64,000 nucleotides of DNA from Methanomassiliicoccales archaeon (GTDB lineage: Archaea > Thermoplasmatota > Thermoplasmata > Methanomassiliicoccales > UBA472): NCBI GenBank assembly GCA_026394375.1, contig JAPKYJ010000013.1, forward strand, positions 2,089 through 66,088, written 5' to 3'. Positions within the stretch are counted from its first letter, which is position 1, and each line of letters starts with the position of its first letter. The notes under the pieces are model-generated. The model saw only the letters and a list, made by a program, of their open reading frames with translations. It ran no database searches and was not told the DNA's origin. Of the stretch, positions 1-64,000 are shown piece by piece. The translations under genes and the position numbers were made by a program.

Positions 1-610
1 ATTGCAGCCGCTGCAGGACGTGCGAGCCGAGCACGGTCAGATCCTCCGTCGGAAGGATCGATGCTGCCAGCTCATCGAAGAGCATGCTTGCGTTGGCTGG
101 AATCTCTTCATCTCCCTTCCAGACGATCGCGGTAACGGGCATCTTTGGAAAGACCAACAGTCTGATACCTGCGTCACCGAGCGGTACTCGTTCTCCGTGC
201 AACACCTCTCCGGCCCGAAGCATTCTGCCTGGATCGCTCCCGTATTCCTCTGCCAGACGGTCGAGCACCCGTTTATTGAACGCCTCCAAATAGACTGGAC
301 CGCCGGGAGCTTGAGCGAAGGACATCGGTCGCCCGGTCAGCGGCCGTTCATCGCACCCCAACAGATAGTGGAGGGCCAGGACCTGCAGATGCGGTTGGAC
401 CTGTACTCCGTCCTCGAACATCGTCCTATCTGCTGGGCGCATCCTGAACGACGTGGATAGATGACGGAGATCCAGCTCATCCTCTTGGAGGTCGCAAAGG
501 GACACTCTCGCGACATCTCCTAGGTCCAAATGGGACAAGGCGTCCCAGGCGAGATCGAGCGCATCGTCGTACTTTCCTCTTCCGTTCTTTGTCTCAGGCA
601 TCGGGTTCAT
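1..610 (-). CDS. DUF3786-like protein (partial; C-terminus lies beyond window start)
   Basis: Absent from the ORF track because it has no stop inside the window. My manual minus-strand translation from ATG 610-608 stays open for 203 codons: MNPMPETKNGRGKYDDALDLAWDAL...QVLALHYLLGCDERPLTGRPMSFAQAPGGPVYLEAFNKRVLDRL...IRLLVFPKMPVTAIVWKGDEE. The pattern recalls DUF3786 proteins that accompany corrinoid/acetyl-CoA pathway genes. The ATG overlaps the stop of the upstream gene (ATGA at 607-610). Confidence 0.55.
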   Translation of the reverse strand, partial: MNPMPETKNGRGKYDDALDLAWDALSHLDLGDVARVSLCDLQEDELDLRHLSTSFRMRPADRTMFEDGVQVQPHLQVLALHYLLGCDERPLTGRPMSFAQAPGGPVYLEAFNKRVLDRLAEEYGSDPGRMLRAGEVLHGERVPLGDAGIRLLVFPKMPVTAIVWKGDEEIPANASMLFDELAASILPTEDLTVLGSHVLQRLQ

Positions 611-1449
611 GATCGATCCCTCACCATGATGTCCACGACCTCGTCAGCGGTGCGGAATTCGATGCCCAGTTCCGCTATGCCCTCAAGCAACTTACGCAGG
701 TTCCGCAGATTCATCTCCACCTGCATCTCGTCCAGGAGGCCGTGGCCGTACGTCTCCACTATGTGCCAGCTGTGCGTGGCCAAGATCAAGCATCCCGCTT
801 TCAGCGATTCGGCCATGGCGACATAGTCGGAAGGTGAGCGTTCCCCTTCATGCATGGGCCAGAGGTAGGAGACGATACGTTTTCGTTTGGCGTCCTTGCC
901 TTCCGCCACCGGCAGTTCCCAAAGACCTTCATCCAATCTCCACGGGTCGATCCTGCCCTTTTCAATGCGCTTGACCTTGGAGGAATCGTAGCGGAATCCT
1001 TCCTTGGCCAGTATGGCGAGGGTTTCGCTGCTCGTGTGCAGGTAGGGAGCGCGGAACCCGGAAGGCCGGCGGCCAGAAATGTCCTCCACAATGGAAGCGC
1101 TCTCCCTCACGACCTCAGCGGTCTCCGGTCCCGTCAAGCAGATGCCTGTGGTCTCGCCAGTGAGATCCTCATGGCAGACGCCATGACAGGCGACCTCGTG
1201 CTTCGACAGCAACGATCGCACGTCCATGTGCTTGGCCAGAGCGCGCAGCGTATCCCCTTCGAGGAAGAATGTGGCATGGATCTCCAACTCGTCCAGGACG
1301 TTGACCAGTATTTCCAGCCCTCTTGCGGACGAGGTGTAGCGGGCCGCGGTCTCGCCTGTCTTGCCAGGAGAGGAAGCGGCGTCGTAGCGTCCCTCCTCGG
1401 CCACGTTCACATCTCTATCCACGTCCACGGTGAAGACCGCGTTGCGCAC
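607..1449 (-). CDS. polysaccharide deacetylase (NodB-homology) family protein
   Basis: From track ORF 607..1725. Motifs AVFTVDVDRD, IHATFFLEGD, ACHGVCHED and GFRAPY fit NodB-type deacetylases. The track start at 1725 would run over the hdrA-like start and both promoters. I prefer the in-frame GTG at 1449, which is preceded by GGAGGGGGATAGGAGG and lies about 25 nt below a TATA-like box. ATG 1551 is an alternative. Confidence 0.6.
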   Translation of the reverse strand: MRNAVFTVDVDRDVNVAEEGRYDAASSPGKTGETAARYTSSARGLEILVNVLDELEIHATFFLEGDTLRALAKHMDVRSLLSKHEVACHGVCHEDLTGETTGICLTGPETAEVVRESASIVEDISGRRPSGFRAPYLHTSSETLAILAKEGFRYDSSKVKRIEKGRIDPWRLDEGLWELPVAEGKDAKRKRIVSYLWPMHEGERSPSDYVAMAESLKAGCLILATHSWHIVETYGHGLLDEMQVEMNLRNLRKLLEGIAELGIEFRTADEVVDIMVRDRS

Positions 1450-1468
1450 GTTCCTCCTATCCCCCTCC

Positions 1469-1477
1469 AAATATAAT
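1469..1477 (-). promoter_or_regulatory. TATA-like box for the deacetylase/DUF3786 operon
   Basis: Reads ATTATATTT on the minus strand, about 20-28 nt upstream of the candidate GTG start at 1449. Confidence 0.3.
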
Positions 1478-1520
1478 CCGCTTTCTGCGCTTCGATAGGA
1501 CCAAGTCCGAAGCTGGCAAC

Positions 1521-1530
1521 CTATAAGAAT
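1521..1530 (+). promoter_or_regulatory. TATA-like box for the hdrA-mvhD-metVF operon
   Basis: CTATAAGAAT lies 26-35 nt upstream of ATG 1556. This spacing implies a leaderless or near-leaderless mRNA. Confidence 0.35.
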
Positions 1531-1555
1531 CCAGAAGGCGTGGCATCGCATGTAG

Positions 1556-2629
1556 ATGAAAGAAACGATAAAACCAGTGAATGCCAGGTCACGGACTGTG
1601 GCCATCATCGGAGGGGGCGTCGCCGGGCTCTCGGCGGCGGTGCAGTTGGCGGAGAAGGGGATCAGGCCAGTCATATTGGAGAGCGAGCCCGAGCTTGGTG
1701 GCAAGGTCAAGGCATACGGCTGCAAGGGCGTGCGGGAGTGCGTTCATTGCGACGTGTGCCTCAGTGTCAACTTGATTAAGGAAGTGAAACGCCTGGGCGT
1801 GGAGCGGTTCAAGGGCGCCAAGGTCCTTTCTCTGAGCGGCAGGCCGGGCAGATACCGCCTGCGCCTCAGCGTCGGTGGGTCCTCTTCCACAAGAACGCTC
1901 AGCGTCGGGACGATCATAGTCGCAACGGGTGCCGAGCCGTTCGATCCCTCGGTCGAGAAGCGCCTCTCCCACGGGCGGATCAAGGACGTCATCTCGGCCG
2001 TGGAGGCGGAGCACCAGATCCGTGCCTCGGGCAAGCTGCTCGTCCCTTCCACCGGCATGGCGCCAAAGAGCGTGGCCTTCGTGCAGTGCGTCGGCTCCCG
2101 GGACCTGAGCAAAGGGTCGGGGGCATGTTCCAAGGCCTGCTGCAAGTACTCGTGGAAGATGGCGCAACTGCTGAAGCGCATAGACCCGGAGACATCGATA
2201 CTCTACCTCTTCATGGACTGGCGTCCGGTGGATGCGCAGGACGACATCCGTTCTTGGGCGGCGGGGCAGAAGAACGTGAGGCTGATCCGCTCCCGGCCCT
2301 CCGAAGTTCTGCTCGGCGAAGATGGCAGGCCGGTAGTGAGATTCGCCACCGGCGACGATTCGATCATCGAGGAGGAGGCTGTGGACCTGGTCATCCTTTC
2401 CGTGGGAATGGTCCCTTCTGCAGGTTCGAAGGAGCTCAGCCATGCCCTGAGACTCGAGGAGGACGCCCAGGGCTTCATTCTCACCAGCGAGCTGGATAGG
2501 CATCAGACCTCAAGACCTGGTGTATACGCAGCCGGCAGCTGCACCGGGTCGAAGGACATCCGGGAGAGCGCCAAGGACGGAGAGAGGGCCGCTGGAGCGG
2601 CTGCGAGATCGCTGGAGGAGATGCAATGA
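1556..2629 (+). CDS. hdrA: HdrA-like FAD-dependent oxidoreductase, N-terminal part of a split HdrA
   Basis: Rossmann FAD motif VAIIGGGVAGLSAAVQLAEKG, cysteine cluster ECVHCDVC, and ...VQCVGSRD...CSKACC... as in heterodisulfide reductase A / thioredoxin-reductase-like domains. Its stop overlaps the next start (ATGA at 2626-2629). Confidence 0.75.
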   Translation: MKETIKPVNARSRTVAIIGGGVAGLSAAVQLAEKGIRPVILESEPELGGKVKAYGCKGVRECVHCDVCLSVNLIKEVKRLGVERFKGAKVLSLSGRPGRYRLRLSVGGSSSTRTLSVGTIIVATGAEPFDPSVEKRLSHGRIKDVISAVEAEHQIRASGKLLVPSTGMAPKSVAFVQCVGSRDLSKGSGACSKACCKYSWKMAQLLKRIDPETSILYLFMDWRPVDAQDDIRSWAAGQKNVRLIRSRPSEVLLGEDGRPVVRFATGDDSIIEEEAVDLVILSVGMVPSAGSKELSHALRLEEDAQGFILTSELDRHQTSRPGVYAAGSCTGSKDIRESAKDGERAAGAAARSLEEMQ

Positions 2630-4203
2630 GCGAGAAGCGTATCGGCGTCTTCATCTGCGAATCTGCGGGCGGAAGCGAGGGATCGCTGGACCTGCGCTCC
2701 CTGGGCAAGCACGTCTCATCCTTGCCAGAGGTCTCGTTCGTTCGCTTCATCGATCAGGTGTGCAAGGAGACTGGTCAGGCCCAGATGCTGCAGGCGTTGA
2801 ATAAGGACGAGGTCGATCGTTTCGTCGTCGCCGCTTGTTCGCCTCTGAGCAAGGAGCGAATGCTGATGCGGTTGGCGGCCGAGGCCGGACTGAACCCTTT
2901 CATGTTCACCATCGCGAACGTCCGCGAGCAGAGCGCCTTCGTTCATTCGAAAGCAGGGGCCGACCTGAAAGCAAAGAGGTTGCTGAGGATGGCCGTGGAG
3001 AAGTGCCGCCTGCTCGCACCAGCGCCTTACGATGTCAGGATCCCTGATAGCAGGACGGTGCTCGTCGTCGGGGACGGCCTGAGGGCGGCCTTGGCGGCGG
3101 AGGATCTGCGAGCCCTCGACCTCGAGGTCATGATACTGGTGGAAGAAGGCATGCTGCGATTGCCTCGCTTTCTCGATCCCACGCTAGCCGAGGCGTTGAA
3201 GCGCAGCGAGGAGGGTTCTCCGATCATATCCGGGCACTTGGCATCACTGGATGGGGTTCCAGGAGCATTCGATGTGCTCACAGAAGGAAAGACCTCCGGA
3301 GCGGTCAGATGCGGTGCGGTGATCATAGCGTTCGATCCTTTGCCCGCGAAGCTCGAAGAAGGTATCATGGGCCCGATGCATTTCGAGGAGCTCATGGCCG
3401 GCGGAGCGCGGCTGCCTCTTTCCCTTGTGATCGTGGTCGACGATTGGAAATCGGAGTTCCACTCACCTCAGGCCATGGAATGGGCCATGCGAACGGCGGT
3501 AGCGGTGCGAACAAGGTCGCCCGAGTCCTCGGTGCGCATCCTTTGTAGGGACATCTCCTCGAGGGGCGAGCTGGAATCGGAACAGCTTCGAGCGCAACGC
3601 CATGGAACAATCTTCATGAGAACGGAACGAGCGCCCACTGTCACCCCCGGAGAAAGAGCGATCGTCAGAACGGTCGACCCCATCGTCGGAGAGCTGGCCC
3701 TGGATGCGGACGCAGTGATTCTGGTTGGTTCAGATCTGAACGCGGGAAGCGCGAGCACCTGTTTCGTTCTTGGGTTGGCGATGCGTCCCGACGGCATGCC
3801 TCGAGAATCGAAGGTAAGGCTGCGCGCTGGGGAGAGTCTGCGGGCCGGGATCTACGTCATCGATCCATGGAGCGAGTGGAGCAGTGGGGACGTCCGATTG
3901 GATTGTGCGGCCGTTGCGGCCAGAGCGGCCGCCCTCCTGCTTTCTCCGGGGATCGAAGAGGGCGGTGCGGTGGCCCAGGTCGAGGCAGGCAAGTGCTCGG
4001 CCTGCCTGAGCTGCGTGCGCATCTGTCCCTATGGTGCACCATACGTCACGGACGAGGGCAAGGCAGAGGTCAGATACGAGCTGTGCCAGGGCTGCGGGAT
4101 GTGCGTGACCTCCTGCCCCGGCAAGGCCATCGACATGCATTGCTACTCCGACGCCCAGATAGCTGCGGAAGGGAAGGCGGCGCTCAAGGAGCCACGTCCA
4201 TGA
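2626..4203 (+). CDS. hdrA: HdrA-like protein, C-terminal part with a 2x[4Fe-4S] ferredoxin domain
   Basis: Contains IGVFICES...DRFVVAACSP (HdrA-type domain), a degenerate second Rossmann segment VLVVGDGLRAALAA, and C-terminal CSACLSCVRICP / CQGCGMCVTSCP ferredoxin motifs. It is translationally coupled on both sides. Confidence 0.75.
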   Translation: MSEKRIGVFICESAGGSEGSLDLRSLGKHVSSLPEVSFVRFIDQVCKETGQAQMLQALNKDEVDRFVVAACSPLSKERMLMRLAAEAGLNPFMFTIANVREQSAFVHSKAGADLKAKRLLRMAVEKCRLLAPAPYDVRIPDSRTVLVVGDGLRAALAAEDLRALDLEVMILVEEGMLRLPRFLDPTLAEALKRSEEGSPIISGHLASLDGVPGAFDVLTEGKTSGAVRCGAVIIAFDPLPAKLEEGIMGPMHFEELMAGGARLPLSLVIVVDDWKSEFHSPQAMEWAMRTAVAVRTRSPESSVRILCRDISSRGELESEQLRAQRHGTIFMRTERAPTVTPGERAIVRTVDPIVGELALDADAVILVGSDLNAGSASTCFVLGLAMRPDGMPRESKVRLRAGESLRAGIYVIDPWSEWSSGDVRLDCAAVAARAAALLLSPGIEEGGAVAQVEAGKCSACLSCVRICPYGAPYVTDEGKAEVRYELCQGCGMCVTSCPGKAIDMHCYSDAQIAAEGKAALKEPRP

Positions 4204-4601
4204 AGATCATCGGCTACGTCTGCTCACACGCCGGCTACGCAGCAGCGGACCTGGCCGGAGAAGAGCGACTGCAATATTCCCCGGACATAATTCTGATCCG
4301 ACTGCCATGTGCCGGTCGGATCGACGTCGTACATTTGCTCAAGGCGTTCCGCGAAGGGGCCGACATGCTCTTCGTGGCGGGATGCCTGGAAGGAAACTGC
4401 CACCATCACTATGGCAATCACGAAGCCAGGAAGCGCGTCGATCAGGCCAAGAGCATCCTGGATGCATTGGGCATGGATGGACGGAGGATAGAGATGTTCT
4501 ACCTTGCCTCCAACCAGGGCTGGAAGTTCAAGGAGATCGCGGATGAGATGATGAGAAGGGCGAGCGAGCTAGGGTCGAACCCACTGGAGGCGAAGGGATG
4601 A
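4200..4601 (+). CDS. mvhD: MvhD/FlpD-like [2Fe-2S] electron-transfer protein
   Basis: Internal ATG at 4200 within track ORF 3867..4601, overlapping the previous stop (ATGA). Sequence MKIIGYVCSHAGY...LPCAGRIDVVHLLKAF..GADMLFVAGCLEGNCHHHYGN is the typical MvhD pattern. Confidence 0.85.
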   Translation: MKIIGYVCSHAGYAAADLAGEERLQYSPDIILIRLPCAGRIDVVHLLKAFREGADMLFVAGCLEGNCHHHYGNHEARKRVDQAKSILDALGMDGRRIEMFYLASNQGWKFKEIADEMMRRASELGSNPLEAKG

Positions 4602-5293
4602 TAATCGGAGAACAGAAGCCGCTCCAGGAGATCTGCGCCATGCTCGAGGGACATCAGCGCATCCTAGTGGCAGGCTGTCGTTCCTGCGTGGCCATTTGCC
4701 TCGCGGGCGGAGAGAAGGAGGTGGGCATCTTGGCGGAGAGCTTGCGCCTGCACTCCGACCTCCGAGGAAGGAATTGGGAGGTGACCGAGTTCACCACGGA
4801 GAGGCAATGCGAGAAAGAGTGGGTGCGTGAGCTCTCCGACCTGGTGGCCAAGAGCGACGCGGTCGTCTCCATCGCTTGCGGGGTTGGGGCGCAAACCATC
4901 CAGGCGCTTTTCCCGGAAGTGAGGGTCCTTCCCGGGCTTAACACTTCGAACATGGGTGCGCCCGAAGAACCGGGCGTTTTCATGGAGAAATGCGGGGGCT
5001 GCGGTGACTGCGTTCTGCATCTGACCGGAGGGATATGTCCCATCGTCCGCTGCGCCAAGAGCCTGCTCAACGGTCCCTGCGGAGGGAGCCAGAACGGCAA
5101 GTGCGAGATCGGTCACGATACGCCCTGTGCCTGGGAGGAGATCTACCACTCGCTCGAGCGCCTTGATCGATTGGACCTGCTGGAGGAGCTGATACCTCCG
5201 AAGAACTGGATGCCCAGCCGTAGCGGCGGACCGAGGAGGATCATCAGGCCGGAGGCGGTCCTGACCAGGGAAGAGAAGGAGATGAGAGGATGA
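4598..5293 (+). CDS. metV: MetV, methylene-THF reductase-associated Cys-rich subunit
   Basis: CGGCGDCVLHLTGGICPIVRCAKSLLNGPCGGSQNGKCE resembles the MTHFR C-terminal-like/MetV family. It lies directly upstream of metF and is coupled to it by an ATGA overlap. Confidence 0.8.
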   Translation: MIIGEQKPLQEICAMLEGHQRILVAGCRSCVAICLAGGEKEVGILAESLRLHSDLRGRNWEVTEFTTERQCEKEWVRELSDLVAKSDAVVSIACGVGAQTIQALFPEVRVLPGLNTSNMGAPEEPGVFMEKCGGCGDCVLHLTGGICPIVRCAKSLLNGPCGGSQNGKCEIGHDTPCAWEEIYHSLERLDRLDLLEELIPPKNWMPSRSGGPRRIIRPEAVLTREEKEMRG

Positions 5294-6210
5294 AGGCGGG
5301 CAGCAACTTGGAGAAGGTGCTTTGCGATGGGAGGTTCGCCGTCACGGCGGAGATCGGGCCGCCCAAGTCCGCCAGCGCCGAGAGCGTCCGTCGACACGCG
5401 AAGGAGATGCGAGGTTGTGCGGACGCCTTCAATCTCACCGACAACCAGATCGCCATGGCCAGGATGTCGTCCATCGCCGCTGCGGTCGTTCTCATCGAGG
5501 AAGGCCTGGAACCGGTCATCCAGATGACCTGTCGGGACAGGAACCGGATCGCCATGCAATCCGATATCCTGGGGGCATCGGCGTTGGGCATTAAGAACGT
5601 GCTTTGCATCAGCGGCGACCATCAAACCTTCGGTAACCAGAAGGAAGCGAAGAACGTGTACGACGTCGACTCCATCCAGGAACTGATGATCCTGCGCAAG
5701 ATGAGGGACGAAGGCCGAGTGTGGAGCGACGAGGAACTGGAAGTAGCTCCAAGACTTTTCCTGGGCGCGGCGGCCAATCCTTTTGCCGATCCATTCGAGT
5801 TCCGGGTCGCCAGGCTGGCAAAGAAGGTGAGGGCGGGAGCGGATTTCGTGCAGACGCAGAGCATCTTCGACATGGAACGCTTCGAAAGGTGGATGGAGCT
5901 CGTTCGGGTCAGGGGGCTGCATGAGGATGTGCATATACTGGCGGGCATCCTGCCGCTGAAATCGCACAGGGTGGCGCTCTACATGAAGAACAAGGTGTCA
6001 GGCATGATCGTTCCCGATGCCATAGTCGAGCGCATGAAGGCGGCCAAGGACCCGAAGGAGGAAGGCATCCGCATCTGCGTAGAGCAGATCGAGCATCTGC
6101 GGAGCATCGAAGGAGTGCATGGCGTGCACATCATGGCGCCCTTGTGGGAAGAGAAGGTGCCAGAGATCGTCCGCAGAGCGAGATTGCGTCCAGATGCTCG
6201 AATCGAGTGA
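5290..6210 (+). CDS. metF: 5,10-methylenetetrahydrofolate reductase
   Basis: 306 aa. Motifs VTAEIGPPK, FNLTDNQ, QMTCRDRNR, ISGDH and FVQTQSIFD are characteristic of MetF-type MTHFR. Confidence 0.9.
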   Translation: MKAGSNLEKVLCDGRFAVTAEIGPPKSASAESVRRHAKEMRGCADAFNLTDNQIAMARMSSIAAAVVLIEEGLEPVIQMTCRDRNRIAMQSDILGASALGIKNVLCISGDHQTFGNQKEAKNVYDVDSIQELMILRKMRDEGRVWSDEELEVAPRLFLGAAANPFADPFEFRVARLAKKVRAGADFVQTQSIFDMERFERWMELVRVRGLHEDVHILAGILPLKSHRVALYMKNKVSGMIVPDAIVERMKAAKDPKEEGIRICVEQIEHLRSIEGVHGVHIMAPLWEEKVPEIVRRARLRPDARIE

Positions 6211-6375
6211 GAGGTATGTGCACCGAGGCTTCAATGAAGACATGTTCTATCCTAGACGGTCTGGAATCATCACTGGTATACGGTCAGGGAGCGAGTCCTT
6301 CGAGGGGGGGCTCCTGGCGCATGAGAAAGTACTTATCTACCTGGAAACGAGGACATAGCAGGACAAGTGAGATCG

Positions 6376-6606
6376 ATGTCGCAGGTCAACCTTGATTGCC
6401 GGGGACAGAACTGCCCCGTTCCTTTGGTGGAAGTGAGGAAGGCGCTGAAGAAAGCGGCCGTCGGGGATGTCATTGAGGTCGTCGGAACACATCCCTCATC
6501 AAAGAAAGAGATACCGATGGCAGTGGACGCGCTGGAGCAGCAGTTGCTGGAAGTGAAGGACAACGGTCCGGAGTGGATCATCCGCATCAAGAAGGTGAAG
6601 GGGTGA
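6376..6606 (+). CDS. tusA: TusA/SirA-like sulfur carrier protein
   Basis: LDCRGQNCPVPLVEVRKALKK carries the CPxP active-site motif. The size (76-79 aa) fits the family. I prefer ATG 6376 over the track GTG 6367. Confidence 0.8.
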   Translation: MSQVNLDCRGQNCPVPLVEVRKALKKAAVGDVIEVVGTHPSSKKEIPMAVDALEQQLLEVKDNGPEWIIRIKKVKG

Positions 6607-6610
6607 TAGA

Positions 6611-7030
6611 GTGACCCAGAAGACGACCATAGTCGTGCACAGCGGCGACATGGACAAGGTGTTCAGCGCATTCATCATCGCCAACGGCTCCATGGCCATG
6701 GGCATGGAGGCTACGCTCTACTTCACTTTCTGGGGTCTCAATCGTCTCAAGAAGGGAGGATTGGACAAAGGCCCCCTCTCCCAGATGAACATGCTTGGCC
6801 TGGGAAGAAGGATGGTCAGGCAGCGGATGGAGAAGGCGAACGTGGCCAAGTTGGAGCAGATGGTCAAGGACTTCAAGGAGCTAGGGGGCAAGATCATCGC
6901 CTGTGAGATGACCATGGAGATCATGGGGATCAAGAAGGAGGACCTCCGGCTGGATTGGATCGATGAGTTCGGTGCCGTGGGCACATACGTGAACGAAGCG
7001 AGGAAATCGGACATCACGCTATTCATCTGA
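6611..7030 (+). CDS. DsrE/DsrF-like family protein (COG2210-type)
   Basis: 139 aa. TIVVHSGDMDKVFSAFIIANG...ATLYFTFWGL...KIIACEMTMEIMG shows the typical DsrE-like fold signature. The GTG start is 4 nt after the tusA stop. Confidence 0.7.
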   Translation: MTQKTTIVVHSGDMDKVFSAFIIANGSMAMGMEATLYFTFWGLNRLKKGGLDKGPLSQMNMLGLGRRMVRQRMEKANVAKLEQMVKDFKELGGKIIACEMTMEIMGIKKEDLRLDWIDEFGAVGTYVNEARKSDITLFI

Positions 7031-7031
7031 G

Positions 7032-8204
7032 GTGTTCTCATTGCCCGACAGGACGATCTACATGGACAACGCCGCCTCCACCAGGCTGGACGGGCGCGTG
7101 CTGGAGGCGATGAAGCCCTATTACTTCGATTCCTATGCGGTGGCGACATCGGAGTTCGGGCATTCCATGGGCATCGAGGCCAAGGAGACGCTGGAAGCAG
7201 CGCGAGTGAAGCTGGCCGAGGCGCTCAAAGCCTCTCCCGAGGAGGTGCTGCTCACTTCCGGGGATACGGAATCAAGCAACCTGGCCCTCAAAGGAGTGAC
7301 CAATGCCCTTGCGGGCAAGAAGGGCAAGCACATCGTCGTATCGAAGATCGAGGACTTTCCTGTTCTGAACAGCGCCAAGGCGTTGGAGAGGTTGGGCTAC
7401 AAGGTCACCTATCTGGGAGTGGACAAAGAGGGCTTCCTGGACCTGGCGGAGCTGGAGCGCTCCATAACCAAGGAAACCGTCCTGGTCTCGATCCAGCACG
7501 CCAACCAGGAGATCGGGACCGTGCAGGACATCGAGGCGATCGGGAAGATCTGCCATGATAGAGGGGCGCTATTCCATACGGACGCCACCCATACGCTCAC
7601 CCGCATTCCATTGGACATGGGCCGAATGGCGGTGGACCTGGCCACGATAACCGCCCACACCATCCACGGTCCAAAAGGGATCGGGGCGCTCTACGTCCGC
7701 AAGGGCACTCCTCTGATGAAATGGATGGACGGCGGGTTCCAGGAGTTCAATCTGCGGGCGGGACTGGAGAACATCCCGGGAGCGATGGGATTCGCCAAAG
7801 CCATAGAACTGGTGACCGAAGAGGAGAACGAGCGCCTCCGCGCCATCCGCGACTCGCTCATAGACAGCTTGCTGAAGCAGGTGCCTCGGACGACCCTGAA
7901 CGGCTCTCGGACCAGGAGGATCCCTCAGAACGCCAACATCACCTTCCACCGCGTGGAGGGCGAGTCGATAACCCTCCATTTGGACATGCGAGGCATCGAG
8001 GTCTCCACCGGCTCGGCCTGCTTCTCCCGGTCGTTGGAGGCCAGCCACGTGATCATGGGCATCGGTGGGGACCACGAGCGGGCGCACGGGTCCATACGAT
8101 ATTCACTGGGCCGATTCAACGACATTAGCGAGGTGCCAGAGGTCGTGAAGGCGATGACGGACATCATCGGAAGATTGCGGAGCATCAGCCCGCTGAAGGA
8201 TTGA
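7032..8204 (+). CDS. iscS: IscS/NifS-like protein (class V aminotransferase fold) lacking the canonical PLP-binding lysine
   Basis: Contains [28 protein letters not shown], and the catalytic-loop [16 protein letters not shown]. The expected SGHK(I)YGPKG reads [19 protein letters not shown] here, with a Thr codon at 7659-7661. Confidence 0.85.
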   Translation: [390 protein letters not shown]

Positions 8205-8217
8205 GGAGGTTCAGAGC

Positions 8218-8856
8218 ATGAAGTTCCCGTACGGAGAGAAGGTTCTGGAGCATTTCAAGAACCCCAAGAACGTGGGCAAGATAGAGGACGCTGACGGAAA
8301 GGCCATCGTGGGAAGCCCGGCATGCGGAGACATGGTGGCGGTGTACCTGAAGATCGATCCGAACGAGAACCGGATCGTGGACGCGAAGTTCGAATCCTAT
8401 GGATGCGCTTCGAACATAGCCACCGGCTCGATCATCACCGAGCTGGCCAAAGGGAAGACCATAGAAGAGGCCAAGAAGATAAGCTGGCAACAGGCCTCGG
8501 AGGCATTGGGCGGGCTGCCGAAGATAAAGGCGCACTGCTCAGTGCTGGCCGTGGAAGGCCTCCGCGAGGCCATCACCAATTACGAGGAGAAGCACGGTCT
8601 GATCAAGGAGCGAGAGCCGACCACGGCGGAGCTGGTGAAGCGCCGCCTCAAGAACGTGATGAATCCGCTCACTGGTCTGGACATCGTTCGCGGCAACCTC
8701 ATCAAGGAAGTGAAGGTGGAGGAGGGGGTGGTCAAGATCTCGGTGGACCTGCCTGAGAGCCACATCTTCGCCAGCAACATCAAGGAAGAGGTCAACGAGC
8801 GCATCGAGACCCTGTGGGACGTGAAGAAGGTGGAGATCAGCTTCAATCCTGCTTAG
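8218..8856 (+). CDS. iscU: IscU/NifU-N Fe-S scaffold fused to a DUF59 (MIP18/SufT-like) domain
   Basis: The N-terminal part has all scaffold ligands (GSPACGDMV, SYGCASNIA, KAHCSVLA). The C-terminal ~85 aa (NPLTGLDIVRGNLIKEVKVEEGVVKISVDL...) looks like a DUF59 domain. Confidence 0.85.
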   Translation: MKFPYGEKVLEHFKNPKNVGKIEDADGKAIVGSPACGDMVAVYLKIDPNENRIVDAKFESYGCASNIATGSIITELAKGKTIEEAKKISWQQASEALGGLPKIKAHCSVLAVEGLREAITNYEEKHGLIKEREPTTAELVKRRLKNVMNPLTGLDIVRGNLIKEVKVEEGVVKISVDLPESHIFASNIKEEVNERIETLWDVKKVEISFNPA

Positions 8857-8871
8857 GTCTGATGGTTTCTC

Positions 8872-10059
8872 TCAGGCTTTCGTTCTGATCGGTCCCCTCA
8901 TCTCGAGCGCGAACACCGCCGCTCCTACTACGAGGAGGGCGGCCGCGAGACCGAACCCAGCTAGGAATGAGATCGCCCCCACCACCATGCCGGTGATCAA
9001 AGGACCGACGGAGTGTCCGATGTCCATCACCGAGCTGAGCACGCCGATGGCCGAGCCATGCGCGGACGAGCCGGCGATCTCCGTCACCAGGGCGGAGGTG
9101 GATGCGGTGACCATGGCCACTGTGAGGCCGAATGCTATGGATAGGATCGCCAGGAGCAAGATGTTCGATGTCAAGGGCATGAGGAACATGGCGACCGCGC
9201 CCAGGATCAGTCCGATGACGATCATCGGAACCCTGCCTTTCTGATCTGAGACCCGGCCCATCAGCGGCTTGAACAGAAGCATGCTCACCACCTGCACGCC
9301 CATGATAGCACCGATGTCCAAAGCATTGAATCCCAGGGACCTGGCGTAGAGGGGGAGGAAAGCCTCGAAAGCGCCCATGGCGAAGTACTGTACCCCTTCC
9401 ATAGAGGAAGTGACCATGATCTTGCGCTCCTGCACCACCTCCTTCAGGGCGGAGAGCATGGAGCCGGAGAACTTCTTCGCTTTGGCGATGGTATCACTGT
9501 CATCCCAGGGAACCAGGAGCGAAAGGGCGAGCGCGACGATGGCGGTGATGCCACAGAGGAGATATAGGGAACCGAAGCTAGCGTAGAAGATCAGGGCTCC
9601 ACCGAGGAACGGCGCGATGAAGCGCCCCGCCATGGTAAAGGAGGAATATGTCCCCAAAGCCTGACCGCGCAGGGACGAGGGGTATCGGTCCGCCACGGCG
9701 GCCATGGCCACGGGCATGAAGATGGCGGTGGCGAACCCGTGGTAGAATCTGACCGCGGCCAGCTGCCAGAGATCCGTCACGAACAGGTAGAAGAAAGGCG
9801 CTGAGGCGAAGATGAGCAGCGAGAGGGTGATGACCTTTGACCTCCCATTTCTATCGGAGTAGGCACCGGCGAAGCTGCTCACCAGAATGCCGGGTATGGG
9901 GCTGATGGCGGATATGAGGCCCACCTGCGCGTCGCTGGCGCCGATGCTCGCTGCCAGAAGCGGAAGGGCGGGGTTCTTGGACATGGTGGAGGTGAATATG
10001 GCCAGAGCTGCCACCACTCCGAGAATGATGAGGAAACGATGAGCCCTCGGATCGGACAT
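8872..10059 (-). CDS. MFS transporter
   Basis: 395 aa with about 12 hydrophobic segments. The loop motif GAYSDRNGRSK between TM2 and TM3 is typical of the major facilitator superfamily. Confidence 0.8.
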   Translation of the reverse strand: MSDPRAHRFLIILGVVAALAIFTSTMSKNPALPLLAASIGASDAQVGLISAISPIPGILVSSFAGAYSDRNGRSKVITLSLLIFASAPFFYLFVTDLWQLAAVRFYHGFATAIFMPVAMAAVADRYPSSLRGQALGTYSSFTMAGRFIAPFLGGALIFYASFGSLYLLCGITAIVALALSLLVPWDDSDTIAKAKKFSGSMLSALKEVVQERKIMVTSSMEGVQYFAMGAFEAFLPLYARSLGFNALDIGAIMGVQVVSMLLFKPLMGRVSDQKGRVPMIVIGLILGAVAMFLMPLTSNILLLAILSIAFGLTVAMVTASTSALVTEIAGSSAHGSAIGVLSSVMDIGHSVGPLITGMVVGAISFLAGFGLAAALLVVGAAVFALEMRGPIRTKA

Positions 10060-10221
10060 ACTGCGCGTCTAATCGTTCCGTTGGGATATGACGCTTTTTG
10101 TGTCTCGGTGGAATACGGCGCTATTTCGACGTCCTTCAAAAGATCAGGCCGTCGCAACACAAAACGGTTCGTTGGTCATGCAGCATGCGATGAAGCCATC
10201 GACATCGCAAGGGGCGGATGA

Positions 10222-10998
10222 TCAAGCGCGCAGGAAATCGTCGCAATAGAGCTTCTGGTTCAGCAGCACTTGTCCGGCCTTGATGGTGCTCATGAGTTCC
10301 TGGTCCTCGGGGTCGCAGATGACGGCGCTCAGGCCTGCGCCCATCAGCATGGCCAGGTAGGTGCGGTTCACCAACGGCCGGTCCTTCGTTCCGTTGGAGA
10401 CGTTGCTCAATCCGACCACCGTTCGAGGGGCAGGTTCGTTCAAGCTCTGGAACATGCGGAGGGCCTCGATGACCTTCAGTCCCTGGTCCTGGGCCGCTTT
10501 CGTCGGCAGGACCAGCGGATCGAGGTATAATCGATCCGGCATGATCTCGTGCTCCATGGCGGTGGTGATCATGAGCATGGCCATCTCCGCGCGCGAGGCA
10601 GCGTCATTGGGGACGCCGCGCTCGTCCATGGTCAAGCAAATGATGTCCGCGTTGTGCTCGCGGGCCAAGGGAAACAGCTTCTCCATCTTCGCTTTCTCCG
10701 CCGTAGTGGAGTTCATGATGGCCCGGTTCCGACAGGCCTTAAGTCCTGCCGTCATGGTCTTGATGCCCGGCGTGTCGATGCTCAGAGGAACGTCGGTCAC
10801 TTCCTGCACGGTCCTTACGAGCCATTCCATCACCGCTGGCCCGTCCTCTCTGCCTGGACCGGTGTTGATGTCCAGTGCTTGCGCTCCCTTGGCGATCTGG
10901 TTCAGCGCATGCTCCTGGATCCATTTCGCGTCCCGCTGGTCGATGGCTTTGGAGACGGAAGAGAAAAGGCCATTGATCCTCTCGCTGATGACGTACAT
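10222..10998 (-). CDS. acsE: methyltetrahydrofolate:corrinoid/iron-sulfur protein methyltransferase (MeTr)
   Basis: From internal ATG 10998, MYVISERINGLFSSVSKAIDQRD...LDINTGP...SIDTPG...NSTTAEK...YLDPLVLP...GLSNVS...LLNQKLYCDDF is colinear with Moorella AcsE as I recall it. The 49-codon track extension up to 11145 has no homologous counterpart. Confidence 0.9.
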   Translation of the reverse strand: MYVISERINGLFSSVSKAIDQRDAKWIQEHALNQIAKGAQALDINTGPGREDGPAVMEWLVRTVQEVTDVPLSIDTPGIKTMTAGLKACRNRAIMNSTTAEKAKMEKLFPLAREHNADIICLTMDERGVPNDAASRAEMAMLMITTAMEHEIMPDRLYLDPLVLPTKAAQDQGLKVIEALRMFQSLNEPAPRTVVGLSNVSNGTKDRPLVNRTYLAMLMGAGLSAVICDPEDQELMSTIKAGQVLLNQKLYCDDFLRA

Positions 10999-11315
10999 GC
11001 TCTTTCCGAGGAAGGTAACGAGCAGCGGACTAAAACGATTGTCCCTCACAAAAGCGCGAGAACAGGAGGAGAAGGCCAAGGGCAAAGGCGCCCTAGGACC
11101 GCGGAAGAACGTTGATTCGAGAACGTCCGAGAGAAGTCTGGCCATGCCTTACTTCTTCTTCGTCGCTTTCTTTTTCTTCGCGCCCGCCACCGACTTACCT
11201 CCATGGAATATACGCGCGAGCCAGCACTTAAACATATCACTCCGATTGCGAAGCGAACGCTTAGAATGGTTTATGTTCAGACGCGCAATATCCTTCCGGC
11301 ATACTGTTCTCAAGT

Positions 11316-12896
11316 ATGCCTCATGATGCGGAGGCGTTTCGTTTGGCCAGGATCGAAAGGGCGCTGATCAGCGTTTCTGACAAGACCGGATTGGTGGAGT
11401 TCGCTCGCGGCTTGAAGGACATGGGTGTGGAGATCATTTCCACGGGCGGGACAGCGGCCCTGTTGGACCGGAGCGGCATTCGCACCATCGGCATCTCCGA
11501 GATCACTGGCTGGCCCGAGATGTTGGATGGCCGCGTGAAGACCCTGCATCCCATCGTGCACGCGGGCATCCTCGCCCGGAGGGATTCCCCGGAGCACATG
11601 CTGCAGTTGGAGAAGTTGAAGATCAAGCGCATCGACATGGTCGTCGCGAACCTCTATCCTTTCAAGGAGACGGTGCTAAAGGGCGCTTCCTTGGACGAGA
11701 TCATCGAGAACATTGACATCGGTGGGCCGAGCATGATCCGGGCCGCGGCCAAGAACTACCAGGGCGTAGCGGTCGTCACCAACCCCTCCAAGTACCAACC
11801 GCTGCTGGAGGAGATGCGCGCCAACGATCGCACGCTGAAGGAGGAGACGCATGAGGCGCTCATGCTCGAGGCCCTGAGGACCACGGCGGTCTACGATTCC
11901 ATGATCTCCACCTACTTGGCCAAGGTCTTTCCATCGGAGCTTTTTCCTTCCACTTACACGCTGGGAATGGAGCGGTCCTACGATCTACGCTACGGCGAGA
12001 ACCCGCAGCAGGAGGCGGCCTTCTACGTCGATCCTTTCTCCATTGGCGTCAGCGTGGGCAGGAGCGAGAAGCTCCATGGGAAGGAGATATCGTACAACAA
12101 CATCCTGGACCTGGAGTCGGCTCTTGAACTGCTGCGGGAGTTCCCTGACAGACCCACGGCGGTGGTGATCAAGCACACCAACCCTTGCGGCATCGCCTCC
12201 GCGGATTCTCTGGCGGATGCGTTCATCACCGCTTACAATGTCGACTCGTTGGCGGCGTTCGGGTGCGTCATCGGGCTGAATCGGGAAGTGGACGTCGCCA
12301 CGGCCGAGCAGATCGCATCGCACTTCGTGGACTGCGTCATCGCACCCGAGTACTCGCCGGAGGCGCTCGTCATCCTCACCAAGAAGAAGAACATCCGCCT
12401 GCTGCGCACCGGAGCGGCCATAGTTCATGATGAAAGGCCGGAGCTGAAGATGAAGAAGGTGAAGGGCGGGCTGCTAGTACAGACCGCTGCCACGAAGCCT
12501 CTTGACCCAGGCACGCTGCGCGTGGTCACCAAGCGCTCCCCCACTGATGAGGAAACGCGGTCCATGCTCTTCGCCTGGAAGGTGTGCAAGCACGTTTGGT
12601 CCAACTCCATCATCCTAGCCAAAGGCGAGCGAGTGGTGGGCATCGGGGCGGGACAGATGAGCCGGGTGGATTCTGCCATGATCGCTGCTTACAAGGCCAA
12701 GGAGGGTGCCAGAGGGGCGGCCATGGCCTCGGACGCCTTCTTCCCCTTCAGGGATGGGATCGACGAGGCGGCCAAGGCTGGCGTCACCGCCGTCATCCAG
12801 CCTGGTGGTTCCATCCGGGATGAAGAGGTCATCAAGGCGGCGGACGAGCACGACATGGCAATGGTTTTCACAGGTGTGAGGATCTTCAGACATTGA
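11316..12896 (+). CDS. purH: bifunctional AICAR transformylase / IMP cyclohydrolase
   Basis: 526 aa. Motifs [36 protein letters not shown] and FFPFRDG are present. Confidence 0.95.
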
Positions 12897-12961
12897 GCGC
12901 TCCGCCCGCGCTCGACGAAAAAAACAATACCCCGAGCAGGAATGCTTTCTCAGGGATTCAA

Positions 12962-13411
12962 ATGGTGGGACCACAAGAGAACGAGGTCATTGAGCAATCA
13001 TTGGAGAATGTGGACGCAGCGAAGGGCATGGCGGGCTTGCAGCGCAAGTACGACGTATTTTTCACCAACAACGGGATCGCGATGCTGGTGGTGGAAGGGG
13101 CGGCCAAGGTGGGAGTGAGTGCAGGCCCAGCAACGCATTTCATAAACAAGGCCATTTCCCAGAAGCGGGCGGAGAACACACGAGTTGGATACCAAGGGAT
13201 GTCTCTGAAGGAGATGCTGGCAAAGAACGACAAGAGCGTCTACTTCCCGTACTCGGACGTGAAAAGCATCAGCTTAAAGAAGAGCTTGATGGGAGCCGCG
13301 CTCACATTCGAGGTCCCGGACAGCAAGTACAACTGCCGCTTCTCGAAAGAGCAGATGGGCTCGGCAGAGCGGGCGATCGCCGATCGCCTGGCCGCAAAGG
13401 TCGTGCAGTGA
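12962..13411 (+). CDS. hypothetical protein
   Basis: From track ORF 12893..13411. I prefer ATG 12962 over the TTG that overlaps the purH stop. I recognise no motif. Confidence 0.4.
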   Translation: MVGPQENEVIEQSLENVDAAKGMAGLQRKYDVFFTNNGIAMLVVEGAAKVGVSAGPATHFINKAISQKRAENTRVGYQGMSLKEMLAKNDKSVYFPYSDVKSISLKKSLMGAALTFEVPDSKYNCRFSKEQMGSAERAIADRLAAKVVQ

Positions 13412-13562
13412 TCTGAGGGCGCTTGGTAACTGAGGATCGAGGTGAGCTTCAGAGCAAGCCAGTGTCCTCCGGAAGAAGGTCTCAGACCCAGATGGGCGCG
13501 GGGTCGCTCATCGGGCTCAGCGTTATCTATTCCTCCAGGCAATCCGGGGGCGAGGTGAGCGG

Positions 13563-14135
13563 ATGAAGAAGTCCCTAGGCGCACGCACCCTTCTATATCC
13601 AACGCCAGTGCTAGTGATCGGAACCTATGATAAGCAGGTAAAACCCAACGCCATGACCGCAGCCTGGGGCGGCATCTGTTGCTCCGACCCTCCTTGCGTT
13701 TCGATCTCGTTGCGCAAGGCCACTTACTCCTATGGCAATATCATGGAGCAGGGCGCGTTCTCTGTGAACGTTCCATCCGAGCAGTACGTTGCGGAGGTTG
13801 ACTACTTCGGCACCGTCAGCGGTCGGGACGAGGATAAGTTCGCCGCCACCAGGCTCACCCCAGTGCGCTCGCAGCTCGTCAACGCCCCCTACATCGAGGA
13901 GTTCCCCCTGGTGCTGGAGTGCGAGATGCTGCACGCCAATGAGATAGGATTGCACACGCAATTCGTCGGCGAGATAAAGGACGTTAAGGTGCAGGAGGAG
14001 CTGGCAGAGAAGAAGGGCGATGGGCTGATCAAGATGATCCGTCCTCTCATATACGCTCCGGACGACCGCAGCTACTATGCGGTGGGAGCGCAGCTCGCAA
14101 AGGCGTTCCAGGAAGGCAACAGGTTTAAGAAATGA
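13563..14135 (+). CDS. flavin reductase-like (flavoredoxin) domain protein
   Basis: [14 protein letters not shown]...[10 protein letters not shown]...FSVNVP...GRDEDKF...PLVLECE matches the flavin-reductase-like FMN-binding fold. Confidence 0.8.
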
Positions 14136-14150
14136 GACGAGAGAGCGCGT

Positions 14151-15119
14151 TCAGTGCTCGTGCTCTTCCTCGTTTGCTCCAACGGGTCGGCGGAACACGC
14201 AGACCTCGTCCTGGCAAGCTTCGTACTCAAGTTGCAGTGTGGTGTGCGAAATCCTGAACTTCTCCATCAGAAGGCGTTCGCAGTCCTTGACGATGCAAGA
14301 GCACGCGCTCACCGGCTGGTCGTTCACCTGAAGGTGCGCGCTCATGGCGTAGACGCCCGAACCCAACGTCCAAGCATGAATGTCATGCACGTCCACCACT
14401 CCGGGCACCATCTTCATCTCCTTCCTGAGCTCAGCCAGGTCCAGGTTTCCGGGCGTGAACTCCAATAGGATGTACGCGGACTGCATGACTATCCTCACAG
14501 ACCCGTACAGGATGACCACGCCGATGACCAGGCTGATGGCCGGATCGGCGATCCTCAGCCCGAAGAAGTAGATGAGCAGCGCGCTGACGATGACGCCCAC
14601 GGAAGAGAGCATGTCGCCCAGCACATGCAGGAACGCGCCCTTCACATTGAGGTTTTCCCTCGCCCCTCGACGGAGCAGGAGAGCTGCGGCCACGTTGGCC
14701 GCCAGACCGGCCACCGCCACCAGGAGCATTAGCTGGGACTCGATCTCCACCGGGTTCTGGATGCGCGCGATCGCCTCGTACATGATGATGATGGAGACGA
14801 CCCCAAGCCCCACTCCGTTGATCAGGGCCACCAGGATCTCAGCTCGCAAATAACCGAACGTCTGCTTCTCGTTGGCCATGCGCATGGCCACAACCCCCGC
14901 CCAAAGGCTGAGGGCCAGAGCGAGGACGTCCGTGAACATGTGGCCGGAATCGGAGATGAGGGCCAGGCTTCCGCTCAGGAAGCCTCCGAAGAGCTCGACC
15001 ACCGCGAACGTGAGGGTGATGGCGAGGGCGATGAGCAAGGGACGGGTGGAACGTCCGTTCCCCCTCAGTCCATCGTCGAGATGGCCATGCATCGGAAGAA
15101 ATAACACATCGCCGAGCAT
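14151..15119 (-). CDS. cation diffusion facilitator (Zn/Co/Cd efflux) transporter
   Basis: Six TM segments, HMFTDV and HVLGDM metal-site motifs, and a C-terminal cytoplasmic domain with a His-rich tail (EEEHEH). Confidence 0.9.
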   Translation of the reverse strand: MLGDVLFLPMHGHLDDGLRGNGRSTRPLLIALAITLTFAVVELFGGFLSGSLALISDSGHMFTDVLALALSLWAGVVAMRMANEKQTFGYLRAEILVALINGVGLGVVSIIIMYEAIARIQNPVEIESQLMLLVAVAGLAANVAAALLLRRGARENLNVKGAFLHVLGDMLSSVGVIVSALLIYFFGLRIADPAISLVIGVVILYGSVRIVMQSAYILLEFTPGNLDLAELRKEMKMVPGVVDVHDIHAWTLGSGVYAMSAHLQVNDQPVSACSCIVKDCERLLMEKFRISHTTLQLEYEACQDEVCVFRRPVGANEEEHEH

Positions 15120-15166
15120 AAGAGCTATTGTACTCTTGAGCCTCGTTCAACTTCCTGGCCGCTGAC

Positions 15167-15199
15167 AAGAGCATTAAGTAATGGCAGAAAAATGCTCTT
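15167..15199. promoter_or_regulatory. perfect 9-bp inverted repeat (candidate operator) bracketing the promoter of the RACo operon
   Basis: AAGAGCATT (15167-15175), a 15-nt spacer containing TAAGTAAT, then AATGCTCTT (15191-15199). It ends 7 nt before ATG 15206. Confidence 0.45.
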
Positions 15200-15205
15200 C
15201 ATCAA

Positions 15206-17071
15206 ATGAAGTTCAAGGTATGCTTCCTTCCCGATCACGTGGTGGCCGAGTTCGTTCGCGGCACCACCGTTCTCGACGCCGCCTCCAAGGCGGGAGTGGA
15301 GATCCAGTCCACCTGCGGCGGAAAGGGGGAGTGCCGCAAGTGCAAGGTGATCGTGGAAGGCGAGGCGGAGATGGCCGCCGACACCAAGCTGGACAAGGAG
15401 CTCATTGAAAAGGGCTATAGGCTCGCTTGTCAGACCTACGTCACCGGGGATATCACCGTTCATGTACCAGAGGAAGCCAGGGTGAAAGAGGGCCAGATAC
15501 TGACCACTCATTCTTCCTTCCGGCCAAAGAAGCTCGAGCCCATGACCCGCGCGCTCGAGTTGCATCTGCCCCACCCGGGCCAAAAAGACAACCTTGGCGA
15601 CCTGGAACGGCTGGCCAGAGCACTAGGCAAGGAAGCGGGTCAACTCCGACCGCCGGTCGATCTGCTGCGTCTTCTCCCCCGCAGGCTAAGAGATCTGGAC
15701 TGGAAGGTGAACGCGCTGCTGGCGGCGGATGATTTGGGCGGGGAGCTGTTGGACATCCTACCCGAAGGAAGCTGCCATCTGGGCGCCGCCCTGGACATCG
15801 GCACGACCACTGTGGTACTTTCTCTGGTGGACCTGGAGAAAGGGGACATCATCTCCACTGCTTCGGACTACAACAAGCAGATGCGCCTGGGTGACGACGT
15901 GATCACGCGCATCTCCTACGCCGAGGAGGGAGGGTTGGAGGAGCTGCGGGAGCAGGTGCTGCAGACGATCAATCAGCTCGTGCTCTCCGCCAGAGCGAAT
16001 GCGCCCAAGCTCGTGGCCGACTGCGACATCTCCGCTCTTTCGGTGGCAGGCAATACTACCATGATACATCTGTTCCTGGGCCTGGAACCGAAGCATATCC
16101 GATATGATCCCTACGTCCCGACGACCAACGTGCCTCCCCTGCTCAGAGGGAAGGACACGGGCCTGGTCATGCACCCAGAGGGTCTGGTGTACTGCATTCC
16201 GGGCAGAGCTAGCTTCGTAGGCGGGGATGTCACGGCGGACGTCATCGCCTCGGGAATGCATGGACGCTCGGAACTCGCCCTGCTCATCGACGTCGGCACC
16301 AACGGCGAGGTCGTGCTCGGCAACCAGGAGTTCTTGGTGGGTTGCTCTACCTCCGCCGGACCGGCGTTCGAAGGCGGCGAGGTGGCCTGCGGCATGCGAG
16401 CCATGAGCGGAGCCATCGAGAAGGTCTGCATAGATGAGGAGCTGGAGACGCAGCTGAGCGTCATCGGGGACGCACAGCCCTTAGGCGTGTGCGGCTCCGG
16501 TCTGATAGACCTCCTGGCGCAGATGTTCCGCTGCGGGCTGGTGGACCGCAAGGGACGCATCCAGGGTGGCAAGTGGCCCCGCGTCAGGCAGACCGAGATA
16601 GGCCCGGAATACGTGGTGGCCTTCGCCGAGCAGGGCAAGGCCAAGAAACGGGAGATTGTCATCCATGAGGACGACATCGCCAACCTCATCCGCACCAAGG
16701 CGGCGCTGTACGCAGGATGCAGCGTGCTGCTCAAGAGCGTGGACAAGGAGTTCTCGCAGCTCGACCGCGTGTACATAGCCGGCGGCTTCGGCAACTACAT
16801 CGGGATCGAGAACGCCATCCTCATCGGACTGCTGCCAGATCTGCCCCGGGACAGATTCGAGTTCATCGGCAACGGAGCATTGGCGGGCGCGGTGCAGACG
16901 CTCCTCTCAGCGGAGAAGAGACTGGAGGCTAGGCAGGTCTATGATGACATGACCTACATCGAGCTGAGCAACTCCCAGCTCTTCTTCAACGAGTTCTCCT
17001 CCGCTTCCTTCTTGCCGCATACGGACCTGGAACGCTTTCCTTCCGTGGCGAGACAGCTAGGGAAGAAGTGA
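15206..17071 (+). CDS. reductive activator of corrinoid Fe-S protein (RACo; 2Fe-2S ferredoxin + ASKHA ATPase, DUF4445)
   Basis: The N-terminus has a plant-type ferredoxin Cys pattern (STCGGKGECRKCKV...LACQT). It is followed by a ~500-aa ASKHA-like body (LDIGTTTVV..., IDVGTNGEV..., AGGFGNYI). Confidence 0.85.
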   Translation: MKFKVCFLPDHVVAEFVRGTTVLDAASKAGVEIQSTCGGKGECRKCKVIVEGEAEMAADTKLDKELIEKGYRLACQTYVTGDITVHVPEEARVKEGQILTTHSSFRPKKLEPMTRALELHLPHPGQKDNLGDLERLARALGKEAGQLRPPVDLLRLLPRRLRDLDWKVNALLAADDLGGELLDILPEGSCHLGAALDIGTTTVVLSLVDLEKGDIISTASDYNKQMRLGDDVITRISYAEEGGLEELREQVLQTINQLVLSARANAPKLVADCDISALSVAGNTTMIHLFLGLEPKHIRYDPYVPTTNVPPLLRGKDTGLVMHPEGLVYCIPGRASFVGGDVTADVIASGMHGRSELALLIDVGTNGEVVLGNQEFLVGCSTSAGPAFEGGEVACGMRAMSGAIEKVCIDEELETQLSVIGDAQPLGVCGSGLIDLLAQMFRCGLVDRKGRIQGGKWPRVRQTEIGPEYVVAFAEQGKAKKREIVIHEDDIANLIRTKAALYAGCSVLLKSVDKEFSQLDRVYIAGGFGNYIGIENAILIGLLPDLPRDRFEFIGNGALAGAVQTLLSAEKRLEARQVYDDMTYIELSNSQLFFNEFSSASFLPHTDLERFPSVARQLGKK

Positions 17072-17160
17072 TCGGTTGCGAGGTCCTAGGAGGGCTTCGC
17101 GGTCCACGTCAGGCAAAATGGCAAAGGCTTTATCAAATGCGAGCGGAATGTGCGGGAAGC

Positions 17161-18189
17161 ATGTCCTGGAACTGCCTGCCGTTGTGCATCGGCTCATTGC
17201 CACATGACGATCCAGCGAAGGCGGTGGACCTGGTCCTCCGGCATCTCAAGCGCATTCCGTACTGGCCGCAGCTTCCTGCCTTGGGGTTCAGGGAGAACAT
17301 GTACGCTCAGTATTCGATCAAGCTGCCCGGCGCCCGCATCGACGAGGAAGGCAAGCGCATCATCGTCGACCTCGCCAACTACGATCCTCATGAGTTCTAC
17401 GAGGCGGTGATCTCGGAGGACCTGGAGCATTTCGCTCTTCCCCGGGAGAGCTTCCACGGACTGCATGAACTGCTATCTCGCCTTATGCCGGAGGAGGCCG
17501 TGGCAATCAAAGGCCAGGTGACCGGACCGGTGAGCCTGGGGCTGCAGGTCTTCGACTTCACGGGCAAATCGGTCATCTATGACGACGCCTACGGCGAGAT
17601 CGTGCGCAAGAACCTCAACCTCATGTTGCGCTGGCAAGAGTCCAAGCTCCGGGAGAAATGCCCCCGGACCATCATGTTCCTGGATGAGCCGTCGCTTTCG
17701 CTGGTCGGCACGCCGTTCGCAGCCATATCCCCCTCTCAGGTCAAGGCCTGGATCGACGAGGTGTTCGAGGGGGCCAAAGGCTGCAAGGGACTGCATTGCT
17801 GCGGCAATACCGATTGGCCGACGGTCCTGGACACGAAGATCGACATCCTGTCTTTCGACGCCTACAGCTACGGTCACACCATCTCCCTCTATCCGGGAGA
17901 AGTGACTTCGTTCCTCGATCGCGGGGGCACCATCGCCTGGGGAATGGTGCCGAACAGCGAGGAGACGTTGAACGCAGAGACGATGGGCTCGTTGCTGGAG
18001 AGATTCGATTCATCCATCGAAAGACTGGTGGCCAAGGGCATCCCCCGGAGTAAGATCGTGGAGAACTCGCTCGTGACCCCTCAGTGCGGCCTAGGCGGGC
18101 TGAGCGAAGAGCTGAGCGAGACGACCGTACGGACGCTGGTCTCCCTTTCGGAGGAGTTCCGCAAGCGCAACGAGCTGGAGGAGGCATGA
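17161..18189 (+). CDS. MetE-like (cobalamin-independent methionine synthase catalytic-domain / URO-D superfamily) methyltransferase
   Basis: GSLPHDDPAKAVDLV...IPYWPQLP, and Zn-ligand-like GLHCCGNTDW and VTPQCGLGG. The track ORF starts at GTG 17068, overlapping the RACo stop. In-frame ATGs at 17137 and 17161 fit the family N-terminus better, so the start is uncertain. Confidence 0.65.
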   Translation: MSWNCLPLCIGSLPHDDPAKAVDLVLRHLKRIPYWPQLPALGFRENMYAQYSIKLPGARIDEEGKRIIVDLANYDPHEFYEAVISEDLEHFALPRESFHGLHELLSRLMPEEAVAIKGQVTGPVSLGLQVFDFTGKSVIYDDAYGEIVRKNLNLMLRWQESKLREKCPRTIMFLDEPSLSLVGTPFAAISPSQVKAWIDEVFEGAKGCKGLHCCGNTDWPTVLDTKIDILSFDAYSYGHTISLYPGEVTSFLDRGGTIAWGMVPNSEETLNAETMGSLLERFDSSIERLVAKGIPRSKIVENSLVTPQCGLGGLSEELSETTVRTLVSLSEEFRKRNELEEA

Positions 18190-18938
18190 GCTTCCGCATC
18201 GCCGTGGCGGGGAAAGGAGGAGTGGGAAAATCCACCTTGGCCGCGCTGCTGGTGCGCGCACTCCATGACCGATCAAAGAAAATCATCATGGCCGTGGACG
18301 CCGATCCGAACTCCAACCTGGGAGAGAAGCTCGGGGTCAAGGTGGAGAAGACCATCGGCGACCTGCGAGAGGAGCTGCTGAAAAAAGCGGACGAACTTCC
18401 TGCTGGTCAAAGCAAGCAAGAGTATGTGCGTTATCAGATGCAGCTTGCCCTGATGGAAGGGGAGGGGTTCGATCTGCTCACCATGGGGCGGCCGGAAGGG
18501 CAGGGATGCTACTGCTACATCAACAACATCCTGCGCACCTTCCTGGACATGGCCATGGACGATTACGAGTACGTGGTCATAGACAACGAGGCGGGCATGG
18601 AGCACCTCTCCCGCCGAACGACCAAGAGCATGGACGTTCTGCTGCTCGTGTCCGATCCGACCAAGGTCGGATTGGAGACGGCGAGGAGGTTGCTGGATCT
18701 GTCGAAGGCCATGGAGATCAAGGTCGGCACCTCGCTTCTTATCGTGAATCGAGCAAAGAAGCCGTTGGACCCAGGGCTGGATGAGCTGATATGCTCTGCG
18801 GGATTCGACCGCGTGGAATTGGTGCCTCAGGACCCAGAAGTGGAACGAGCGGCTTCGATGGGCCAGTCCCTGATCGGCATCGCCCCGGAGAACGCGGTGC
18901 TCAAGCGAGTGGGCGAGATTGCGTGGCTGCTCGTTTGA
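18186..18938 (+). CDS. cooC: CooC/AcsF-type Ni-insertion ATPase
   Basis: Internal ATG 18186 overlaps the previous stop (ATGA). It has the deviant Walker A motif AGKGGVGKST, a DADPNSN segment and the Ni-binding CxC motif (GQGCYCY). Confidence 0.85.
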   Translation: MSFRIAVAGKGGVGKSTLAALLVRALHDRSKKIIMAVDADPNSNLGEKLGVKVEKTIGDLREELLKKADELPAGQSKQEYVRYQMQLALMEGEGFDLLTMGRPEGQGCYCYINNILRTFLDMAMDDYEYVVIDNEAGMEHLSRRTTKSMDVLLLVSDPTKVGLETARRLLDLSKAMEIKVGTSLLIVNRAKKPLDPGLDELICSAGFDRVELVPQDPEVERAASMGQSLIGIAPENAVLKRVGEIAWLLV

Positions 18939-19338
18939 TATCAGGGCGCACGAAATAACTATTATCCAGCTCGGGGCTCTTCATTCGGGATCTGATTTGA
19001 CAGAAGCGAAGTCGGATGCGTCCGTCAGTTTCCGCAAAGGGCTGATCGTCTTCGCAGCGGCTGCGCTCCTTTACGTCATCTTGTTGGCAGGGGAGCTCGT
19101 CTTTTCGGTCTTTCGGGTCTCTGGTGTGATCATCATCTTTTTCTTCGATATGTTGTTGTGGATAGTGGCAACGATATTTATCCTGGGCGCGGTGGCCGAT
19201 GCCATGCGGGCGCGCGGTCAGAAGATAGAAGGTCAGAAAGCATCTTCGCCGTTGGCCGCTTGGTCGCTCCTTGCATTGGATCTCGTCAGCTTCGTTCTGG
19301 TCATGGTCTTCACCTTCACGCCCCGAAGTCTCACATAA
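18919..19338 (+). CDS. hypothetical small membrane protein
   Basis: Three or four hydrophobic segments (LIVFAAAALLYVILLAG, VIIIFFFDMLLWIVATIFILGAV, LLALDLVSFVLVMVF). The start is uncertain (TTG 18919 or TTG near 18996). It lies between the convergent acs operons. Confidence 0.3.
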   Translation: MRGCSFDIRAHEITIIQLGALHSGSDLTEAKSDASVSFRKGLIVFAAAALLYVILLAGELVFSVFRVSGVIIIFFFDMLLWIVATIFILGAVADAMRARGQKIEGQKASSPLAAWSLLALDLVSFVLVMVFTFTPRSLT

Positions 19339-19388
19339 TCATCCAGACGTTGCCAGGCCTGAAGTATGATTGGGCTGCCGAAGTTGTC

Positions 19389-20714
19389 CTAGAGCGACTT
19401 CAGGAATCTCGGCAACCCGCTCGATTCCTTAGGCCCTACGATGATCTTGAGCCCGGTCACATCCTGCAGCTTGCCGCTCATGCGCGTGACCATGCCCGGA
19501 ATGACCAGTTCTCCTCTCTTCGTCTTCTGCTTCGCGCCGGATGCTTCCAGCGCCTTGGCCATGCTCTCAGGGGTCAGCTTCCCCGCAGCGAAGGCGGTCA
19601 TCACGCTCAGCCCTTCCGTGTCCACGACCAGCAGCCAGGCTGGCACCTTGCTCTTCTCGATGTCCGCCAGCACGGTGAAATATGTGAGCGAGAAATTGGT
19701 GGTGAAGAGGATGGGCGAGCTCTCGTTAGCATTGTTGACCGGATACACTCCCGGCTTCACCTGGATGGGCACCTGCGGATCGGTGTAGATGTTCTGTCGA
19801 AGCACGAACAGGGGTAAGGCCTGCGCCTCCGTCAGCTCATCGAAGAGCACGATGCTGCCATACTTCATGGTCGCCACCATGCCCATGAGCGTTCCATGCT
19901 GTCCTTCTCCCGCCTGGACCAGTATCGGGTAGCCGAGCCCGCGGAACAGCCGTTTCACGGACACCTTCCTGATGATGGACGACCTTTCCAGCAGCGTCTT
20001 CATGTCCCGGGCGCCGAAATCCAGCACCAGCTCCTCCACGCCGGTAGCCTTGACCTTGGCCACCAGGTCGGCGAGTTCGTTGAGACCTTTCTCTTCGCGT
20101 ACCACCAGGGGGCACTTGAGCTCCTTGGCCACGGCGCTCATGGCCTCATAGTTCTTAATTTCCGCGCCGTGCAGTAGAGGCTTCCTGTCAGCGATCTTCG
20201 ATGCTGCCGCCCTCATCGCTTCTGCGGAGGAAGTGATGAGAACCAGGGGTTCCTCGGTCCTCGAAGCCACCAACTCCGACGCCCGGACGAACTTCTCCCG
20301 GTCACTGGAATCATTGCGCACCGCCAGAGCGTCCAAGCACAGTACCTGGCCCACGCGCTCGAAGCTCATCTTCCTGGCCTTCTCGAGCTTCTGAGCGATC
20401 TCTTCCTGGGAGAGTGAATCGGAGATCACCAGGGCGAACGCCACCGGATGGAAGAACTTCTTCTCGTGGCGATAGAGTTCGGTCTCATCGCCCATCTCGA
20501 TTGTCTTCTTGCCAGTCCCGAACTTGATCATGCGGATGGGCGGCGCGGCGCTGGCGGCGAACTGCGCCTTCGCCTCGTCCGAAAGGAATGGACAATCCTC
20601 CAACTTCGCTTTGGAGTTGGCGATCTGCATGGCGAACGCCAAGCACGTGGGGTAGTTGCATTTGCCACAGTTCTTCTTGGGCAGGAACTTGAAGACCTCG
20701 ATGGCGGTGGGCAT
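19389..20714 (-). CDS. acsC: corrinoid iron-sulfur protein, large subunit
   Basis: The N-terminal [4Fe-4S] motif is KKNCGKCNYPTCLAFAMQIANSKAKLEDCP. Size is 441 aa. It directly abuts the acsD stop (TGAATG). Confidence 0.9.
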   Translation of the reverse strand: MPTAIEVFKFLPKKNCGKCNYPTCLAFAMQIANSKAKLEDCPFLSDEAKAQFAASAAPPIRMIKFGTGKKTIEMGDETELYRHEKKFFHPVAFALVISDSLSQEEIAQKLEKARKMSFERVGQVLCLDALAVRNDSSDREKFVRASELVASRTEEPLVLITSSAEAMRAAASKIADRKPLLHGAEIKNYEAMSAVAKELKCPLVVREEKGLNELADLVAKVKATGVEELVLDFGARDMKTLLERSSIIRKVSVKRLFRGLGYPILVQAGEGQHGTLMGMVATMKYGSIVLFDELTEAQALPLFVLRQNIYTDPQVPIQVKPGVYPVNNANESSPILFTTNFSLTYFTVLADIEKSKVPAWLLVVDTEGLSVMTAFAAGKLTPESMAKALEASGAKQKTKRGELVIPGMVTRMSGKLQDVTGLKIIVGPKESSGLPRFLKSL

Positions 20715-21671
20715 TCACTTCCCTCCGCTCAGCTCGTTGATCGAGTCCTTGAGGATGCGTGCCGCCGCCGGGCTTCGGACGATGAGGATGTCCGCTCCGG
20801 CAAGCAGAGCGGCCAGCCCGGTGGTCGCCTCCCATAGTACGGCTCTATCCCTCAGGCCGTCATGGCCCTCGATCTCCTCTATCGCCTCTTTGGATTTCCA
20901 GGCGACGGAGGTGTCGCAGACCAAGGGCACTTGCAGCATGCCATCGCCCATCAGAGCGGCGATGCGGATCCGTTCCATGACGGAATAGGTGTACTCCAGC
21001 CCCATGCCCAGCGATGCCATGAGCGGGTCGGTGATGATCTGGTCCTTGCGCACGCCGAAGTCGGTGAGCAAGATGTTGATCTGCTTGGCCAGATTGATAT
21101 CTAGATTCGAAAACGAAATGATGTCGTGGTCGTTGGCCATGGCCACGGCGGAAAGGGATTTGTATGCCGATTCCTCGGCGTGTCCGAGCAGTATTCGCTC
21201 CTTGGCGGCCAAGTTCCCGACCGCTTCCATGACCTTGGCGTCCTTCTCCTCGTGACCGCAGCCGTAGACGATAAGGGGGACGTCCACGGCCTCGAGCACC
21301 GCTTTCACGATGTTCGCCGCTTCTTCGGGCGTACGATTCTCTTCCTCCGGACTGGTGGAGTGCAATTTCAGGCACACCAGATCGACGCCGCTGTTCTGCA
21401 CCCACTTGCGCGCCCAGGCGGCCGGATCTTGAACTACGTCCCCGAGTTCATTCGCAACCTGGAGCGGCAGTTCGCCCGGCCGGTCGAGCACTTCGCCTGC
21501 GATGAGAGGCCGGTTGGGCATCTGCGCCTCGTAGGAGAGGAAGGGCATGCCCGCTTCGCCTCCGACTTGGAGAGGGAGTGAGCGCGTTCCGCCCTGCTCC
21601 TTGCTCTTGCCCAGGGCGACCGTGCCTATCCTTCCGCTCCATTTCTCCTTGGGGACCGGAACCTCGACCAT
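20715..21671 (-). CDS. acsD: corrinoid iron-sulfur protein, small subunit
   Basis: TIM-barrel-like sequence ...VDLVCLKLHSTSP...VPLIVYGCGHEEKD...FSNLDINLAKQ... I prefer ATG 21671 (MVEVPVPKEKW), which has GGAG 8 nt upstream and sits 14 nt after the CODH::ACS stop. The track start at 21740 would overlap that gene. Confidence 0.9.
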   Translation of the reverse strand: MVEVPVPKEKWSGRIGTVALGKSKEQGGTRSLPLQVGGEAGMPFLSYEAQMPNRPLIAGEVLDRPGELPLQVANELGDVVQDPAAWARKWVQNSGVDLVCLKLHSTSPEEENRTPEEAANIVKAVLEAVDVPLIVYGCGHEEKDAKVMEAVGNLAAKERILLGHAEESAYKSLSAVAMANDHDIISFSNLDINLAKQINILLTDFGVRKDQIITDPLMASLGMGLEYTYSVMERIRIAALMGDGMLQVPLVCDTSVAWKSKEAIEEIEGHDGLRDRAVLWEATTGLAALLAGADILIVRSPAAARILKDSINELSGGK

Positions 21672-21685
21672 GTTGACATCTCCAA

Positions 21686-24600
21686 TCACTGCAGCAGCGG
21701 AGGCATGCTTAGCGCCGGATGGTGCACCTTCACCATCCACTCCACGAGCCCTTCGGCTTCGGTGGTGATCGTCTCATCGGCGATCTTGTCCACGAAGTCC
21801 GGCACGCCCAGCTCCTCCGCTCTCTTCTTCAAAGCGTCCATTATCTGCGTCTTCAGCTCCTTGGGCATCCAGGCGATGCGCAGGAACCCTCCGTCCGCGG
21901 GGATGAACTTCTTGCTCAGGATGTATTTGCGGCCCACGCCGATGAAACCTGGTGTCTGCTTGCCACCGCCTATGCTTCCGGCCAGGGTGGAGAACTTCAT
22001 GCCCACCGGGGTCATGCCCGGGAACTCTCGGTTCACCAGGACGACCGCCTGGGCATCGGCGGTCATGGCCACGATGACCTCGAAGCAGCCGCAGCTGGTC
22101 ATCGGGTCCTCCATCATGGTGTAGGCGTTGAATCGCTCCAGCTTGTGATGCGAAAGCTCGAAGACGGCCTGGTTGACGCCTTTCCATTGCCCCTTGACGG
22201 CATCGATCACCTCGCCCTTCTCAATGGGCTGATTGGGGCCGGTCGGCGAGATCTCTTTGGCTGCCTTGGCGTCGAGCCAGTTGATTGCTCCGCACAATCC
22301 AAGGCGTTCCGGGGTGATGATGCAGATATGGTCTGGGGCAAATGACTGGCATAAAGAGCAACTGAACGCTACGTCCACCGCCTCGTCCGTCAGCCCGGCC
22401 AGACGCTCGTCCCTGGTCTTGTGCTTGGAGAGTGCCTCGGGAAGAAGGGCATCGATCCTCGCTTGGTCGGTGATGATGGTCACCTGCACCCGGGAGATGA
22501 TGTTACCGAACTCAGCCTTGAGCTTGGTGACAAGGATGTCGCCGAAATGCTGGAAGCGAAGGCCAGCGTGAACGGAGTTCTTGCTGAGACGGACCCAGAT
22601 GGTGTTCCGCTGCCCGGTATGCCACGCCCCCTCGGCGAAGTTGATGAACTGATGGATGCGCCGCTCCAGGACGGACTCGAAGTCCTCCTGCATCTTCTTG
22701 CCGTAGACGTCGACGATGATCGCCAGGGGCGTCTTGCCGCCTTCCGGCATCTCATCCACATCCTTTCCGATGAGGGTGATCTTGCCGTCCTCCACCTGCT
22801 CCTCGGGCAGCATGCGCAGCAGCTCGAAGGCGGTGGTCTTGGCCGCTCCTCTCGCTTCTATGTAGGTGTCCGGCCTGCGTACGGTCTCGCCTTCGAACGC
22901 CGGGCCGTAGGCCACCGGTATCTGGACGGGAGCGAGCTTCACCCGGATGTTGCGCAGCTCGATGGCCGTCTGCACCATCTTGTCGTATTCGGGCTGGGAC
23001 ACGAGCTTGTCTGGGACAGCTTCCACGTCCTGATCGGTTATGATCGGGGAGCCGTTGAGAAGCACCGCAAACCCCACCGCGGCTTTGATGGCGTCTATCG
23101 GTCCCAGCTGCAGCACGAAGACCTTAGGCCTTTTTGCCAGGTACTTCTGCAGACGCTCGCGGTCCCCACGCTGCACGTTGCCGAAGGTCAGGGCCGCCCT
23201 TATGGCGAAATTCAGACCGTGTATGACTTGGGTGAACTCTCCCACGGGACAGAGCATGACGTCCAGTCCTACCTTGACGCCCTCATCCTGAAGCTGGCGG
23301 ATGGTGTCGAAGGAGGCGACGATGAGCATGCCCTTGCTCTGGCAGTCGCGCACGATGCGCACCAGCTTCTTGGGGTCTTCCGCCGTCCCCACCAGAACGG
23401 CGCAGCCAGGGATGGTGTCGTCCACGAAGGCGATGCCCAATCCCCGCAAGACCTTGTCAGGGATGAATCCGCAATACGGCGTGCCCTCGTATGGACGCTC
23501 GTTGCGCGAGTACTTCAGCGCCTCGATGATCTCCGCGGCCACCATGGTCGCTTCCCCGGCCAAGAGCGCGTTCTCTATCGTAGGTTCGTGCTTGATGATG
23601 CCCCTGGCCTTGCTCAGAACTGAGGGCATATCGCCCAGGCGATGCACTTCCTTGCCTTCCCAAGCAAGGATGGCCGGGAGAGCGTACCCGGTCTCGGGGA
23701 ACTCCACCTTCTGATCGTAGCCGAAGCGCTCGATCGCCCGAGAGAGCAGCAGGTTCGCGTAGCCGGTGGCGATGATCGCTCCATCGATGGCCATCTGGCA
23801 GAGTCGATCCTTCTCGAGCCTAGGTCCGGATTGTACCTCATAAGAGTTGGACCACTTCATTTTCCAGCGACGCCGCTCCATCTCGTTGAGCAGCTTCTTT
23901 CCTGCCTCGGTCGGATCGGGCTCGTAGATGAACTTCCCACCGAAGACGTCGCCAGCGGTGTTCGTCAGCACCTCCACCACTAGGGGCGACCCGCAAATGT
24001 AGTTGACCATGCCGACATGCACTCCCAGACCGAATGCCACGCACCACGTGCCTAAGGAGACGGCCCTCTCGTGATTCGCTTCCGGGACCGAAACCACGAA
24101 AGGAATGCTGTCCACGTCCACCCTCAGGTGATTGGCTATCTCCGTAGCCAGGTTCATGGCCCGGGTGTTGTCCATGCAAGAGCCCATGTGCCAGACCGGA
24201 GGCAGGGGAACGCCGTTCGCATTCTCCAGGTCGCGGATGAACTTCTTCAGCCCCGGTCCAGCATGCTTCTCCGTTGCCTCGCTAGATAGGAATCCGTTCT
24301 CAGCGAAAGCGCCTGCCGAGCAGCCGGTGGTCAGGACCAGAACATCATTTCTCAGTAGCTCTTTGGCGATGGTGATGTGGCTCGGATCCTGCTCCGTTCT
24401 CTGGTTGTTGCACCCGGACATGAGGGCGATGCCTCTGATCTGCCCTTTCTGCAGGGCATCGATGAGGCACATCATCGGGTCCTCGGGCACGATGCGCGCG
24501 AGGAGCGCCTCGATCTGCTCCAGGCTGAAACCGGTGATTACCTCTGACTTGACGTTTGGAATGTGAACCTTGGAAGGGTCGCGGCGCTTGTAGGCCTCGA

Positions 24601-25762
24601 TGGCCATTCCGACGATGGCCTGGGCGGATTCCTCCGCATCCTCTTCGCGGAATTGGACGTGGGTGTCGTGGGGGATGTGCACGTTGATCATGGTGGTGAC
24701 CACGTCGGTGTGCACGCACTGGCATATCTCCGCCAGGGAAGGCATGATGCACTGGTGGTCTGCGACCAGAAGATCGACCGCTCCCGTGGCCAGGGCCAGC
24801 TCCTGGGAAGCGAAGTTGGCGGCCATGCTCACCCCCTTCCTCATGAGCCTCTCATTGCCTGTGCAACCAATGCCGACGATGTTGATGCCCTTGGCCCCTG
24901 CCTCTCTGGCCTCTTCCTCCATCTTGAGGGCCACGTCCACCATCACCTCGCTCAGGACGGGATTGTGGTCGTGGATGGCGATGTTCACCTCGTCCGCCTT
25001 AGGAGTGCCCAGATCGGCGAAGGTGCGTACCAGATGCGGGGTGCCGAAGAGTATGTCCGAGAGATCAGTAGAGATCTGCATGCCGTCGTAGTCGGCGATG
25101 GCGCATGCCACTCCGGCGAAGATGAGCGAGACGGGATTGGCATCGCAGCCGAGCGAAGTGCGGTGCATGACGTCCGAGATGGCGTGGTCGATGTTGTTCG
25201 GCAATAGGCCATGCTCCTCCAGTAGCCTGCGACGGCGGGCAGTGATGGTGGAAGTGGTGAACTTGAGCGGCTCGGCGCCGAAACGTGCATAGTCGGAGAT
25301 CGCTTCCTCGGTGACCAGGCGCGCCAGCTCATCCTTCCCCTTGCCTGATGGATCGATGCTCAATCGCTTGGCCAACCGTTCAAGCTTGGTCTGGTCATTG
25401 ACCGAGTAAGAGGGAACGCTTCCCTGGATGACCTTGAGCAGAGTCTCGGCGATGTGCCTGCCATGGCCGGAGTGCACCGCCGCTCCCCCAGCGATATGGC
25501 GGACGAGGTTCCACGCGACGATGGTGTAGTCCCTGGCTCCGCAGATTCCCTGATTGGGCCTTCCCTGGAAGGCACTGATGCGGCACGGCCCCTGGAGGCA
25601 ATTGTTGCAGCACACGCCCAGCTCGCCGAAGCCACATTGCGGCTGCATGGCCTCGTAGCGGTCCCGGACGGTGGCAATGTGTTGCTGGGAAGCGATTTCG
25701 ATGCCCTGCTTGGCGCCGGGATCGCTCGTCTTTTCCTTATTGACCTTGCCGTTGGGTTCCAT
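21686..25762 (-). CDS. acsAB: fused Ni-CODH (AcsA/CooS-like) :: acetyl-CoA synthase (AcsB-like), 1358 aa
   Basis: The N-terminal half has CGFGELGVCCNNCLQGPC, IHDHNP, GIGCTGNE, DHQC, SGCNNQ, TGCSAG and MGSCMDN. The C-terminal half is colinear with bacterial AcsB, including SCSLCQSFAPDHICIITPERLGLCG and the A-cluster motif SCGCFEV. It is a single uninterrupted frame. Confidence 0.9.
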   Translation of the reverse strand: MEPNGKVNKEKTSDPGAKQGIEIASQQHIATVRDRYEAMQPQCGFGELGVCCNNCLQGPCRISAFQGRPNQGICGARDYTIVAWNLVRHIAGGAAVHSGHGRHIAETLLKVIQGSVPSYSVNDQTKLERLAKRLSIDPSGKGKDELARLVTEEAISDYARFGAEPLKFTTSTITARRRRLLEEHGLLPNNIDHAISDVMHRTSLGCDANPVSLIFAGVACAIADYDGMQISTDLSDILFGTPHLVRTFADLGTPKADEVNIAIHDHNPVLSEVMVDVALKMEEEAREAGAKGINIVGIGCTGNERLMRKGVSMAANFASQELALATGAVDLLVADHQCIMPSLAEICQCVHTDVVTTMINVHIPHDTHVQFREEDAEESAQAIVGMAIEAYKRRDPSKVHIPNVKSEVITGFSLEQIEALLARIVPEDPMMCLIDALQKGQIRGIALMSGCNNQRTEQDPSHITIAKELLRNDVLVLTTGCSAGAFAENGFLSSEATEKHAGPGLKKFIRDLENANGVPLPPVWHMGSCMDNTRAMNLATEIANHLRVDVDSIPFVVSVPEANHERAVSLGTWCVAFGLGVHVGMVNYICGSPLVVEVLTNTAGDVFGGKFIYEPDPTEAGKKLLNEMERRRWKMKWSNSYEVQSGPRLEKDRLCQMAIDGAIIATGYANLLLSRAIERFGYDQKVEFPETGYALPAILAWEGKEVHRLGDMPSVLSKARGIIKHEPTIENALLAGEATMVAAEIIEALKYSRNERPYEGTPYCGFIPDKVLRGLGIAFVDDTIPGCAVLVGTAEDPKKLVRIVRDCQSKGMLIVASFDTIRQLQDEGVKVGLDVMLCPVGEFTQVIHGLNFAIRAALTFGNVQRGDRERLQKYLAKRPKVFVLQLGPIDAIKAAVGFAVLLNGSPIITDQDVEAVPDKLVSQPEYDKMVQTAIELRNIRVKLAPVQIPVAYGPAFEGETVRRPDTYIEARGAAKTTAFELLRMLPEEQVEDGKITLIGKDVDEMPEGGKTPLAIIVDVYGKKMQEDFESVLERRIHQFINFAEGAWHTGQRNTIWVRLSKNSVHAGLRFQHFGDILVTKLKAEFGNIISRVQVTIITDQARIDALLPEALSKHKTRDERLAGLTDEAVDVAFSCSLCQSFAPDHICIITPERLGLCGAINWLDAKAAKEISPTGPNQPIEKGEVIDAVKGQWKGVNQAVFELSHHKLERFNAYTMMEDPMTSCGCFEVIVAMTADAQAVVLVNREFPGMTPVGMKFSTLAGSIGGGKQTPGFIGVGRKYILSKKFIPADGGFLRIAWMPKELKTQIMDALKKRAEELGVPDFVDKIADETITTEAEGLVEWMVKVHHPALSMPPLLQ

Positions 25763-25817
25763 CTCTGCCTTCTCCAGAAACTAGAGCTGAACGAAGCAGG
25801 AAATCGAAGCGCTTACC

Positions 25818-25827
25818 TTTATAAAAA
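25818..25827. promoter_or_regulatory. TATA-like box in the divergent region between the CODH::ACS gene and the DUF1028 gene
   Basis: TTTATAAAAA lies about 56 nt from ATG 25762 (minus strand). It could also serve the plus-strand gene, so the direction is ambiguous. Confidence 0.35.
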
Positions 25828-25846
25828 GCCCTTGCCTAGTCATCCC

Positions 25847-25874
25847 CTCACCTGGCGCGCCACGCCTAGGTGAG
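25847..25874. promoter_or_regulatory. inverted repeat CTCACCT-N14-AGGTGAG
   Basis: Perfect 7-bp arms at 25847-25853 and 25868-25874, next to the TATA-like box. Confidence 0.3.
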
Positions 25875-25926
25875 ACAATTCATTTCTAATCCGAGGGCGC
25901 TCCTACGTGTGGATGAGGAAGGAGCC

Positions 25927-26880
25927 ATGACAACGAATGATGTAAGTCCCAAATCCACGGCAACAGGTCCACGACCGGTCCATACCTACTCCATCGTGGC
26001 GATCGACAATGAGACGGGGGACATGGGTGTGGCGGTGCAATCGCATTGGTTCTCCGTGGGCAGCGTGGTCGCCTGGGGTGAAGCCGGGGTGGGGGTGGTG
26101 GCGACCCAGGCCTTCGTCAATCCGGCCTTTGGACCGAAGGGGCTCGATCTCATGCGAAGCGGGCTCAGTCCCGCGGAGGCGGTGGACATGCTCCTTCCCT
26201 CAGATGAAGGAAGGGAATCCAGACAGCTTGCTCTCCTGGACACCAAGGGGCGAGTGGCTGCCCACACGGGCAAGGCCTGCATCGCGGAGGCAGGGCACAT
26301 TATCGGCAATGGCTATTCCGTGCAGGCGAACATGATGCTCCGGAGAACGGTCTGGCCTTCCATGGCCCGGGCGTTCGAGAAGGCGCGAGGTCCCTTGGCA
26401 GAGAGAACGTTAGGCGCCTTGGAAGCGGCTGAGAAGGCTGGAGGGGACATCAGAGGAAGACAGTCCGCCGCTCTGTTGGTGGTCCGAGGACGCTCGACCG
26501 GCAGGCCCTGGACAGACCGTCTCGTCGATCTTCGGGTAGATGATTCTCCTGAACCGCTGCTTGAGCTCAAACGCCTCCTCAAAATGCACCGCGCCTACGA
26601 ATCGATGAACCAGGGGGACGAAGAGCTGGAGAAAGGGCACATGCGGGCGGCCATGCGCTGTTATTCCGCCGCCGAGGAGATGTTCCCTGAGAACCTGGAG
26701 ATGCGCTTTTGGCATGGGGTGACACTGGCGAACTGCGGCCGACTGGAAGAGGCGGTCCCTATCCTGAGGCAGGTGTTCGAGGAGGACGATCACTGGCGAG
26801 TGCTTCTGAAGCGCTTGCCAAAGGCTGGAGTGCTGAAAGCAGATGCGAAGTCCCTGCTCGCCATGATCGATGCTAAGTGA
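25927..26880 (+). CDS. DUF1028 (Ntn-hydrolase-like) family protein
   Basis: HTYSIVAIDNETGDMGVAVQSHWFSVGSVVAWGEAGVGVVATQAF is the typical DUF1028 N-terminus. ATG 25927 is preceded by GAGGAAGGAG. Confidence 0.7.
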   Translation: MTTNDVSPKSTATGPRPVHTYSIVAIDNETGDMGVAVQSHWFSVGSVVAWGEAGVGVVATQAFVNPAFGPKGLDLMRSGLSPAEAVDMLLPSDEGRESRQLALLDTKGRVAAHTGKACIAEAGHIIGNGYSVQANMMLRRTVWPSMARAFEKARGPLAERTLGALEAAEKAGGDIRGRQSAALLVVRGRSTGRPWTDRLVDLRVDDSPEPLLELKRLLKMHRAYESMNQGDEELEKGHMRAAMRCYSAAEEMFPENLEMRFWHGVTLANCGRLEEAVPILRQVFEEDDHWRVLLKRLPKAGVLKADAKSLLAMIDAK

Positions 26881-26949
26881 TCATTGGTCCAGAATGTCGC
26901 CTCTGGGAATCTGACGGTATGATCGCTCACATCTGTTGCTGAAGCACGG

Positions 26950-27449
26950 TCATTCGATGACCACTAAGACCTTCCCGCCTTCCACCGCCTCTGCCGGCTT
27001 CACCTTGATCTCCTTGATGGTGCCGTTCACTCCCGCCAATATCTCGTTCTCCATTTTCATCGCTTCCAATATGAGAACGAGGGTGTTGGGGTGCACTTTG
27101 TCCCCCACCTTCACCTTGATGCTGACCACCTTTCCAGGCATAGGGGCGGTGATAGCACCCGCTGCCTCTTTGTGTGCTGCTCCCTCCTCCTCTTCCTTGT
27201 AGCCTTCGGCCCTCTCCAGTTCGATGATCGGTTCGATGCGCACCTTCATCTTCCTCTGGCCCAAGGTGACCTCCGCGCCCTCATCTAGTTCACCGTCGAA
27301 TTGGATGGGAAGGAACTCGCCGTTGACGTTCATTCCCCCCTCCTTGGGCATGCATTTGAACGACGAGTCGCCGATGACCACCTTGTAATCGCCGGCGTTC
27401 TTCTCCACCAGGACCTCGTGCTGCTTGTCGTTGAGGGTGATGCGGAGCT

Positions 27450-27462
<13 letters not shown>
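26950..27462 (-). CDS. biotin carboxyl carrier protein (1.3S-like subunit)
   Basis: The C-terminal biotinyl domain is PMPGKVVSIKVKVGDKV...LILEAMKMENEI. The N-terminus LKLRITLNDKQHEV parallels MKLKVTVNG of the Propionibacterium 1.3S subunit as I recall it. I prefer the GTG start at 27462, which overlaps the 5S stop by 13 nt. Confidence 0.8.
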
Positions 27463-28937
<1,475 letters not shown>

Positions 28938-28947
28938 CCTTCGTACC

Positions 28948-30525
28948 TCACAGGGGCATGTTGCCGTGCTTCTTTGCCGGTCTGGTCTCCCTTTTCCTTT
29001 CTAGGGTGTGCAGGGCGTTAATCAGCTTCGCCCGCGTTTCCCTCGGTTCGATGACGTCGTCGATGTATCCCTTCTCCGCTGCGGTGTAGGGATTCGCCTG
29101 GGTGCGACGATACTCTTGGGCAAGCTCTTCACGCTTCGATTGGGGATCGTCCGCCAGTATGAGCTCCTTCTTGTACACGATGTCTATGGCCTGCTCCGGT
29201 GCCATTATGGCGATCTCCGCCGAAGGCCAGGCTAGGTTGATGTCCGCCCGGATGTGCTTGGAACCCATGACGCAATATGCCCCGCCGAACGCCTTTCGCA
29301 GCACCAGGGTGATCTTGGGCACCGTCGCCTCGCAGTAGGCGTACATGAGCTTGGCCGAGTTGCGGACCATGCCCAGCGTCTCCTGCTCCACGTTCGGCAG
29401 GTAGCCAGGTACGTCCACCAGCGTTACTATGGGAAGGTTGAAGGCGTCGCAGAAGCGGACGAATCGGGCCGCTTTGATGGATGCGTGCGAGTCGATGGTG
29501 CCCGCCAGGACCGAAGGGTGATTGGCCACGATGCCCACCGGCATGCCGTCCAGGCGAGCGAAGCCCACGATGATGTTCCTGGCGTAGTCCTCCTGGACCT
29601 CCAAGAACTCGCCTTCGTCCACCACCTTCTCGATCACTTCATGCATGTTCAATGGCTTGATGGGGTCCTCAGGGATGGCGTCGTTGAGGGCGTCCTCCGT
29701 CCGGTCGGGGGGATCCTTGGTCGGCACGCGGAGCCCTCCTTCCAGGTTGTTGGATGGTAAGTAGGATAGCAGCTTCTTGGCCTTGCGCAGGCACGCGGCC
29801 TCGTCCTCGGTGACGAAGTGCGCGCTTCCAGATTTCGAGGTGTGCACCTCCGCTCCTCCTAGCTCTTCGATGGAGATGTCGATGTTCTGCACCGCCTTGA
29901 TGACGTCCGGCGCGACCACGAACATCTGGCTGGTGCCTTTGACCATGAATGTGAAGTCGCTCAGACCGGGGAAGAAGACCGCCGGGCCGGCGCATGGACC
30001 TAGCACCAGGGAAATGACCGGCACCACTCCCGAGGCAAGAGAGATGCGGAAGAATATCTCGGCGTAGCCGGCGAGCGAATCGATGCCTTCCTGCACCCTC
30101 GCTCCGCCCGAATCATACATACCGATGACCGGACAGCCGGTCTTGGCCGCCAGGTCGATGGCCTTGCAGATCTTGGAGGCGTGCATCTTGCCCACCGAGC
30201 CAGCGAACACGGTGAAGTCCTGCGCGAACACGTACACTTGCTTTCCGTCCACGGTCCCGTGGCCGATGACCACCCCATCGCCGAGGATCTTGTTCTTGTC
30301 CATCCCGAAGGCGTTGCTCTGGTGGGTGAGGAAGGCGTCCAGCTCCACGAAGCTGCCTGGGTCAAGGATGGCCTCGATGCGCTCTCTGGCCGTCATCTTG
30401 CCTTGCTTGTGCTGCTTCTCGATTCTCTCGCTACCCCCACCAGCCTTGGTCCTCCGCCTCAGCTCCCTGAGCTCGCGGATCTCCTTCCTCTCCCTGTTCG
30501 CCTCCTCACTCGGCATCACGCGCAC
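28948..30525 (-). CDS. acyl-CoA carboxyltransferase 12S subunit (methylmalonyl-/propionyl-CoA carboxyltransferase beta family)
   Basis: 525 aa with a duplicated crotonase-like carboxyltransferase pattern (GKMTARERI..., DFTVFAGS, GPCAGPAV, ANHPSVLAGT, AFGGAYCVM). Confidence 0.9.
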   Translation of the reverse strand: MRVMPSEEANRERKEIRELRELRRRTKAGGGSERIEKQHKQGKMTARERIEAILDPGSFVELDAFLTHQSNAFGMDKNKILGDGVVIGHGTVDGKQVYVFAQDFTVFAGSVGKMHASKICKAIDLAAKTGCPVIGMYDSGGARVQEGIDSLAGYAEIFFRISLASGVVPVISLVLGPCAGPAVFFPGLSDFTFMVKGTSQMFVVAPDVIKAVQNIDISIEELGGAEVHTSKSGSAHFVTEDEAACLRKAKKLLSYLPSNNLEGGLRVPTKDPPDRTEDALNDAIPEDPIKPLNMHEVIEKVVDEGEFLEVQEDYARNIIVGFARLDGMPVGIVANHPSVLAGTIDSHASIKAARFVRFCDAFNLPIVTLVDVPGYLPNVEQETLGMVRNSAKLMYAYCEATVPKITLVLRKAFGGAYCVMGSKHIRADINLAWPSAEIAIMAPEQAIDIVYKKELILADDPQSKREELAQEYRRTQANPYTAAEKGYIDDVIEPRETRAKLINALHTLERKRETRPAKKHGNMPL

Positions 30526-30571
30526 GCTCCAGCCACTCGAAATGAATTCACCATTCTATAATAATGCTTTG

Positions 30572-31336
30572 TCATTGGAGGCTCGCCTCCTCGGTCTCGA
30601 GCAATCTCAGGGTGGTCTCGCTCACCCAGCTGAGCTTCACCAGCGGACCTTCATCGCTCCGCACCACCAATCCGCCGTCCTTCAGGACCCGTAAGGCCTT
30701 CCCTCGAACGACCTTTCCGCCAAGGTTCGCCTCCACCTTCCGGCCGAGCACGGAGGAGCGGCGCTTGTACTCGGCCTCGTCCACCTCGCCCTTCTTGAGC
30801 CGAGAATAGAAGCGGTCTAGGTGCTGTAGGATGCTGGCTAGCAGCTGCTCCTGGTCTACCTCGTGGCACGAGGCCGCTCTCAGGGAGACTGCCCTCTCCA
30901 CCTGATCCGTTGCCGGCTCGGCATTCACATTGATGCCGATGCCCAGCACCACGAAGTCCATCCGGTTCAGCTTGCTCACCCCCTCCACGAGGATGCCGCC
31001 CAGCTTCCTTCCCTCCAGCTCCAGGTCGTTGGGCCATTTGACCTGAACCCGGAGGCCGGTGACCTCCTCGATGGCCTGGGCCACCGGCACGCACGAATAC
31101 ACAGTCATGCGCAGCAGCTCCTTGGTGGTGAGCTGCGGTCTGAGGAGTAACGACAGATACAGACCCCCTGGGGGCGAGGACCACGTTCTGCCCAACCTTC
31201 CCTTGCCAGCGCTCTGACTTTCGGCCACGATCACCAATCCCTCAGCTGCCCCCGCTTTTCCTCTGGCCTTGGCCTCGTCGTTGGTGGACGCGACCTCTCC
31301 CTGGTGGACGATGCGGTGCACGATTGTCATCCTCAT
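30572..31336 (-). CDS. birA: biotin-[acetyl-CoA-carboxylase] ligase
   Basis: The motif GKGRLGRTWSSPPGGLYLSLLL is present. There is no N-terminal HTH domain (254 aa). Confidence 0.85.
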   Translation of the reverse strand: MRMTIVHRIVHQGEVASTNDEAKARGKAGAAEGLVIVAESQSAGKGRLGRTWSSPPGGLYLSLLLRPQLTTKELLRMTVYSCVPVAQAIEEVTGLRVQVKWPNDLELEGRKLGGILVEGVSKLNRMDFVVLGIGINVNAEPATDQVERAVSLRAASCHEVDQEQLLASILQHLDRFYSRLKKGEVDEAEYKRRSSVLGRKVEANLGGKVVRGKALRVLKDGGLVVRSDEGPLVKLSWVSETTLRLLETEEASLQ

Positions 31337-31341
31337 CCCGT

Positions 31342-32274
31342 CTAGAATTCTATGGGCTGGAAACTCACCAGCTGGAACTTCCCTTTGAGCCGGGAGATGT
31401 ACTCCTCGGTCTTCGCTTTCAGAGTGCCTAGGTCCCCTGCGTAGCCGCTCGCGTCCGCCACGATGCTCAAGGACATGCGGTCGTAGTAGACCAGCACCTT
31501 GGTCGACACGGAAAGCAGGTTGATACCTTGATCGGCCATGGCCCTGGCGATCTCGAATATCGCTCCTGGCTTGTCAGGGATGATGAAGTCCATGGCCGCC
31601 AGCTTGGCCTTCAGGTCCATCGGGGTCACGGAGAGCACCCAAGAATCCTGGTCTGCGACCATGACCAGCGGGTCGCCGTCCTTCACTCCCTCCAGCGCGC
31701 GCATGTACTCCTCCGGAATGGTGAACTCACCGTTCTGAATCATGCTCGGGGTCTTCTGCAATCGCTTGATGACACGCACCTTGACGGTAGAGCCAGGAGC
31801 TACCACCCCTTTGACATAGCGGTCACTGATGTTCGCCGCTTCTACTACCATGGCGTCCGCCTTGTCCAAGGTGGCGGAGCGCTGCTTCTTGAGATTGTCG
31901 AACTCCTCCCTGAGGACGGTCGAGTCGCCATAGTAGGAGAGATCGACCATCATCTTCCACACCATGCATACGTTGGAGATCATGCTCAAGGAGACCGAGT
32001 TCAGGATGTCGATGTTCCTCTCTCCCAGGAACTTCGCCACCTGAGCGCAGGCTCCGGGAACATCCAGCATGTGGAAGGTGACGGTGCATATCTCGCGATA
32101 GTTCTCAGGGCCGATGGTGGAGAGGACGATCTCGTAGCTCGTCTTTCCATCGTGCTCGTACTTGAACATAGTGCTGAAGACCTGGCTTCCGTCCACCAGA
32201 CCCAGGGGAGCGCCGATGCGCTCGCCAATCCTCACCTTCGAGCCATGCAGCCGACCGAAATCGTGTATGCGCAT
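31342..32274 (-). CDS. hypothetical protein with two ACT-like domains
   Basis: From internal ATG 32274 (MRIHDFGRLHG...). ACT-like segments are VTFHMLDVPGACAQVAKFLGERNIDILNS and FIIPDKPGAIFEIARAMADQGINLLSV. The track extension to 32763 runs through the padR promoter region and is Arg/Leu/His-rich junk. Confidence 0.55.
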   Translation of the reverse strand: MRIHDFGRLHGSKVRIGERIGAPLGLVDGSQVFSTMFKYEHDGKTSYEIVLSTIGPENYREICTVTFHMLDVPGACAQVAKFLGERNIDILNSVSLSMISNVCMVWKMMVDLSYYGDSTVLREEFDNLKKQRSATLDKADAMVVEAANISDRYVKGVVAPGSTVKVRVIKRLQKTPSMIQNGEFTIPEEYMRALEGVKDGDPLVMVADQDSWVLSVTPMDLKAKLAAMDFIIPDKPGAIFEIARAMADQGINLLSVSTKVLVYYDRMSLSIVADASGYAGDLGTLKAKTEEYISRLKGKFQLVSFQPIEF

Positions 32275-32460
32275 TATCCGACCGGGCGCTGAATCCGTTC
32301 TGCCTTGATAAACGTTGTCATGCTCTCTTTCCTTGCATCTGGATGCGCTCGAGTCTGAGGGTTCGAGCACGCGACGTTGGTCGGAGCAAGATACATATAG
32401 GGGCCGCTCATTAGGTGGCGACAAACTAGGTAGATATCTACTTAGAAACCAAGTGATCGG

Positions 32461-33027
32461 ATGACAGCGAAAGCGAAGGGACATCAACCCAAGGCGGGAC
32501 GCGTGAGCCCACTCCAGTCCATCATGCTCATACTCCTGCGGCACAAGCCGATGTACGGCTATGAACTGCTCAAGGTGCTCAGAGAGGAGTTCGAGGACAT
32601 CTGGGTTCCGCAGACCGGCACGGTCTATCCCGCCTTGAAGCGGCTGGAGGAGCGCGGCCTGGTGCTCACCAAGAAGAGGGACGGAACGGAGTACTACCAA
32701 CTCACCAAGGAAGGCGTGGAAACGATGGAGGACATCGTCGGGCATGTCCCCGGAGACATCCACTTCATGATCCGCTACTTTGGGATCCTGGACCGGGCGG
32801 CCAAGGAGATCCGTGGAACGAGCCCATTATCCAAGATGTCCCCCTCTGGCTTTGAGGAGAAGGGGTTCTCAGCCATGTTCGAGGTGGACCGGATGTCCCC
32901 TGAGGAGAAGCTGAGCTTCCTGCGCAAGGTGAGGGAGCGGCATCTCAACAAACTGGCATCCATGCAAGGCGAGCTAGAGGAATTGGAGAGGAAACTGGAA
33001 GGCAAGAAAGGAGCGCAGAAGGAATGA
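32461..33027 (+). CDS. PadR-family transcriptional regulator
   Basis: The winged-helix signature is PMYGYELLKVL...GTVYPALKRLEERGLV. Confidence 0.8.
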   Translation: MTAKAKGHQPKAGRVSPLQSIMLILLRHKPMYGYELLKVLREEFEDIWVPQTGTVYPALKRLEERGLVLTKKRDGTEYYQLTKEGVETMEDIVGHVPGDIHFMIRYFGILDRAAKEIRGTSPLSKMSPSGFEEKGFSAMFEVDRMSPEEKLSFLRKVRERHLNKLASMQGELEELERKLEGKKGAQKE

Positions 33028-34031
33028 GTGCGATAATCGAAGTGAAAGAGCTGTCCAAACGGTTCAGTCCGGAGGTTCTGGCCGTCGATAATATCTCCTT
33101 CTCGGTCGAGGAGGGCGAGATATTCGGCTTCCTCGGTCCGAACGGGGCGGGAAAGACGACGACCATCTCCATTCTCACCACGCTGCTTAAGCCGACAGGC
33201 GGGGTGGCGATGGTCGCGGGCTACGACGTTATGAAGAACGCTACCAAGGTCCGCAGCATCATCGGGCTGGTACCTCAGGACCTGACGGTGGACGACGATC
33301 TGACTGGCCGGGAGAACATGACGCTTCAGGCCGATCTTTATAACGTCCCCCGGCAGGACGCCAAGGAGAGGATCGATAACCTGCTGGGATTGGTGAAGCT
33401 GGAAGATGCGGCGGACCGTATGGTCAAAACATACTCCGGCGGAATGAGGAAGAGATTGGAGCTGGCCGAAGGTCTGATCCACCGACCGAAGGTCCTGTTC
33501 CTGGACGAGCCGACACTAGGGTTGGACGTCCAGACCAGGACGACGATGTGGGAGCACATCCGCGAACTGAAGCAAAAGCATAACATGACGGTTTTCATGA
33601 CCACGCACTATCTGGATGAGGCGGACTCGTTGTGCGACCGCATCGGGATCATCGACCACGGTCGGATCATGGCCCTTGACACCCCCGAGACCTTGAAGAG
33701 GTCGCTCGGCGGGGACGTCATCGAGATGACGATCGATGACGAGAAGGATTTCACTCCAGCGCTCAAGGCGATGGAAGGCGTGCTCGAGGCGAAGAAGGAG
33801 GGCAGCGAGTACCGCGTGAAGGTGCTCAAAGGAGAGCGGGAGATGCCTCAGGTTCTCAAAGCCATCAGCGACGGCGGCGGTACGGTTACGAGCGTCAGCC
33901 TGCATCGTCCCAACCTGGACCAGGTCTTCCTGGAGTACACTGGCCGTTCGCTTAGGGACGCGGAGCAGGCTGGATCCATGAACAAGACCCAGGCCAGGAT
34001 GCAAGCGATTCAGAACCAGAGGAGGCGTTAG
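33024..34031 (+). CDS. ABC transporter ATP-binding protein (DrrA/ABC-2 type)
   Basis: Walker A GPNGAGKTT, signature YSGGMRKRL and Walker B VLFLDEPT. The start overlaps the padR stop. Confidence 0.9.
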   Translation: MSAIIEVKELSKRFSPEVLAVDNISFSVEEGEIFGFLGPNGAGKTTTISILTTLLKPTGGVAMVAGYDVMKNATKVRSIIGLVPQDLTVDDDLTGRENMTLQADLYNVPRQDAKERIDNLLGLVKLEDAADRMVKTYSGGMRKRLELAEGLIHRPKVLFLDEPTLGLDVQTRTTMWEHIRELKQKHNMTVFMTTHYLDEADSLCDRIGIIDHGRIMALDTPETLKRSLGGDVIEMTIDDEKDFTPALKAMEGVLEAKKEGSEYRVKVLKGEREMPQVLKAISDGGGTVTSVSLHRPNLDQVFLEYTGRSLRDAEQAGSMNKTQARMQAIQNQRRR

Positions 34032-34032
34032 G

Positions 34033-34833
34033 GTGCTCCATGAGACTTATGCGCTCACCATCAGGGAGCTGAAGCACTGGTATCGGGTGAGGGTGCAGAT
34101 CCTAATGACCCTCATACAGCCAGTGGTTTGGCTCGGCCTGTTCGGTCAGGCCTTCCAATTGCCCATTCCGCCCAGCGCACTAGGAGGAGCGCCCAACTAC
34201 TTCTCCTACATGGCTATCGGTATGCTTGCCGTCACCACGCTGTTCACCTGCATGTTCGGCGGCTTCTCTCTGGTCTGGGACCGCAGGTTCGGTTTCTTGA
34301 CAAAGCTCAAGGTGGCCCCGATACCGAGAGGAGCGGTCCCACTGTCGAGGATCACAGCAACCATGGTGCGCGCGATGGTCCAGGCCATCATCGTGTTCCT
34401 CATAGCATTGGCCTTCACGCTGATCCCCGGTCTAGTTGGATTGAGCCTCAGCCCGCAGTTCAATGTAGTCGACCTGCTGGGATTGTTCTTCGTGCTGGCC
34501 TTGCTGGCCTTGGCCTTCGCGGCAGTGTTCATATCCATCGCGCTAACGATCGAGAACCAGGAGACGCTGATGGCGGTCGTCAACCTGCTCAACCTGCCGA
34601 TAATGTTCGCCTCGGCGGCGCTGTTCCCGATGACCTTCATGCCTCAATGGCTGCAGACTGTCGCGAACTGCAACCCGCTCACATGGGCGGTCGATGCGGC
34701 GAGGACGTTCGTCTTCCACAGCGCGAGCCCGATCAACCCACTGTGGCTGGACATCACCGCGCTCGCCGTCTTCTGCTCCATCTTGGTGGCGGTGAGCTTC
34801 TATGTCGCGAAGAAGCAGCTGAGCGCGAAGTGA
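34033..34833 (+). CDS. ABC-2 type transporter permease
   Basis: 266 aa with six hydrophobic segments. It starts immediately downstream of the ATPase (GTG 34033). Confidence 0.85.
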   Translation: MLHETYALTIRELKHWYRVRVQILMTLIQPVVWLGLFGQAFQLPIPPSALGGAPNYFSYMAIGMLAVTTLFTCMFGGFSLVWDRRFGFLTKLKVAPIPRGAVPLSRITATMVRAMVQAIIVFLIALAFTLIPGLVGLSLSPQFNVVDLLGLFFVLALLALAFAAVFISIALTIENQETLMAVVNLLNLPIMFASAALFPMTFMPQWLQTVANCNPLTWAVDAARTFVFHSASPINPLWLDITALAVFCSILVAVSFYVAKKQLSAK

Positions 34834-34852
34834 AACCCTTTTCCGTATCTAT

Positions 34853-34877
34853 GGGCGGTTCACCGCCCCTTTCTTTC
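34853..34877. terminator. GC hairpin plus T-rich tract between convergent genes
   Basis: GGGCGG-ttca-CCGCCC (34853-34868) is followed by CTTTCTTTC. Confidence 0.35.
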
Positions 34878-34924
34878 AATTATCCCAGCTTGACGATCAA
34901 GGCTTGATTGCATCTTACTAGCAT

Positions 34925-35731
34925 CTACGTGCGTGCGTCCTCATCCAGCCAGACTCTCAAGTTCTGTACCGCCAGGACGAAATCCTCCGCTCCCGGCGCA
35001 TCGAATACGGGCGCTCCCTCCAGGTCTGCTTCCACCAAGGCCTTGGAATATGGAAGCGTGCTCACAGGTTCCAGACCGAAGTTGTTCCGCAACCCCGCCT
35101 TCATCATCCGTCCTTCCTCCTCAGAGGAGATCTTGTTCATGACCACCGCCACCCTTCCGATGCCCAATTCGGCGGCCATCTGCCCTATCTTCCTCGCTAT
35201 CTCCATGGACCTCTGCCCAGGTTCGATGACCACAAGCATGATATCAACCGAGCGTGCGGTGGACCTCCCCAAATGCTCCAGACCCTCTTCCATGTCCATG
35301 ATCACAATCTCGTCCTCCTCCAGCAGAAGGTGGTCCATGACCCTCTTCAGCAAGGTGGACTCGGGAGAGAAGCAGCCCTCGCCCGCGGTGTTGATCGCGC
35401 CCAGCAGCAAGACCTCTACCTTGTCCGGGCCTTCCACCGAATAGTTCTCCATCAGGTCATTCACCCTTGGATTGAGCTTGAACATGCCGCCATGGCCTTG
35501 TCCGGGACGGGCGCCGGGCTTCTCCTCGATGAGATCGTACATCGAGGCCAGGGGCTTGGCCTTCTCCCTCTCTTTCGGGGGGATGCCGACGGCGGCCATC
35601 AGCGAGGCCGAGGGGTCCGCGTCCACGGCGAGCACTTTCCGACCCTCTCGCGCATACAGCCTGGAGAGCACCGCCGCCACGGTGGTCTTGCCCACCCCTC
35701 TCTTGCCCGATATGGCGATCTTGAGGGGCAT
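34925..35731 (-). CDS. cooC: CooC-family P-loop ATPase paralogue with a degenerate metal motif
   Basis: Walker A SGKRGVGKTT and a DADPSAS segment are present. The position of the CxC Ni motif reads GEGCFSPES: Cys120 at 35372-35374 and Ser122 at 35366-35368. Confidence 0.8.
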   Translation of the reverse strand: MPLKIAISGKRGVGKTTVAAVLSRLYAREGRKVLAVDADPSASLMAAVGIPPKEREKAKPLASMYDLIEEKPGARPGQGHGGMFKLNPRVNDLMENYSVEGPDKVEVLLLGAINTAGEGCFSPESTLLKRVMDHLLLEEDEIVIMDMEEGLEHLGRSTARSVDIMLVVIEPGQRSMEIARKIGQMAAELGIGRVAVVMNKISSEEEGRMMKAGLRNNFGLEPVSTLPYSKALVEADLEGAPVFDAPGAEDFVLAVQNLRVWLDEDART

Positions 35732-35923
35732 TCAATCCCTCATGAAGACGATGCCGTGGCTGAGCAGGTTTGCTTCTTTGAACCTCACGCCCTGCAGCAC
35801 CATCCTCTCGCCGATAAGGCTGACGCACACCGCGTCCTTGCCATCCATGGCGATGCGCGCGACATCGTCCATGACCTTGCGGGCCTCGCCCTCCTCCTCC
35901 AAGAACACCGCTGACTCGCACAT
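35732..35923 (-). CDS. cooT: CooT-family nickel chaperone
   Basis: MCESAVFLEEEGEARKVMDDVARIAMDGKDAVCVSLIGERMVLQGVRFKEANLLSHGIVF fits the ~63-aa CooT pattern (Met-Cys-Glu N-terminus). I therefore prefer the second ATG at 35923 over the track start at 35935. It abuts cooC. Confidence 0.7.
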   Translation of the reverse strand: MCESAVFLEEEGEARKVMDDVARIAMDGKDAVCVSLIGERMVLQGVRFKEANLLSHGIVFMRD

Positions 35924-35988
35924 GTTCGCAAACAAAGCGGGCTGTCGTATTTAATCGTTGTTCGGCTTGTTCCGCCTCCCCACGACCT

Positions 35989-36429
35989 TCATGCCAGGGG
36001 GGTGACGTTCGCTCCAGGCTCGAGCTGCGAAGGCTTGACGCCCTCGCCGTAGAAGATGTACCGGGTCGGCACTCGCCGGTAGAGCCCGGTCCAGTAGCGA
36101 CAGGAGCGACATTTGTAGCCCACCGTCACAGAACCACCGAAGATGGTCTCGTTCTGGATGCGCTTGGTCTTGGAGCCGCACACCGGGCACCTTCCATGGC
36201 GGGACTTCTCTTCCGCCTCCCGGGTCTCGATCTGCACCTTGGCCAGTTTCTTGACCAGCGTCACCTTGCGGATGCGTACCTCCGAGGCGGTGTAATCGAG
36301 GTCCACCCGCTTCAGGCTGGCATTGACCAGCTCCGTGAAGCGGTTCTGAGAGAAGACCGTGCTCTGTTCCCGAAGGGCCTCCTTGATCGCCTCGGCCAAA
36401 ACGTCCGCCTTGGGGATCTTGTAGGGCAT
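35989..36429 (-). CDS. hypothetical zinc-ribbon protein
   Basis: 146 aa with CPVCGSK...N20...CRSCRY (a four-Cys ribbon). I recognise no family. Confidence 0.5.
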   Translation of the reverse strand: MPYKIPKADVLAEAIKEALREQSTVFSQNRFTELVNASLKRVDLDYTASEVRIRKVTLVKKLAKVQIETREAEEKSRHGRCPVCGSKTKRIQNETIFGGSVTVGYKCRSCRYWTGLYRRVPTRYIFYGEGVKPSQLEPGANVTPLA

Positions 36430-36704
36430 CGTTCAGCTAAACACCTTGAAAATAGAATATACTTTCTTGTCCGGCTCGATGCCTCTTTCCTATGCGTAGG
36501 GCAAAGAAACGGAGGATGTCGTGAAGCCTGGCCCGTGCGACACATTGGCGATCCTCGTCAATCAGTATTCTATTCGTTCATAGAAGGCCCCGATAGGTCT
36601 CGTCGTCTTGCTTGCCATAATAAGGCCGAGCCGGTGCCAAGCGATGGCAGGGCACGCACAATGCACATATATGCCCCCCTCCCATGGTTCGGCTGGTGTC
36701 GAGA

Positions 36705-38036
36705 ATGAAGCGCTGCAGGGTCATCATCATGGGGGCGGCCGGTCGGGATTTCCACAACTTCAACACCTTCTTCCGGAACAACGAGCGCTACGAGGTGGTG
36801 GCGTTCACCGCCGCTCAGATCCCTAACATCGATGAAAGGAGGTACCCTCCAGAGCTGGCGGGCAAGCTCTACCCCGATGGCATACCGATACACTCGGAGA
36901 GCGAGCTCACGGCGCTGATGAAGCAGTTCGGCGTGGAGCAAGTGGTGTTCGCCTACAGCGACATCTCTCATCTGGACGTCATGCACTATGCTTCGATCGT
37001 GCTCGCCAACGGAGCGGATTTCCGCCTCATGGGCAATTCGAGCATCGTCCTCAAGTCCAAGGTGCCGGTCATCGCCGTCTGTGCGGTGCGCACTGGCTCG
37101 GGGAAAAGCCAAACGACACGCAAGATCTGCCGGGTGCTGAAGTCGAAGGGGTTAAGGGTCGTGGCGGTACGGCATCCCATGCCCTACGGCGACCTGGTCA
37201 AGCAGACGGTGCAGCGCTTCGCCAACTACGAGGACATGGACCGGTACGAGTGCACCATCGAAGAAAGGGAGGAGTACGAACCTCTCATCGACAACGGCAT
37301 CGTGGTCTACGCAGGCGTCGATTACGAAAAGATACTGCGGGAGGCGGAGAAGGAGGCGGACGTGATCGTCTGGGACGGAGGCAACAACGACACCTCGTTC
37401 TACGCTGCCGACCTCTACATAGTGGTGGCGGACCCTCACAGACCAGGGCACGAGATGATGTACCATCCCGGGGAGACCAACGTCCGAAGGGCGGACGTGG
37501 TCATCGTCAACAAGGTGCAGACCGCCGACCGGCATGATATCCTCACGGTGAAGGACAACATCGCCAAGCTGAACCCGGGGGCGCTCATCATCGAGGCCGC
37601 ATCACCTATAGTTGTCGATGACCCGGCGCTGATCAAAGGGAAGAGAGTGCTGGTGGTGGAGGACGGTCCCACCGTGACTCATGGAGGGATGACCTACGGG
37701 GCCGGGACCATAGCCGCTGAGGATTACGGCGCAGCGGAGATCATCGATCCCAAGCCCCATGCGGTAGGCAGCATCGCGGAAATATATGCCAAGTACAAGC
37801 ACCTGGGCGCCATACTACCGGCTATGGGTTATGGCAAGGAGCAGGTTCGGGAGCTAGAGGAGACCATCAACCGCTCCGGCTGCGATGTCGTGGTCTCCGG
37901 CACACCGGTGGACCTGCGCCGGGTGGTCAAGGTCAACATGCCGATCGTGCGCGTGCGCTACGAACTGGACGAGATCGGGCATCCCACTTTAGACGAGTTG
38001 ATTGAAGCGAGATTGGGCAAGAAGCTGAAGAAGTGA
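36705..38036 (+). CDS. COG2403-type P-loop protein (often annotated 'GTPase' or cyclic-2,3-DPG-synthetase-like)
   Basis: Contains RVIIMGAAGRDFHNFN and the P-loop AVRTGSGKSQTT. ATG 36705 sits about 35 nt after the TATA-like box CATATATG (36665-36672). The specific function is not established from sequence. Confidence 0.55.
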   Translation: MKRCRVIIMGAAGRDFHNFNTFFRNNERYEVVAFTAAQIPNIDERRYPPELAGKLYPDGIPIHSESELTALMKQFGVEQVVFAYSDISHLDVMHYASIVLANGADFRLMGNSSIVLKSKVPVIAVCAVRTGSGKSQTTRKICRVLKSKGLRVVAVRHPMPYGDLVKQTVQRFANYEDMDRYECTIEEREEYEPLIDNGIVVYAGVDYEKILREAEKEADVIVWDGGNNDTSFYAADLYIVVADPHRPGHEMMYHPGETNVRRADVVIVNKVQTADRHDILTVKDNIAKLNPGALIIEAASPIVVDDPALIKGKRVLVVEDGPTVTHGGMTYGAGTIAAEDYGAAEIIDPKPHAVGSIAEIYAKYKHLGAILPAMGYGKEQVRELEETINRSGCDVVVSGTPVDLRRVVKVNMPIVRVRYELDEIGHPTLDELIEARLGKKLKK

Positions 38037-38092
38037 GCTGGGCTGTCTCAACTGAAAAGGATGATATACGCCGCGGGCATCTTCTTGCCCAG

Positions 38093-38180
38093 GCGGGGGT
38101 AGCCAAGCCTGGCCAACGGCGCAGGACTTAAGATTCTGTCCCGAAGGGGTCCGAGGGTTCAAATCCCTCCCCCCGCACCA
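38093..38180 (+). tRNA. tRNA-Leu (anticodon UAA), class II with a 14-nt variable arm, genomically encoded CCA
   Basis: Manual fold gives acceptor GCGGGGG/CCCCCGC, a 3-bp D stem, anticodon stem CAGGA/TTCTG with loop CTTAAGA, variable arm TCCCGAAGGGGTCC, and T arm GAGGG-TTCAAAT-CCCTC. The discriminator is A and CCA is at 38178-38180. Confidence 0.9.
38170..38180 (+). repeat. direct repeat copy 1 (tRNA-Leu 3' end, CCCCCGCACCA)
   Basis: An identical 11-mer recurs at 38777-38787. Confidence 0.6.
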
Positions 38181-38204
38181 CTAAGCATAGCCAGGTTCCC
38201 AACA

Positions 38205-38210
38205 TTTTTT
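38205..38210 (+). terminator. oligo-T tract downstream of tRNA-Leu
   Basis: TTTTTT lies 25 nt after the tRNA. This is an archaeal-style oligo-T terminator. Confidence 0.4.
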
Positions 38211-38349
38211 GTCAATCAGAGGATTTTTGACATCTGGCATCGAGCCAGTCAGGATCTCTGATTAGAATCGTAAGATATGGCTGTCTTTCTGGGATATTAA
38301 AAGGATTAATAGAGTACTCGCTTAATTCACTTATGGATGGTGGCGTTAT

Positions 38350-38580
38350 ATGGAATCTGGGACGCAAAAAAGCATTATGCTTTGGAGGTTAATGAGTTCT
38401 GGCGATGCAAGAAACCACTGTATTGCGATGTTCATTGCTTGCTTTGCAGTTCTAGGCCTGGGCTTTGTAATCGCCCAATTTTTCAACCGTGAACTCGACT
38501 CGATTTTCTACTTCACGGGCGGAATCTTTCTAGGAGTCTCTGAGGTCCTGTATTGGGTATACAAGGGATTGAAATCATGA
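38350..38580 (+). CDS. hypothetical small membrane protein inside the AT-rich islet
   Basis: 76 aa with two hydrophobic segments (CIAMFIACFAVLGLGFVIAQFF, IFYFTGGIFLGVSEVLYWVY). I recognise no homology. Confidence 0.3.
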   Translation: MESGTQKSIMLWRLMSSGDARNHCIAMFIACFAVLGLGFVIAQFFNRELDSIFYFTGGIFLGVSEVLYWVYKGLKS

Positions 38581-38776
38581 TGCATGTCTATCCAGATTCC
38601 GGTCCCTATGCCTGGTACAAGAGCACTCTGCTCAACATCGTGAGCCTTCAGCTGGAGATGATCGACCGACAACTAGGGTCGTAGAAGAAAAAGAAGAAAA
38701 TGGAAGGGATTCATGTCAATCCCCCTCAGTCTGACAATCGTTAATGGCAAACCGGCTACCCATGGTGCGAGGGCTT

Positions 38777-38787
38777 CCCCCGCACCA
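38777..38787 (+). repeat. direct repeat copy 2 (CCCCCGCACCA)
   Basis: Exact copy of the tRNA 3' end. It forms the 3' arm of an 8-bp hairpin, ATGGTGCG-N12-CGCACCAT (38762-38788). Confidence 0.6.
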
Positions 38788-38922
38788 TTTTCCTAGTTGT
38801 AGTATATTGGATAGAAGAATGGGCAGAGGAAAATGGCACCGGCAGGAAGGAGCGGAAGACCCCTCTTCCCTGCGAGTAAGGACGCCAGGATCGAGGGAGT
38901 ATTGGCCTTGCGCTCCGCGTCC

Positions 38923-39345
38923 TCATTCTGTCGTCTTGCCGTCAAAATGCTCTTCCTTGGCGGTCGCATCGGCCTTGGTGCGCCTCACAGTTCCGTCCTG
39001 ATGCTCAGGCGGCGAATAGATCGTGTAGAGCCTAAGGTCGTTCTTCTTCGAGGTATTGATGATATTATGCCTTGCTCCCGCTGGCACAACGACCGCGTAT
39101 CCGTCCTTGACGACGTTCTCGACCCCGTCTATGACGACCATTCCCTTGCCCTCCTCGAACCGGAAGAACTGGTCGACGTCATCGTGGGTCTCCTCACCGA
39201 TGTCCTCGCCCGGACTCAGGCTCATGAGAACAAGCTGGCTGTATTTGCCAGTGTATAGTACGTGGCGGAAATCCTTATTCTTCTTTGTATCTTTCTCGAT
39301 CTTGCCGACAAATCCTTTCTTGGTCTTGGCCGTCGTGTTCAACAC
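38923..39345 (-). CDS. cupin-domain protein
   Basis: GEDIGEETHDDVDQFFRFEEG and VVVPAGARHNI are the two cupin motifs. Confidence 0.75.
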   Translation of the reverse strand: MLNTTAKTKKGFVGKIEKDTKKNKDFRHVLYTGKYSQLVLMSLSPGEDIGEETHDDVDQFFRFEEGKGMVVIDGVENVVKDGYAVVVPAGARHNIINTSKKNDLRLYTIYSPPEHQDGTVRRTKADATAKEEHFDGKTTE

Positions 39346-39658
39346 CTCCGTTCGAATGCTAGCGCATCATGATAGGCCGAAATGCCTTATATATTCGCAG
39401 TCAGGTGCCCTCATCGGCGTTTCTGGGTTTCATTTGGTTTGGCGCATTGGCTGTTGCACTACCATTCGTCCGCGGTTCAGAAAGGAACGATCTTAGCGCT
39501 AGCATGTGGATGAGAATGTTGTGTGTCTACCAGTAGATTCCAAATGAGCGTCCCTCCCCGGCACCTGTGACCTTCAATCTGCATGACTGATATGGCGAGG
39601 TTTGCAGACGGCGAACGCAGATAAACGCAACTGAGAAATCAAAATACTTGGCATCTCA

Positions 39659-40639
39659 ATGGGGGCGGTCGTGGGCGGTCTAACCTACGAGCGGTTATTG
39701 AATAGGACACTGGAATTGTACAGACTGGGGGATTACTCAGGAGCATACGACTTCATTACGCGCAATTCCGAGAAGGTGAACGGCAACGTCGCCCAGGTCT
39801 ACAATTTCCGATACTCTCTGGCAAGTCAAGCCAAGCGATATGATCTGGCACTGGGGCTGATGAGAGAGGCCATCATCGATAGAGGCTTCTGGTATTCCTA
39901 CGACTACCTGATCGAAGACGACGATCTGAGGCCTCTGGGCGGAGATGAGAGGTTCCGTCAGCTGGTCAGCATATGCAAGGAAAGGGAGGACGAAGCCAAA
40001 CGGAACACCAGGCCGGATCTGAAGCTCGTCAACCCAATCGAGGGGCATGGGGACAAGAGACCCCGTCTGTTCATCGCCCTGCATGGGAATCAGCAGAACA
40101 TGCGGCTGGCGGAAGAGAACTGGAGCTCATCTGTCCTGGCCGATTGCATCTTGGCGCTTCCCCAATCATCCCAGATCGATTTTTCAGACGCCTTCGTGTG
40201 GAACGATCTGGAGAAGGGTGCCAGGGAACTGAAAGAGCACGTTGAGAGGATCCTGAGCACATATGACGTAGATCCAGAGAGCACGATCATCGGCGGATTC
40301 TCGGCCGGGGCAAGGCTGGCGTTGTACTCGATCCTCCACGACGTCGTCGACGTCAAAGGCTTCCTCTTCGTCGGGCCATGGTTGCCAGAGATCGACGTCT
40401 GGGAACCTTTGCTGGTCAAACTGAGAAACAAGGGCATCAGAGGTCATGTGATCTGCGGAGACAAGGACGCCGACTGTTTTGAGAGTTCGAACAGGTTCGC
40501 CAAGATGCTTGACCGCGCCGGAGTCGTGAGTCGCTACGACATCGCGAAGGGGATGGACCACGATTTCCCTGATGATTTCAAACAGAACTTGCCACGATTC
40601 ATCAATGATCTCAAGGAATCGCAGGGTCTCGTTGGGTGA
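39659..40639 (+). CDS. alpha/beta hydrolase (carboxylesterase/phospholipase-like) with a helical N-terminal domain
   Basis: Contains LFIALHGNQQN, the nucleophile elbow GGFSAGA, ICGDKDAD and GMDHDF. Confidence 0.6.
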   Translation: MGAVVGGLTYERLLNRTLELYRLGDYSGAYDFITRNSEKVNGNVAQVYNFRYSLASQAKRYDLALGLMREAIIDRGFWYSYDYLIEDDDLRPLGGDERFRQLVSICKEREDEAKRNTRPDLKLVNPIEGHGDKRPRLFIALHGNQQNMRLAEENWSSSVLADCILALPQSSQIDFSDAFVWNDLEKGARELKEHVERILSTYDVDPESTIIGGFSAGARLALYSILHDVVDVKGFLFVGPWLPEIDVWEPLLVKLRNKGIRGHVICGDKDADCFESSNRFAKMLDRAGVVSRYDIAKGMDHDFPDDFKQNLPRFINDLKESQGLVG

Positions 40640-40850
40640 TAATCGTTTTCAAATGGCTATGCACTCTCCACTCGGCCTATCGGGAGCATCGGGGAGAGTG
40701 GGCCCTGATCGTTAGTATCCCCGGTGTGGTTCTACCAGCAGTCGGGACAATCGTACACGCCACGGTCCTGGGTAGACGGCATCAAGTCGCGGGAGGGCAG
40801 GGACGATTCCAGAAGATGTTTCACATCACCTCCTTCCTGATCTCATATTG

Positions 40851-41324
40851 TCACTGAACATGACAGCTTCCTCCGCCGTGTTTCTCGAAGTACTTCTGGT
40901 GGTATTCCTCGGCGATCCAGAACCATTTCGCCGGCTCGACCAGCGTGACGATGGGCTTGTGGAACTTGCCAGACCGAGACATTCTCTCTTTGGAAGCACG
41001 TGCCAGCTCTTCTTGCCCCTCATCGTGGTAGAAGATGACCGAACGGTATTGCGAGCCTCGGTCCGGTCCCTGCCGGTCCAAGGTGGTCGGGTCATGGATG
41101 CTCCAGAAAATGTCAAGCAGTCTCTCGTATGTCACCTTGTCAGGGTCGAAGACCACCTCCGTCACCTCGGCATGCCCGGTCTTGTGGGAGCAGACGTCTT
41201 TGTAGGTGGGGCTGTCATAGTCACCTCCCATATAGCCGACGGCTGTGGACAATACACCAGGAACCTTTTGGAAAGCAGCCTCCACTCCCCAGAAGCATCC
41301 TGCGCCGAAAGTGGCCTTCTGCAA
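40851..41324 (-). CDS. msrA: peptide methionine-S-sulfoxide reductase
   Basis: [12 protein letters not shown]...GYMGG...[14 protein letters not shown]...[16 protein letters not shown]. Confidence 0.95.
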
Positions 41325-41666
41325 TTTCTCTTTATCGAACGATGTTATTGGAACACCGCGTTTGCATCATTGCTCCAGGTACTTAGAGGATTCCAAAACG
41401 GCAAGGTTCTGGGCGATAGGATGGTCGCCCGAGGTTCTATTAGCCAGCACGCGAGCGGCTTGGTTCAAGGGGAGAAGAGCGTGGAGATAACCTGGGTCTC
41501 GGAAGGTACCTCCTGGTTTTGGATAAGGGCGGGAGGCAAGGTCGTGCACATCGATCCCGCATACCGCCGAGGGGATCAAGCGCGCGGCCCTGAGCTCGCG
41601 GAAAAGGCGGTCCGTTCGGTTCCGAGATAGGTTGATGAACGTGCATTCTCTGCCCTTCTGCATATC

Positions 41667-42059
41667 ATGAAATGCTCCCGTTGCGTCCGCTGCTGCCTGG
41701 AAACAAGGATGGAACTCTCAATGGAGGACATCCAACGGCTGGAGGCTCGAGGCTTCTCCAGAAAGGAATTCGCCGAGGAAGGTGAGGATGGGATCATCCG
41801 TTTGCGGAACGTCAATGGAGCCTGCTTCTTTCTCGTGAAGGTGGAGAAACGGTGCCGAACATACTCGTTCCGGCCCCGGGGCTGTGCCATCTACCCGGTC
41901 AACATCACCGAGGACGGGGAGATCGTGGTCGATGATGAATGTCCCCGCGCTTCCACCATCACTGACGCAGAGCTGAAGCGAAAGGGGGAGGAGCTGCGCC
42001 GACTGATATCCAGGATAGATGCGGAAGCGGATTCTAGGCGTTTCCCTAGTGAAGGTTGA
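41667..42059 (+). CDS. YkgJ-family Cys-cluster (CxxCxxCC) protein
   Basis: The N-terminus is MKCSRCVRCC, followed later by GACFFL and RPRGCAIYP. Confidence 0.7.
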   Translation: MKCSRCVRCCLETRMELSMEDIQRLEARGFSRKEFAEEGEDGIIRLRNVNGACFFLVKVEKRCRTYSFRPRGCAIYPVNITEDGEIVVDDECPRASTITDAELKRKGEELRRLISRIDAEADSRRFPSEG

Positions 42060-42096
42060 GACGCCGATGAGCCGGTCAGCGCTTCTCTGCTAGCTT

Positions 42097-43512
42097 CTAC
42101 TGTTTGCTTCTGTACGCGCTCATGCCCTCGGAGAACCGCTTGCGCACTTCCGGGTTCAGGAGGTTGGTGAATATGATGCGTCTCGCCGTCTGGTTGGACC
42201 GGATGATCTTCAGCAGGTCGCCCATTCCTTCCCGGCTCCACCATCCCTTGAGCCATTGAGCGTAGCCCTCGTTCGCCAGAGCTTCCAGCTCCTCTTTGCT
42301 CAGACCGTCTCCGAAGTATTCATAGATGCGGTGGTTGGTCTGCCAGTCGTCCTCCTTGATCATTCCCTGCTGCACCAAGTCAGTCCAAATGGCTGTTCCG
42401 ATGAGGCAGTCGAGGATGTTCACCTGCACCGCATGTGGCCTGGTCTCGCGGATGAAACGAATGGTCTTCTGGATGTCCTCCTTCGTCTCTATGGGCGCGC
42501 CTATGATATAGCCAGTGATGACCAGCATTCCTGCCTTCTTGGCATTGTCGATGGCCTGACGCGTCTTCTCCACCGTGATATGCTTCTTATAGAATTCCAG
42601 CGTCCTCTCGCAGGCGCTCTCCGCTCCGAAGTAGATGACATTGAAGCCCGCCTTCTTCATCGTGCGCAGCAGCTCCGGCTTGGCCGAATCCACCCTGCCC
42701 TCGCAGTAGAACTGCATATGAATGCCCTTCTCGCGGATTAGCTGGCAGATGCGCTCCGCCCGTTTGGGATTGTGCGTGAAGTTGTCGTCCACGATGACGC
42801 AGTTCTTGAATCCCTGGTCGTGCAGCATCTCCATCTCCTGGACCACGTTCTCCGCGCTGCGGGGTCTCCATTTCCTCAAGGAGAAGGCAGCGCAGGAGCA
42901 GTAGGTGCACATGAACGGGCAACCTCTCGACGTGGAGATGGTGGTGAACTTGCCGAAGGTCAGAGGGATGCCCTCGTGAGAGTATCCGTACCGCACATTG
43001 GACAACAGAGAACGGTCCGGGAACGGCAGCGCGTCCAGGTCTTCCACCAATGAGATGGGGTTTCTGTGGACCCGCCCCTCTTTCCGGTAGCTTATTCCCT
43101 CCACGTCGTCCAGCGATTCCTCTCTCTCAAAATGACCTAACAGCTTGACGATGGCATGCTCCGCTTCTCCCTTGACGATGCAATGGACGAAGGGATAGTC
43201 GCGCAGTATCATGTCCGAGGCGAAGGTGGCGTGGTAGCCGCCGAGCACGATCTTGCTTCGCGGTAGTGCCTGGCTCACCTGCTTGAGCGTACCGATGGCC
43301 TCCAGGAAGGTGTGGGTGGAGCAATTCATGCCCACGACATCCGGGGCCTCCTGGACCATCCGTCCGACAAGCTCCTCCCTGGACAATCCCTCGCAGAAAG
43401 CGTCCATCACGGCCACTTCGTCTTTCCGGGCGGCCTTCAAGCTGGAGGCGATGTACAAGAGACCTAGCGGAGGCCACTTCTCCGTCGTCTTTCCCGGGGG
43501 TGTGGACAGCAA
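42097..43512 (-). CDS. B12-binding-domain radical SAM protein
   Basis: The N-terminal Rossmann-like B12 domain is PPLGLLYIASSL...VVGMNCSTHTF...IVLGGYHATF. The radical SAM motif is SRGCPFMCTYCS. Confidence 0.85.
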   Translation of the reverse strand: MLSTPPGKTTEKWPPLGLLYIASSLKAARKDEVAVMDAFCEGLSREELVGRMVQEAPDVVGMNCSTHTFLEAIGTLKQVSQALPRSKIVLGGYHATFASDMILRDYPFVHCIVKGEAEHAIVKLLGHFEREESLDDVEGISYRKEGRVHRNPISLVEDLDALPFPDRSLLSNVRYGYSHEGIPLTFGKFTTISTSRGCPFMCTYCSCAAFSLRKWRPRSAENVVQEMEMLHDQGFKNCVIVDDNFTHNPKRAERICQLIREKGIHMQFYCEGRVDSAKPELLRTMKKAGFNVIYFGAESACERTLEFYKKHITVEKTRQAIDNAKKAGMLVITGYIIGAPIETKEDIQKTIRFIRETRPHAVQVNILDCLIGTAIWTDLVQQGMIKEDDWQTNHRIYEYFGDGLSKEELEALANEGYAQWLKGWWSREGMGDLLKIIRSNQTARRIIFTNLLNPEVRKRFSEGMSAYRSKQ

Positions 43513-43673
43513 CAGCTTGATGGGCTTACTCTCCTAGCTGCGATTTTCCGACAATGCATACGGTTCGCTTTCTTGAATCTTTGCCACGTATCGCATATCT
43601 TAGTTCATCCGGCAACATCCTTTTAGCGGTGAAGCTGCCATCTTTCACATCTGTCGCTAGCTGGAGATAGAGC

Positions 43674-45040
43674 ATGTTCCTGGAGAGGATCGTTTCCGAG
43701 GGTTTGGCCCATTTCTCTTACCTGGCGGGATCGGGGGCGAAGGCATTCGTCGTCGATCCGCGGCGTGATTGCCAGGTGTATGTGGACCTGGCGAATAGAG
43801 AAGGGATGCGGATCACGCACATCTTCGAGACCCCCGCAACGAGGACTACGCCGTAGGTTCCCTGGATCTGGTGCAGCTCACAGGGGCCAAGGTGCTTCAC
43901 GGCCCTGGCCTGGATTGGGAATACGGCGAGGTGCTGTCCGACGGCCAGAGACAGGGCTTCGGGGATCTGGAGCTGGAAGCAGTTCATACCCCTGGCCATA
44001 CCTACGAGAGCATGTCTTACGTGCTTCGAGACATTGGCGCGGGAAGCGAACCGGTCTTCGCTTTCACCGGGGACACCTTGTTCGTGGGCGATGTGGGAAG
44101 GACGGACCTGCTCGGTCCGGAGCACAGGCGCAAGCTCTCGGAGATGCTCTATGACAGCTTGCACAAGCGCCTTCTCATTCTGGGGGATGGTTGCATCATC
44201 GCCCCCGCCCACGGAGCGGGCTCGGTCTGCGGTGGTGACATTGCTGATAGGGCAACGAGCACCATCGGCCTGGAGCGAACTCAGAATCCGCTTGTCCGGC
44301 TGTCGAAGGAGGCTTTCGTGGAACGGAAGATGAAAGAGATACTAGAACGGCCTCCCTATTTCAGCCAAATGGAGATCATGAACCAGCGCAGGCATCTTCC
44401 GCTATCCGGACTGCCGGTACCCCAGCCCCTGGTGCCCGGGGAATTCGCAGAGGCCATTAGCAGCGGGGCGGTGGTGGTGGACACGCGCCTGCCGCACAGC
44501 TATGCGGGCGCGCACATCAAAGGGTCATCGAGCATCTGGATCGACGGCCTGCCGGCCTACGCTTGCTGGCTGCTGCCCTATGATCGATCGCTTCTACTGG
44601 TGGTCGAGGACCAGCAACAGGTGGAGAGAGCGGTGCGAATGCTGGTGCGCATCGGCTACGACAACATCCAGGGCTATCTCCAAGGGGGCATGGTGCAGTG
44701 GTATCGCGAAGGCCTCCCCTACGAATCCACCAAGACCATGGACGTCCACGAGCTGAAGGCTCTGATGTCCAGGGAGGATGTGTTCGTGCTCGACCCCCGT
44801 CCTCACCACGAATGGGCGGAACTGCATCTCGAAGATGCTAAGCATATCTTCGTAGGAGATCTGGAGAAGCATCTGGGGGAGATACCGAAGGACCGACCGG
44901 TCGCCTCGATGTGCAGTGTAGGATTCCAGGGAAGCATGGCGGCCGCGCTGCTACGAGAGAAAGGCTATGACAACGTTGCCGTAGTCATCGGAGGCGTGAA
45001 CGCCTGGAAGGCGGCGGGATATCCAGTGGTAGAACAATAG
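43674..45040 (+). pseudogene. MBL-fold hydrolase with tandem rhodanese domains, interrupted by a 1-nt frameshift
   Basis: Frame 0 (43674..43856) gives MFLERIVSEGLAHFSYLAGS...ITHIFET and then junk to a TAG stop. The frame-2 continuation from 43835 reads RNEDYAVGSLDL...HTPGHT...GDTLFVGDVGRTD...APAHGAG, followed by rhodanese domains with the loop MCSVGFQGS. The two frames join at ACCCCCG (43830-43836). Confidence 0.7.
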
Positions 45041-45110
45041 TCCTTCGACCGGGAGAAACCAGCGGCCGGGTAGGGCTCTTTGTTATTATCCGGTTTATAT
45101 CTGGACCGCA

Positions 45111-45126
45111 TTTGTTTAATAACAAA
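45111..45126. promoter_or_regulatory. palindromic operator candidate upstream of znuA (TTTGTT-TAAT-AACAAA)
   Basis: Perfect 6-bp arms. The palindrome is flanked by TATA-like boxes TTTATATC (45094-45101) and ATATAAAT (45129-45136). ATG 45163 is about 30 nt after the second box. Confidence 0.45.
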
Positions 45127-45162
45127 TCATATAAATGTTATTAACTGTTGGCCTCATCAGAG

Positions 45163-46086
45163 ATGAGGAACCGAAGAAGCAGTAAGGACCTATCATTAGC
45201 GGTGGCGCTATCGGCCTTGATCGTGATAGGGGGCGCCCTGGGCTTCTCTTTGGTGGGGTCTCCCCAAACGGCCTCGGGAAAGCTCCAGGTCATGACCTCC
45301 TTCTATCCTCTCCATTTCTTCGCCAGCCAGATCGGTGGAGATAAGGCGCAGGTGGGGCAGCTCATCCCCGACAACACCGAGCCACACGCCTGGGACCCTC
45401 GACCATCCGACATCATCCGCACAGACCGTTCCTCTATCTTCATCTACAACGGCGCGGGCTTCGAACCCTGGGCGGAAAGCTTCATCTCCTCCCTCGTCAC
45501 CAGGCACATCATTGTGGACACCAGTGTCGGCCTGGTCTCTCCGTCCGGTCCTTCCCAGACGAGAATGGACCCCCATTTCTGGCTCGATCCTCTGAGCGCC
45601 GAGGTGCAGGTGGACAACATATTGAGAGGGTTCTTGGAGGCCGACCCTGCGAACGCCGCCTATTTCCAAGCGAACGCGGACCTCTTGAAGTCCAGGTTGG
45701 ATCAGCTGAACGTCGCCTTCCTTGACGGTCTGCAGAACCGTACCAAGAACGATATCATCACCACTCATGAGGGCTTCGATTACTTGGCCAACCGCTACGG
45801 CTTCCAGGCGCATGCCGCCGTGGGGATAAGCGGCGATCAGCAACCAAGCCCTGCGGACCTCGCGGCCTTGGCCGACCTGGTGAGGAACCTCAACCTGCAC
45901 TACGTCTTCTCGGAGCCGATATTCTCGGACGCGGTCATGCTCACCATCGCGTCGGAGACGGGAGCGCAGGTGCTGGTGCTCGACGGCGTTCACGGCAGGA
46001 CGGGTGTGCATGCTGGCATGGACTATTTCCAGATTATGTATGAGAACTTGAAGAACCTGAGGACCGGACTGGAGGTCAGCCCTTGA
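45163..46086 (+). CDS. znuA: metal (Zn/Mn) ABC transporter substrate-binding protein
   Basis: ZnuA/TroA-like sequence: signal/anchor LSLAVALSALIVIGG, then SFYPL..FA, EPHAWDP, DPHFWLDP and TTHEGFDYLANRYG. I prefer ATG 45163 over TTG 45148. Confidence 0.85.
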   Translation: MRNRRSSKDLSLAVALSALIVIGGALGFSLVGSPQTASGKLQVMTSFYPLHFFASQIGGDKAQVGQLIPDNTEPHAWDPRPSDIIRTDRSSIFIYNGAGFEPWAESFISSLVTRHIIVDTSVGLVSPSGPSQTRMDPHFWLDPLSAEVQVDNILRGFLEADPANAAYFQANADLLKSRLDQLNVAFLDGLQNRTKNDIITTHEGFDYLANRYGFQAHAAVGISGDQQPSPADLAALADLVRNLNLHYVFSEPIFSDAVMLTIASETGAQVLVLDGVHGRTGVHAGMDYFQIMYENLKNLRTGLEVSP

Positions 46087-46853
46087 GTGAGAAGGTGGTG
46101 GAGATCAAGGACCTACAGGTGCGCTTTGGCGGTCTGACCGTGCTAGAAGGGGTGAGCCTGGATGTGGAGCAGGGGGATGTGGTAGGCATCGTCGGCCCCA
46201 ACGGCGGCGGCAAGACCACGCTCCTGAACGCCCTTCTGGGCAACGTACCGATCACCTCGGGGAGCGTCAGGCTGTTCGGGCAGGACCTGAACGGATTCCG
46301 CGATTTCCAGAAGATCGGGTACGTGGCGCAGAACGCCATCCAGTTCGATCCGATATTCCCTGCGACCGTGAGGGAGATAGTGGCCCTGGGCTGCGTTCGG
46401 AGGTCCAACCTGGGACGACTGCTCAAGGACTCGGATTGGGAGGACGTGCAGAGCGCCATCGATCTCGTTGACCTAACGAAGCTGGCCGAACGCAAGATCA
46501 GCGAACTCTCGGGCGGACAGAAGCAACGCATCTTCATCGCTAGGGCATTGGTGCGCAAGCCCAGGCTCCTTATCCTGGACGAGGCGGCCGCCGGCCTGGA
46601 CATCTGCATCCAAGACCAGTTCGTCAAGATCCTGCGAAACCTCAGAAGCCAGGAGGACATGACCATCCTCACGGTCTCGCATGATCTCTCCGGCGTCATG
46701 TGCCAGGCGAACAAGCTGGCGGTCGTCAACCGCAAGGTCTACGTGACCGACATCAACTCGTCAACCGACCCCACGCCCATTCTCCGAGAGGCCTACGGCC
46801 ACCACTTCACCTTCATCTTCCATCACGACCAAAGCACCTGCGAGGGGGAGTGA
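46083..46853 (+). CDS. znuC: metal ABC transporter ATP-binding protein
   Basis: Walker A GPNGGGKTT, signature LSGGQKQR and Walker B LLILDEAA. Confidence 0.9.
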   Translation: MSEKVVEIKDLQVRFGGLTVLEGVSLDVEQGDVVGIVGPNGGGKTTLLNALLGNVPITSGSVRLFGQDLNGFRDFQKIGYVAQNAIQFDPIFPATVREIVALGCVRRSNLGRLLKDSDWEDVQSAIDLVDLTKLAERKISELSGGQKQRIFIARALVRKPRLLILDEAAAGLDICIQDQFVKILRNLRSQEDMTILTVSHDLSGVMCQANKLAVVNRKVYVTDINSSTDPTPILREAYGHHFTFIFHHDQSTCEGE

Positions 46854-46854
46854 C

Positions 46855-47775
46855 ATGGCCGGTTTGGAGGGCCTGTTCTGGGTGTTCCAGTACGATTTCT
46901 TCCTTCGCGCGTATCTCAGCGGAATCTTCGCCGCCCTGCTGTGCTCCATCCTGGGCGTGTTCATCGTGCTGCGGCGCTCCTCGCTCATCGGAGAGGGTAT
47001 CTCTCACCTTTCCTTCGGAGGCATCGCCCTCGGCCTCTTCCTGGCCATCTACCCTCTCTTCACCGCACTTCTCCTTTCCCTCGCGGGCACGTTCGTCATC
47101 TACTTCCTGAACAAGCGCAAGATCGTCTACTCGGAGACGGCCATCGGCCTAATCTTCTCCTTCGGTCTCGCTCTGGGAGCGGTCTTGGCCAGCCTAGCTG
47201 GCGGTTTCAACGTCGACCTGTTCGCTTACCTTTTCGGTTCCATCCTCACCGTCTCCGTTCAGGACCTGACCTTCATCGCTGCGTTGACCGTAGCGGTGCT
47301 GGTGTTCGTGGTGGTATTCTACAAGGAGCTCATGTTCCTGACCTTCGACGAGCAGGGTGCGAGATTATCTGGCATCCCGGTGTTGAAGTTCGAGCTCGCT
47401 TTCAACATACTGGTGGCCTTGACGGTGGTCGTTTCCATCAAGATCGTCGGTTCATTGCTCGTTTCCGCCCTTCTCATCACTCCCGCGGCCTCGGCCATGC
47501 AGTTCTCCCGCTCCTTCCGGAGCACGTTGCTCTCTGCCATGGTCCTCGGGCTTCTGGCGGTCGTGCTCGGCCTCATCGTCTCCTTCGCGGCTGATGTGGC
47601 AAGCGGGGGGGCGATCGTCCTCATCAGCATGGTCATCTTCGTGGTTTGTGTGGCCCTCAAGAAACTGAAAAGGTCAAGGCCGATTAGCACGGAAGTGCCG
47701 AATTGTGAATTCGCAGATGATGACCTTTTACTGGGCTCTGATGAAACGAAGAGGGAGATGGCATCGAAGAAGTGA
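46855..47775 (+). CDS. znuB: metal ABC transporter permease
   Basis: An ABC-3 type membrane protein with about 8 TM segments. It lies directly after znuC. Confidence 0.85.
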   Translation: MAGLEGLFWVFQYDFFLRAYLSGIFAALLCSILGVFIVLRRSSLIGEGISHLSFGGIALGLFLAIYPLFTALLLSLAGTFVIYFLNKRKIVYSETAIGLIFSFGLALGAVLASLAGGFNVDLFAYLFGSILTVSVQDLTFIAALTVAVLVFVVVFYKELMFLTFDEQGARLSGIPVLKFELAFNILVALTVVVSIKIVGSLLVSALLITPAASAMQFSRSFRSTLLSAMVLGLLAVVLGLIVSFAADVASGGAIVLISMVIFVVCVALKKLKRSRPISTEVPNCEFADDDLLLGSDETKREMASKK

Positions 47776-47991
47776 TGTGCGCCCTCGAGAGAATTTGAGG
47801 GCGGGAAGACCTAGCAACTTAACACCCTACACCCAGAGATGAAAACTCTTGCTTGCATTTTCTGTGCAACGTAGTTGACAGTAAATTGCAACAAAATGTG
47901 AAGAACGAAGCACATTATGAGAGGAAGTATCACATTAACGCCCCTTTATGCATATCAGTGAAACGATGTTGCAAGAGCGCCACAACAAGGG

Positions 47992-47999
47992 TTATATAT
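47992..47999 (+). promoter_or_regulatory. TATA-like box for the MT2-like methyltransferase operon
   Basis: TTATATAT lies about 35 nt upstream of ATG 48031. Confidence 0.35.
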
Positions 48000-48030
48000 C
48001 AACAAGTACACTCCCTGACGGGGATTCTAA

Positions 48031-49149
48031 ATGGGCTACGAAGAGCTGTTTCCAGCAATGGACTTGAAGTGGCATGGAAATGCCACCAAGCGGTTCGCAA
48101 GCCCCTTCGTGGATAACCCGCATGACAGGATCGACGTGGACCCGATCATTTTGTCCCACGCCGCCGTGGCATGTGGATATACCATAAGGGACTTCTACGA
48201 GAAGCCTGAGTTGGGAATACACTGCGTCGGCTATATTTCGCAGTTGTATGACCTACTGCCAGTGACGCACTGGTTCTACTCCATGCCATGGACGCGGGAG
48301 CTAGGGCTGAAACTGCAGTACAAAGAAACGTTGCCACCGATTTCCACGGGGCCGATCCTGAAGGAGCCGGGCGACGTTGACAAGCTCAGGGTGATGGACA
48401 AGGAAGAGCTGAAGAAGAACTTCACTCAGATGGAGTTCTATCGGATCTACGAGTATGTGCAGAAGAACCTGCCCATGACGCTCGTTCCGATCTCCTATGG
48501 TTTCGACCTGGTCGGCGCGGCCGCCGAGCTGGTCGGAGTGGAGAACTTCATCATGTGGACCTTCACGGAGCCAGAGGCGGCCAAGAAGCTGGTCAAGATC
48601 TACACCGACACCTCTGTCAACGGTGCGGCAGGCTTGGCCGATAAGTACGGCATGGCGATGCTCATCGTCGGGTCCGTGCTGGCCAACAACGATATCTTCT
48701 CCGATGAGACGGTTGAGGAGTTCTCCGCCAAGATGATGAGATACTACGTCGACCAGTGCTTCAGAAAGGGCGCTGGGCCGCAGGTCTTCTATCACTTGTG
48801 CGGAAACCACGAGACGGACTACAAGGTGTTCAAGGAAAACCTGATTTGGTCTCCGTTCACCGTGTTCCACGTCGGCTACAAGGGCAAGAACGTCTTCCCG
48901 TCCTCCCTGCTCAAGTCGGAGTTCGGACCGATGGCAACCGTCATGGGCACGGTCGACACCAAGCTCATGATCAACCCCAACCCGATGGCGGTTTACAACC
49001 AGGCCAAGGAGCAGCTCCTGGCCGGCCGCGATTCGCCCAAGGGCTACATCCTGGGTAACGCGTGCGAATGCCCACCGTACACACTGCCAGGCAACATGCT
49101 GGCAATGGTCAAGGCGGCGAGGGACTTCGGTACCTACGGGACGTGGTGA
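48031..49149 (+). CDS. URO-D family, MT2-type (MtaA/MtbA-like) methylcobamide methyltransferase
   Basis: 372 aa. The Zn-ligand pattern of MT2 enzymes is present: YHLCGNH (His-x-Cys) and GNACECPP (Cys). The overall layout parallels MtaA as I recall it, but the N-terminal ~100 aa diverge. Confidence 0.75.
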   Translation: MGYEELFPAMDLKWHGNATKRFASPFVDNPHDRIDVDPIILSHAAVACGYTIRDFYEKPELGIHCVGYISQLYDLLPVTHWFYSMPWTRELGLKLQYKETLPPISTGPILKEPGDVDKLRVMDKEELKKNFTQMEFYRIYEYVQKNLPMTLVPISYGFDLVGAAAELVGVENFIMWTFTEPEAAKKLVKIYTDTSVNGAAGLADKYGMAMLIVGSVLANNDIFSDETVEEFSAKMMRYYVDQCFRKGAGPQVFYHLCGNHETDYKVFKENLIWSPFTVFHVGYKGKNVFPSSLLKSEFGPMATVMGTVDTKLMINPNPMAVYNQAKEQLLAGRDSPKGYILGNACECPPYTLPGNMLAMVKAARDFGTYGTW

Positions 49150-49159
49150 GGTGAGCTAG

Positions 49160-49621
49160 ATGGACGTCAAGACAGATGCAGTCAAGGAAATGCTCGGCAA
49201 GAGGGGCCTCAAGGAGGCGGACGTAGAGGACGTCGTCAAGAGCGCCGAATCCGCAAACAAGAAGGTCATCAACAAAGCCACCAACAGATCACTTGCCAAG
49301 AAGGTGGTCAACAACGTGACCATCTACGCGGACTACGGCATCGAGAAGGGCATCCTCAAGTCCCACGCCAACGTGACGTCGGCTTACTCGCACCGCATGA
49401 AGCTCGGCAAGATCGTCAACTCGGGAGTGAAGACCGAGTGGACCTGCGCGGGCTGCGGGCAGCTCACCGGCTCCGGAACCGTGGAGATGACGTACATGAA
49501 CGTCACCAGGAACGGTCCCGCCATCGTTTGCACGAAGTGCAACGACGCCTGGGTGGAGGAATATCTCGCCACCAAGACGCTGGCCGCTGCCGAAGGGCTC
49601 TTCGAGAAGAAGAAGGCATAA
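49160..49621 (+). CDS. hypothetical protein with a C-terminal CxxC...CxxC zinc-ribbon
   Basis: 153 aa with WTCAGCGQ...N27...CTKCNDAW. It starts 10 nt after the MT2-like gene and is followed by a terminator-like hairpin. Confidence 0.5.
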   Translation: MDVKTDAVKEMLGKRGLKEADVEDVVKSAESANKKVINKATNRSLAKKVVNNVTIYADYGIEKGILKSHANVTSAYSHRMKLGKIVNSGVKTEWTCAGCGQLTGSGTVEMTYMNVTRNGPAIVCTKCNDAWVEEYLATKTLAAAEGLFEKKKA

Positions 49622-49629
49622 ACACTTCC

Positions 49630-49670
49630 AAGGCCGCTCACGCGGCCTTCTATCCTACTTTTCATTTTTT
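49630..49670 (+). terminator. hairpin plus T-tracts after the MT2-like bicistron
   Basis: AAGGCCGC-tcac-GCGGCCTT (a perfect 8-bp stem, 49630-49649), followed by TTTT and TTTTTT up to 49670. Confidence 0.5.
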
Positions 49671-49765
49671 CTTTCTCGAGCGTAGCATTTCCATTCTTCC
49701 GCTTCGCTACGCGAAAGGTTGAATAGAATCGAGGTCGTTCGGAGTGTATTCCCAGGTGGCCTAGC

Positions 49766-51130
49766 ATGAGCGAAAAGATAGGGGAGACCAACAGCCTTTG
49801 TCCACAGTGCCTCAAGACCATACCCGCCGTCAAGATCGCGGAGGACGACAAGATCTACCTGGTCAAGACCTGTCCTGAGCACGGCGAATTCAAGGTGCTC
49901 ATTTGGACGGGCGTCGAGGACTACAAGGACCTGTTGCGCTACAAGGCGGAGTTCTCTCGGCCGGCCAAGTACGCGGTCAAGGAGAGCGGGGAATGTCCCC
50001 AGATCTGCGGCCTTTGCCCGGATCACCGGCAGCACACCTGCATCGTCGTGCTCGAAGTGACGAACTCCTGCAATCTTAAGTGCCCCATCTGCTTCGCCAG
50101 CGCCAACGAGAGATACCGCTTCCACCCCAGCCTGGAAGAAATCAAGAAAATGTACGAGACCATCGTTTCTGATGTGCCTCACCCTATATGCATCCAGATA
50201 TCGGGAGGGGAACCGACCATCCGCGACGACCTGCCGGAGATCGTGCGCATGGGAAAGAAGATGGGGGTCGATTATATCGAGGTCAACACCAACGGCGTGC
50301 GCCTCGGTCAGGACATCGAGTATCTGAGATCCATCAAAGAGGCGGGCGTGGACTCGCTCTACTTCTCCTTCGATGGGCTGCATTCGGACATCTACATGAA
50401 GACCTGTGGCAAGGACCTGCTCGAACCAAAGCTCAGGGCCATCGAGAACTGCGCCAAGGTGGGCATGGGCATCACCCTGGTGACGGTAGTCTCGCCGAAC
50501 ATCAACCAGGACAAGGTGGGGGAGGTGATCCAGTTCGCGAAGAAGTGGATCCCCACCGTCAAAGGCATTCATTTCCAGCCAATGAGCTACTTCGGCCGCT
50601 ATCCCATCGACCCGGACAACAAGGACCGCATCACCATTCCTGACCTCTTGCGGGAGATAGAGAAGCAGACCAAGGGCGAACTGCGAGCGGACAACTTCAT
50701 CCCCACCTCCTGCTCGAACGTGCACTGCGACGCCAAGTCCATGTCCGTGCTGATGGAGGATGGTTCGCTGTTCCCGTTGACGCACAGGGCCATGGGACCG
50801 CCCAAGGACACCAAGGAGATCGCCACCAAGACAAGGAAGGAGGTGTCCGATCTCTGGCGGTTCATCGACGAGCAGATGGGCGAACCGGAAACGGAAGAGA
50901 ACACTTGGGGCAGTTTCATCGAGCGGGCCAAGACCAGCTATCTGACCGTGAGCACTATGGCCTTCCAGGATGCTTGGACCGTGGAAACGGAAAGGCTGTG
51001 CAACTGCTGCATTCACACCGTGACGCCGGATGGCAGACTGATTCCATTCTGCCTCTTCAACATCAACTCCAAGGACGGGCGCACGCTCTACCGGCACGAG
51101 ATCTGGTCCAAGTACGGGAAGAAGGATTGA
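49766..51130 (+). CDS. radical SAM protein, COG1964 / Tes (GDGT-MAS, tetraether lipid synthase)-like
   Basis: An N-terminal rubredoxin-like CPQC...N20...CPEHG, the radical SAM motif NSCNLKCPICF with ISGGEPT, and C-terminal Cys clusters (CSNVHC, CNCCIH, FC). The specific function is inferred only from family resemblance. Confidence 0.7.
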   Translation: MSEKIGETNSLCPQCLKTIPAVKIAEDDKIYLVKTCPEHGEFKVLIWTGVEDYKDLLRYKAEFSRPAKYAVKESGECPQICGLCPDHRQHTCIVVLEVTNSCNLKCPICFASANERYRFHPSLEEIKKMYETIVSDVPHPICIQISGGEPTIRDDLPEIVRMGKKMGVDYIEVNTNGVRLGQDIEYLRSIKEAGVDSLYFSFDGLHSDIYMKTCGKDLLEPKLRAIENCAKVGMGITLVTVVSPNINQDKVGEVIQFAKKWIPTVKGIHFQPMSYFGRYPIDPDNKDRITIPDLLREIEKQTKGELRADNFIPTSCSNVHCDAKSMSVLMEDGSLFPLTHRAMGPPKDTKEIATKTRKEVSDLWRFIDEQMGEPETEENTWGSFIERAKTSYLTVSTMAFQDAWTVETERLCNCCIHTVTPDGRLIPFCLFNINSKDGRTLYRHEIWSKYGKKD

Positions 51131-51145
51131 GGGACAAACAATACA

Positions 51146-51451
51146 TCAGCGCGAGGGCTTCTTGCCCACGCTCTTGTAGTACTTGTCGATGATGCTGTTC
51201 ATGTAGTTGGAGACGTTGCGCTGACCCAGCTCCGTAGGGACGATGGGTCCGTGCAGAGGGAACTCCAGGTCGCAGCGTAGGCAGCGGGCCTTCTCGCAGC
51301 TGAACGCCGCCGCCTTGCAGCCAACGCAAGCGATCGCCCGGGACTGGAACAACGAGAACTCGAGGCCGCAGCGCGGGCATTTGATCTTCTGCGTGGTCTT
51401 CATCAACTTCGGCGTTACGCCCATCTGCCTCATGTGCTCGGTCAGTGGCAT
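51146..51451 (-). CDS. hypothetical Cys-rich (double zinc-knuckle) small protein
   Basis: 101 aa with CPRC...CVGC...C...CLRC. It lies downstream of the DUF169 gene on the same strand. Confidence 0.45.
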   Translation of the reverse strand: MPLTEHMRQMGVTPKLMKTTQKIKCPRCGLEFSLFQSRAIACVGCKAAAFSCEKARCLRCDLEFPLHGPIVPTELGQRNVSNYMNSIIDKYYKSVGKKPSR

Positions 51452-51524
51452 GCTTACCCTTGGCGTTGAACGATTTGCTCGTACTTAAATGCTCTCCGGA
51501 GCTTCCTGGATGGGTAAGAAACGA

Positions 51525-52313
51525 TCACTCTAGCTCCGTTCGGCGGGGCTCCATGTCCGGAGCGAAGATCACCGGCCAACGCAGGAACGGTCTGAAAGGA
51601 TGGGAGGAGAAATCCTCCGTCTCTCGAAGCCCTTCCACGATCTGCTCCAATCGCGATTCGTGGAAGGCCACGAGCATCTCCTGCTCTTGCACCAGACCAA
51701 AGGTGCGGTCGCCCACGCAGGGCAGATCGACGAACAGGTTCTTCTCCTGAAAGGCGTGCGCGATCGAGGAGCAGAGCGAGGATTGACCGGTGATCACACT
51801 GCGCACCTCCTCCCCCGCCCAGAAGGCGTAGGCGACGATCAGCCTGAGCGCCTGTGCCGGCGTCACATACATCACCACCACTTCCGGGTCCACTGGCGTC
51901 AGTTCCAGAGGGGCCATCACCAGGGCATCGAAGCGCTTGCCCTCCGCACCGATGACGCCCATCATGTCCTGGATGTGCTTTCCCGCTTCAGCATCCTTGG
52001 CGTACCGCCATGCCACCTCGCCTTCGCTCAGACGACTGGGTGACTTGATTAGGCCGGTGCAAGCGGAGCCCCAAACGCATTTCACGCCTTCTGCAGAGGC
52101 GCCGACCACCCCCTCCTCCCTATAGTATCGCGCCCAAGCGGCCATTTGGCAGGGGGCGGTGTTCTGCAGCTGCCTCAGTCCCTTGATTCCGCTGAGCTCG
52201 CCCGCGCTCGCCAGCAGCTTGACCGCCACCGGTGAAGTGGGCAGGTTGGTGTACTTCTTCAGCTCCGATGAGGCCTTCTTCCAGTCCCTGCCAGCCATGA
52301 GGCGGTAATTCAC
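51525..52313 (-). CDS. DUF169 (COG2043) family protein
   Basis: LPTSPVAVKLL, NTAPCQMAA, VMYVTPAQALRL and GQSSLCSS resemble DUF169 proteins conserved in archaea and anaerobes. Confidence 0.6.
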   Translation of the reverse strand: MNYRLMAGRDWKKASSELKKYTNLPTSPVAVKLLASAGELSGIKGLRQLQNTAPCQMAAWARYYREEGVVGASAEGVKCVWGSACTGLIKSPSRLSEGEVAWRYAKDAEAGKHIQDMMGVIGAEGKRFDALVMAPLELTPVDPEVVVMYVTPAQALRLIVAYAFWAGEEVRSVITGQSSLCSSIAHAFQEKNLFVDLPCVGDRTFGLVQEQEMLVAFHESRLEQIVEGLRETEDFSSHPFRPFLRWPVIFAPDMEPRRTELE

Positions 52314-52425
52314 GGGCAGGCTATTTACCGTTTCTCGAAGTCACGGGAAGAGGACGTTCGTTGCCGTTCCTAGCGAAGCTTCAGGCAAGAGAAGCCTTAA
52401 GTCGCGCCCTTCCGTTTTCCGAGCA

Positions 52426-53877
52426 GTGAATCCGTTCAAGCGGCTGACCATCGCCCTGGCGCGCACCCGACTATCTTCCACGAAGATAGACAAGGGATCG
52501 CGGCATCCCCTGGAGGATTGGATATTGTCCCGGGTGGCGGCCGAGGCGCGAGCGTCCAAGGGCCTCCGGCAGGTCATCGGTACTCCCAGACCAGAGGAGG
52601 TCGACCGCCAGATGCTCCGCGAGTACCAGCTGCACATGTTCCGCAAGCAGATGCGCTACACCGGAGAGAACAGCCCTTTCTACCAGCGTCGGTGGAAGGA
52701 GACAGGATTGAGGCCAGAGGACATCCGCAGCTACGACGACCTATGCAAGGTTCCGGTGACCGAACCGAAGGACCTAGCCGAATCCCCGTTCGAGTTCCTG
52801 TGCGTTTCGCAGACCAAGGTCATGCGGGCCTTCACGACCTCGGGAACGAGCGGAATGCGCAAGCGAATGTTCTACACCCGCAATGACATCTTGAACACCA
52901 TCGACCCCATCGCGGCGGCGCTGAAGAACGTGGGCATGCGCCAGAACGACACCCTCCAGATCATGTTCCCTACGGTGGCGGCCTGGGATCCGGGGCTGAT
53001 GCTCGAAGGGGCGTGCAAGGTAGCCGGCCTGAAGGCGGTCAACTGCAGCAGCATCAACGTGGAAGAGCAGCTGCGATTGATGAGGGAGAATCGCACCACC
53101 ATGATGATCGGCCTCACGTCCTTCATCCACCGCCTGACGCTACTCGCTCGGGAGAAGCACGATCTGCGCTCCTTTGGCATCAAGGCGCTCATATTATCTG
53201 CGGAACCGTTGCCGCAGGTCATGCGCCGCGAGCTGGAAGAGGCTTGGGGCTGCAAGGCCCTTAGCCAGTACGGCATGACGGAGATGGGGCTGGCGACCAC
53301 CATCGAATGCCAGGCCCAGGACGGGCTGCACATCAACGAGGCAGGCTTCCTGGCCGAGGTCATCGACCCGGCCACCGGAGAGCACGTCGGCAACCGCAAG
53401 GAAGGTGAACTGGTGTGGACCAGCCTGATGTTCGAAGGCTCGCCCTTGTTGCGCTATCGCGCCAACGACATCACCTCACCCATCGAACCGCCCTGCGGAT
53501 GCGGCTTCCAGGCGGTGGGCAAGATCGGGGCCATCCGCGGCCGGACGGACATGCAGACCAAGGTGGGTTTCGGGGAGAAGGTCTTCCCTCTGCTTTTCGA
53601 CGAGGCTGTTCTGGGAGTAAGGGGAGTGCTCGGCTACCACCTGATCATCGAGAAGGAGGGGTACAAGGACCGGCTGCGCTTCCAGGTCGAGTACATAGGT
53701 GACGCGAACGAGGGCAGGCGTTCGATCGAGGATGCGCTCCATTCCCTGGACGAGATCAAGTCCGGGTTCGAGAACGACCTACTCGCTCCCGTCGAAGTGG
53801 AGATCCAGCCCCCCGATCAGGAAGGATGGGTGCCCAAGACCCGGACCATCGTCGACAACCGAAAGCAGTACGGATAG
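52426..53877 (+). CDS. phenylacetate-CoA ligase / coenzyme F390 synthetase-like adenylate-forming enzyme
   Basis: SPFYQRRWKETGLRPEDIRSYDDLCKVPVTEPKDL, the AMP-binding motif FTTSGTSGMRKRMFYT and YGMTEMG. The GTG start is uncertain. Confidence 0.8.
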   Translation: MNPFKRLTIALARTRLSSTKIDKGSRHPLEDWILSRVAAEARASKGLRQVIGTPRPEEVDRQMLREYQLHMFRKQMRYTGENSPFYQRRWKETGLRPEDIRSYDDLCKVPVTEPKDLAESPFEFLCVSQTKVMRAFTTSGTSGMRKRMFYTRNDILNTIDPIAAALKNVGMRQNDTLQIMFPTVAAWDPGLMLEGACKVAGLKAVNCSSINVEEQLRLMRENRTTMMIGLTSFIHRLTLLAREKHDLRSFGIKALILSAEPLPQVMRRELEEAWGCKALSQYGMTEMGLATTIECQAQDGLHINEAGFLAEVIDPATGEHVGNRKEGELVWTSLMFEGSPLLRYRANDITSPIEPPCGCGFQAVGKIGAIRGRTDMQTKVGFGEKVFPLLFDEAVLGVRGVLGYHLIIEKEGYKDRLRFQVEYIGDANEGRRSIEDALHSLDEIKSGFENDLLAPVEVEIQPPDQEGWVPKTRTIVDNRKQYG

Positions 53878-54074
53878 GGAGAGCACGAGGCCGCTTGTTG
53901 AGCCAAAAAGCCTCAATGGCGACGAGACCGCGCCCCGGTCCACGCCAGATGAGTCCAGAGATCATTGATTGATCAGAACAATGGTTTGGTTCTTGCTGCG
54001 ATCGGACGATGATAGCGGGTCGATCGGCATCCCTGCGAAAGCCTCTTTTAGCTGTTGGAGGGTGATGGAGACCG

Positions 54075-54665
54075 ATGAAGGTCGGGGTGATATCGGTCCA
54101 GGGGGCATTCCCCGAGCACCTGGCCGCGACGAAGCAGGCCATGCTTTCTCTGGGTCTGAGGGGAAGGGCCGTGGCGGTGAGGCGCAAGAACGACCTGGAC
54201 GGTTCAGATGCCATCATCATCCCCGGTGGCGAGAGCACGGCCATCTCCCGGCTGCTGGTGCGGTTCGGACTGCATGAACGAATCGTGGACATGGCCAAGG
54301 CCGGAACGCCCATCATGGGAACGTGCGCCGGCCTGGTGCTCCTGGCCAAGGAAGGCGATGAAGAAGTGGAGAGGACCGGCACCGCCCTCCTGGGCCTGAT
54401 GGACATGGCCGTGGACCGGAACGCCTTCGGCCGGCAACGCGAATCGTTCGAGGCACCGTTGGACATCAAAGGTCTCGATTCACCTTTTCCAGGAGTGTTC
54501 ATTCGTGCCCCCATGATACGGAAGGTCTGGGGCGAATGCGAGGAGATGTGCCGCTACAATGGAGGGGTGGTCATGGCCAGGCAGGGGAAGATCATCGCCT
54601 TGTCCTTCCATCCCGAGCTCTCGCATGACCTGCGCATGCACCAGATGTTGCTGGAGATGGCGTGA
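54075..54665 (+). CDS. pdxT: pyridoxal 5'-phosphate synthase glutaminase subunit
   Basis: Contains MKVGVISVQGAF.EH, IIPGGESTA, GTCAGLVLL and FHPEL. Confidence 0.9.
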   Translation: MKVGVISVQGAFPEHLAATKQAMLSLGLRGRAVAVRRKNDLDGSDAIIIPGGESTAISRLLVRFGLHERIVDMAKAGTPIMGTCAGLVLLAKEGDEEVERTGTALLGLMDMAVDRNAFGRQRESFEAPLDIKGLDSPFPGVFIRAPMIRKVWGECEEMCRYNGGVVMARQGKIIALSFHPELSHDLRMHQMLLEMA

Positions 54666-54700
54666 GCCGCTGATTGGATATGACAGTGCGCGTTCGGGCA

Positions 54701-55438
54701 TTATGACTTGACGGCTCTGATGATCGCTTCCAGCTTCCCGCCGAACTGGCCGTCCTCGACGACGGTGCCCGTGACGATGATGTCCGCTCCCGCCTTCTTC
54801 AGGGCCGCCGCCTGTTCCGGGCTTCTGATGCCCCCACCCACGATGACCGGTATCTTCAGCTTTGACTTGACAGCCGCCACCATCTCCGATGGGACTGGCT
54901 CTGGTGCTCCGCTGCCCGCTTCATAGTAGACCAGCTCCATGCCCATGAACTGCGCCGCCAGGCCATAGGCCACCGCGGCCTGCAGGTCGTTGCGCTTGAT
55001 GACGTCCGCCTCCCCCACCTCGCCGACCTTCATCCCTGGCTCGACGACCACATAGCCCATGGAGATGGTCTCCAGATCCAGTTTGGCGATGATAGGTGCT
55101 CCGGCCACTTGTTCCCCGATCACGTTCCGGCGGTTGCGGGAGTTGAGCATGCTCATGAAGTAGATGGCGTCGCTATATCGCGAGATGGCGTGGGCGCCCG
55201 AAGGGAAGTAGATCACTGGCACTTTGATGCGTTTCTTGATCGCCAGGACCGTCTGGTCCAGGTTCTCTTGCGTGACATCCGTGGAACCCCCGACCATGAT
55301 GGCGTCCGTGCCCGCCTTCTCCGCCACGGCCGCGATCTCCCCTGCTCTCTCATAGTCCTGCTTGGCCGGATCGATCAGGGTCATGTGCAGCGTATGGTGG
55401 GTTGCCAGTCTTTCCCGGATGTACGCCTTGACGTTCAT
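54701..55438 (-). CDS. geranylgeranylglyceryl phosphate synthase (GGGPS, PcrB family)
   Basis: Contains TLIDPAKQ, DAIMVGGS, YFPSG and PVIVGGGIRSPEQA. The ATG overlaps the stop of the upstream UbiA gene (ATGA at 55435-55438). Confidence 0.9.
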   Translation of the reverse strand: MNVKAYIRERLATHHTLHMTLIDPAKQDYERAGEIAAVAEKAGTDAIMVGGSTDVTQENLDQTVLAIKKRIKVPVIYFPSGAHAISRYSDAIYFMSMLNSRNRRNVIGEQVAGAPIIAKLDLETISMGYVVVEPGMKVGEVGEADVIKRNDLQAAVAYGLAAQFMGMELVYYEAGSGAPEPVPSEMVAAVKSKLKIPVIVGGGIRSPEQAAALKKAGADIIVTGTVVEDGQFGGKLEAIIRAVKS

Positions 55439-56250
55439 GTGATCCCTCCGATGAGGAACGAGACCATGGCGGCTAGCATACCGATCTTGGCCCAGGTCTG
55501 GCCCCTCTTCGGGTTCTGGAAATGAACTATGGATGAGTATATAAATATTGCATCTGCCACCAGGACCGTGGCCAGGTACCAGATGCCGAACACCCCGACT
55601 AGATAGGGTTCGGGGGACATCGCCACCGCGGCTAGGAATGCAGCGCTTCCCACCACGCCCGCCCGCTTCTTGCCCAATCGCTTGGGGAGGGTCGCTCGGT
55701 CATAGTCCCCCTCCATGTCCTGGATGTCTTTGACGATCTCCCGCCCCAGCGTGGCCAAGAAGGCCATGGCGGCGATGGCTACGGTCCTGTCCAGTCCTCC
55801 CACGATCGCACCGCCTAGCAGGAACAGGGCTCCGGTCAGCCAGGCAATGGACAGATTGCCGGCCAGGCCGCGCTTCTTGGTGGCGAGCTCGTACGCCAGC
55901 ACGATGACGATGGCGGAGACCACGATGGCGATGGAAACGAGATCCAGGAGCAAGGAGAGCGCGAGAGATACGACGAAGGCACCGGCCGAAAGGCGGAGCG
56001 CGGTGACCGGTCTCATGCGACCTAAGGGCAATGGGCGTTCGGGATGAGCCACCCGATCCACTTCTCTGTCCAGATAATCGTTGAGCGCGTTGCCGCCGGC
56101 CACGAAGGCGAAGACCACGCCGGAGGCAATGAGCACCTTCTCCCATTGGCTGGTCATGCCCGTGCCGGCGGCGATGAGTACCGCTAGGACCAGGCCGACC
56201 ACGCCCATAGCGCAATTGCCCAATCGGAATATCTGGGCGAACCGATTCAC
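55435..56250 (-). CDS. UbiA-family prenyltransferase, probable digeranylgeranylglyceryl phosphate synthase
   Basis: The Asp-rich motif is NALNDYLDREVDRVAHPERPLP. It has 8-9 TM segments and is coupled to the GGGPS gene. Confidence 0.8.
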   Translation of the reverse strand: MNRFAQIFRLGNCAMGVVGLVLAVLIAAGTGMTSQWEKVLIASGVVFAFVAGGNALNDYLDREVDRVAHPERPLPLGRMRPVTALRLSAGAFVVSLALSLLLDLVSIAIVVSAIVIVLAYELATKKRGLAGNLSIAWLTGALFLLGGAIVGGLDRTVAIAAMAFLATLGREIVKDIQDMEGDYDRATLPKRLGKKRAGVVGSAAFLAAVAMSPEPYLVGVFGIWYLATVLVADAIFIYSSIVHFQNPKRGQTWAKIGMLAAMVSFLIGGIT

Positions 56251-56314
56251 GGGCGCAAATTCGATTCCCGTGCTTTAGCTTTTGCCTGGAGAGTCGGTGG
56301 AAAACCGCTGAACG

Positions 56315-57811
56315 ATGACAGGTTCTAAGCCAAGGTTATATAGCACGCCCTTTGATAAGGGCGAAGGAGTTCACGTGGACCAAGCGGCTGAGATCGAGCT
56401 AGTCCGTTCCCTGGTGGCCAAGCACTTCGCCACCTACGACGTTAAGGTCAGCCTCGATGCGGTGGTGGTCCACATAACCCCTGACGTGTCAAGGTTGGAG
56501 AGAGACTTCGACGACCTGCGCAAGGAGATGGCCGCCAAAGGTTACATCCCCATTCTGGAGTACAAGGGCGGAGAATACTCCGTAGCGGCGGTGCGAAAGC
56601 CTCAGGCCAGGAAAGGACGCAATTGGATCAATCTCGCGCTTCTGGTCGTGACCATGCTCACGACGATCCTATCTGGGGCGTATCTGTGGGCCGGATACTC
56701 TTCCAGCACCGATCTGCTCACCGTGGACAACATCCTCTTTGGCACGGTCTTCTTCGCCATCCCTCTAATGACCATCCTAGGCGTGCATGAGCTTAGCCAC
56801 TACCTCATGTCCAAGCGCCACGGATTGGAAGCTTCCTTGCCTTACTTCATTCCCTCCGTACCACCTCTGGGGACGTTCGGGGCGTTCATCTCCATTCGCG
56901 AGCCCATGCCCAGCAAGAAGGCGCTGGTCGACATTGGTGTGGCTGGGCCCATCGGTGGATTGCTGGTCACTATACCCGTGGCGATCATCGGCCTGTGGCT
57001 CAACGCCCAAGGTGTGCCCAATAACAGCACTCCGCCCGGCGGCTCGATAGTGATTAACTTTCCGTTCTTCTTCAACCTGCTCGCCCTGCTCGTGCCCCAG
57101 CCAGAGGGGATTATGAACATGCATCCTTTGGCTTTCGCGGCCTGGGTAGGATTCTTCGTCACGGCCATCAACCTCCTGCCGGCCGGGCAGTTGGACGGGG
57201 GGCACGTGGCCCGCGGGCTGCTGGGTGACAGGTCCAAGTATCTCAGCTTGGTGACCGTGGGCGTTCTCTTTGCTCTGGGAGTGTTCTTCTACACTGGCTG
57301 GTTGCTGTTCGCTGCCCTTATCGTGTTCCTGGGCATGAAGCATCCCGCTCCGCTCAACGACGTGTCCCGACTCGACGTGAAACGGCTGACCGTGGGGGCC
57401 GTGGCCCTGGTGATCCTGGTAGGATCGTTCGTTGCCGTGCCTATGGAGGAGATACCTCTGGAACAGACGTTCGAGATGCACGTCGTGGGGTTGAACAACA
57501 CATCGGTCTCCGGAGGCCAGCTTGCCTTTTTCAATATGACCTTGAAGAACACCGGCAGCGTGAACATCTCCGTGAGGATGGACGTGAACGACGTCCCCTC
57601 CACTTTCAGTGCCACCCTCTATCCCACCAATTCCAGTTCAGCCAATGCCACCGACAGCCTCTCGGTCAAGATACCGTACAAAGGCACGGCGAACGTGACT
57701 CTCGAGGTGCAGGTGCATTCCTTGGCACTGGCAGGTAAGTACGTGCTGTCCGTCACAGCGGCAACGCAGGGACAGCGGACCACTCAGCGCTTCACCGTCC
57801 AGGTGATCTGA
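56315..57811 (+). CDS. site-2 protease (M50) family metalloprotease with a C-terminal Ig/CARDB-like domain
   Basis: The HExxH motif is HELSHYLMSKRHG, with a second motif NLLPAGQLDGGH. The C-terminus is beta-rich and Asn/Ser/Thr-rich. Confidence 0.8.
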   Translation: MTGSKPRLYSTPFDKGEGVHVDQAAEIELVRSLVAKHFATYDVKVSLDAVVVHITPDVSRLERDFDDLRKEMAAKGYIPILEYKGGEYSVAAVRKPQARKGRNWINLALLVVTMLTTILSGAYLWAGYSSSTDLLTVDNILFGTVFFAIPLMTILGVHELSHYLMSKRHGLEASLPYFIPSVPPLGTFGAFISIREPMPSKKALVDIGVAGPIGGLLVTIPVAIIGLWLNAQGVPNNSTPPGGSIVINFPFFFNLLALLVPQPEGIMNMHPLAFAAWVGFFVTAINLLPAGQLDGGHVARGLLGDRSKYLSLVTVGVLFALGVFFYTGWLLFAALIVFLGMKHPAPLNDVSRLDVKRLTVGAVALVILVGSFVAVPMEEIPLEQTFEMHVVGLNNTSVSGGQLAFFNMTLKNTGSVNISVRMDVNDVPSTFSATLYPTNSSSANATDSLSVKIPYKGTANVTLEVQVHSLALAGKYVLSVTAATQGQRTTQRFTVQVI

Positions 57812-58799
57812 ACAGACAGTAGTGCCGAGTGAGGGACCGGTGCACCCTCTGGGCGTGCTTCTGCTCCAGTCTCAGACCTGCAGCGTCCTGACAACTCCAG
57901 GGCAGGACGATCCCCCCACGCCCTCCCGGCCGCAGGACGTCGGCGATGGAAACCAGCGCGCGGTGGTGCAATTCTAGCATGGGTTCCTTCATGGTGGAGG
58001 CTGATCTCCCGTAAGGTGGGTCCGTGGCCACGGCATCCACCTTGCCGAACGTGCTCAGGACATCCCCCACGTCCACGATCTCCAGACGCTCCCACCGGGC
58101 CGCGAAATGGCGCATGTTCTGGGCACAGCCATCGATCATCTCCGCTGAGAGATCCGAACCGAGGACCTTCGCTCCCATCAACGCGGCTTCGATCAGGATG
58201 CCACCGGTGCCGCAGAAAGGGTCGAGCATGGTCTGCCCTTCGCGCACCTGGGTAAGATTGACCAAGGCCCTAGCGTAGCGAGGGTGGAGCGATATGGGCG
58301 AGAAGAATGGGCGACTTCGTACGTGCCTGGCCTCATACTGATCGCGGTCGATGTGGCCTTCCTCGATGAAGAAATGCAGACGGTCGGAGAGAAGCACACG
58401 CACCGGGACTTCGGCCGAGTCGAGGTCCACGTTCCTTCCTTTGGAGAGCGCCGCCCCTATCTGCTTCGTGAGATCTCGAGCCTGCTCTGGCGTGCTCGTA
58501 CCTTGGTGACGCTTCACCCGGACGCTCACGGATCCCTTTGGCAGTGGCAAACCATCGACGAACGGCTTGAGGTGCTCCCGGTCCACGGAGCCGAGGTAGC
58601 GGCCATACCGGTGGACGAGGGCCAACCTTCGGACGATGTTACCCCGTTCCTCATCCCCGAGCGAACAAGCCACGAAACCAGGGCCTTCCGCCAACAGCTC
58701 AGACCGTCCAGTCTCCGCCTCCAGGCATGAGATGACCTCCGCTCTCGGCAGCGAGGGGTGTTCGCCTGAAAGCTCGAACAGCGTCGCCTGGGGCCTCAT
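57792..58799 (-). CDS. trm11: THUMP-domain tRNA (guanine-N2)-methyltransferase (archaeal Trm11/Trm-G10-like)
   Basis: The SAM motif is LDPFCGTGGILIEAA and the catalytic motif is ATDPPYG. The 3' end overlaps the convergent M50 gene by 20 nt. Confidence 0.8.
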   Translation of the reverse strand: MRPQATLFELSGEHPSLPRAEVISCLEAETGRSELLAEGPGFVACSLGDEERGNIVRRLALVHRYGRYLGSVDREHLKPFVDGLPLPKGSVSVRVKRHQGTSTPEQARDLTKQIGAALSKGRNVDLDSAEVPVRVLLSDRLHFFIEEGHIDRDQYEARHVRSRPFFSPISLHPRYARALVNLTQVREGQTMLDPFCGTGGILIEAALMGAKVLGSDLSAEMIDGCAQNMRHFAARWERLEIVDVGDVLSTFGKVDAVATDPPYGRSASTMKEPMLELHHRALVSIADVLRPGGRGGIVLPWSCQDAAGLRLEQKHAQRVHRSLTRHYCLFRSPGR

Positions 58800-58831
58800 T
58801 CGCTTCCCCTAAGTTCGCGGAGCTATTAAGT

Positions 58832-59773
58832 TCAATCGCGAATGCCTTCCTCGGAAACGCTGAAGACCGCCTCGGCCTCGGGGAGGTTCGGAGAGTCGAC
58901 GAGCCGAGCGATGCGTTTCCCGCCCTTGCTCTTCCGCAGGTAAATCCTGAAGGTGGCCGCGTGCCCTACGATGTGTCCGCCTATTGGTCTGGTGGGATCC
59001 CCGAAGAACGCGTCCGGCTTGGCGGATACTTGATTGGTCACGGCCATGACGGTGTTGTTCAGGTCCCCGAAGCGCAGCAGATTGTGCATGTGCTTGTTGA
59101 GCAGCTGCTGCCTCTCGGCCAATGCGCCTCTTCCCATGTACTCCGCGCGGAAGTGCGCCGTCAGCGAATCGACGATCATGAGACGGATCGGTATGTCCTT
59201 GGCTATCTCCATGGCCTTATCCACCAGTAGCATCTGATGCGAGGAGTTGAACGCCCTCGCCACGTGTATCTTGCGCAGCGTTTCCGCGGGATCCAAGTCC
59301 ATCGCCGTCGCGATCTGCACGATCCTCTCCGGCCGGAAGGTGTTCTCGGTGTCGATGACGATGACCTCGCCCTCCAGCCCGCCCTTGTCGAACGGCATGG
59401 TGGCGTTGACGGCCATCTGGAAGCACAGCTGCGTCTTGCCGCTGCCGAATTCTCCATAGAACTCCACGATGGCTTGGGTCTCGAAGCCGCCGCCCATGAG
59501 CTCATCCAGTGCCTTGGAGCAGGAGGTGAGCTTGCGCATGTTGCGCCGCCTCTCCAGGATCACATCGCCGGGCTCGAACCCTCCCACGTCCGCTGCTTCC
59601 TTGGCAGCGGCGATTATCTTGGTGGCGGCCGCTTCCCCGATCTCGCACGCTTCCGCGAGGTTCTTGGGCGACTCGACCGCTATGGCCATCAAATCAGTGT
59701 AACCGGCGTCCCGCAGCCTCTCGGCCGTTGCAGGCCCAACTCCGGGCAACTCTTCGAGTTTCATCTCAGCCAT
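58832..59773 (-). CDS. radA: DNA repair and recombination protein RadA
   Basis: The HhH motif is [12 protein letters not shown], with Walker [10 protein letters not shown] and Walker B LMIVDS. Confidence 0.95.
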
Positions 59774-59984
59774 CGATGCACCTGCCTTTTACCTATCTTC
59801 AGCGCACTTATAAACATGCTAGAGGGTAGGACGAAAGTGCCCGTTCTCCGGGCCTCGAGGATCTATCACCTGGCGGGAGTATTAAATCGATTCGCTGCAG
59901 TCAGTCTCAACTTCTCCAGCAAGGCTCGTCGACGTCGGGATTGGTGAAAAAGGTTTAAATCCCGCTGCCGTTTAACGGGAGAGC

Positions 59985-60689
59985 ATGGCCAAGAAGAAGA
60001 GGAAGGAAGAGGTGGAGGCGGAGAAGTACGAGTTCAAGCCTCCAGATTTCGACGAGAAGTCCTTCCTCGTGAACGACATCAAAGGCACCAAGATGCTCAT
60101 GGTGGCAGCCCTGCTGGGCATCGTTCTGGGATCGGTAGCATACTTGTTGACCGGCGTCTCGGCCCTGATAGGAGTGGTCGTCCTCTTCGCCGGTGCGTTC
60201 CTGCTCAAGTATGTCCTGCAGATCTTGAGAATCAATACCGAGGGGGTGCAGATGAGAACCCTGGCCGGCAACATCGTTCTGCTGATACTGCTGGGGTTGG
60301 CCATATGGATCATGCTCCTGAATCCTCCCTTCTCCGACCACTTTGCACCAGAATTCAGAAGCAACACTCAGGACTTCCAGCACGCCGCCGAGCCGTGGGA
60401 GAAATACATCGACGCAGGCCACACTCCGATCTATTCGGGGGACGGCGTTCGCATCAATATTACGGTGAGGGACAACGGCCGCATCGCTCACGTCTATGTG
60501 GAGGTGCCAGAGGTCACCACTGGCCAGGTCGAGATGGATCCCAACCTGGTCCCAGGCTCGTACATCTACCAGAACACCTACACTGCGAGCGGTTCGACTG
60601 CCACGTATACATACACCATCACGGCTGTCGATGAGGCCGGCAACAGCGCCACGACGAACGGTGCTTTTGTCGTCAACCCCGTGGTCTAG
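59985..60689 (+). CDS. hypothetical membrane protein with a C-terminal beta-rich extracellular domain
   Basis: A Lys-rich N-terminus, three hydrophobic segments, and a C-terminal Thr/Tyr-rich Ig-like region. A TATA-like GGTTTAAATC lies about 28 nt upstream. Confidence 0.5.
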   Translation: MAKKKRKEEVEAEKYEFKPPDFDEKSFLVNDIKGTKMLMVAALLGIVLGSVAYLLTGVSALIGVVVLFAGAFLLKYVLQILRINTEGVQMRTLAGNIVLLILLGLAIWIMLLNPPFSDHFAPEFRSNTQDFQHAAEPWEKYIDAGHTPIYSGDGVRINITVRDNGRIAHVYVEVPEVTTGQVEMDPNLVPGSYIYQNTYTASGSTATYTYTITAVDEAGNSATTNGAFVVNPVV

Positions 60690-62027
60690 TCATCTCTCCC
60701 AAGGGAGGGTACGGTCCAGGTGCCGGGACAGTGTTCGCTTCATATCGGCCTTCAGCGAACCAGCGGTGTCCCGCACTTCCATTCCTGCGAGGTCCCTGAA
60801 ACTGCTGCCGAGGGCGGCCTTCATCGCCTCTCCCCGCACCAGCTCAGGGGCGCGCCGATACTTGCGCTCGACCAGCGCTACCCAGCGCCCGTTCTCGATG
60901 TAAGGTCCGACGACCGCCTTTCCAGACCATTTCTCCAAGAACCCGACAGCGTGCCCGATCCAGACCGGCGGACCGACATGCTTCATCACCCTTGGCAGCT
61001 CTTCCGCCATGAGCTCGAACACCAAATCCACCCGACCTTCCATGGGATGGGTGCTGGTGGCGACCACAGAGAACTCCCCCGCTTCTAGCGCCGCTTGCAG
61101 ACCCTCCACCGTCTTCTTCATCTGCGGGAAGAGGTCATCATCTATGAGCTTCGGTCGCTTGAGGCTCACCACCAGCAGACTGGTGCCCCTTTTGTCCATC
61201 TCTTTCTTGATCTTCGGCAGCGGCCAGGTCTTCGGCGCCCGGGGAAAGAAGAATCTGATGGACGGGCTGTCCAGGTACGCCTTTGCCGCGTGCTGGAAGC
61301 AGGCCATCGAGTCCATGGAGACGGCGGAAGCCACGTTCCGTGAGGAGTCCACTGGGTCGTAAAAGACCAAGGGTGTGTCAAACCGCTCACCTTTACCCTC
61401 CAGGTCCAGAACCTCTCCTTTTTTCCAGCTTCCCGCTGCCGCCAGAACGGAGCGGAAGTCTCCATACCTCAGGACGAGGAGCTCAACCAGATATCCTGAG
61501 AAGCCTTGCACCTTTGCCTCGGCACCGTACGCCCCGATGCCCTTCATGAACTGCTTGAGCAGGCGCACGTCCGCCTTCTGTTTCTCAGCCAGGTGCGATT
61601 TGATATAAGTGGTATGGAAAGGGGTACGATCGACAGCGGACTTGAGACCGACGGGGCTGGAGATGCGGAAACATGGGACCAGGTCGACCTCGTACCCAGA
61701 GTAGATGCCATGAACGTAGGGGTGCTCGGCGTAGCGCTCTTCTCCTCCCAGAACGCTCTTGCCGATGCCTAGGCCCACTATTTCCAGATCCTTGCGCGAG
61801 GTGCTCTCCGGGAAAAGGATGAACACATCGATGTCGGGCGTGGAGGTATAGGTGTCCTTCGCCACTGAACCCTGGAGGGTAGCCTCCAGAGGCAATCCGG
61901 TGTCGTTGATCGCTTCTAGCACGTGAGCGAGAAGGGTCTTGGCGGCCTTCTCCACCCGCTTTCGACGGGCAGGGGACGGAGACACCCTTCCCAATACCTC
62001 GTTCTCAATATCCATCGACCCGACCAT
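60690..62027 (-). CDS. cca: CCA-adding tRNA nucleotidyltransferase (archaeal class I)
   Basis: Contains LQGSVAKDTYTSTPDIDVFILF, AEHPYVHG and VDLVPC. Size is 445 aa. Confidence 0.9.
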   Translation of the reverse strand: MVGSMDIENEVLGRVSPSPARRKRVEKAAKTLLAHVLEAINDTGLPLEATLQGSVAKDTYTSTPDIDVFILFPESTSRKDLEIVGLGIGKSVLGGEERYAEHPYVHGIYSGYEVDLVPCFRISSPVGLKSAVDRTPFHTTYIKSHLAEKQKADVRLLKQFMKGIGAYGAEAKVQGFSGYLVELLVLRYGDFRSVLAAAGSWKKGEVLDLEGKGERFDTPLVFYDPVDSSRNVASAVSMDSMACFQHAAKAYLDSPSIRFFFPRAPKTWPLPKIKKEMDKRGTSLLVVSLKRPKLIDDDLFPQMKKTVEGLQAALEAGEFSVVATSTHPMEGRVDLVFELMAEELPRVMKHVGPPVWIGHAVGFLEKWSGKAVVGPYIENGRWVALVERKYRRAPELVRGEAMKAALGSSFRDLAGMEVRDTAGSLKADMKRTLSRHLDRTLPWER

Positions 62028-62237
62028 TGACTGCGCTGTGGATAATACTTGCTGCAGAGGCGGGACCCTCGGGCTATGACTGGATGGCGGTCTAGAGAAT
62101 GAGATATATGATGTCTAAGGCCGGTGTGGGGGATTCAAGACAGATGCTTAGGAGGAAAGTTGAGCCACCGACCTCAGACACCGATTTTTCGCCTAGTAAT
62201 GCACTACTATAAGTATTTATGTATTATTCGCATCTGT

Positions 62238-62245
62238 ACAATTGT
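62238..62245. promoter_or_regulatory. palindromic octamer ACAATTGT, copy 1
   Basis: It lies within the 10-mer TACAATTGTT, which is repeated at 62555-62564. Confidence 0.3.
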
Positions 62246-62555
62246 TCTAAAGCGATTCCGATAGGACACCATATCAGGCTGAAGAATCAAGATCTGGCTA
62301 AGCCTTTTAACATTCGCTGAATGATTAACTATGGACTCATGTGTTGCAGAACCGAATCTCGAGGCTGGTATATACGCTTCATGGAGATATGTTAAGATCA
62401 TGCGATTGACTTAGGGGATAGGCTCTGATTCGAAGCGTTTTTTTAGTAACTCATTGGTTGGTAACAACCCAAAATAGGAAACAGGCAATTGCCAATGAAT
62501 GTTCATAGATGCGGATTGGATTTTACGAACACTATATTGACTATTGTTAAATTTT

Positions 62556-62563
62556 ACAATTGT
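62556..62563. promoter_or_regulatory. palindromic octamer ACAATTGT, copy 2, with a flanking ATTGTTAA direct repeat
   Basis: ATTGTTAA occurs at 62543-62550 and 62559-62566 (16-bp phase), about 150 nt upstream of the putative mtaC TATA box. Confidence 0.3.
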
Positions 62564-62711
62564 TAAGCATGGATAAGGCGCATTGAATTACCATTTCAAA
62601 AGCTACAACCTATTAGTATGTATTTAAGCTGTTAAATCTCTATATCAAAGTCTGACATATGTAAAGGAAGCATCGTAGGGAACCTCACCGCAGCGGCGAG
62701 CTGAAGCAAGG

Positions 62712-62720
62712 TTAATATAA
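62712..62720 (+). promoter_or_regulatory. TATA-like box for mtaCB
   Basis: TTAATATAA. The predicted TSS is near 62745, giving a ~90-nt 5' UTR before ATG 62838. The sequence GGGGGGGTTCGTAAGGGGTG precedes the start codon. Confidence 0.4.
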
Positions 62721-62743
62721 GGGGTGTCGCCTGATTTCAATTA

Positions 62744-62780
62744 GAGGTTTTGAGGGTTCGCGAGATCTCTCGAAGACCTC
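62744..62780 (+). promoter_or_regulatory. nested inverted repeats at the predicted 5' end of the mtaCB transcript
   Basis: The outer stem is GAGGTTTT/GAAGACCTC (8 pairs including one G-U). The inner element is the imperfect palindrome CGCGAGATCTCTCG (62759-62772), with the perfect core GAGATCTC. Confidence 0.35.
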
Positions 62781-62837
62781 TCAATACGAACACCTAATAA
62801 CCAGAAATATGGGGGGGGTTCGTAAGGGGTGTGAGAA

Positions 62838-63635
62838 ATGATAGACATAAGTAGTGTAAACTATGAAGAAGTTTTCCGACGCTATGATATCGAGACGGAA
62901 GCCAAAGAGAAGCCTGAAGCGTTGGCCGCAAAGATCTTGGCATCCGTTTCCGACGCCAAGCTGAAGAAGGTCGCTGAGGACGTCGTCTTCATGAACTATA
63001 AGGGCGTGGAAGAAGACGTCAAGGCAGCGCTCGAGAAGACCAAGCCTGAGGACGTGATCGAGAAGGGGCTCGTCAAGGGAATGGATGTCGTCTCAGAATT
63101 ATATGGACGCGGCATCTACTACCTGCCCCAGGTCATGGTGGCTGCAAAGGCGATGGAGCTCGGCATAAAGACCGCTGAGAGTAAGATGAAGGGCGAGAGG
63201 GAGATGAAGGGCACTGTTGTCATGCATGTCGCCGAGGGTGACCCGCACGATATCGGCAAGAACATCGCGGCAGTCCTGCTCAGGTCCAACGGCTACACCG
63301 TGGTCGACATGGGCAGAGATGTGCCGGTTGACGATGTTGTCAAGATGGTCGAGGAAAAGAAGCCCCAGATGGTCACTGGAACAGCACTCATGACCACGAC
63401 CATGTCCGCGTTCCCGACGATCGCAGAAAGGCTCATCGAGAAGGGCATCGAAATCCCATTCGTCTGCGCTGGTGGCGCAGTGAACAGGGTGTTCGTCGAG
63501 TCCTACCCGCTGGGTGTGTACGCCAATAAGGCGGTCCAGGGACCAGTCCTGGCGAGCAAGGCCGTCGAAGGCTGGAACTACCAGAAGTTCAGACTGAAGT
63601 GGGATGAGCTTGTGGGTGCCCATGGAGCAAAGTAA
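62838..63635 (+). CDS. mtaC: methanol-type corrinoid protein (MtaC-like)
   Basis: The B12-binding motif GDPHDIGKNI (DxHxxG) is present, with TGTALMTTTM and CAGGAV. An N-terminal helical cap domain is present; size is 265 aa. Confidence 0.85.
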   Translation: MIDISSVNYEEVFRRYDIETEAKEKPEALAAKILASVSDAKLKKVAEDVVFMNYKGVEEDVKAALEKTKPEDVIEKGLVKGMDVVSELYGRGIYYLPQVMVAAKAMELGIKTAESKMKGEREMKGTVVMHVAEGDPHDIGKNIAAVLLRSNGYTVVDMGRDVPVDDVVKMVEEKKPQMVTGTALMTTTMSAFPTIAERLIEKGIEIPFVCAGGAVNRVFVESYPLGVYANKAVQGPVLASKAVEGWNYQKFRLKWDELVGAHGAK

Positions 63636-63647
63636 GAGGTGATAAAA

Positions 63648-64000
63648 ATGGCATCAATAAAGAGATTCACCAGGATGGAATACAAGAGCGCTGACGAACT
63701 GGTCTTCGGTGAGGCGAAATACCCGGTGACATACGGTCTCGGCCAGAAGGCTGGTGCTGGGCATGTCATCCCCGAAATCAACTTCGCCCCCAGGCCCGGC
63801 GCTAGCAAGAACCCCGAGACCCTGACGAGGGAGTACGTCGACTACATCGCCAAGGACATACTCGACCGCGCTATCACCTTGGGATTCCCACGAGTGCAGC
63901 TGGAGAACGAGCACATATGGCAGATGGTCAACGACCCGCAAAAATTCGAGAAGCCGGTGGTCGCCGGTCAGAAGGAGATCATGGAGAAGTACCACGATGA
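63648..64000 (+). CDS. mtaB: methanol:corrinoid methyltransferase (MtaB), 5'-partial view truncated by the window end
   Basis: Not in the ORF track because it has no stop in the window. Manual translation gives MASIKRFTRMEYKSADELVFGEAKYPVTYGLGQKAGAGHVIPEINFAPRPGASKNPETLTREY...LENEHIWQMVNDP...QKEIMEKYHD, colinear with the Methanosarcina MtaB N-terminus as I recall it. AGGTGA lies 6 nt upstream of the ATG. Confidence 0.85.
   Translation, partial: MASIKRFTRMEYKSADELVFGEAKYPVTYGLGQKAGAGHVIPEINFAPRPGASKNPETLTREYVDYIAKDILDRAITLGFPRVQLENEHIWQMVNDPQKFEKPVVAGQKEIMEKYHD

Follow-up and report, generated by a model that had tools for sequence, protein, structure and literature searches.

A predicted MesB-type methionine synthase encoded between RACo and cooC in a Methanomassiliicoccales archaeon, with the adjacent corrinoid iron-sulfur protein as its probable methyl donor

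The window analysed here, a stretch of 64,000 nucleotides from a methanogen of the order Methanomassiliicoccales (genome 99.8% complete), carries a gene predicted to encode a methionine synthase of the MesB type, and we consider it probable that this enzyme takes its methyl group from the corrinoid iron-sulfur protein (CFeSP, AcsCD), whose genes lie next to it. The computed evidence consists of orthology, intact active-site residues, fold, single copy, and co-occurrence and synteny with acsCD; on this reading CFeSP would be the physiological donor and RACo, the activator of CFeSP, would have a role in the cycle. The finding holds but lacks novelty, because the MesB family has already been described and CFeSP already proposed as its donor. 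Both Deobald et al. 2020 (PMC7005905, Fig. 6c) and Price et al. 2021 (PMC7857596, Figs 2-3) depict a branch leading from methyl-CoFeSP to homocysteine, and the latter named the Methanomassiliicoccales as MesB-only. A first, sequence-only reading of this DNA had described the branch point as one not normally drawn in acs clusters, an implied novelty that these two papers anticipate; the RACo-mesB-cooC gene order is the sole point absent from both. Many strict anaerobes that possess the Wood-Ljungdahl pathway rely on MesB for methionine, and therefore for SAM; should CFeSP truly be the donor, cellular methylation would be supplied directly by the methyl branch of the pathway.

Gene content of the locus

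The features on which the analysis rests are as follows.

10222..11145, minus strand: acsE-like methyl-THF:CFeSP methyltransferase, pterin-binding (Pfam Pterin_bind, 1e-22)
15206..17071, plus strand: RACo/AcsV (Pfam Fer2, RACo_linker, Raco_middle, RACo_C_ter)
17072..17160, no strand: spacer of 89 nt from the RACo stop to the probable mesB start (sequence reading and orthologue N-termini)
17161..18189, plus strand: mesB, predicted core (folate-domain-less) zinc-dependent methionine synthase, 342 aa (D. mccartyi core-MetE similarity, zinc ligands, AF2, Foldseek)
18186..18938, plus strand: cooC/acsF-type nickel-insertion ATPase (CooC1 match, P-loop, CxC motif)
19389..20714, minus strand: acsC, CFeSP large subunit (Pfam CdhD 2e-99 and FeS domain)
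20715..21740, minus strand: acsD, CFeSP small subunit (Pfam CdhD 1.6e-42)
21686..25762, minus strand: fused CODH/acetyl-CoA synthase gene, 1358 aa (Pfam Prismane, CODH_A_N, CdhC, ACS_CODH_B_C)

RACo, mesB and cooC are thus the three co-directional open reading frames that the sequence-only reading had described, and they run convergent to acsC, acsD and the fused CODH/ACS gene. The identity it gave to the first is borne out by all four Pfam domains, each above threshold (E 1e-14 to 7e-96), with NCBIfam AcsV at 600 bits, under its cut-off of 800 bits; the product is predicted to be the ATP-dependent reductive activator of CFeSP, with a 2Fe-2S ferredoxin domain and an ASKHA ATPase. The third protein, read as a CooC with an intact CxC motif, has a C-Y-C motif and the deviant Walker A P-loop GKGGVGKS in its translation, and among PDB entries it matches CooC1 of C. 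hydrogenoformans best (3KJE, E 2e-19). The acsE product could load CFeSP with methyl groups, and acsE is kept upstream in related loci.

The middle gene as a member of the MesB family

The translation of the middle gene contains all the motifs previously listed for it (GLHCCGN, TPQCGLGG and GSLPHDDPAKA...IPYWPQLP). It is 40% identical over 319 aa to the characterised core-MetE of D. mccartyi CBDB1 (cbdbA481) and scores 261 bits against it in BLASTP and 278.7 bits in phmmer; Price et al. 2021 (PMC7857596) place the lower limit of the MesB family at 130 bits in a phmmer comparison with this enzyme. As to the host genome, acsC and acsD are both encoded, 1.2 kb from mesB. The reference enzyme has methylcobalamin:homocysteine methyltransferase activity, backed by genetic evidence from complementation in E. 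coli delta-metE (PMC7005905). The middle protein is therefore a member of the MesB family and an orthologue of the D. mccartyi enzyme, and we predict that it acts as a core methionine synthase, in line with its earlier reading as a MetE-like methyltransferase.

The reference sequence was located through the published cloning primer A481_fw, which has a single exact match among 363 genomes of the order Dehalococcoidales (in G270), and was checked at six published residue positions: the open reading frame at the match has 343 aa, ends in KHGTV as the reverse primer predicts, and carries W69, H122, H215, C217, D236 and C312 (PMC7005905, PMC7857596). A search with A481_fw in the GTDB family of locus L033 gave no match, a scan of 100 loci for the residue-numbering fingerprint found no protein with W69, and a homologue search from a Dehalococcoidales relative returned metagenomic proteins only and no named D. 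mccartyi entry. The 80 best mesB loci form essentially two clades, with no outgroup.

General profiles say little about this protein. Pfam gave no family at E <= 1, neither Meth_synt_2 (PF01717) nor URO-D (PF01208), and Meth_synt_2 detects 8/70 relatives (best E 2.5e-5); the family is strongly divergent from MetE, and Meth_synt_2 therefore misses the middle protein. The archaeal methylcobalamin:homocysteine methyltransferase MesA (NF002119/PRK00957) and MesD (3RPD) are likewise core methionine synthases and resemble it in size and fold, but the middle protein reaches 25.5 bits (E 6.6e-6) against NF002119, whose cut-off is 258 bits. Moreover, the proposed donor of MesA is MtrA, which is missing from Methanomassiliicoccales, and MesD requires MesX and oxygen (PMC7857596).

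In the host genome mesB is present in one copy and is the sole methionine synthase candidate, as in D. mccartyi, which likewise encodes AcsC and AcsD. Meth_synt_2 gave no match above cut-off and S-methyl_trans none at all; a Meth_synt_2 match at G000:C29:61309-61536 was judged to be noise (15.8 bits, below cut-off). The homocysteine-biosynthesis gene HcyBio is present.

Methyl donor and gene neighbourhood

MesB consists of one (beta/alpha)8 barrel, a homologue of the catalytic C-terminal half of MetE, and is devoid of the folate-binding half. According to the mechanism that we propose, zinc held by His212, Cys214, Asp233 and Cys309 would activate the thiol of homocysteine, positioned by Ser12 and Asp175, and the thiolate would attack the methyl carried on Co(III) by a protein-bound corrinoid, yielding methionine and Co(I). 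The donor would most likely be AcsCD, whose genes lie 1.2 kb downstream on the other strand and which receives its own methyl either from methyl-THF via AcsE or from acetyl-CoA via ACS. RACo, the product of the gene directly upstream of mesB, would reactivate any CFeSP that has been oxidised to Co(II) by bringing it back to Co(I). Assays of MesB have used free methylcobalamin only (D. mccartyi enzyme, Km ~240 uM; PMC7005905); CFeSP as the donor in vivo is what we infer for the host, as the literature does. The metabolic argument made for Dehalococcoides, namely the lack of a route to methyl-THF, does not carry over to the host, because it encodes both AcsE and MetF, which are missing from D. 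mccartyi, and makes methyl-THF.

The distribution of the genes points to CFeSP. Among the 101 genomes of the order, MesB occurs in 67, and full-length AcsC and AcsD are found in exactly those 67; in 62/67, acsC lies on the mesB contig, 0.6-4.9 kb away. RACo-mesB-cooC adjoins acsC, acsD and the CODH/ACS gene in essentially all of the ~20 Methanomassiliicoccales loci, as far as the contigs reach, and the conserved synteny on which the earlier reading depended thus holds throughout the order. All MesB absences come from one family (f7), so that there are few independent loss events and the counts overstate the strength of the co-occurrence. In other groups than Methanomassiliicoccales, mesB usually lies away from acs genes: it is accompanied by SAM-cycle and methionine-salvage genes in D. 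mccartyi, and in Chloroflexota mtnP is near mesB in 49/64 loci, an independent link to methionine. The present locus offers no new principle but a very clean comparative case, and RACo, MesB, AcsCD and AcsE of one organism would make a handy gene set for a biochemical test of the donor.

The main alternative is that the methionine synthase is fed by a methylotrophic corrinoid protein of the MtaC, MtmC, MtbC or MttC type and receives its methyl directly from methanol or methylamines. The host encodes six proteins with a B12-binding domain, one of them in the window (62838-63635), other corrinoid proteins may, as Price et al. speculate, serve some of the MesB/MesC paralogues (PMC7857596), and the acceptance of free methylcobalamin in vitro (PMC7005905) means that donor specificity may be loose. 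Nevertheless, B12-binding corrinoid proteins are present in 101/101 genomes of the order, yet the 34 genomes without CFeSP also lack MesB; MesB therefore tracks CFeSP and not the methylotrophic corrinoid proteins. Given also that the single mesB copy adjoins CFeSP and its activator rather than mta or mtm genes, we regard a methylotrophic donor as rather unlikely.

A bolder version of the CFeSP reading starts from the strict conservation of the RACo-mesB-cooC unit in Methanomassiliicoccales. It makes MesB a fixed client of the machinery that maintains CFeSP, with RACo servicing a dedicated CFeSP-MesB methyl-transfer cycle and CFeSP perhaps also loaded, in these methyl-reducing methanogens, with substrate-derived methyls. 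If so, methionine, and hence all SAM methyls, would branch off before folate; we hold this extension to be improbable.

Active site and fold

The sequence-only reading had noted zinc-site-like motifs of the MetE/URO-D superfamily, and residues and fold both agree with an intact thiol-activating site in an enzyme of the MetE superfamily. The putative zinc ligands H212, C214, D233 and C309 are invariant in 70/70 relatives, and their spacing (H, +2 C, +21 D, +97 C) is the same as that of H215/C217/D236/C312 in cbdbA481. The reference ligands are H641, C643, E665 and C726 of E. coli MetE; the characterised MesB has Asp at the third position, and the same replacement of the MetE Glu (counted as the fourth ligand when MesB is set against MetE) is found here. 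S12 (IGSLP) and D175 (LDEP), each kept in 67/70 relatives, correspond to MetE Ser433 and Asp599, an equivalence assigned by motif rather than by structural superposition. One residue departs from the D. mccartyi enzyme: its His122 (HxxG), the His-on ligand proposed there, is Gln in the host protein and in 55/70 relatives.

A fold search was needed because a PDB sequence search with the middle protein gave noise only, and one with a 70-sequence profile gave noise plus a marginal match to 3RPD (E = 0.06). The AlphaFold (AF2) model is one compact domain (pLDDT 97, pTM 0.94), consistent with a single barrel of 342 aa, against 343 aa in D. mccartyi, with neither an N-terminal folate-binding domain (Meth_synt_1) nor any further Pfam domain. 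The best structural match is MetE (PDB 1T7L, 3BQ5, 4L6H; Foldseek E 4e-9, TM 0.62 on query), and ranks 1 to 24 of the Foldseek search against PDB are taken up by MetE, MesD (3RPD) and 1YPX, a putative B12-independent methionine synthase. MesB and MetE have zinc-thiolate chemistry and the IGS-x-P and DEP substrate motifs in common; unlike MetE, to which it is ~15-19% identical, MesB lacks the N-terminal folate-binding barrel and a Meth_synt_2 match, and takes its methyl from a corrinoid rather than from methyl-THF.

These data also bear on whether the protein might be an MT2-like methylcobamide:thiol methyltransferase whose acceptor is coenzyme M or some other thiol instead of homocysteine. The MT2 enzymes MtaA and MtbA, of the URO-D family, share with MesB the structural superfamily and a zinc-dependent methyl transfer in which a corrinoid protein is the donor and a thiol the acceptor, and one of the 70 relatives has a weak URO-D Pfam match. 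The LHCCGN motif presumably resembles the H-x-C-G motif of MT2 enzymes, and we counted it in favour of such an activity. However, in the fold search MetE stands far above URO-D, which appears at rank 25, the Ser (IGS-x-P) and Asp (DEP) with which MetE binds homocysteine are kept, the host already has four genuine URO-D-type MT2 genes separate from mesB, and the genome minus mesB would be without a methionine synthase. Since the orthologue at 40% identity is, moreover, an experimentally shown methionine synthase (PMC7005905), an MT2-like role appears very unlikely. Of the earlier proposal that methyl groups pass from methyl-CFeSP to homocysteine or another thiol, the homocysteine part is thus supported by orthology, zinc site and synteny, and the other thiol becomes less likely because Ser and Asp are conserved and the four MT2 genes are separate. 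An inactive or regulatory MesB-like protein with a structural role beside CFeSP or RACo, for which the Chloroflexales homologues with lost zinc ligands (PMC7857596) are a precedent, is scarcely credible with all four zinc ligands intact and invariant and both substrate-binding residues in place.

Start of mesB and the spacer behind RACo

Stop/start overlaps had been reported at both ends of the middle gene. The one with cooC stands, as ATGA at 18186-18189 behind GGAGGAGG; the GTGA overlap with RACo at 17068-17071 arises only with the longest GTG open reading frame of the middle gene and is probably an artefact of it. Orthologues of 340-345 aa start at a Met equivalent to 17161 (MSW.., MDW.., MQW..), which is most likely the mesB start judging from these N-termini; in a relative with 97% identity the gene is called from the position equivalent to 17137, the alternative start here, and the GTG at 17068 is probably not used. 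The orthologue N-termini thus leave a gap of 89 nt (or 65 nt, from 17137) after the RACo stop, and related loci have a gap of ~25-130 nt or an inserted gene in this interval. Translational coupling of RACo and mesB is therefore unsupported, while their co-orientation and conserved order are supported. The spacer holds a TATA-like CTTTATCAAA, ~25-34 nt upstream of the ATG at 17161, and might possibly contain an internal promoter.

A putative core methionine synthase between RACo and cooC

The protein encoded between RACo and cooC is nearly invisible to curated libraries when its own sequence is used: Pfam returned no family at E ≤ 1, the NCBIfam model NF002119 (archaeal methionine synthase) scored 25.5 bits (cut-off 258), and a PDB sequence search gave nothing significant. 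Its homologues number thousands, of ~340 aa each; those from Methanomassiliicoccales share 46-74% identity with it, those from Dehalococcoidia and other Chloroflexota 41-48%. Seventy relatives were aligned: H212, C214, D233 and C309 are invariant, while S12 (motif IGS-x-P) and D175 (motif DEP) are conserved in 67 apiece. By motif, we assign the former as the zinc ligands of MetE, the Glu ligand of MetE being replaced by Asp, and the latter as its homocysteine-binding Ser and Asp. The AlphaFold model built with these relatives is confident (pLDDT 97, pTM 0.94). When Foldseek compared it with the PDB, the 24 top places went to MetE, MesD (3RPD, a core synthase) and a putative B12-independent methionine synthase (1YPX), ahead of uroporphyrinogen decarboxylase, which comes only 25th. 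The sequence-only reading had noted zinc-site-like motifs of the MetE/URO-D superfamily; the Meth_synt_2/URO-D profile check proposed with it was negative in Pfam, and the invariant ligands and the MetE-like fold bear the motifs out.

The characterised relative is cbdbA481 of Dehalococcoides mccartyi CBDB1, a 343-aa 'core-MetE' with the zinc ligands His215, Cys217, Asp236 and Cys312, for which methyl transfer from methylcobalamin to homocysteine was shown, E. coli ΔmetE complementation gave genetic evidence, and methyl-CoFeSP was proposed as the real donor (Deobald et al. 2020, PMC7005905). The family was named MesB, with a threshold of 130 phmmer bits, by Price et al. 2021 (PMC7857596). We located the reference ORF through A481_fw, the primer published for its cloning: the stretch of this primer specific to the gene has one exact match in 363 genomes of the Dehalococcoidales order (G270, a single contig of 1.4 Mb). 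This ORF encodes 343 aa, ends in KHGTV as the reverse primer predicts, and carries W69, H122, H215, C217, D236 and C312, matching the published residues. The window protein shares 40% identity with it over 319 residues (261 BLASTP bits; 278.7 phmmer bits), with identical spacing of the zinc ligands; by the published criterion, it is therefore a MesB. The two proteins differ at His122 of the D. mccartyi enzyme (HxxG motif, suggested His-on lower axial ligand), which is Gln119 in the window protein. Since 55 of the 70 family members have Gln at the equivalent position and 13 have His, a His-on ligand there cannot, on this alignment, be a general MesB-family feature.

The three genes and their surroundings

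The source genome is near-complete (1.73 Mb, 99.8% complete) and encodes McrA, and the nearest relatives of the organism are Methanomassiliicoccales. The region holds three co-directional ORFs.

Genes of the trio and of its surroundings (window coordinates)
1556-6210, upstream of the trio: HdrA-like, MvhD, MetV and MetF gene set
10222-11145, upstream of the trio: acsE
15206-17071, +: RACo, complete (Pfam Fer2, RACo_linker, Raco_middle, RACo_C_ter)
17161-18189, +: mesB, from its probable start
18186-18938, +: cooC, CooC-type ATPase (P-loop GKGGVGKS, C-Y-C motif)
19389-20714, convergent to the trio: acsC
20715-21740, convergent to the trio: acsD
21686-25762, convergent to the trio: fused CODH/ACS gene, 1358 aa
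48031-49149, +: URO-D-family (MT2-like) gene
62838-63635, +: B12-binding corrinoid protein gene

The last two belong to the equipment for methylotrophic methanogenesis. The sequence-only description of the trio as coupled RACo, MetE-like and CooC genes was partly confirmed. The four RACo/Fer2 domains uphold the identity of the first product (NCBIfam AcsV model 600 bits, below its 800-bit cut-off), the C-Y-C sequence corresponds to the CxC motif claimed for CooC, which among solved structures matches CooC1 from Carboxydothermus hydrogenoformans best (3KJE, E 2e-19), and the motifs quoted for the middle protein (GLHCCGN, TPQCGLGG, GSLPHDDPAKA...IPYWPQLP) are all read in the middle ORF. Among the two stop/start overlaps claimed, the ATGA of mesB and cooC stands, with GGAGGAGG ahead of it; the GTGA at 17068-17071 arises only when the longest GTG ORF is taken for the middle gene. 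The 340-345-aa orthologues start at a Met equivalent to 17161, a relative with 97% identity has its start called at the equivalent of 17137, and in related loci RACo is separated from the next gene of the trio by a short gap or has an extra gene inserted after it; the RACo-mesB joint is therefore more likely a spacer of 89 nt (or 65 nt) than an overlap.

A TATA-like CTTTATCAAA at 17127-17136 precedes the probable mesB start by ~25-34 nt; it would fit a candidate internal promoter from which mesB-cooC is transcribed without a leader. Ahead of RACo, 15168-15200 holds a perfect inverted repeat with 9-bp arms, AAGAGCATT(15 nt)AATGCTCTT, which ends 5 nt before the start codon and could serve as an operator of the operon. 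Downstream of cooC, the 450-nt gap before acsC contains an ORF of 139 aa (18919-19338, +) that is hydrophobic over long stretches and has no Pfam match; it may encode a small membrane protein or not be a gene.

Linkage of mesB to the CFeSP genes

The synteny with acs genes, by which the sequence-only reading was to be checked, is kept: in essentially all of the ~20 Methanomassiliicoccales loci fetched from species-representative genomes, and up to the end of each contig, RACo-mesB-cooC adjoins acsC/acsD/CODH-ACS in convergent orientation, a methyltransferase gene sometimes breaking the order. MesB occurs in 67 of 101 sampled genomes of the order (all of families f1-f6, 4/38 of f7), a count in which relatives are not independent and the absences all fall in one family, so that few loss events lie behind the pattern. 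The genomes with full-length AcsC/AcsD are these same 67, and mesB and acsC lie 0.6-4.9 kb apart on one contig (median 1.6 kb) in 62 of them, the other five pairs being split by contig ends. As a control, proteins with B12-binding domains, including methanol and methylamine corrinoid proteins, were present in 101/101 genomes. Thus, MesB tracks CFeSP and not corrinoid proteins generally. The f7 genomes lacking acsCD and mesB (e.g. G094, G097, G139) still show one weak partial PF03599 (CdhD) match (E 1e-11 to 1e-18); having no MesB, they may be methionine auxotrophs or use another enzyme. One mesB orthologue of the order (G108:C24:89159-90178) has an in-frame TGA, for which a sequencing error, pseudogene formation or recoding could account.

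In the bacterial neighbourhood set (Chloroflexota loci L017-L080, plus L120), Chloroflexota mesB is not near acs genes and mostly adjoins methionine-salvage genes instead: 49/64 Chloroflexota loci have an mtnP homologue nearby and 38 have an mtnA-like gene; in D. mccartyi, mesB adjoins mtnP and mtnA. By gene context, this is an independent link of mesB to methionine metabolism. Apart from one bacterial locus (L058), mesB is linked to acs genes in the archaeal lineage alone.

The branch had been described as not normally drawn in acs clusters, which does not hold: besides the methyl-CoFeSP donor (PMC7005905), AcsC or AcsD in every MesB-containing proteome, mesB together with acsCD in some methanogens, and the statement that 'the Methanomassiliicoccales have MesB only' are in print (PMC7857596). 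The enzyme family, its proposed donor, its clustering with Wood-Ljungdahl genes and its presence in the order are thereby published, and we rate the earlier finding as real, correctly interpreted and already known. RACo or CooC beside mesB is mentioned in neither paper (PMC7005905, PMC7857596); the conserved RACo-mesB-cooC order is therefore a small addition.

Role and proposed reaction

The window genome has a single mesB, no Meth_synt_2 match above cut-off and no MetH/BHMT-type homocysteine domain; MesB is therefore its only candidate, judged by these searches, for the final step of methionine synthesis. HcyBio, the archaeal homocysteine-biosynthesis gene, is present. Four URO-D-family genes separate from mesB cover the MT2 role, which argues against the middle protein being a coenzyme M methyltransferase.

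For MesB as methionine synthase, the most likely scheme, with chemistry borrowed from MetE and the D. mccartyi enzyme, has AcsCD as donor, a role for CFeSP that we infer from genomics only. Ser12 and Asp175 would bind homocysteine, and a zinc ion on His212, Cys214, Asp233 and Cys309 would activate its thiol; the thiolate would then attack the methyl group carried by the AcsCD corrinoid at Co(III), giving methionine and Co(I)-CFeSP. Remethylation of the latter could draw on methyl-THF through AcsE or on acetyl-CoA through ACS, and Co(II) states would be repaired by RACo.

In several Methanomassiliicoccales, one or two class I SAM-dependent methyltransferase genes (Pfam Methyltransf_11/25/31) lie between RACo and mesB (locus L002:8243-9952, with gaps of 1.5-1.8 kb likewise in L003, L007, L009 and L036), which puts a SAM user beside the methionine synthase.

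Follow-up and report, generated by a model that had tools for sequence, protein, structure and literature searches.

We identified a single gene on the minus strand of the window (the whole stretch of 64,000 nucleotides analyzed, from a Methanomassiliicoccales archaeon) in which a CODH and an acetyl-CoA synthase (ACS) are fused. The open reading frame (21686..25762) runs from ATG to stop in one frame and encodes 1358 aa plus the stop, and its product is 100% identical to GenBank MCX6652117.1 from a Methanomassiliicoccales archaeon metagenome-assembled genome (MAG). The protein consists of a complete CooS-type Ni-CODH, a linker of about 20 residues and a complete three-domain AcsB-type ACS. Pfam placed Prismane at residues 50–617 (499 bits), CODH_A_N at 673–751, CdhC at 948–1102 and ACS_CODH_B_C at 1115–1357, and the curated NCBIfam cut-offs were passed by each half: TIGR01702 (CO_DH_cata) matched residues 14–635 with 643 bits (cut-off 478), and the AcsB-type models NF040764 and NF007078 matched residues 652–1357 with 954 and 952 bits (cut-offs 800 and 809). 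The original prediction of one unbroken minus-strand frame, covalently joining a Ni-CODH (residues 1–635) and a Moorella-type AcsB in an archaeal genome, is thus borne out. Considering sequence homology, the gene product is probably a bifunctional CODH/ACS in a single chain, of the “bacterial” type (CooS plus three-domain AcsB), that belongs to one archaeal family. The less expected feature, as judged from alignments, is the absence of two nearly invariant residues by the putative CO-forming metal center, where Gly299 and Arg566 are found instead.

The CODH module (residues 1–635, 23858..25762, minus strand) aligned end to end with residues 7–629 of ChCODH-II (1su6), and all D-, B- and C-cluster ligands as well as His93 are kept. 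By alignment, its D-/B-cluster motif C43-x7-CC-x2-C-x4-C...C74 (25541..25636, minus strand) corresponds to Ch C39, C47, C48, C51, C56 and C70. The ACS module begins with domain A1 (residues 656–945, 22928..23797, minus strand; PF18537), the CODH-docking, tunnel-bearing domain that is absent from archaeal CdhC, which aligned to the Ch and Mt ACS starting at their residues 11 and 23. It is followed by A2 (residues 946–1110, 22433..22927, minus strand; PF03598) and by A3 (residues 1111–1358, 21686..22432, minus strand; PF19436), which holds the A-cluster. Alignment located the cysteines for the A-cluster [4Fe-4S] and its bridge in the motif C1135-SL-C1138-QSF...C1147...C1157 (22289..22360, minus strand), with little or no variation at all four positions across the family, and the Ni-binding motif in S-C1224-G-C1226-F-E (22079..22096, minus strand). 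Relative to a 94%-identical orthologue, dN/dS was 0.29 for the CODH half, 0.13 for the ACS half and 0.12 for A1 (the CODH half is about 2.5 times A1 at equal dS); purifying selection acts on both halves.

The linker (residues 636–655, 23798..23857, minus strand), read from the in-frame DNA, falls where the junction had been predicted (about 23800–23875). It lies between an invariant RRW (631–633) and the conserved AcsB N-terminal helix (AIDGAIIATGYA), and varies in sequence and length within the family, in which the corresponding span measures 28–39 residues. An AF2 model of residues 1–950 (pLDDT 87.6, pTM 0.90; linker pLDDT 87–91) agrees with A1 docking in a defined way onto the CODH module in the same chain. 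The linker stands in for the AcsA C-terminal tail and the first 10–22 residues of AcsB, and thereby fixes the stoichiometry at 1:1. Neither the PDB matches nor the literature yielded a solved structure or biochemical study of the fused chain.

Bacterial-type partners were found nearby, as predicted. An AcsD-like small corrinoid Fe-S protein subunit (318 aa, 20715..21671, minus strand; NF003376, 352 bits, cut-off 280) begins 14 nt past the fusion stop and is syntenic in L001, and an AcsC-like large subunit follows (441 aa, 19389..20714, minus strand; NF003195, 538 bits, cut-off 306; Pfam FeS and CdhD). There is also a CooC/AcsF-like P-loop ATPase, a putative Ni-insertion accessory (18084..18938, plus strand; Pfam CbiA/AAA_31/ParA; syntenic in L001), a RACo/AcsV-like reductive activator of corrinoid protein (621 aa, 15206..17071, plus strand; Pfam Fer2 and RACo linker, middle and C-terminal domains), which reached 600 bits against NF040756, under the cut-off of 800, and an AcsE-like methyltetrahydrofolate:corrinoid/Fe-S protein methyltransferase (307 aa, 10222..11145, minus strand; NF005719, 290 bits, cut-off 259; Pfam Pterin_bind). 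A second CooC-like ATPase (34925–35731, minus strand) is paired, within 34925..35935, with a gene for a CooT-like Ni chaperone of 67 aa (35732–35935, minus strand; Pfam CooT on the syntenic L001 gene). The operon order is syntenic in the 94%-identical relative.

We infer the working of a bifunctional enzyme by homology with the Moorella and Carboxydothermus CODH/ACS, from which dimerization, tunnel continuity, catalytic direction and full CODH activity are all taken. In this scheme, the CODH modules would pair two fused chains into a dimer, the C-cluster would reduce CO2 to CO, and CO would travel via A1 to A3, where the A-cluster would join it to CoA and to a methyl group derived from methyl-THF. 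The AcsE-like methyltransferase, together with the AcsC/AcsD corrinoid protein, would deliver this methyl group, and the fused enzyme may also catalyze the opposite direction.

The surroundings of the C-cluster bear on whether the CODH half is active. All motifs quoted in the original prediction are present, but IHDHNP, GIGCTGNE and DHQC, which it took as Ni-CODH signatures, depart from the family consensus (HGHNP, GICCTGNE and DYQC) beside the C-cluster. With ChCODH-II numbering for the reference, Gly260 becomes Asp265, Cys294 becomes Gly299 and Lys563 becomes Arg566. Asp265 (codon 24968..24970, minus strand) adjoins ligand His261 at a position that is Gly in 116/120 family members, and the window protein is the sole carrier of Asp within its own 90% cluster. 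His336 (codon 24755..24757, minus strand) occupies the Ch Tyr331 position, two residues ahead of ligand Cys333, which is Tyr in 112/120 family members and variable over wider CODH diversity. Gly299 (codon GGT, 24866..24868, minus strand) takes the place of the first Cys of CCTGNE (Ch Cys294, Dv Cys301, Mt Cys316); this position is Cys in 114/120 family members and, outside the window’s cluster, in every sampled CODH with His93 and all six ligands. Arg566 (codon AGG, 24065..24067, minus strand) replaces the proposed catalytic base Lys563 (Dv Lys556), a position that is Lys in 116/120 family members; among the sampled CODHs, Arg there together with the full ligand set occurs only in the window’s 90% cluster. 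Gly299 and Arg566 are present in 8/8 members of that cluster, from independent assemblies. Counting all departures from near-invariant family positions, there were 14/160 in the CODH half (background median 0) against 5/250 in the ACS half.

These substitutions make it possible, although we hold this view tentatively, that the fusion is real but that the CODH module of this lineage is catalytically impaired or inactive, being kept mainly as a dimerization and docking scaffold for ACS and perhaps also as its electron-transfer module. The Cys equivalent to Ch Cys294 has been called strictly conserved, and its replacement left D. vulgaris CODH (C301S) Ni-free and inactive (Wittenborn et al, 2018; PMC6168284), as did C316S in Moorella CODH/ACS (Kim et al, 2004, as cited in PMC6168284). 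As the tested substitutions were Ser and Ala, not Gly or Arg, a loss of function here is an extrapolation; moreover, every cluster member retains the six C-cluster ligands, the B-/D-cluster cysteines and His93, the dN/dS of the CODH half indicates clear purifying selection, and two CooC-like ATPases and the CooT-like Ni chaperone are maintained nearby. Decay of the CODH half has precedent within the same family: B-, D- and C-cluster ligands are missing from P0094, P0110/P0298, P0115 and P0120, which still keep a recognizable Prismane fold and an intact ACS, and in P0122 the CODH is reduced to a 263-aa remnant. In addition, 12 Methanomassiliicoccaceae species carry a stand-alone AcsB that is 65–79% identical to the window’s ACS half, and the 3 kb upstream of it contain no CODH. 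However, on the ACS tree the fully decayed clade and the window lineage are not sisters, so the similarity of their substitutions is convergent. If the CODH is impaired, only the ACS would function, for instance by splitting acetyl-CoA to provide methyl-THF, with CO released or passed to a further enzyme. Such a role has been proposed for Dehalococcoides, in which AcsB is present without CODH.

A recent lateral acquisition of the CODH-ACS module from Bacteria appears unlikely. The set is classically “bacterial”, with CooS in place of CdhA, three-domain AcsB in place of CdhC, AcsC/AcsD, RACo and a methyltransferase that depends on THF, and the top PDB matches of the fused protein are bacterial enzymes. 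However, archaeal AcsB (fused, split, stand-alone and P0126) groups into a single clade to the exclusion of all sampled bacterial AcsB (99/100 bootstrap; 44–51% identity), and its MAG labels place this clade in several archaeal orders and phyla; bacterial sequences are only 43–52% identical for ACS and 32–47% for the adjacent acsA-type CODH; and GC is flat (0.60–0.61 in the cluster, 0.58–0.62 in most of the window). If the module was transferred at all, the event would thus be an ancient one, and a laterally acquired module is not supported in the form originally proposed. Independently, a 2026 preprint reports that AcsB occurs in Bathyarchaeota, Methanomassiliicoccales, Thermoplasmatota and further archaea, and considers a root placed between the bacterial and the archaeal AcsB.

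Bacterial acsA and acsB are adjacent and co-oriented, with gaps of 3–69 nt in most loci examined, and in four Thermoplasmata MAGs they are two genes with an ATGA overlap, so that a single-base error could yield a fusion; a few long-read MAGs err the other way, with frameshifts within the fused gene (L026, L058). Nonetheless, the idea that neighboring acsA and acsB were merged only by an overlooked stop or frameshift during sequencing or assembly can be practically dismissed, considering that the same unbroken frame occurs in 23 species-representative genomes and in at least 120 protein clusters (JGI, ENA, NCBI and Logan assemblies), that the flanks of the junction are conserved, that linker lengths differ only by whole codons, that the frame is intact in an orthologue at dS 0.16, and that JGI and NCBI gene callers called the full-length protein independently.

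These clusters (90% identity, 1333–1405 aa, independent assemblies) share the four Pfam domains, and a single full-length fused representative was present among 1.84 billion 50%-identity representatives, which is consistent with a single family. All 23 GTDB species representatives with one stop-free fused frame are archaeal among the genomes sampled, whereas the bacterial relatives sampled by the same method all have separate acsA and acsB in two frames. The family, a tandem fusion of acsA and acsB, is archaeal and mostly from Methanomassiliicoccales, Thermoplasmata and Thermoplasmatota. A CODH-ACS fusion is also flagged in Supplementary Table 1 of Inoue et al (2019). The fusion is real yet already common in public archaeal metagenome data; it is therefore not a new architecture, and the suggestion of novelty is not supported.

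Among known systems, the closest match to the favored single-chain CODH/ACS is the enzyme of Moorella thermoacetica and Carboxydothermus hydrogenoformans (AcsA/AcsB alpha2beta2; PDB 1MJG, 1OAO, 7ZKJ, 1RU3). Both modules align end to end with the solved bacterial enzymes (ACS 7zkj_B, 1ru3 and 1oao_C; CODH 1su6, 7zkj_A and 1mjg_A), with scores of 800–810 bits for ACS and 602–622 bits for CODH, the C-, B-, D- and A-cluster ligand sets and the A1 docking domain are shared, and the partners AcsC/AcsD, methyl-THF methyltransferase, RACo and CooC are matched in the window. In contrast, the window has one polypeptide in an archaeal host rather than two in a bacterium, a variable linker in place of the bacterial AcsA tail of about 17 residues and the AcsB start, and Gly and Arg for Moorella Cys316 and the catalytic Lys. 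Two entries in Inoue et al (2019), OGS41472.1 and OGS44063.1 (Euryarchaeota archaeon RBG_16_62_10 and RBG_13_57_23), are given as fused Ni-CODH of clade F, “others”; the table describes an N-terminal Cys3 motif, which the window protein lacks and which a subfamily of about 1375–1380 aa has (e.g., CECWDxxC in P0030 and P0047). The archaeal ACDS (CdhABCDE) shares the overall chemistry predicted here, and A2–A3 match CdhC models (TIGR00316, 439 bits, cut-off 356), but the window CODH is CooS-type, unlike CdhA (TIGR00314, 35 bits, cut-off 781), its ACS has the A1 domain that CdhC is without, and its methyltransferase is THF-type, unlike that of ACDS. The decayed-CODH family members and the stand-alone AcsB of Methanomassiliicoccaceae belong to the same ACS family and operon type and show that ACS can persist after CODH function is lost, but the window CODH, unlike those decayed members, keeps every metal ligand. 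Dehalococcoides AcsB is a further case of an ACS without a working CODH. Finally, the residue removed in the C301S and C316S variants, as described in PMC6168284, is the one missing naturally here: the mutagenic primer in that paper encodes INVAGLSCTGNELL, where the window has INIVGIGCTGNERL. The window residue is Gly rather than Ser, is paired with Lys-to-Arg at the proposed base and, unlike the engineered changes, is held with Arg566 lineage-wide under purifying selection.

The fused gene occupies window positions 21686-25762 on the minus strand as one ATG-to-stop ORF of 1358 aa, and the junction DNA is in frame and reads through without interruption. In Pfam, the Prismane/CODH domain (PF03063) covered residues 50-617 (498.7 bits), followed by CODH_A_N (PF18537, residues 673-751), CdhC (residues 948-1102) and ACS_CODH_B_C (residues 1115-1357). 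Both halves passed whole-length NCBIfam equivalog cut-offs, which places them with the CooS-type Ni,Fe-CODHs and with three-domain AcsB, respectively. TIGR01702 (anaerobic CODH catalytic subunit) matched residues 14-635 at 642.7 bits (cut-off 478; model positions 3-619 of 621), and NF040764 (three-domain ACS) matched residues 659-1356 at 954.4 bits (cut-off 800; model positions 1-704 of 705). A second three-domain ACS model, NF007078, scored 952 bits (cut-off 809), and the ACS models together span residues 652-1357. Membership in the archaeal ACDS alpha subunit family (CdhA) failed, with TIGR00314 at 35.5 bits (cut-off 781.3). The original prediction of a single-ORF CODH-AcsB fusion was therefore borne out by curated profiles for both halves and an uninterrupted frame, including the match of its C-terminal half to AcsB-type models. 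The window protein is a real, well-supported single-chain CODH/ACS, and databases already contain its archaeal family in abundance.

Searching 5.8 billion clustered proteins yielded at least 120 clusters (drawn from JGI, ENA, NCBI and Logan assemblies) with lengths of 1333-1405 aa, the same four Pfam domains and 54-94% identity. Scanned exhaustively by HMMER with residues 1-1200 of the window protein, 1.84 billion representatives at 50% identity contained one full-length fused representative (P0107), and the fused proteins are therefore one sequence family. Within it, the window protein groups with members labelled Methanomassiliicoccales (72-94% identity). The family junction consists of an invariant Arg-Arg-Trp closing the last CODH helix, then a linker, then the conserved N-terminal AcsB helix AIDGAIIATGYA; the linker varies in sequence and, measured across the same span, is 28, 34 or 37-39 residues long. 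The window protein has this RRW-linker-AIDGAIIATGYA junction in a single uninterrupted frame (...WSNSYEVQSGPR..., with the linker at residues 636-655, nt 23798-23857), as expected of a member of the fused CODH-ACS family.

As a control, the 80 best loci, one genome per GTDB species, were all classified by one procedure. A single stop-free frame extended over both halves at 23 of these, all archaeal by title (Methanomassiliicoccales/Methanomassiliicoccaceae, Thermoplasmata, Thermoplasmatota, Methanobacteriota, "uncultured archaeon/euryarchaeote" and an unlabelled metagenome chromosome). Among the same 80, bacterial loci with both halves had two separate frames in every case, including Sporomusa, Geothermincola, other Actinomycetota, Thermoleophilia, Marinifilum and Spirochaetales. 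The candidate bacterial fusions from Sporomusa, Actinomycetota, Marinifilum and Spirochaetales, where residues ~6-1357 were covered, each resolved into two stop-free frames and are therefore not fused. Three loci had interrupted genes: L021 (Methanomassiliicoccales archaeon SPRUCE 117) has one in-frame stop after ~40 codons of a fused gene that is otherwise intact, and L026 and L058 have frameshifts inside theirs, possibly assembly errors. A different AcsB fusion was seen in P0142 (1024 aa), which joins an N-terminal PF07992 pyridine nucleotide-disulphide oxidoreductase domain (residues 3-268) to a complete three-domain AcsB.

Metal sites of the CODH module were assigned by alignment to residues 7-629 of C. 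hydrogenoformans (Ch) CODH-II (PDB 1su6), which required almost no gaps. The B-, C- and D-cluster ligand sets are all complete: C43 and C51 for the D-cluster (Ch Cys39 and Cys47), C52, C55, C60 and C74 for the B-cluster (Ch Cys48, 51, 56 and 70), and H266, C300, C338, C451, C481 and C529 for the C-cluster (Ch His261, Cys295, Cys333, Cys446, Cys476 and Cys526). Of the acid-base pair, His93 is kept as H97 and Lys563 is replaced by Arg566. The non-ligand Cys beside Cys295 (Ch Cys294, D. vulgaris (Dv) Cys301, Moorella Cys316) is Gly299 in the window protein (codon GGT), and Gly260 and Tyr331 (ChCODH-II numbering) are replaced by Asp265 and His336. The CODH signatures quoted in the original prediction are present, but three of them carry departures from consensus (at Gly260, Cys294 and Lys563) that the prediction overlooked. 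Across the fused family, Gly260 and Lys563 are each found in 116/120 members, Cys294 in 114/120 and Tyr331 in 112/120. Gly299, His336 and Arg566 are shared by the whole 90% cluster of the window protein, eight members that come from independent assemblies. Among 81 diverse CODH representatives, none outside this cluster had lost Cys294 or carried Arg at 563 while keeping His93 and the six ligands. The first Cys of CCTGNE, Dv Cys301, has been called strictly conserved; the DvCODH C301S enzyme was Ni-free, inactive and not activatable, Moorella C316S behaved likewise, and the Lys is the proposed general base (Wittenborn et al, 2018; PMC6168284).

In the ACS half, the A-cluster Cys motif (C1135-x2-C1138...C1147...C1157) and the Ni site (S-C1224-G-C1226-F-E) are both near-invariant in the fused family and supply the ligands of a three-domain AcsB, four Cys including the bridging Cys plus Cys-Gly-Cys. 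By motif, we take these Cys to be the equivalents of Moorella Cys506/509/518/528/595/597. Some family members, such as P0002 and P0006 (1894-1896 aa) and the locus L023 (3001-8688), carry a ~535-aa intein (Pfam PF14528 LAGLIDADG_3 and PF14890 Intein_splicing). Its insertion point directly precedes the equivalent of window Cys1138, which is the second Cys in the CxxC motif of the A-cluster (...YYSCTL/CVPAGE...VVKN/CQSFAPDH..., with slashes at the boundaries), and this Cys would act as the +1 nucleophile of the intein.

For the architecture and overall mechanism, the best explanation is a functional single-chain CODH/ACS, which we consider probable. A1, the N-terminal ACS domain, docks on CODH and bears the CO tunnel; in the window protein it is represented by PF18537 at residues 673-751, and the alignment begins at residue 11 of Ch ACS and residue 23 of Moorella ACS. 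An AF2 model of residues 1-950, built on a 55-sequence family alignment (pLDDT 87.6, pTM 0.90, linker pLDDT 87-91), fits a compact, defined arrangement in which A1 would dock against the CODH module within the same chain. We infer the A1-CODH interface and tunnel in the window protein; by homology, the chains would dimerise via their CODH modules, and CO from the C-cluster would pass through A1 to the A-cluster. A functional enzyme was preferred because the ligands are all kept, the Ni-maturation genes are retained, and dN/dS against P0001, the 94%-identical orthologue, is 0.29 in the CODH half (0.13 in the ACS half).

Those same three observations count against the strongest alternative, that the CODH module is impaired in the window lineage and serves mainly as a scaffold, which we consider possible though rather doubtful. 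It draws on the replacement of Cys294 by Gly299 and of Lys563 by Arg566, given that the C301S and C316S enzymes are Ni-free and inactive, and on an excess of deviations in the CODH half: 14/160 near-invariant family positions are altered there, compared with 5/250 in the ACS half. As background, the median number of CODH-half deviations is 0, and 104/105 members have six or fewer. On a tentative reading, the window protein is a natural CODH that dispenses with the Cys301-equivalent and the catalytic Lys while under purifying selection, and is an intermediate in a decay series. Under this same joint reading, which we hold with some reserve, the series, a recurrent one in Methanomassiliicoccales-related archaea, would run from the canonical fusion through altered C-cluster surroundings and a ligand-less pseudo-CODH scaffold to stand-alone AcsB, with ACS being uncoupled stepwise from CO2 reduction.

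Candidates for the later members of such a series are as follows. First, CODH decay has clear end-points in the fused family. P0094, P0110/P0298, P0115 and P0120 lack His261, Cys295 and the Cys of both the B- and the D-cluster and are altered at 31-57 of the 160 near-invariant CODH positions, yet they still match Prismane at 181-241 bits and keep the ACS domains (A3 is truncated in P0120). P0122 has only a 263-residue CODH remnant before its ACS. All of these look like pseudo-CODH scaffolds. A common C294G ancestor of the window lineage and this decayed clade was considered and rejected, as the window protein and P0001 nest with canonical sequences on the ACS tree, separately from the decayed clade. 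Second, stand-alone AcsB, 65-79% identical to the window ACS half, was found in 12 Methanomassiliicoccaceae/Methanomassiliicoccus species representatives, all MAGs (loci L029-L032, L036, L041, L044, L047-L049, L051 and L057), with no CODH gene or remnant within 3 kb upstream of any of the 12 genes. In most descriptions, this group lacks the Wood-Ljungdahl pathway. Nesting of stand-alone AcsB within the fused family, which would prove loss of the CODH half, was not recovered; the stand-alone sequences fall as a weakly supported sister group (fused plus split, 69/100; "alone", 40/100). Four Thermoplasmata MAGs (L033, L038, L042 and L043) have split genes for a CODH of 677-680 aa and an ACS of 720 aa, overlapping by an ATGA stop/start (in L033, junction at 4989-4995), and the split CODH ends in a C-terminal tail, EIVYWTGETAQE, that is similar to the linker in fused relatives. 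These genes nest in the fused family ("fused only" was monophyletic in 0/100 bootstraps), and the neighbour-joining trees suggest a secondary split in the four MAGs.

The bacterial-type partners had led to the proposal of a laterally acquired module. As a recent bacterial acquisition, this is not supported by the sequence comparisons: archaeal AcsB (fused, split and stand-alone) forms a clade apart from all sampled bacterial AcsB (99/100 bootstrap), identity between the two is 43-52%, and GC content is level throughout the acs cluster. The AcsB-type system in Archaea may derive from ancient transfer or from vertical descent, both of which are compatible with the present data. A frameshift or missed-stop assembly artefact behind the fusion is excluded by independent assemblies, the conserved junction and the syntenic orthologue P0001, in which the frame is kept (overall dS, 0.16).

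The acs cluster also encodes AcsD-like and AcsC-like corrinoid protein subunits, a RACo/AcsV-like activase, two CooC-like ATPases, a CooT-like protein and a methyl-THF:corrinoid/Fe-S protein methyltransferase (above its profile cut-off). Between the RACo-like and CooC-like genes lies a 373-aa ORF (17068-18189, plus strand) with a 342-aa counterpart in L001, the syntenic locus of P0001; it had no Pfam match and only 25 bits to an NCBIfam MetE-like methionine synthase model, and could be an uncharacterised accessory protein or methyltransferase belonging to the cluster. Also within the cluster, flanked by the genes for flavin reductase and RACo, is a cation-diffusion-facilitator (CDF) metal efflux gene (14151-15119, minus strand); it is kept in L001 and may be linked to Ni/Co/Zn homeostasis. 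On the other side, a DUF1028/TPR gene (25870-26880, plus strand), opposite in direction to the fusion gene, separates the acs cluster from an adjoining biotin-dependent carboxylase/decarboxylase set (26950-30525 and 30572-31336, minus strand; biotin carrier, HMGL-like/PYC_OADA subunit, carboxyltransferase and biotin protein ligase), which is syntenic in L001. The window also holds a B12-binding radical SAM protein (42097-43512, minus strand) and a URO-D family protein (48031-49149, plus strand) that weakly resembles MtaA/CmuA methylcobamide:CoM methyltransferases (54-61 bits, under cut-offs). No mcr genes were found in the window.

The possible novelty of the fusion, which the original prediction had made dependent on its rarity in existing databases, has to be given up in view of the at least 120 clusters and a published supplement. 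Two such fused proteins ("Euryarchaeota archaeon RBG_...") appear in Supplementary Table 1 of Inoue et al (2019; PMC6344411) and only there, as the main text states only the cataloguing of fused Ni-CODHs; the fused family falls in their clade F "others". ACS/CODH genes were reported for Methanomassiliicoccales relatives, the MALP MAG (PMC6147122) and the order UBA10834 (Zinke preprint), with the fusion unmentioned, and a 2026 preprint on ACS diversity describes AcsB in many archaeal groups, again with the fusion unmentioned. In the literature searched, the Inoue 2019 supplement was the sole explicit record, and the fused protein was found neither discussed in any main text nor studied structurally or biochemically. 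The window protein itself is in GenBank (MCX6652117.1, 100% identical over 1358 aa, on a contig of 194.5 kb) as [quoted passage not shown], a PGAP name that therefore reflects the ACS half only; JGI annotation of relatives carries both CODH and ACS names.

The Wood-Ljungdahl pathway has CODH/ACS as its core enzyme. Occurring naturally as a single chain, the enzyme has a fixed CODH:ACS subunit stoichiometry and could suit structural work, heterologous expression and studies of CO channelling and ACS domain motions. Most of the interest lies in the decay series and in a Cys301-equivalent and catalytic Lys that have been lost naturally, and less in the fusion. The main lead is the window copy itself, a natural test of whether the Cys beside the Fe(u) ligand and the Lys are indispensable for C-cluster assembly and turnover. 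If its CODH is active, the proposed essential role of Cys301 in Ni insertion needs revision; if inactive, it would represent an ACS with a dead CODH as scaffold. Repeated loss of CODH function with ACS kept, as recorded in the fused family, bears on how the acetyl-CoA pathway is used or has been abandoned in relatives of Methanomassiliicoccales methanogens.

Compared with known systems, the window protein is a variant of a familiar kind. Each PDB match covered one half only, and no PDB chain spanned both. The CODH half aligned end to end with bacterial CODHs (ChCODH-II, 643 bits; ACS-associated Ch CODH, 622 bits; Moorella AcsA, 602 bits), and the ACS half did so with the ACS of C. hydrogenoformans and Moorella (800-810 bits). 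The window protein differs from bacterial AcsA/AcsB in that the linker replaces the ~17-residue AcsA tail and the first 10-22 residues of AcsB.
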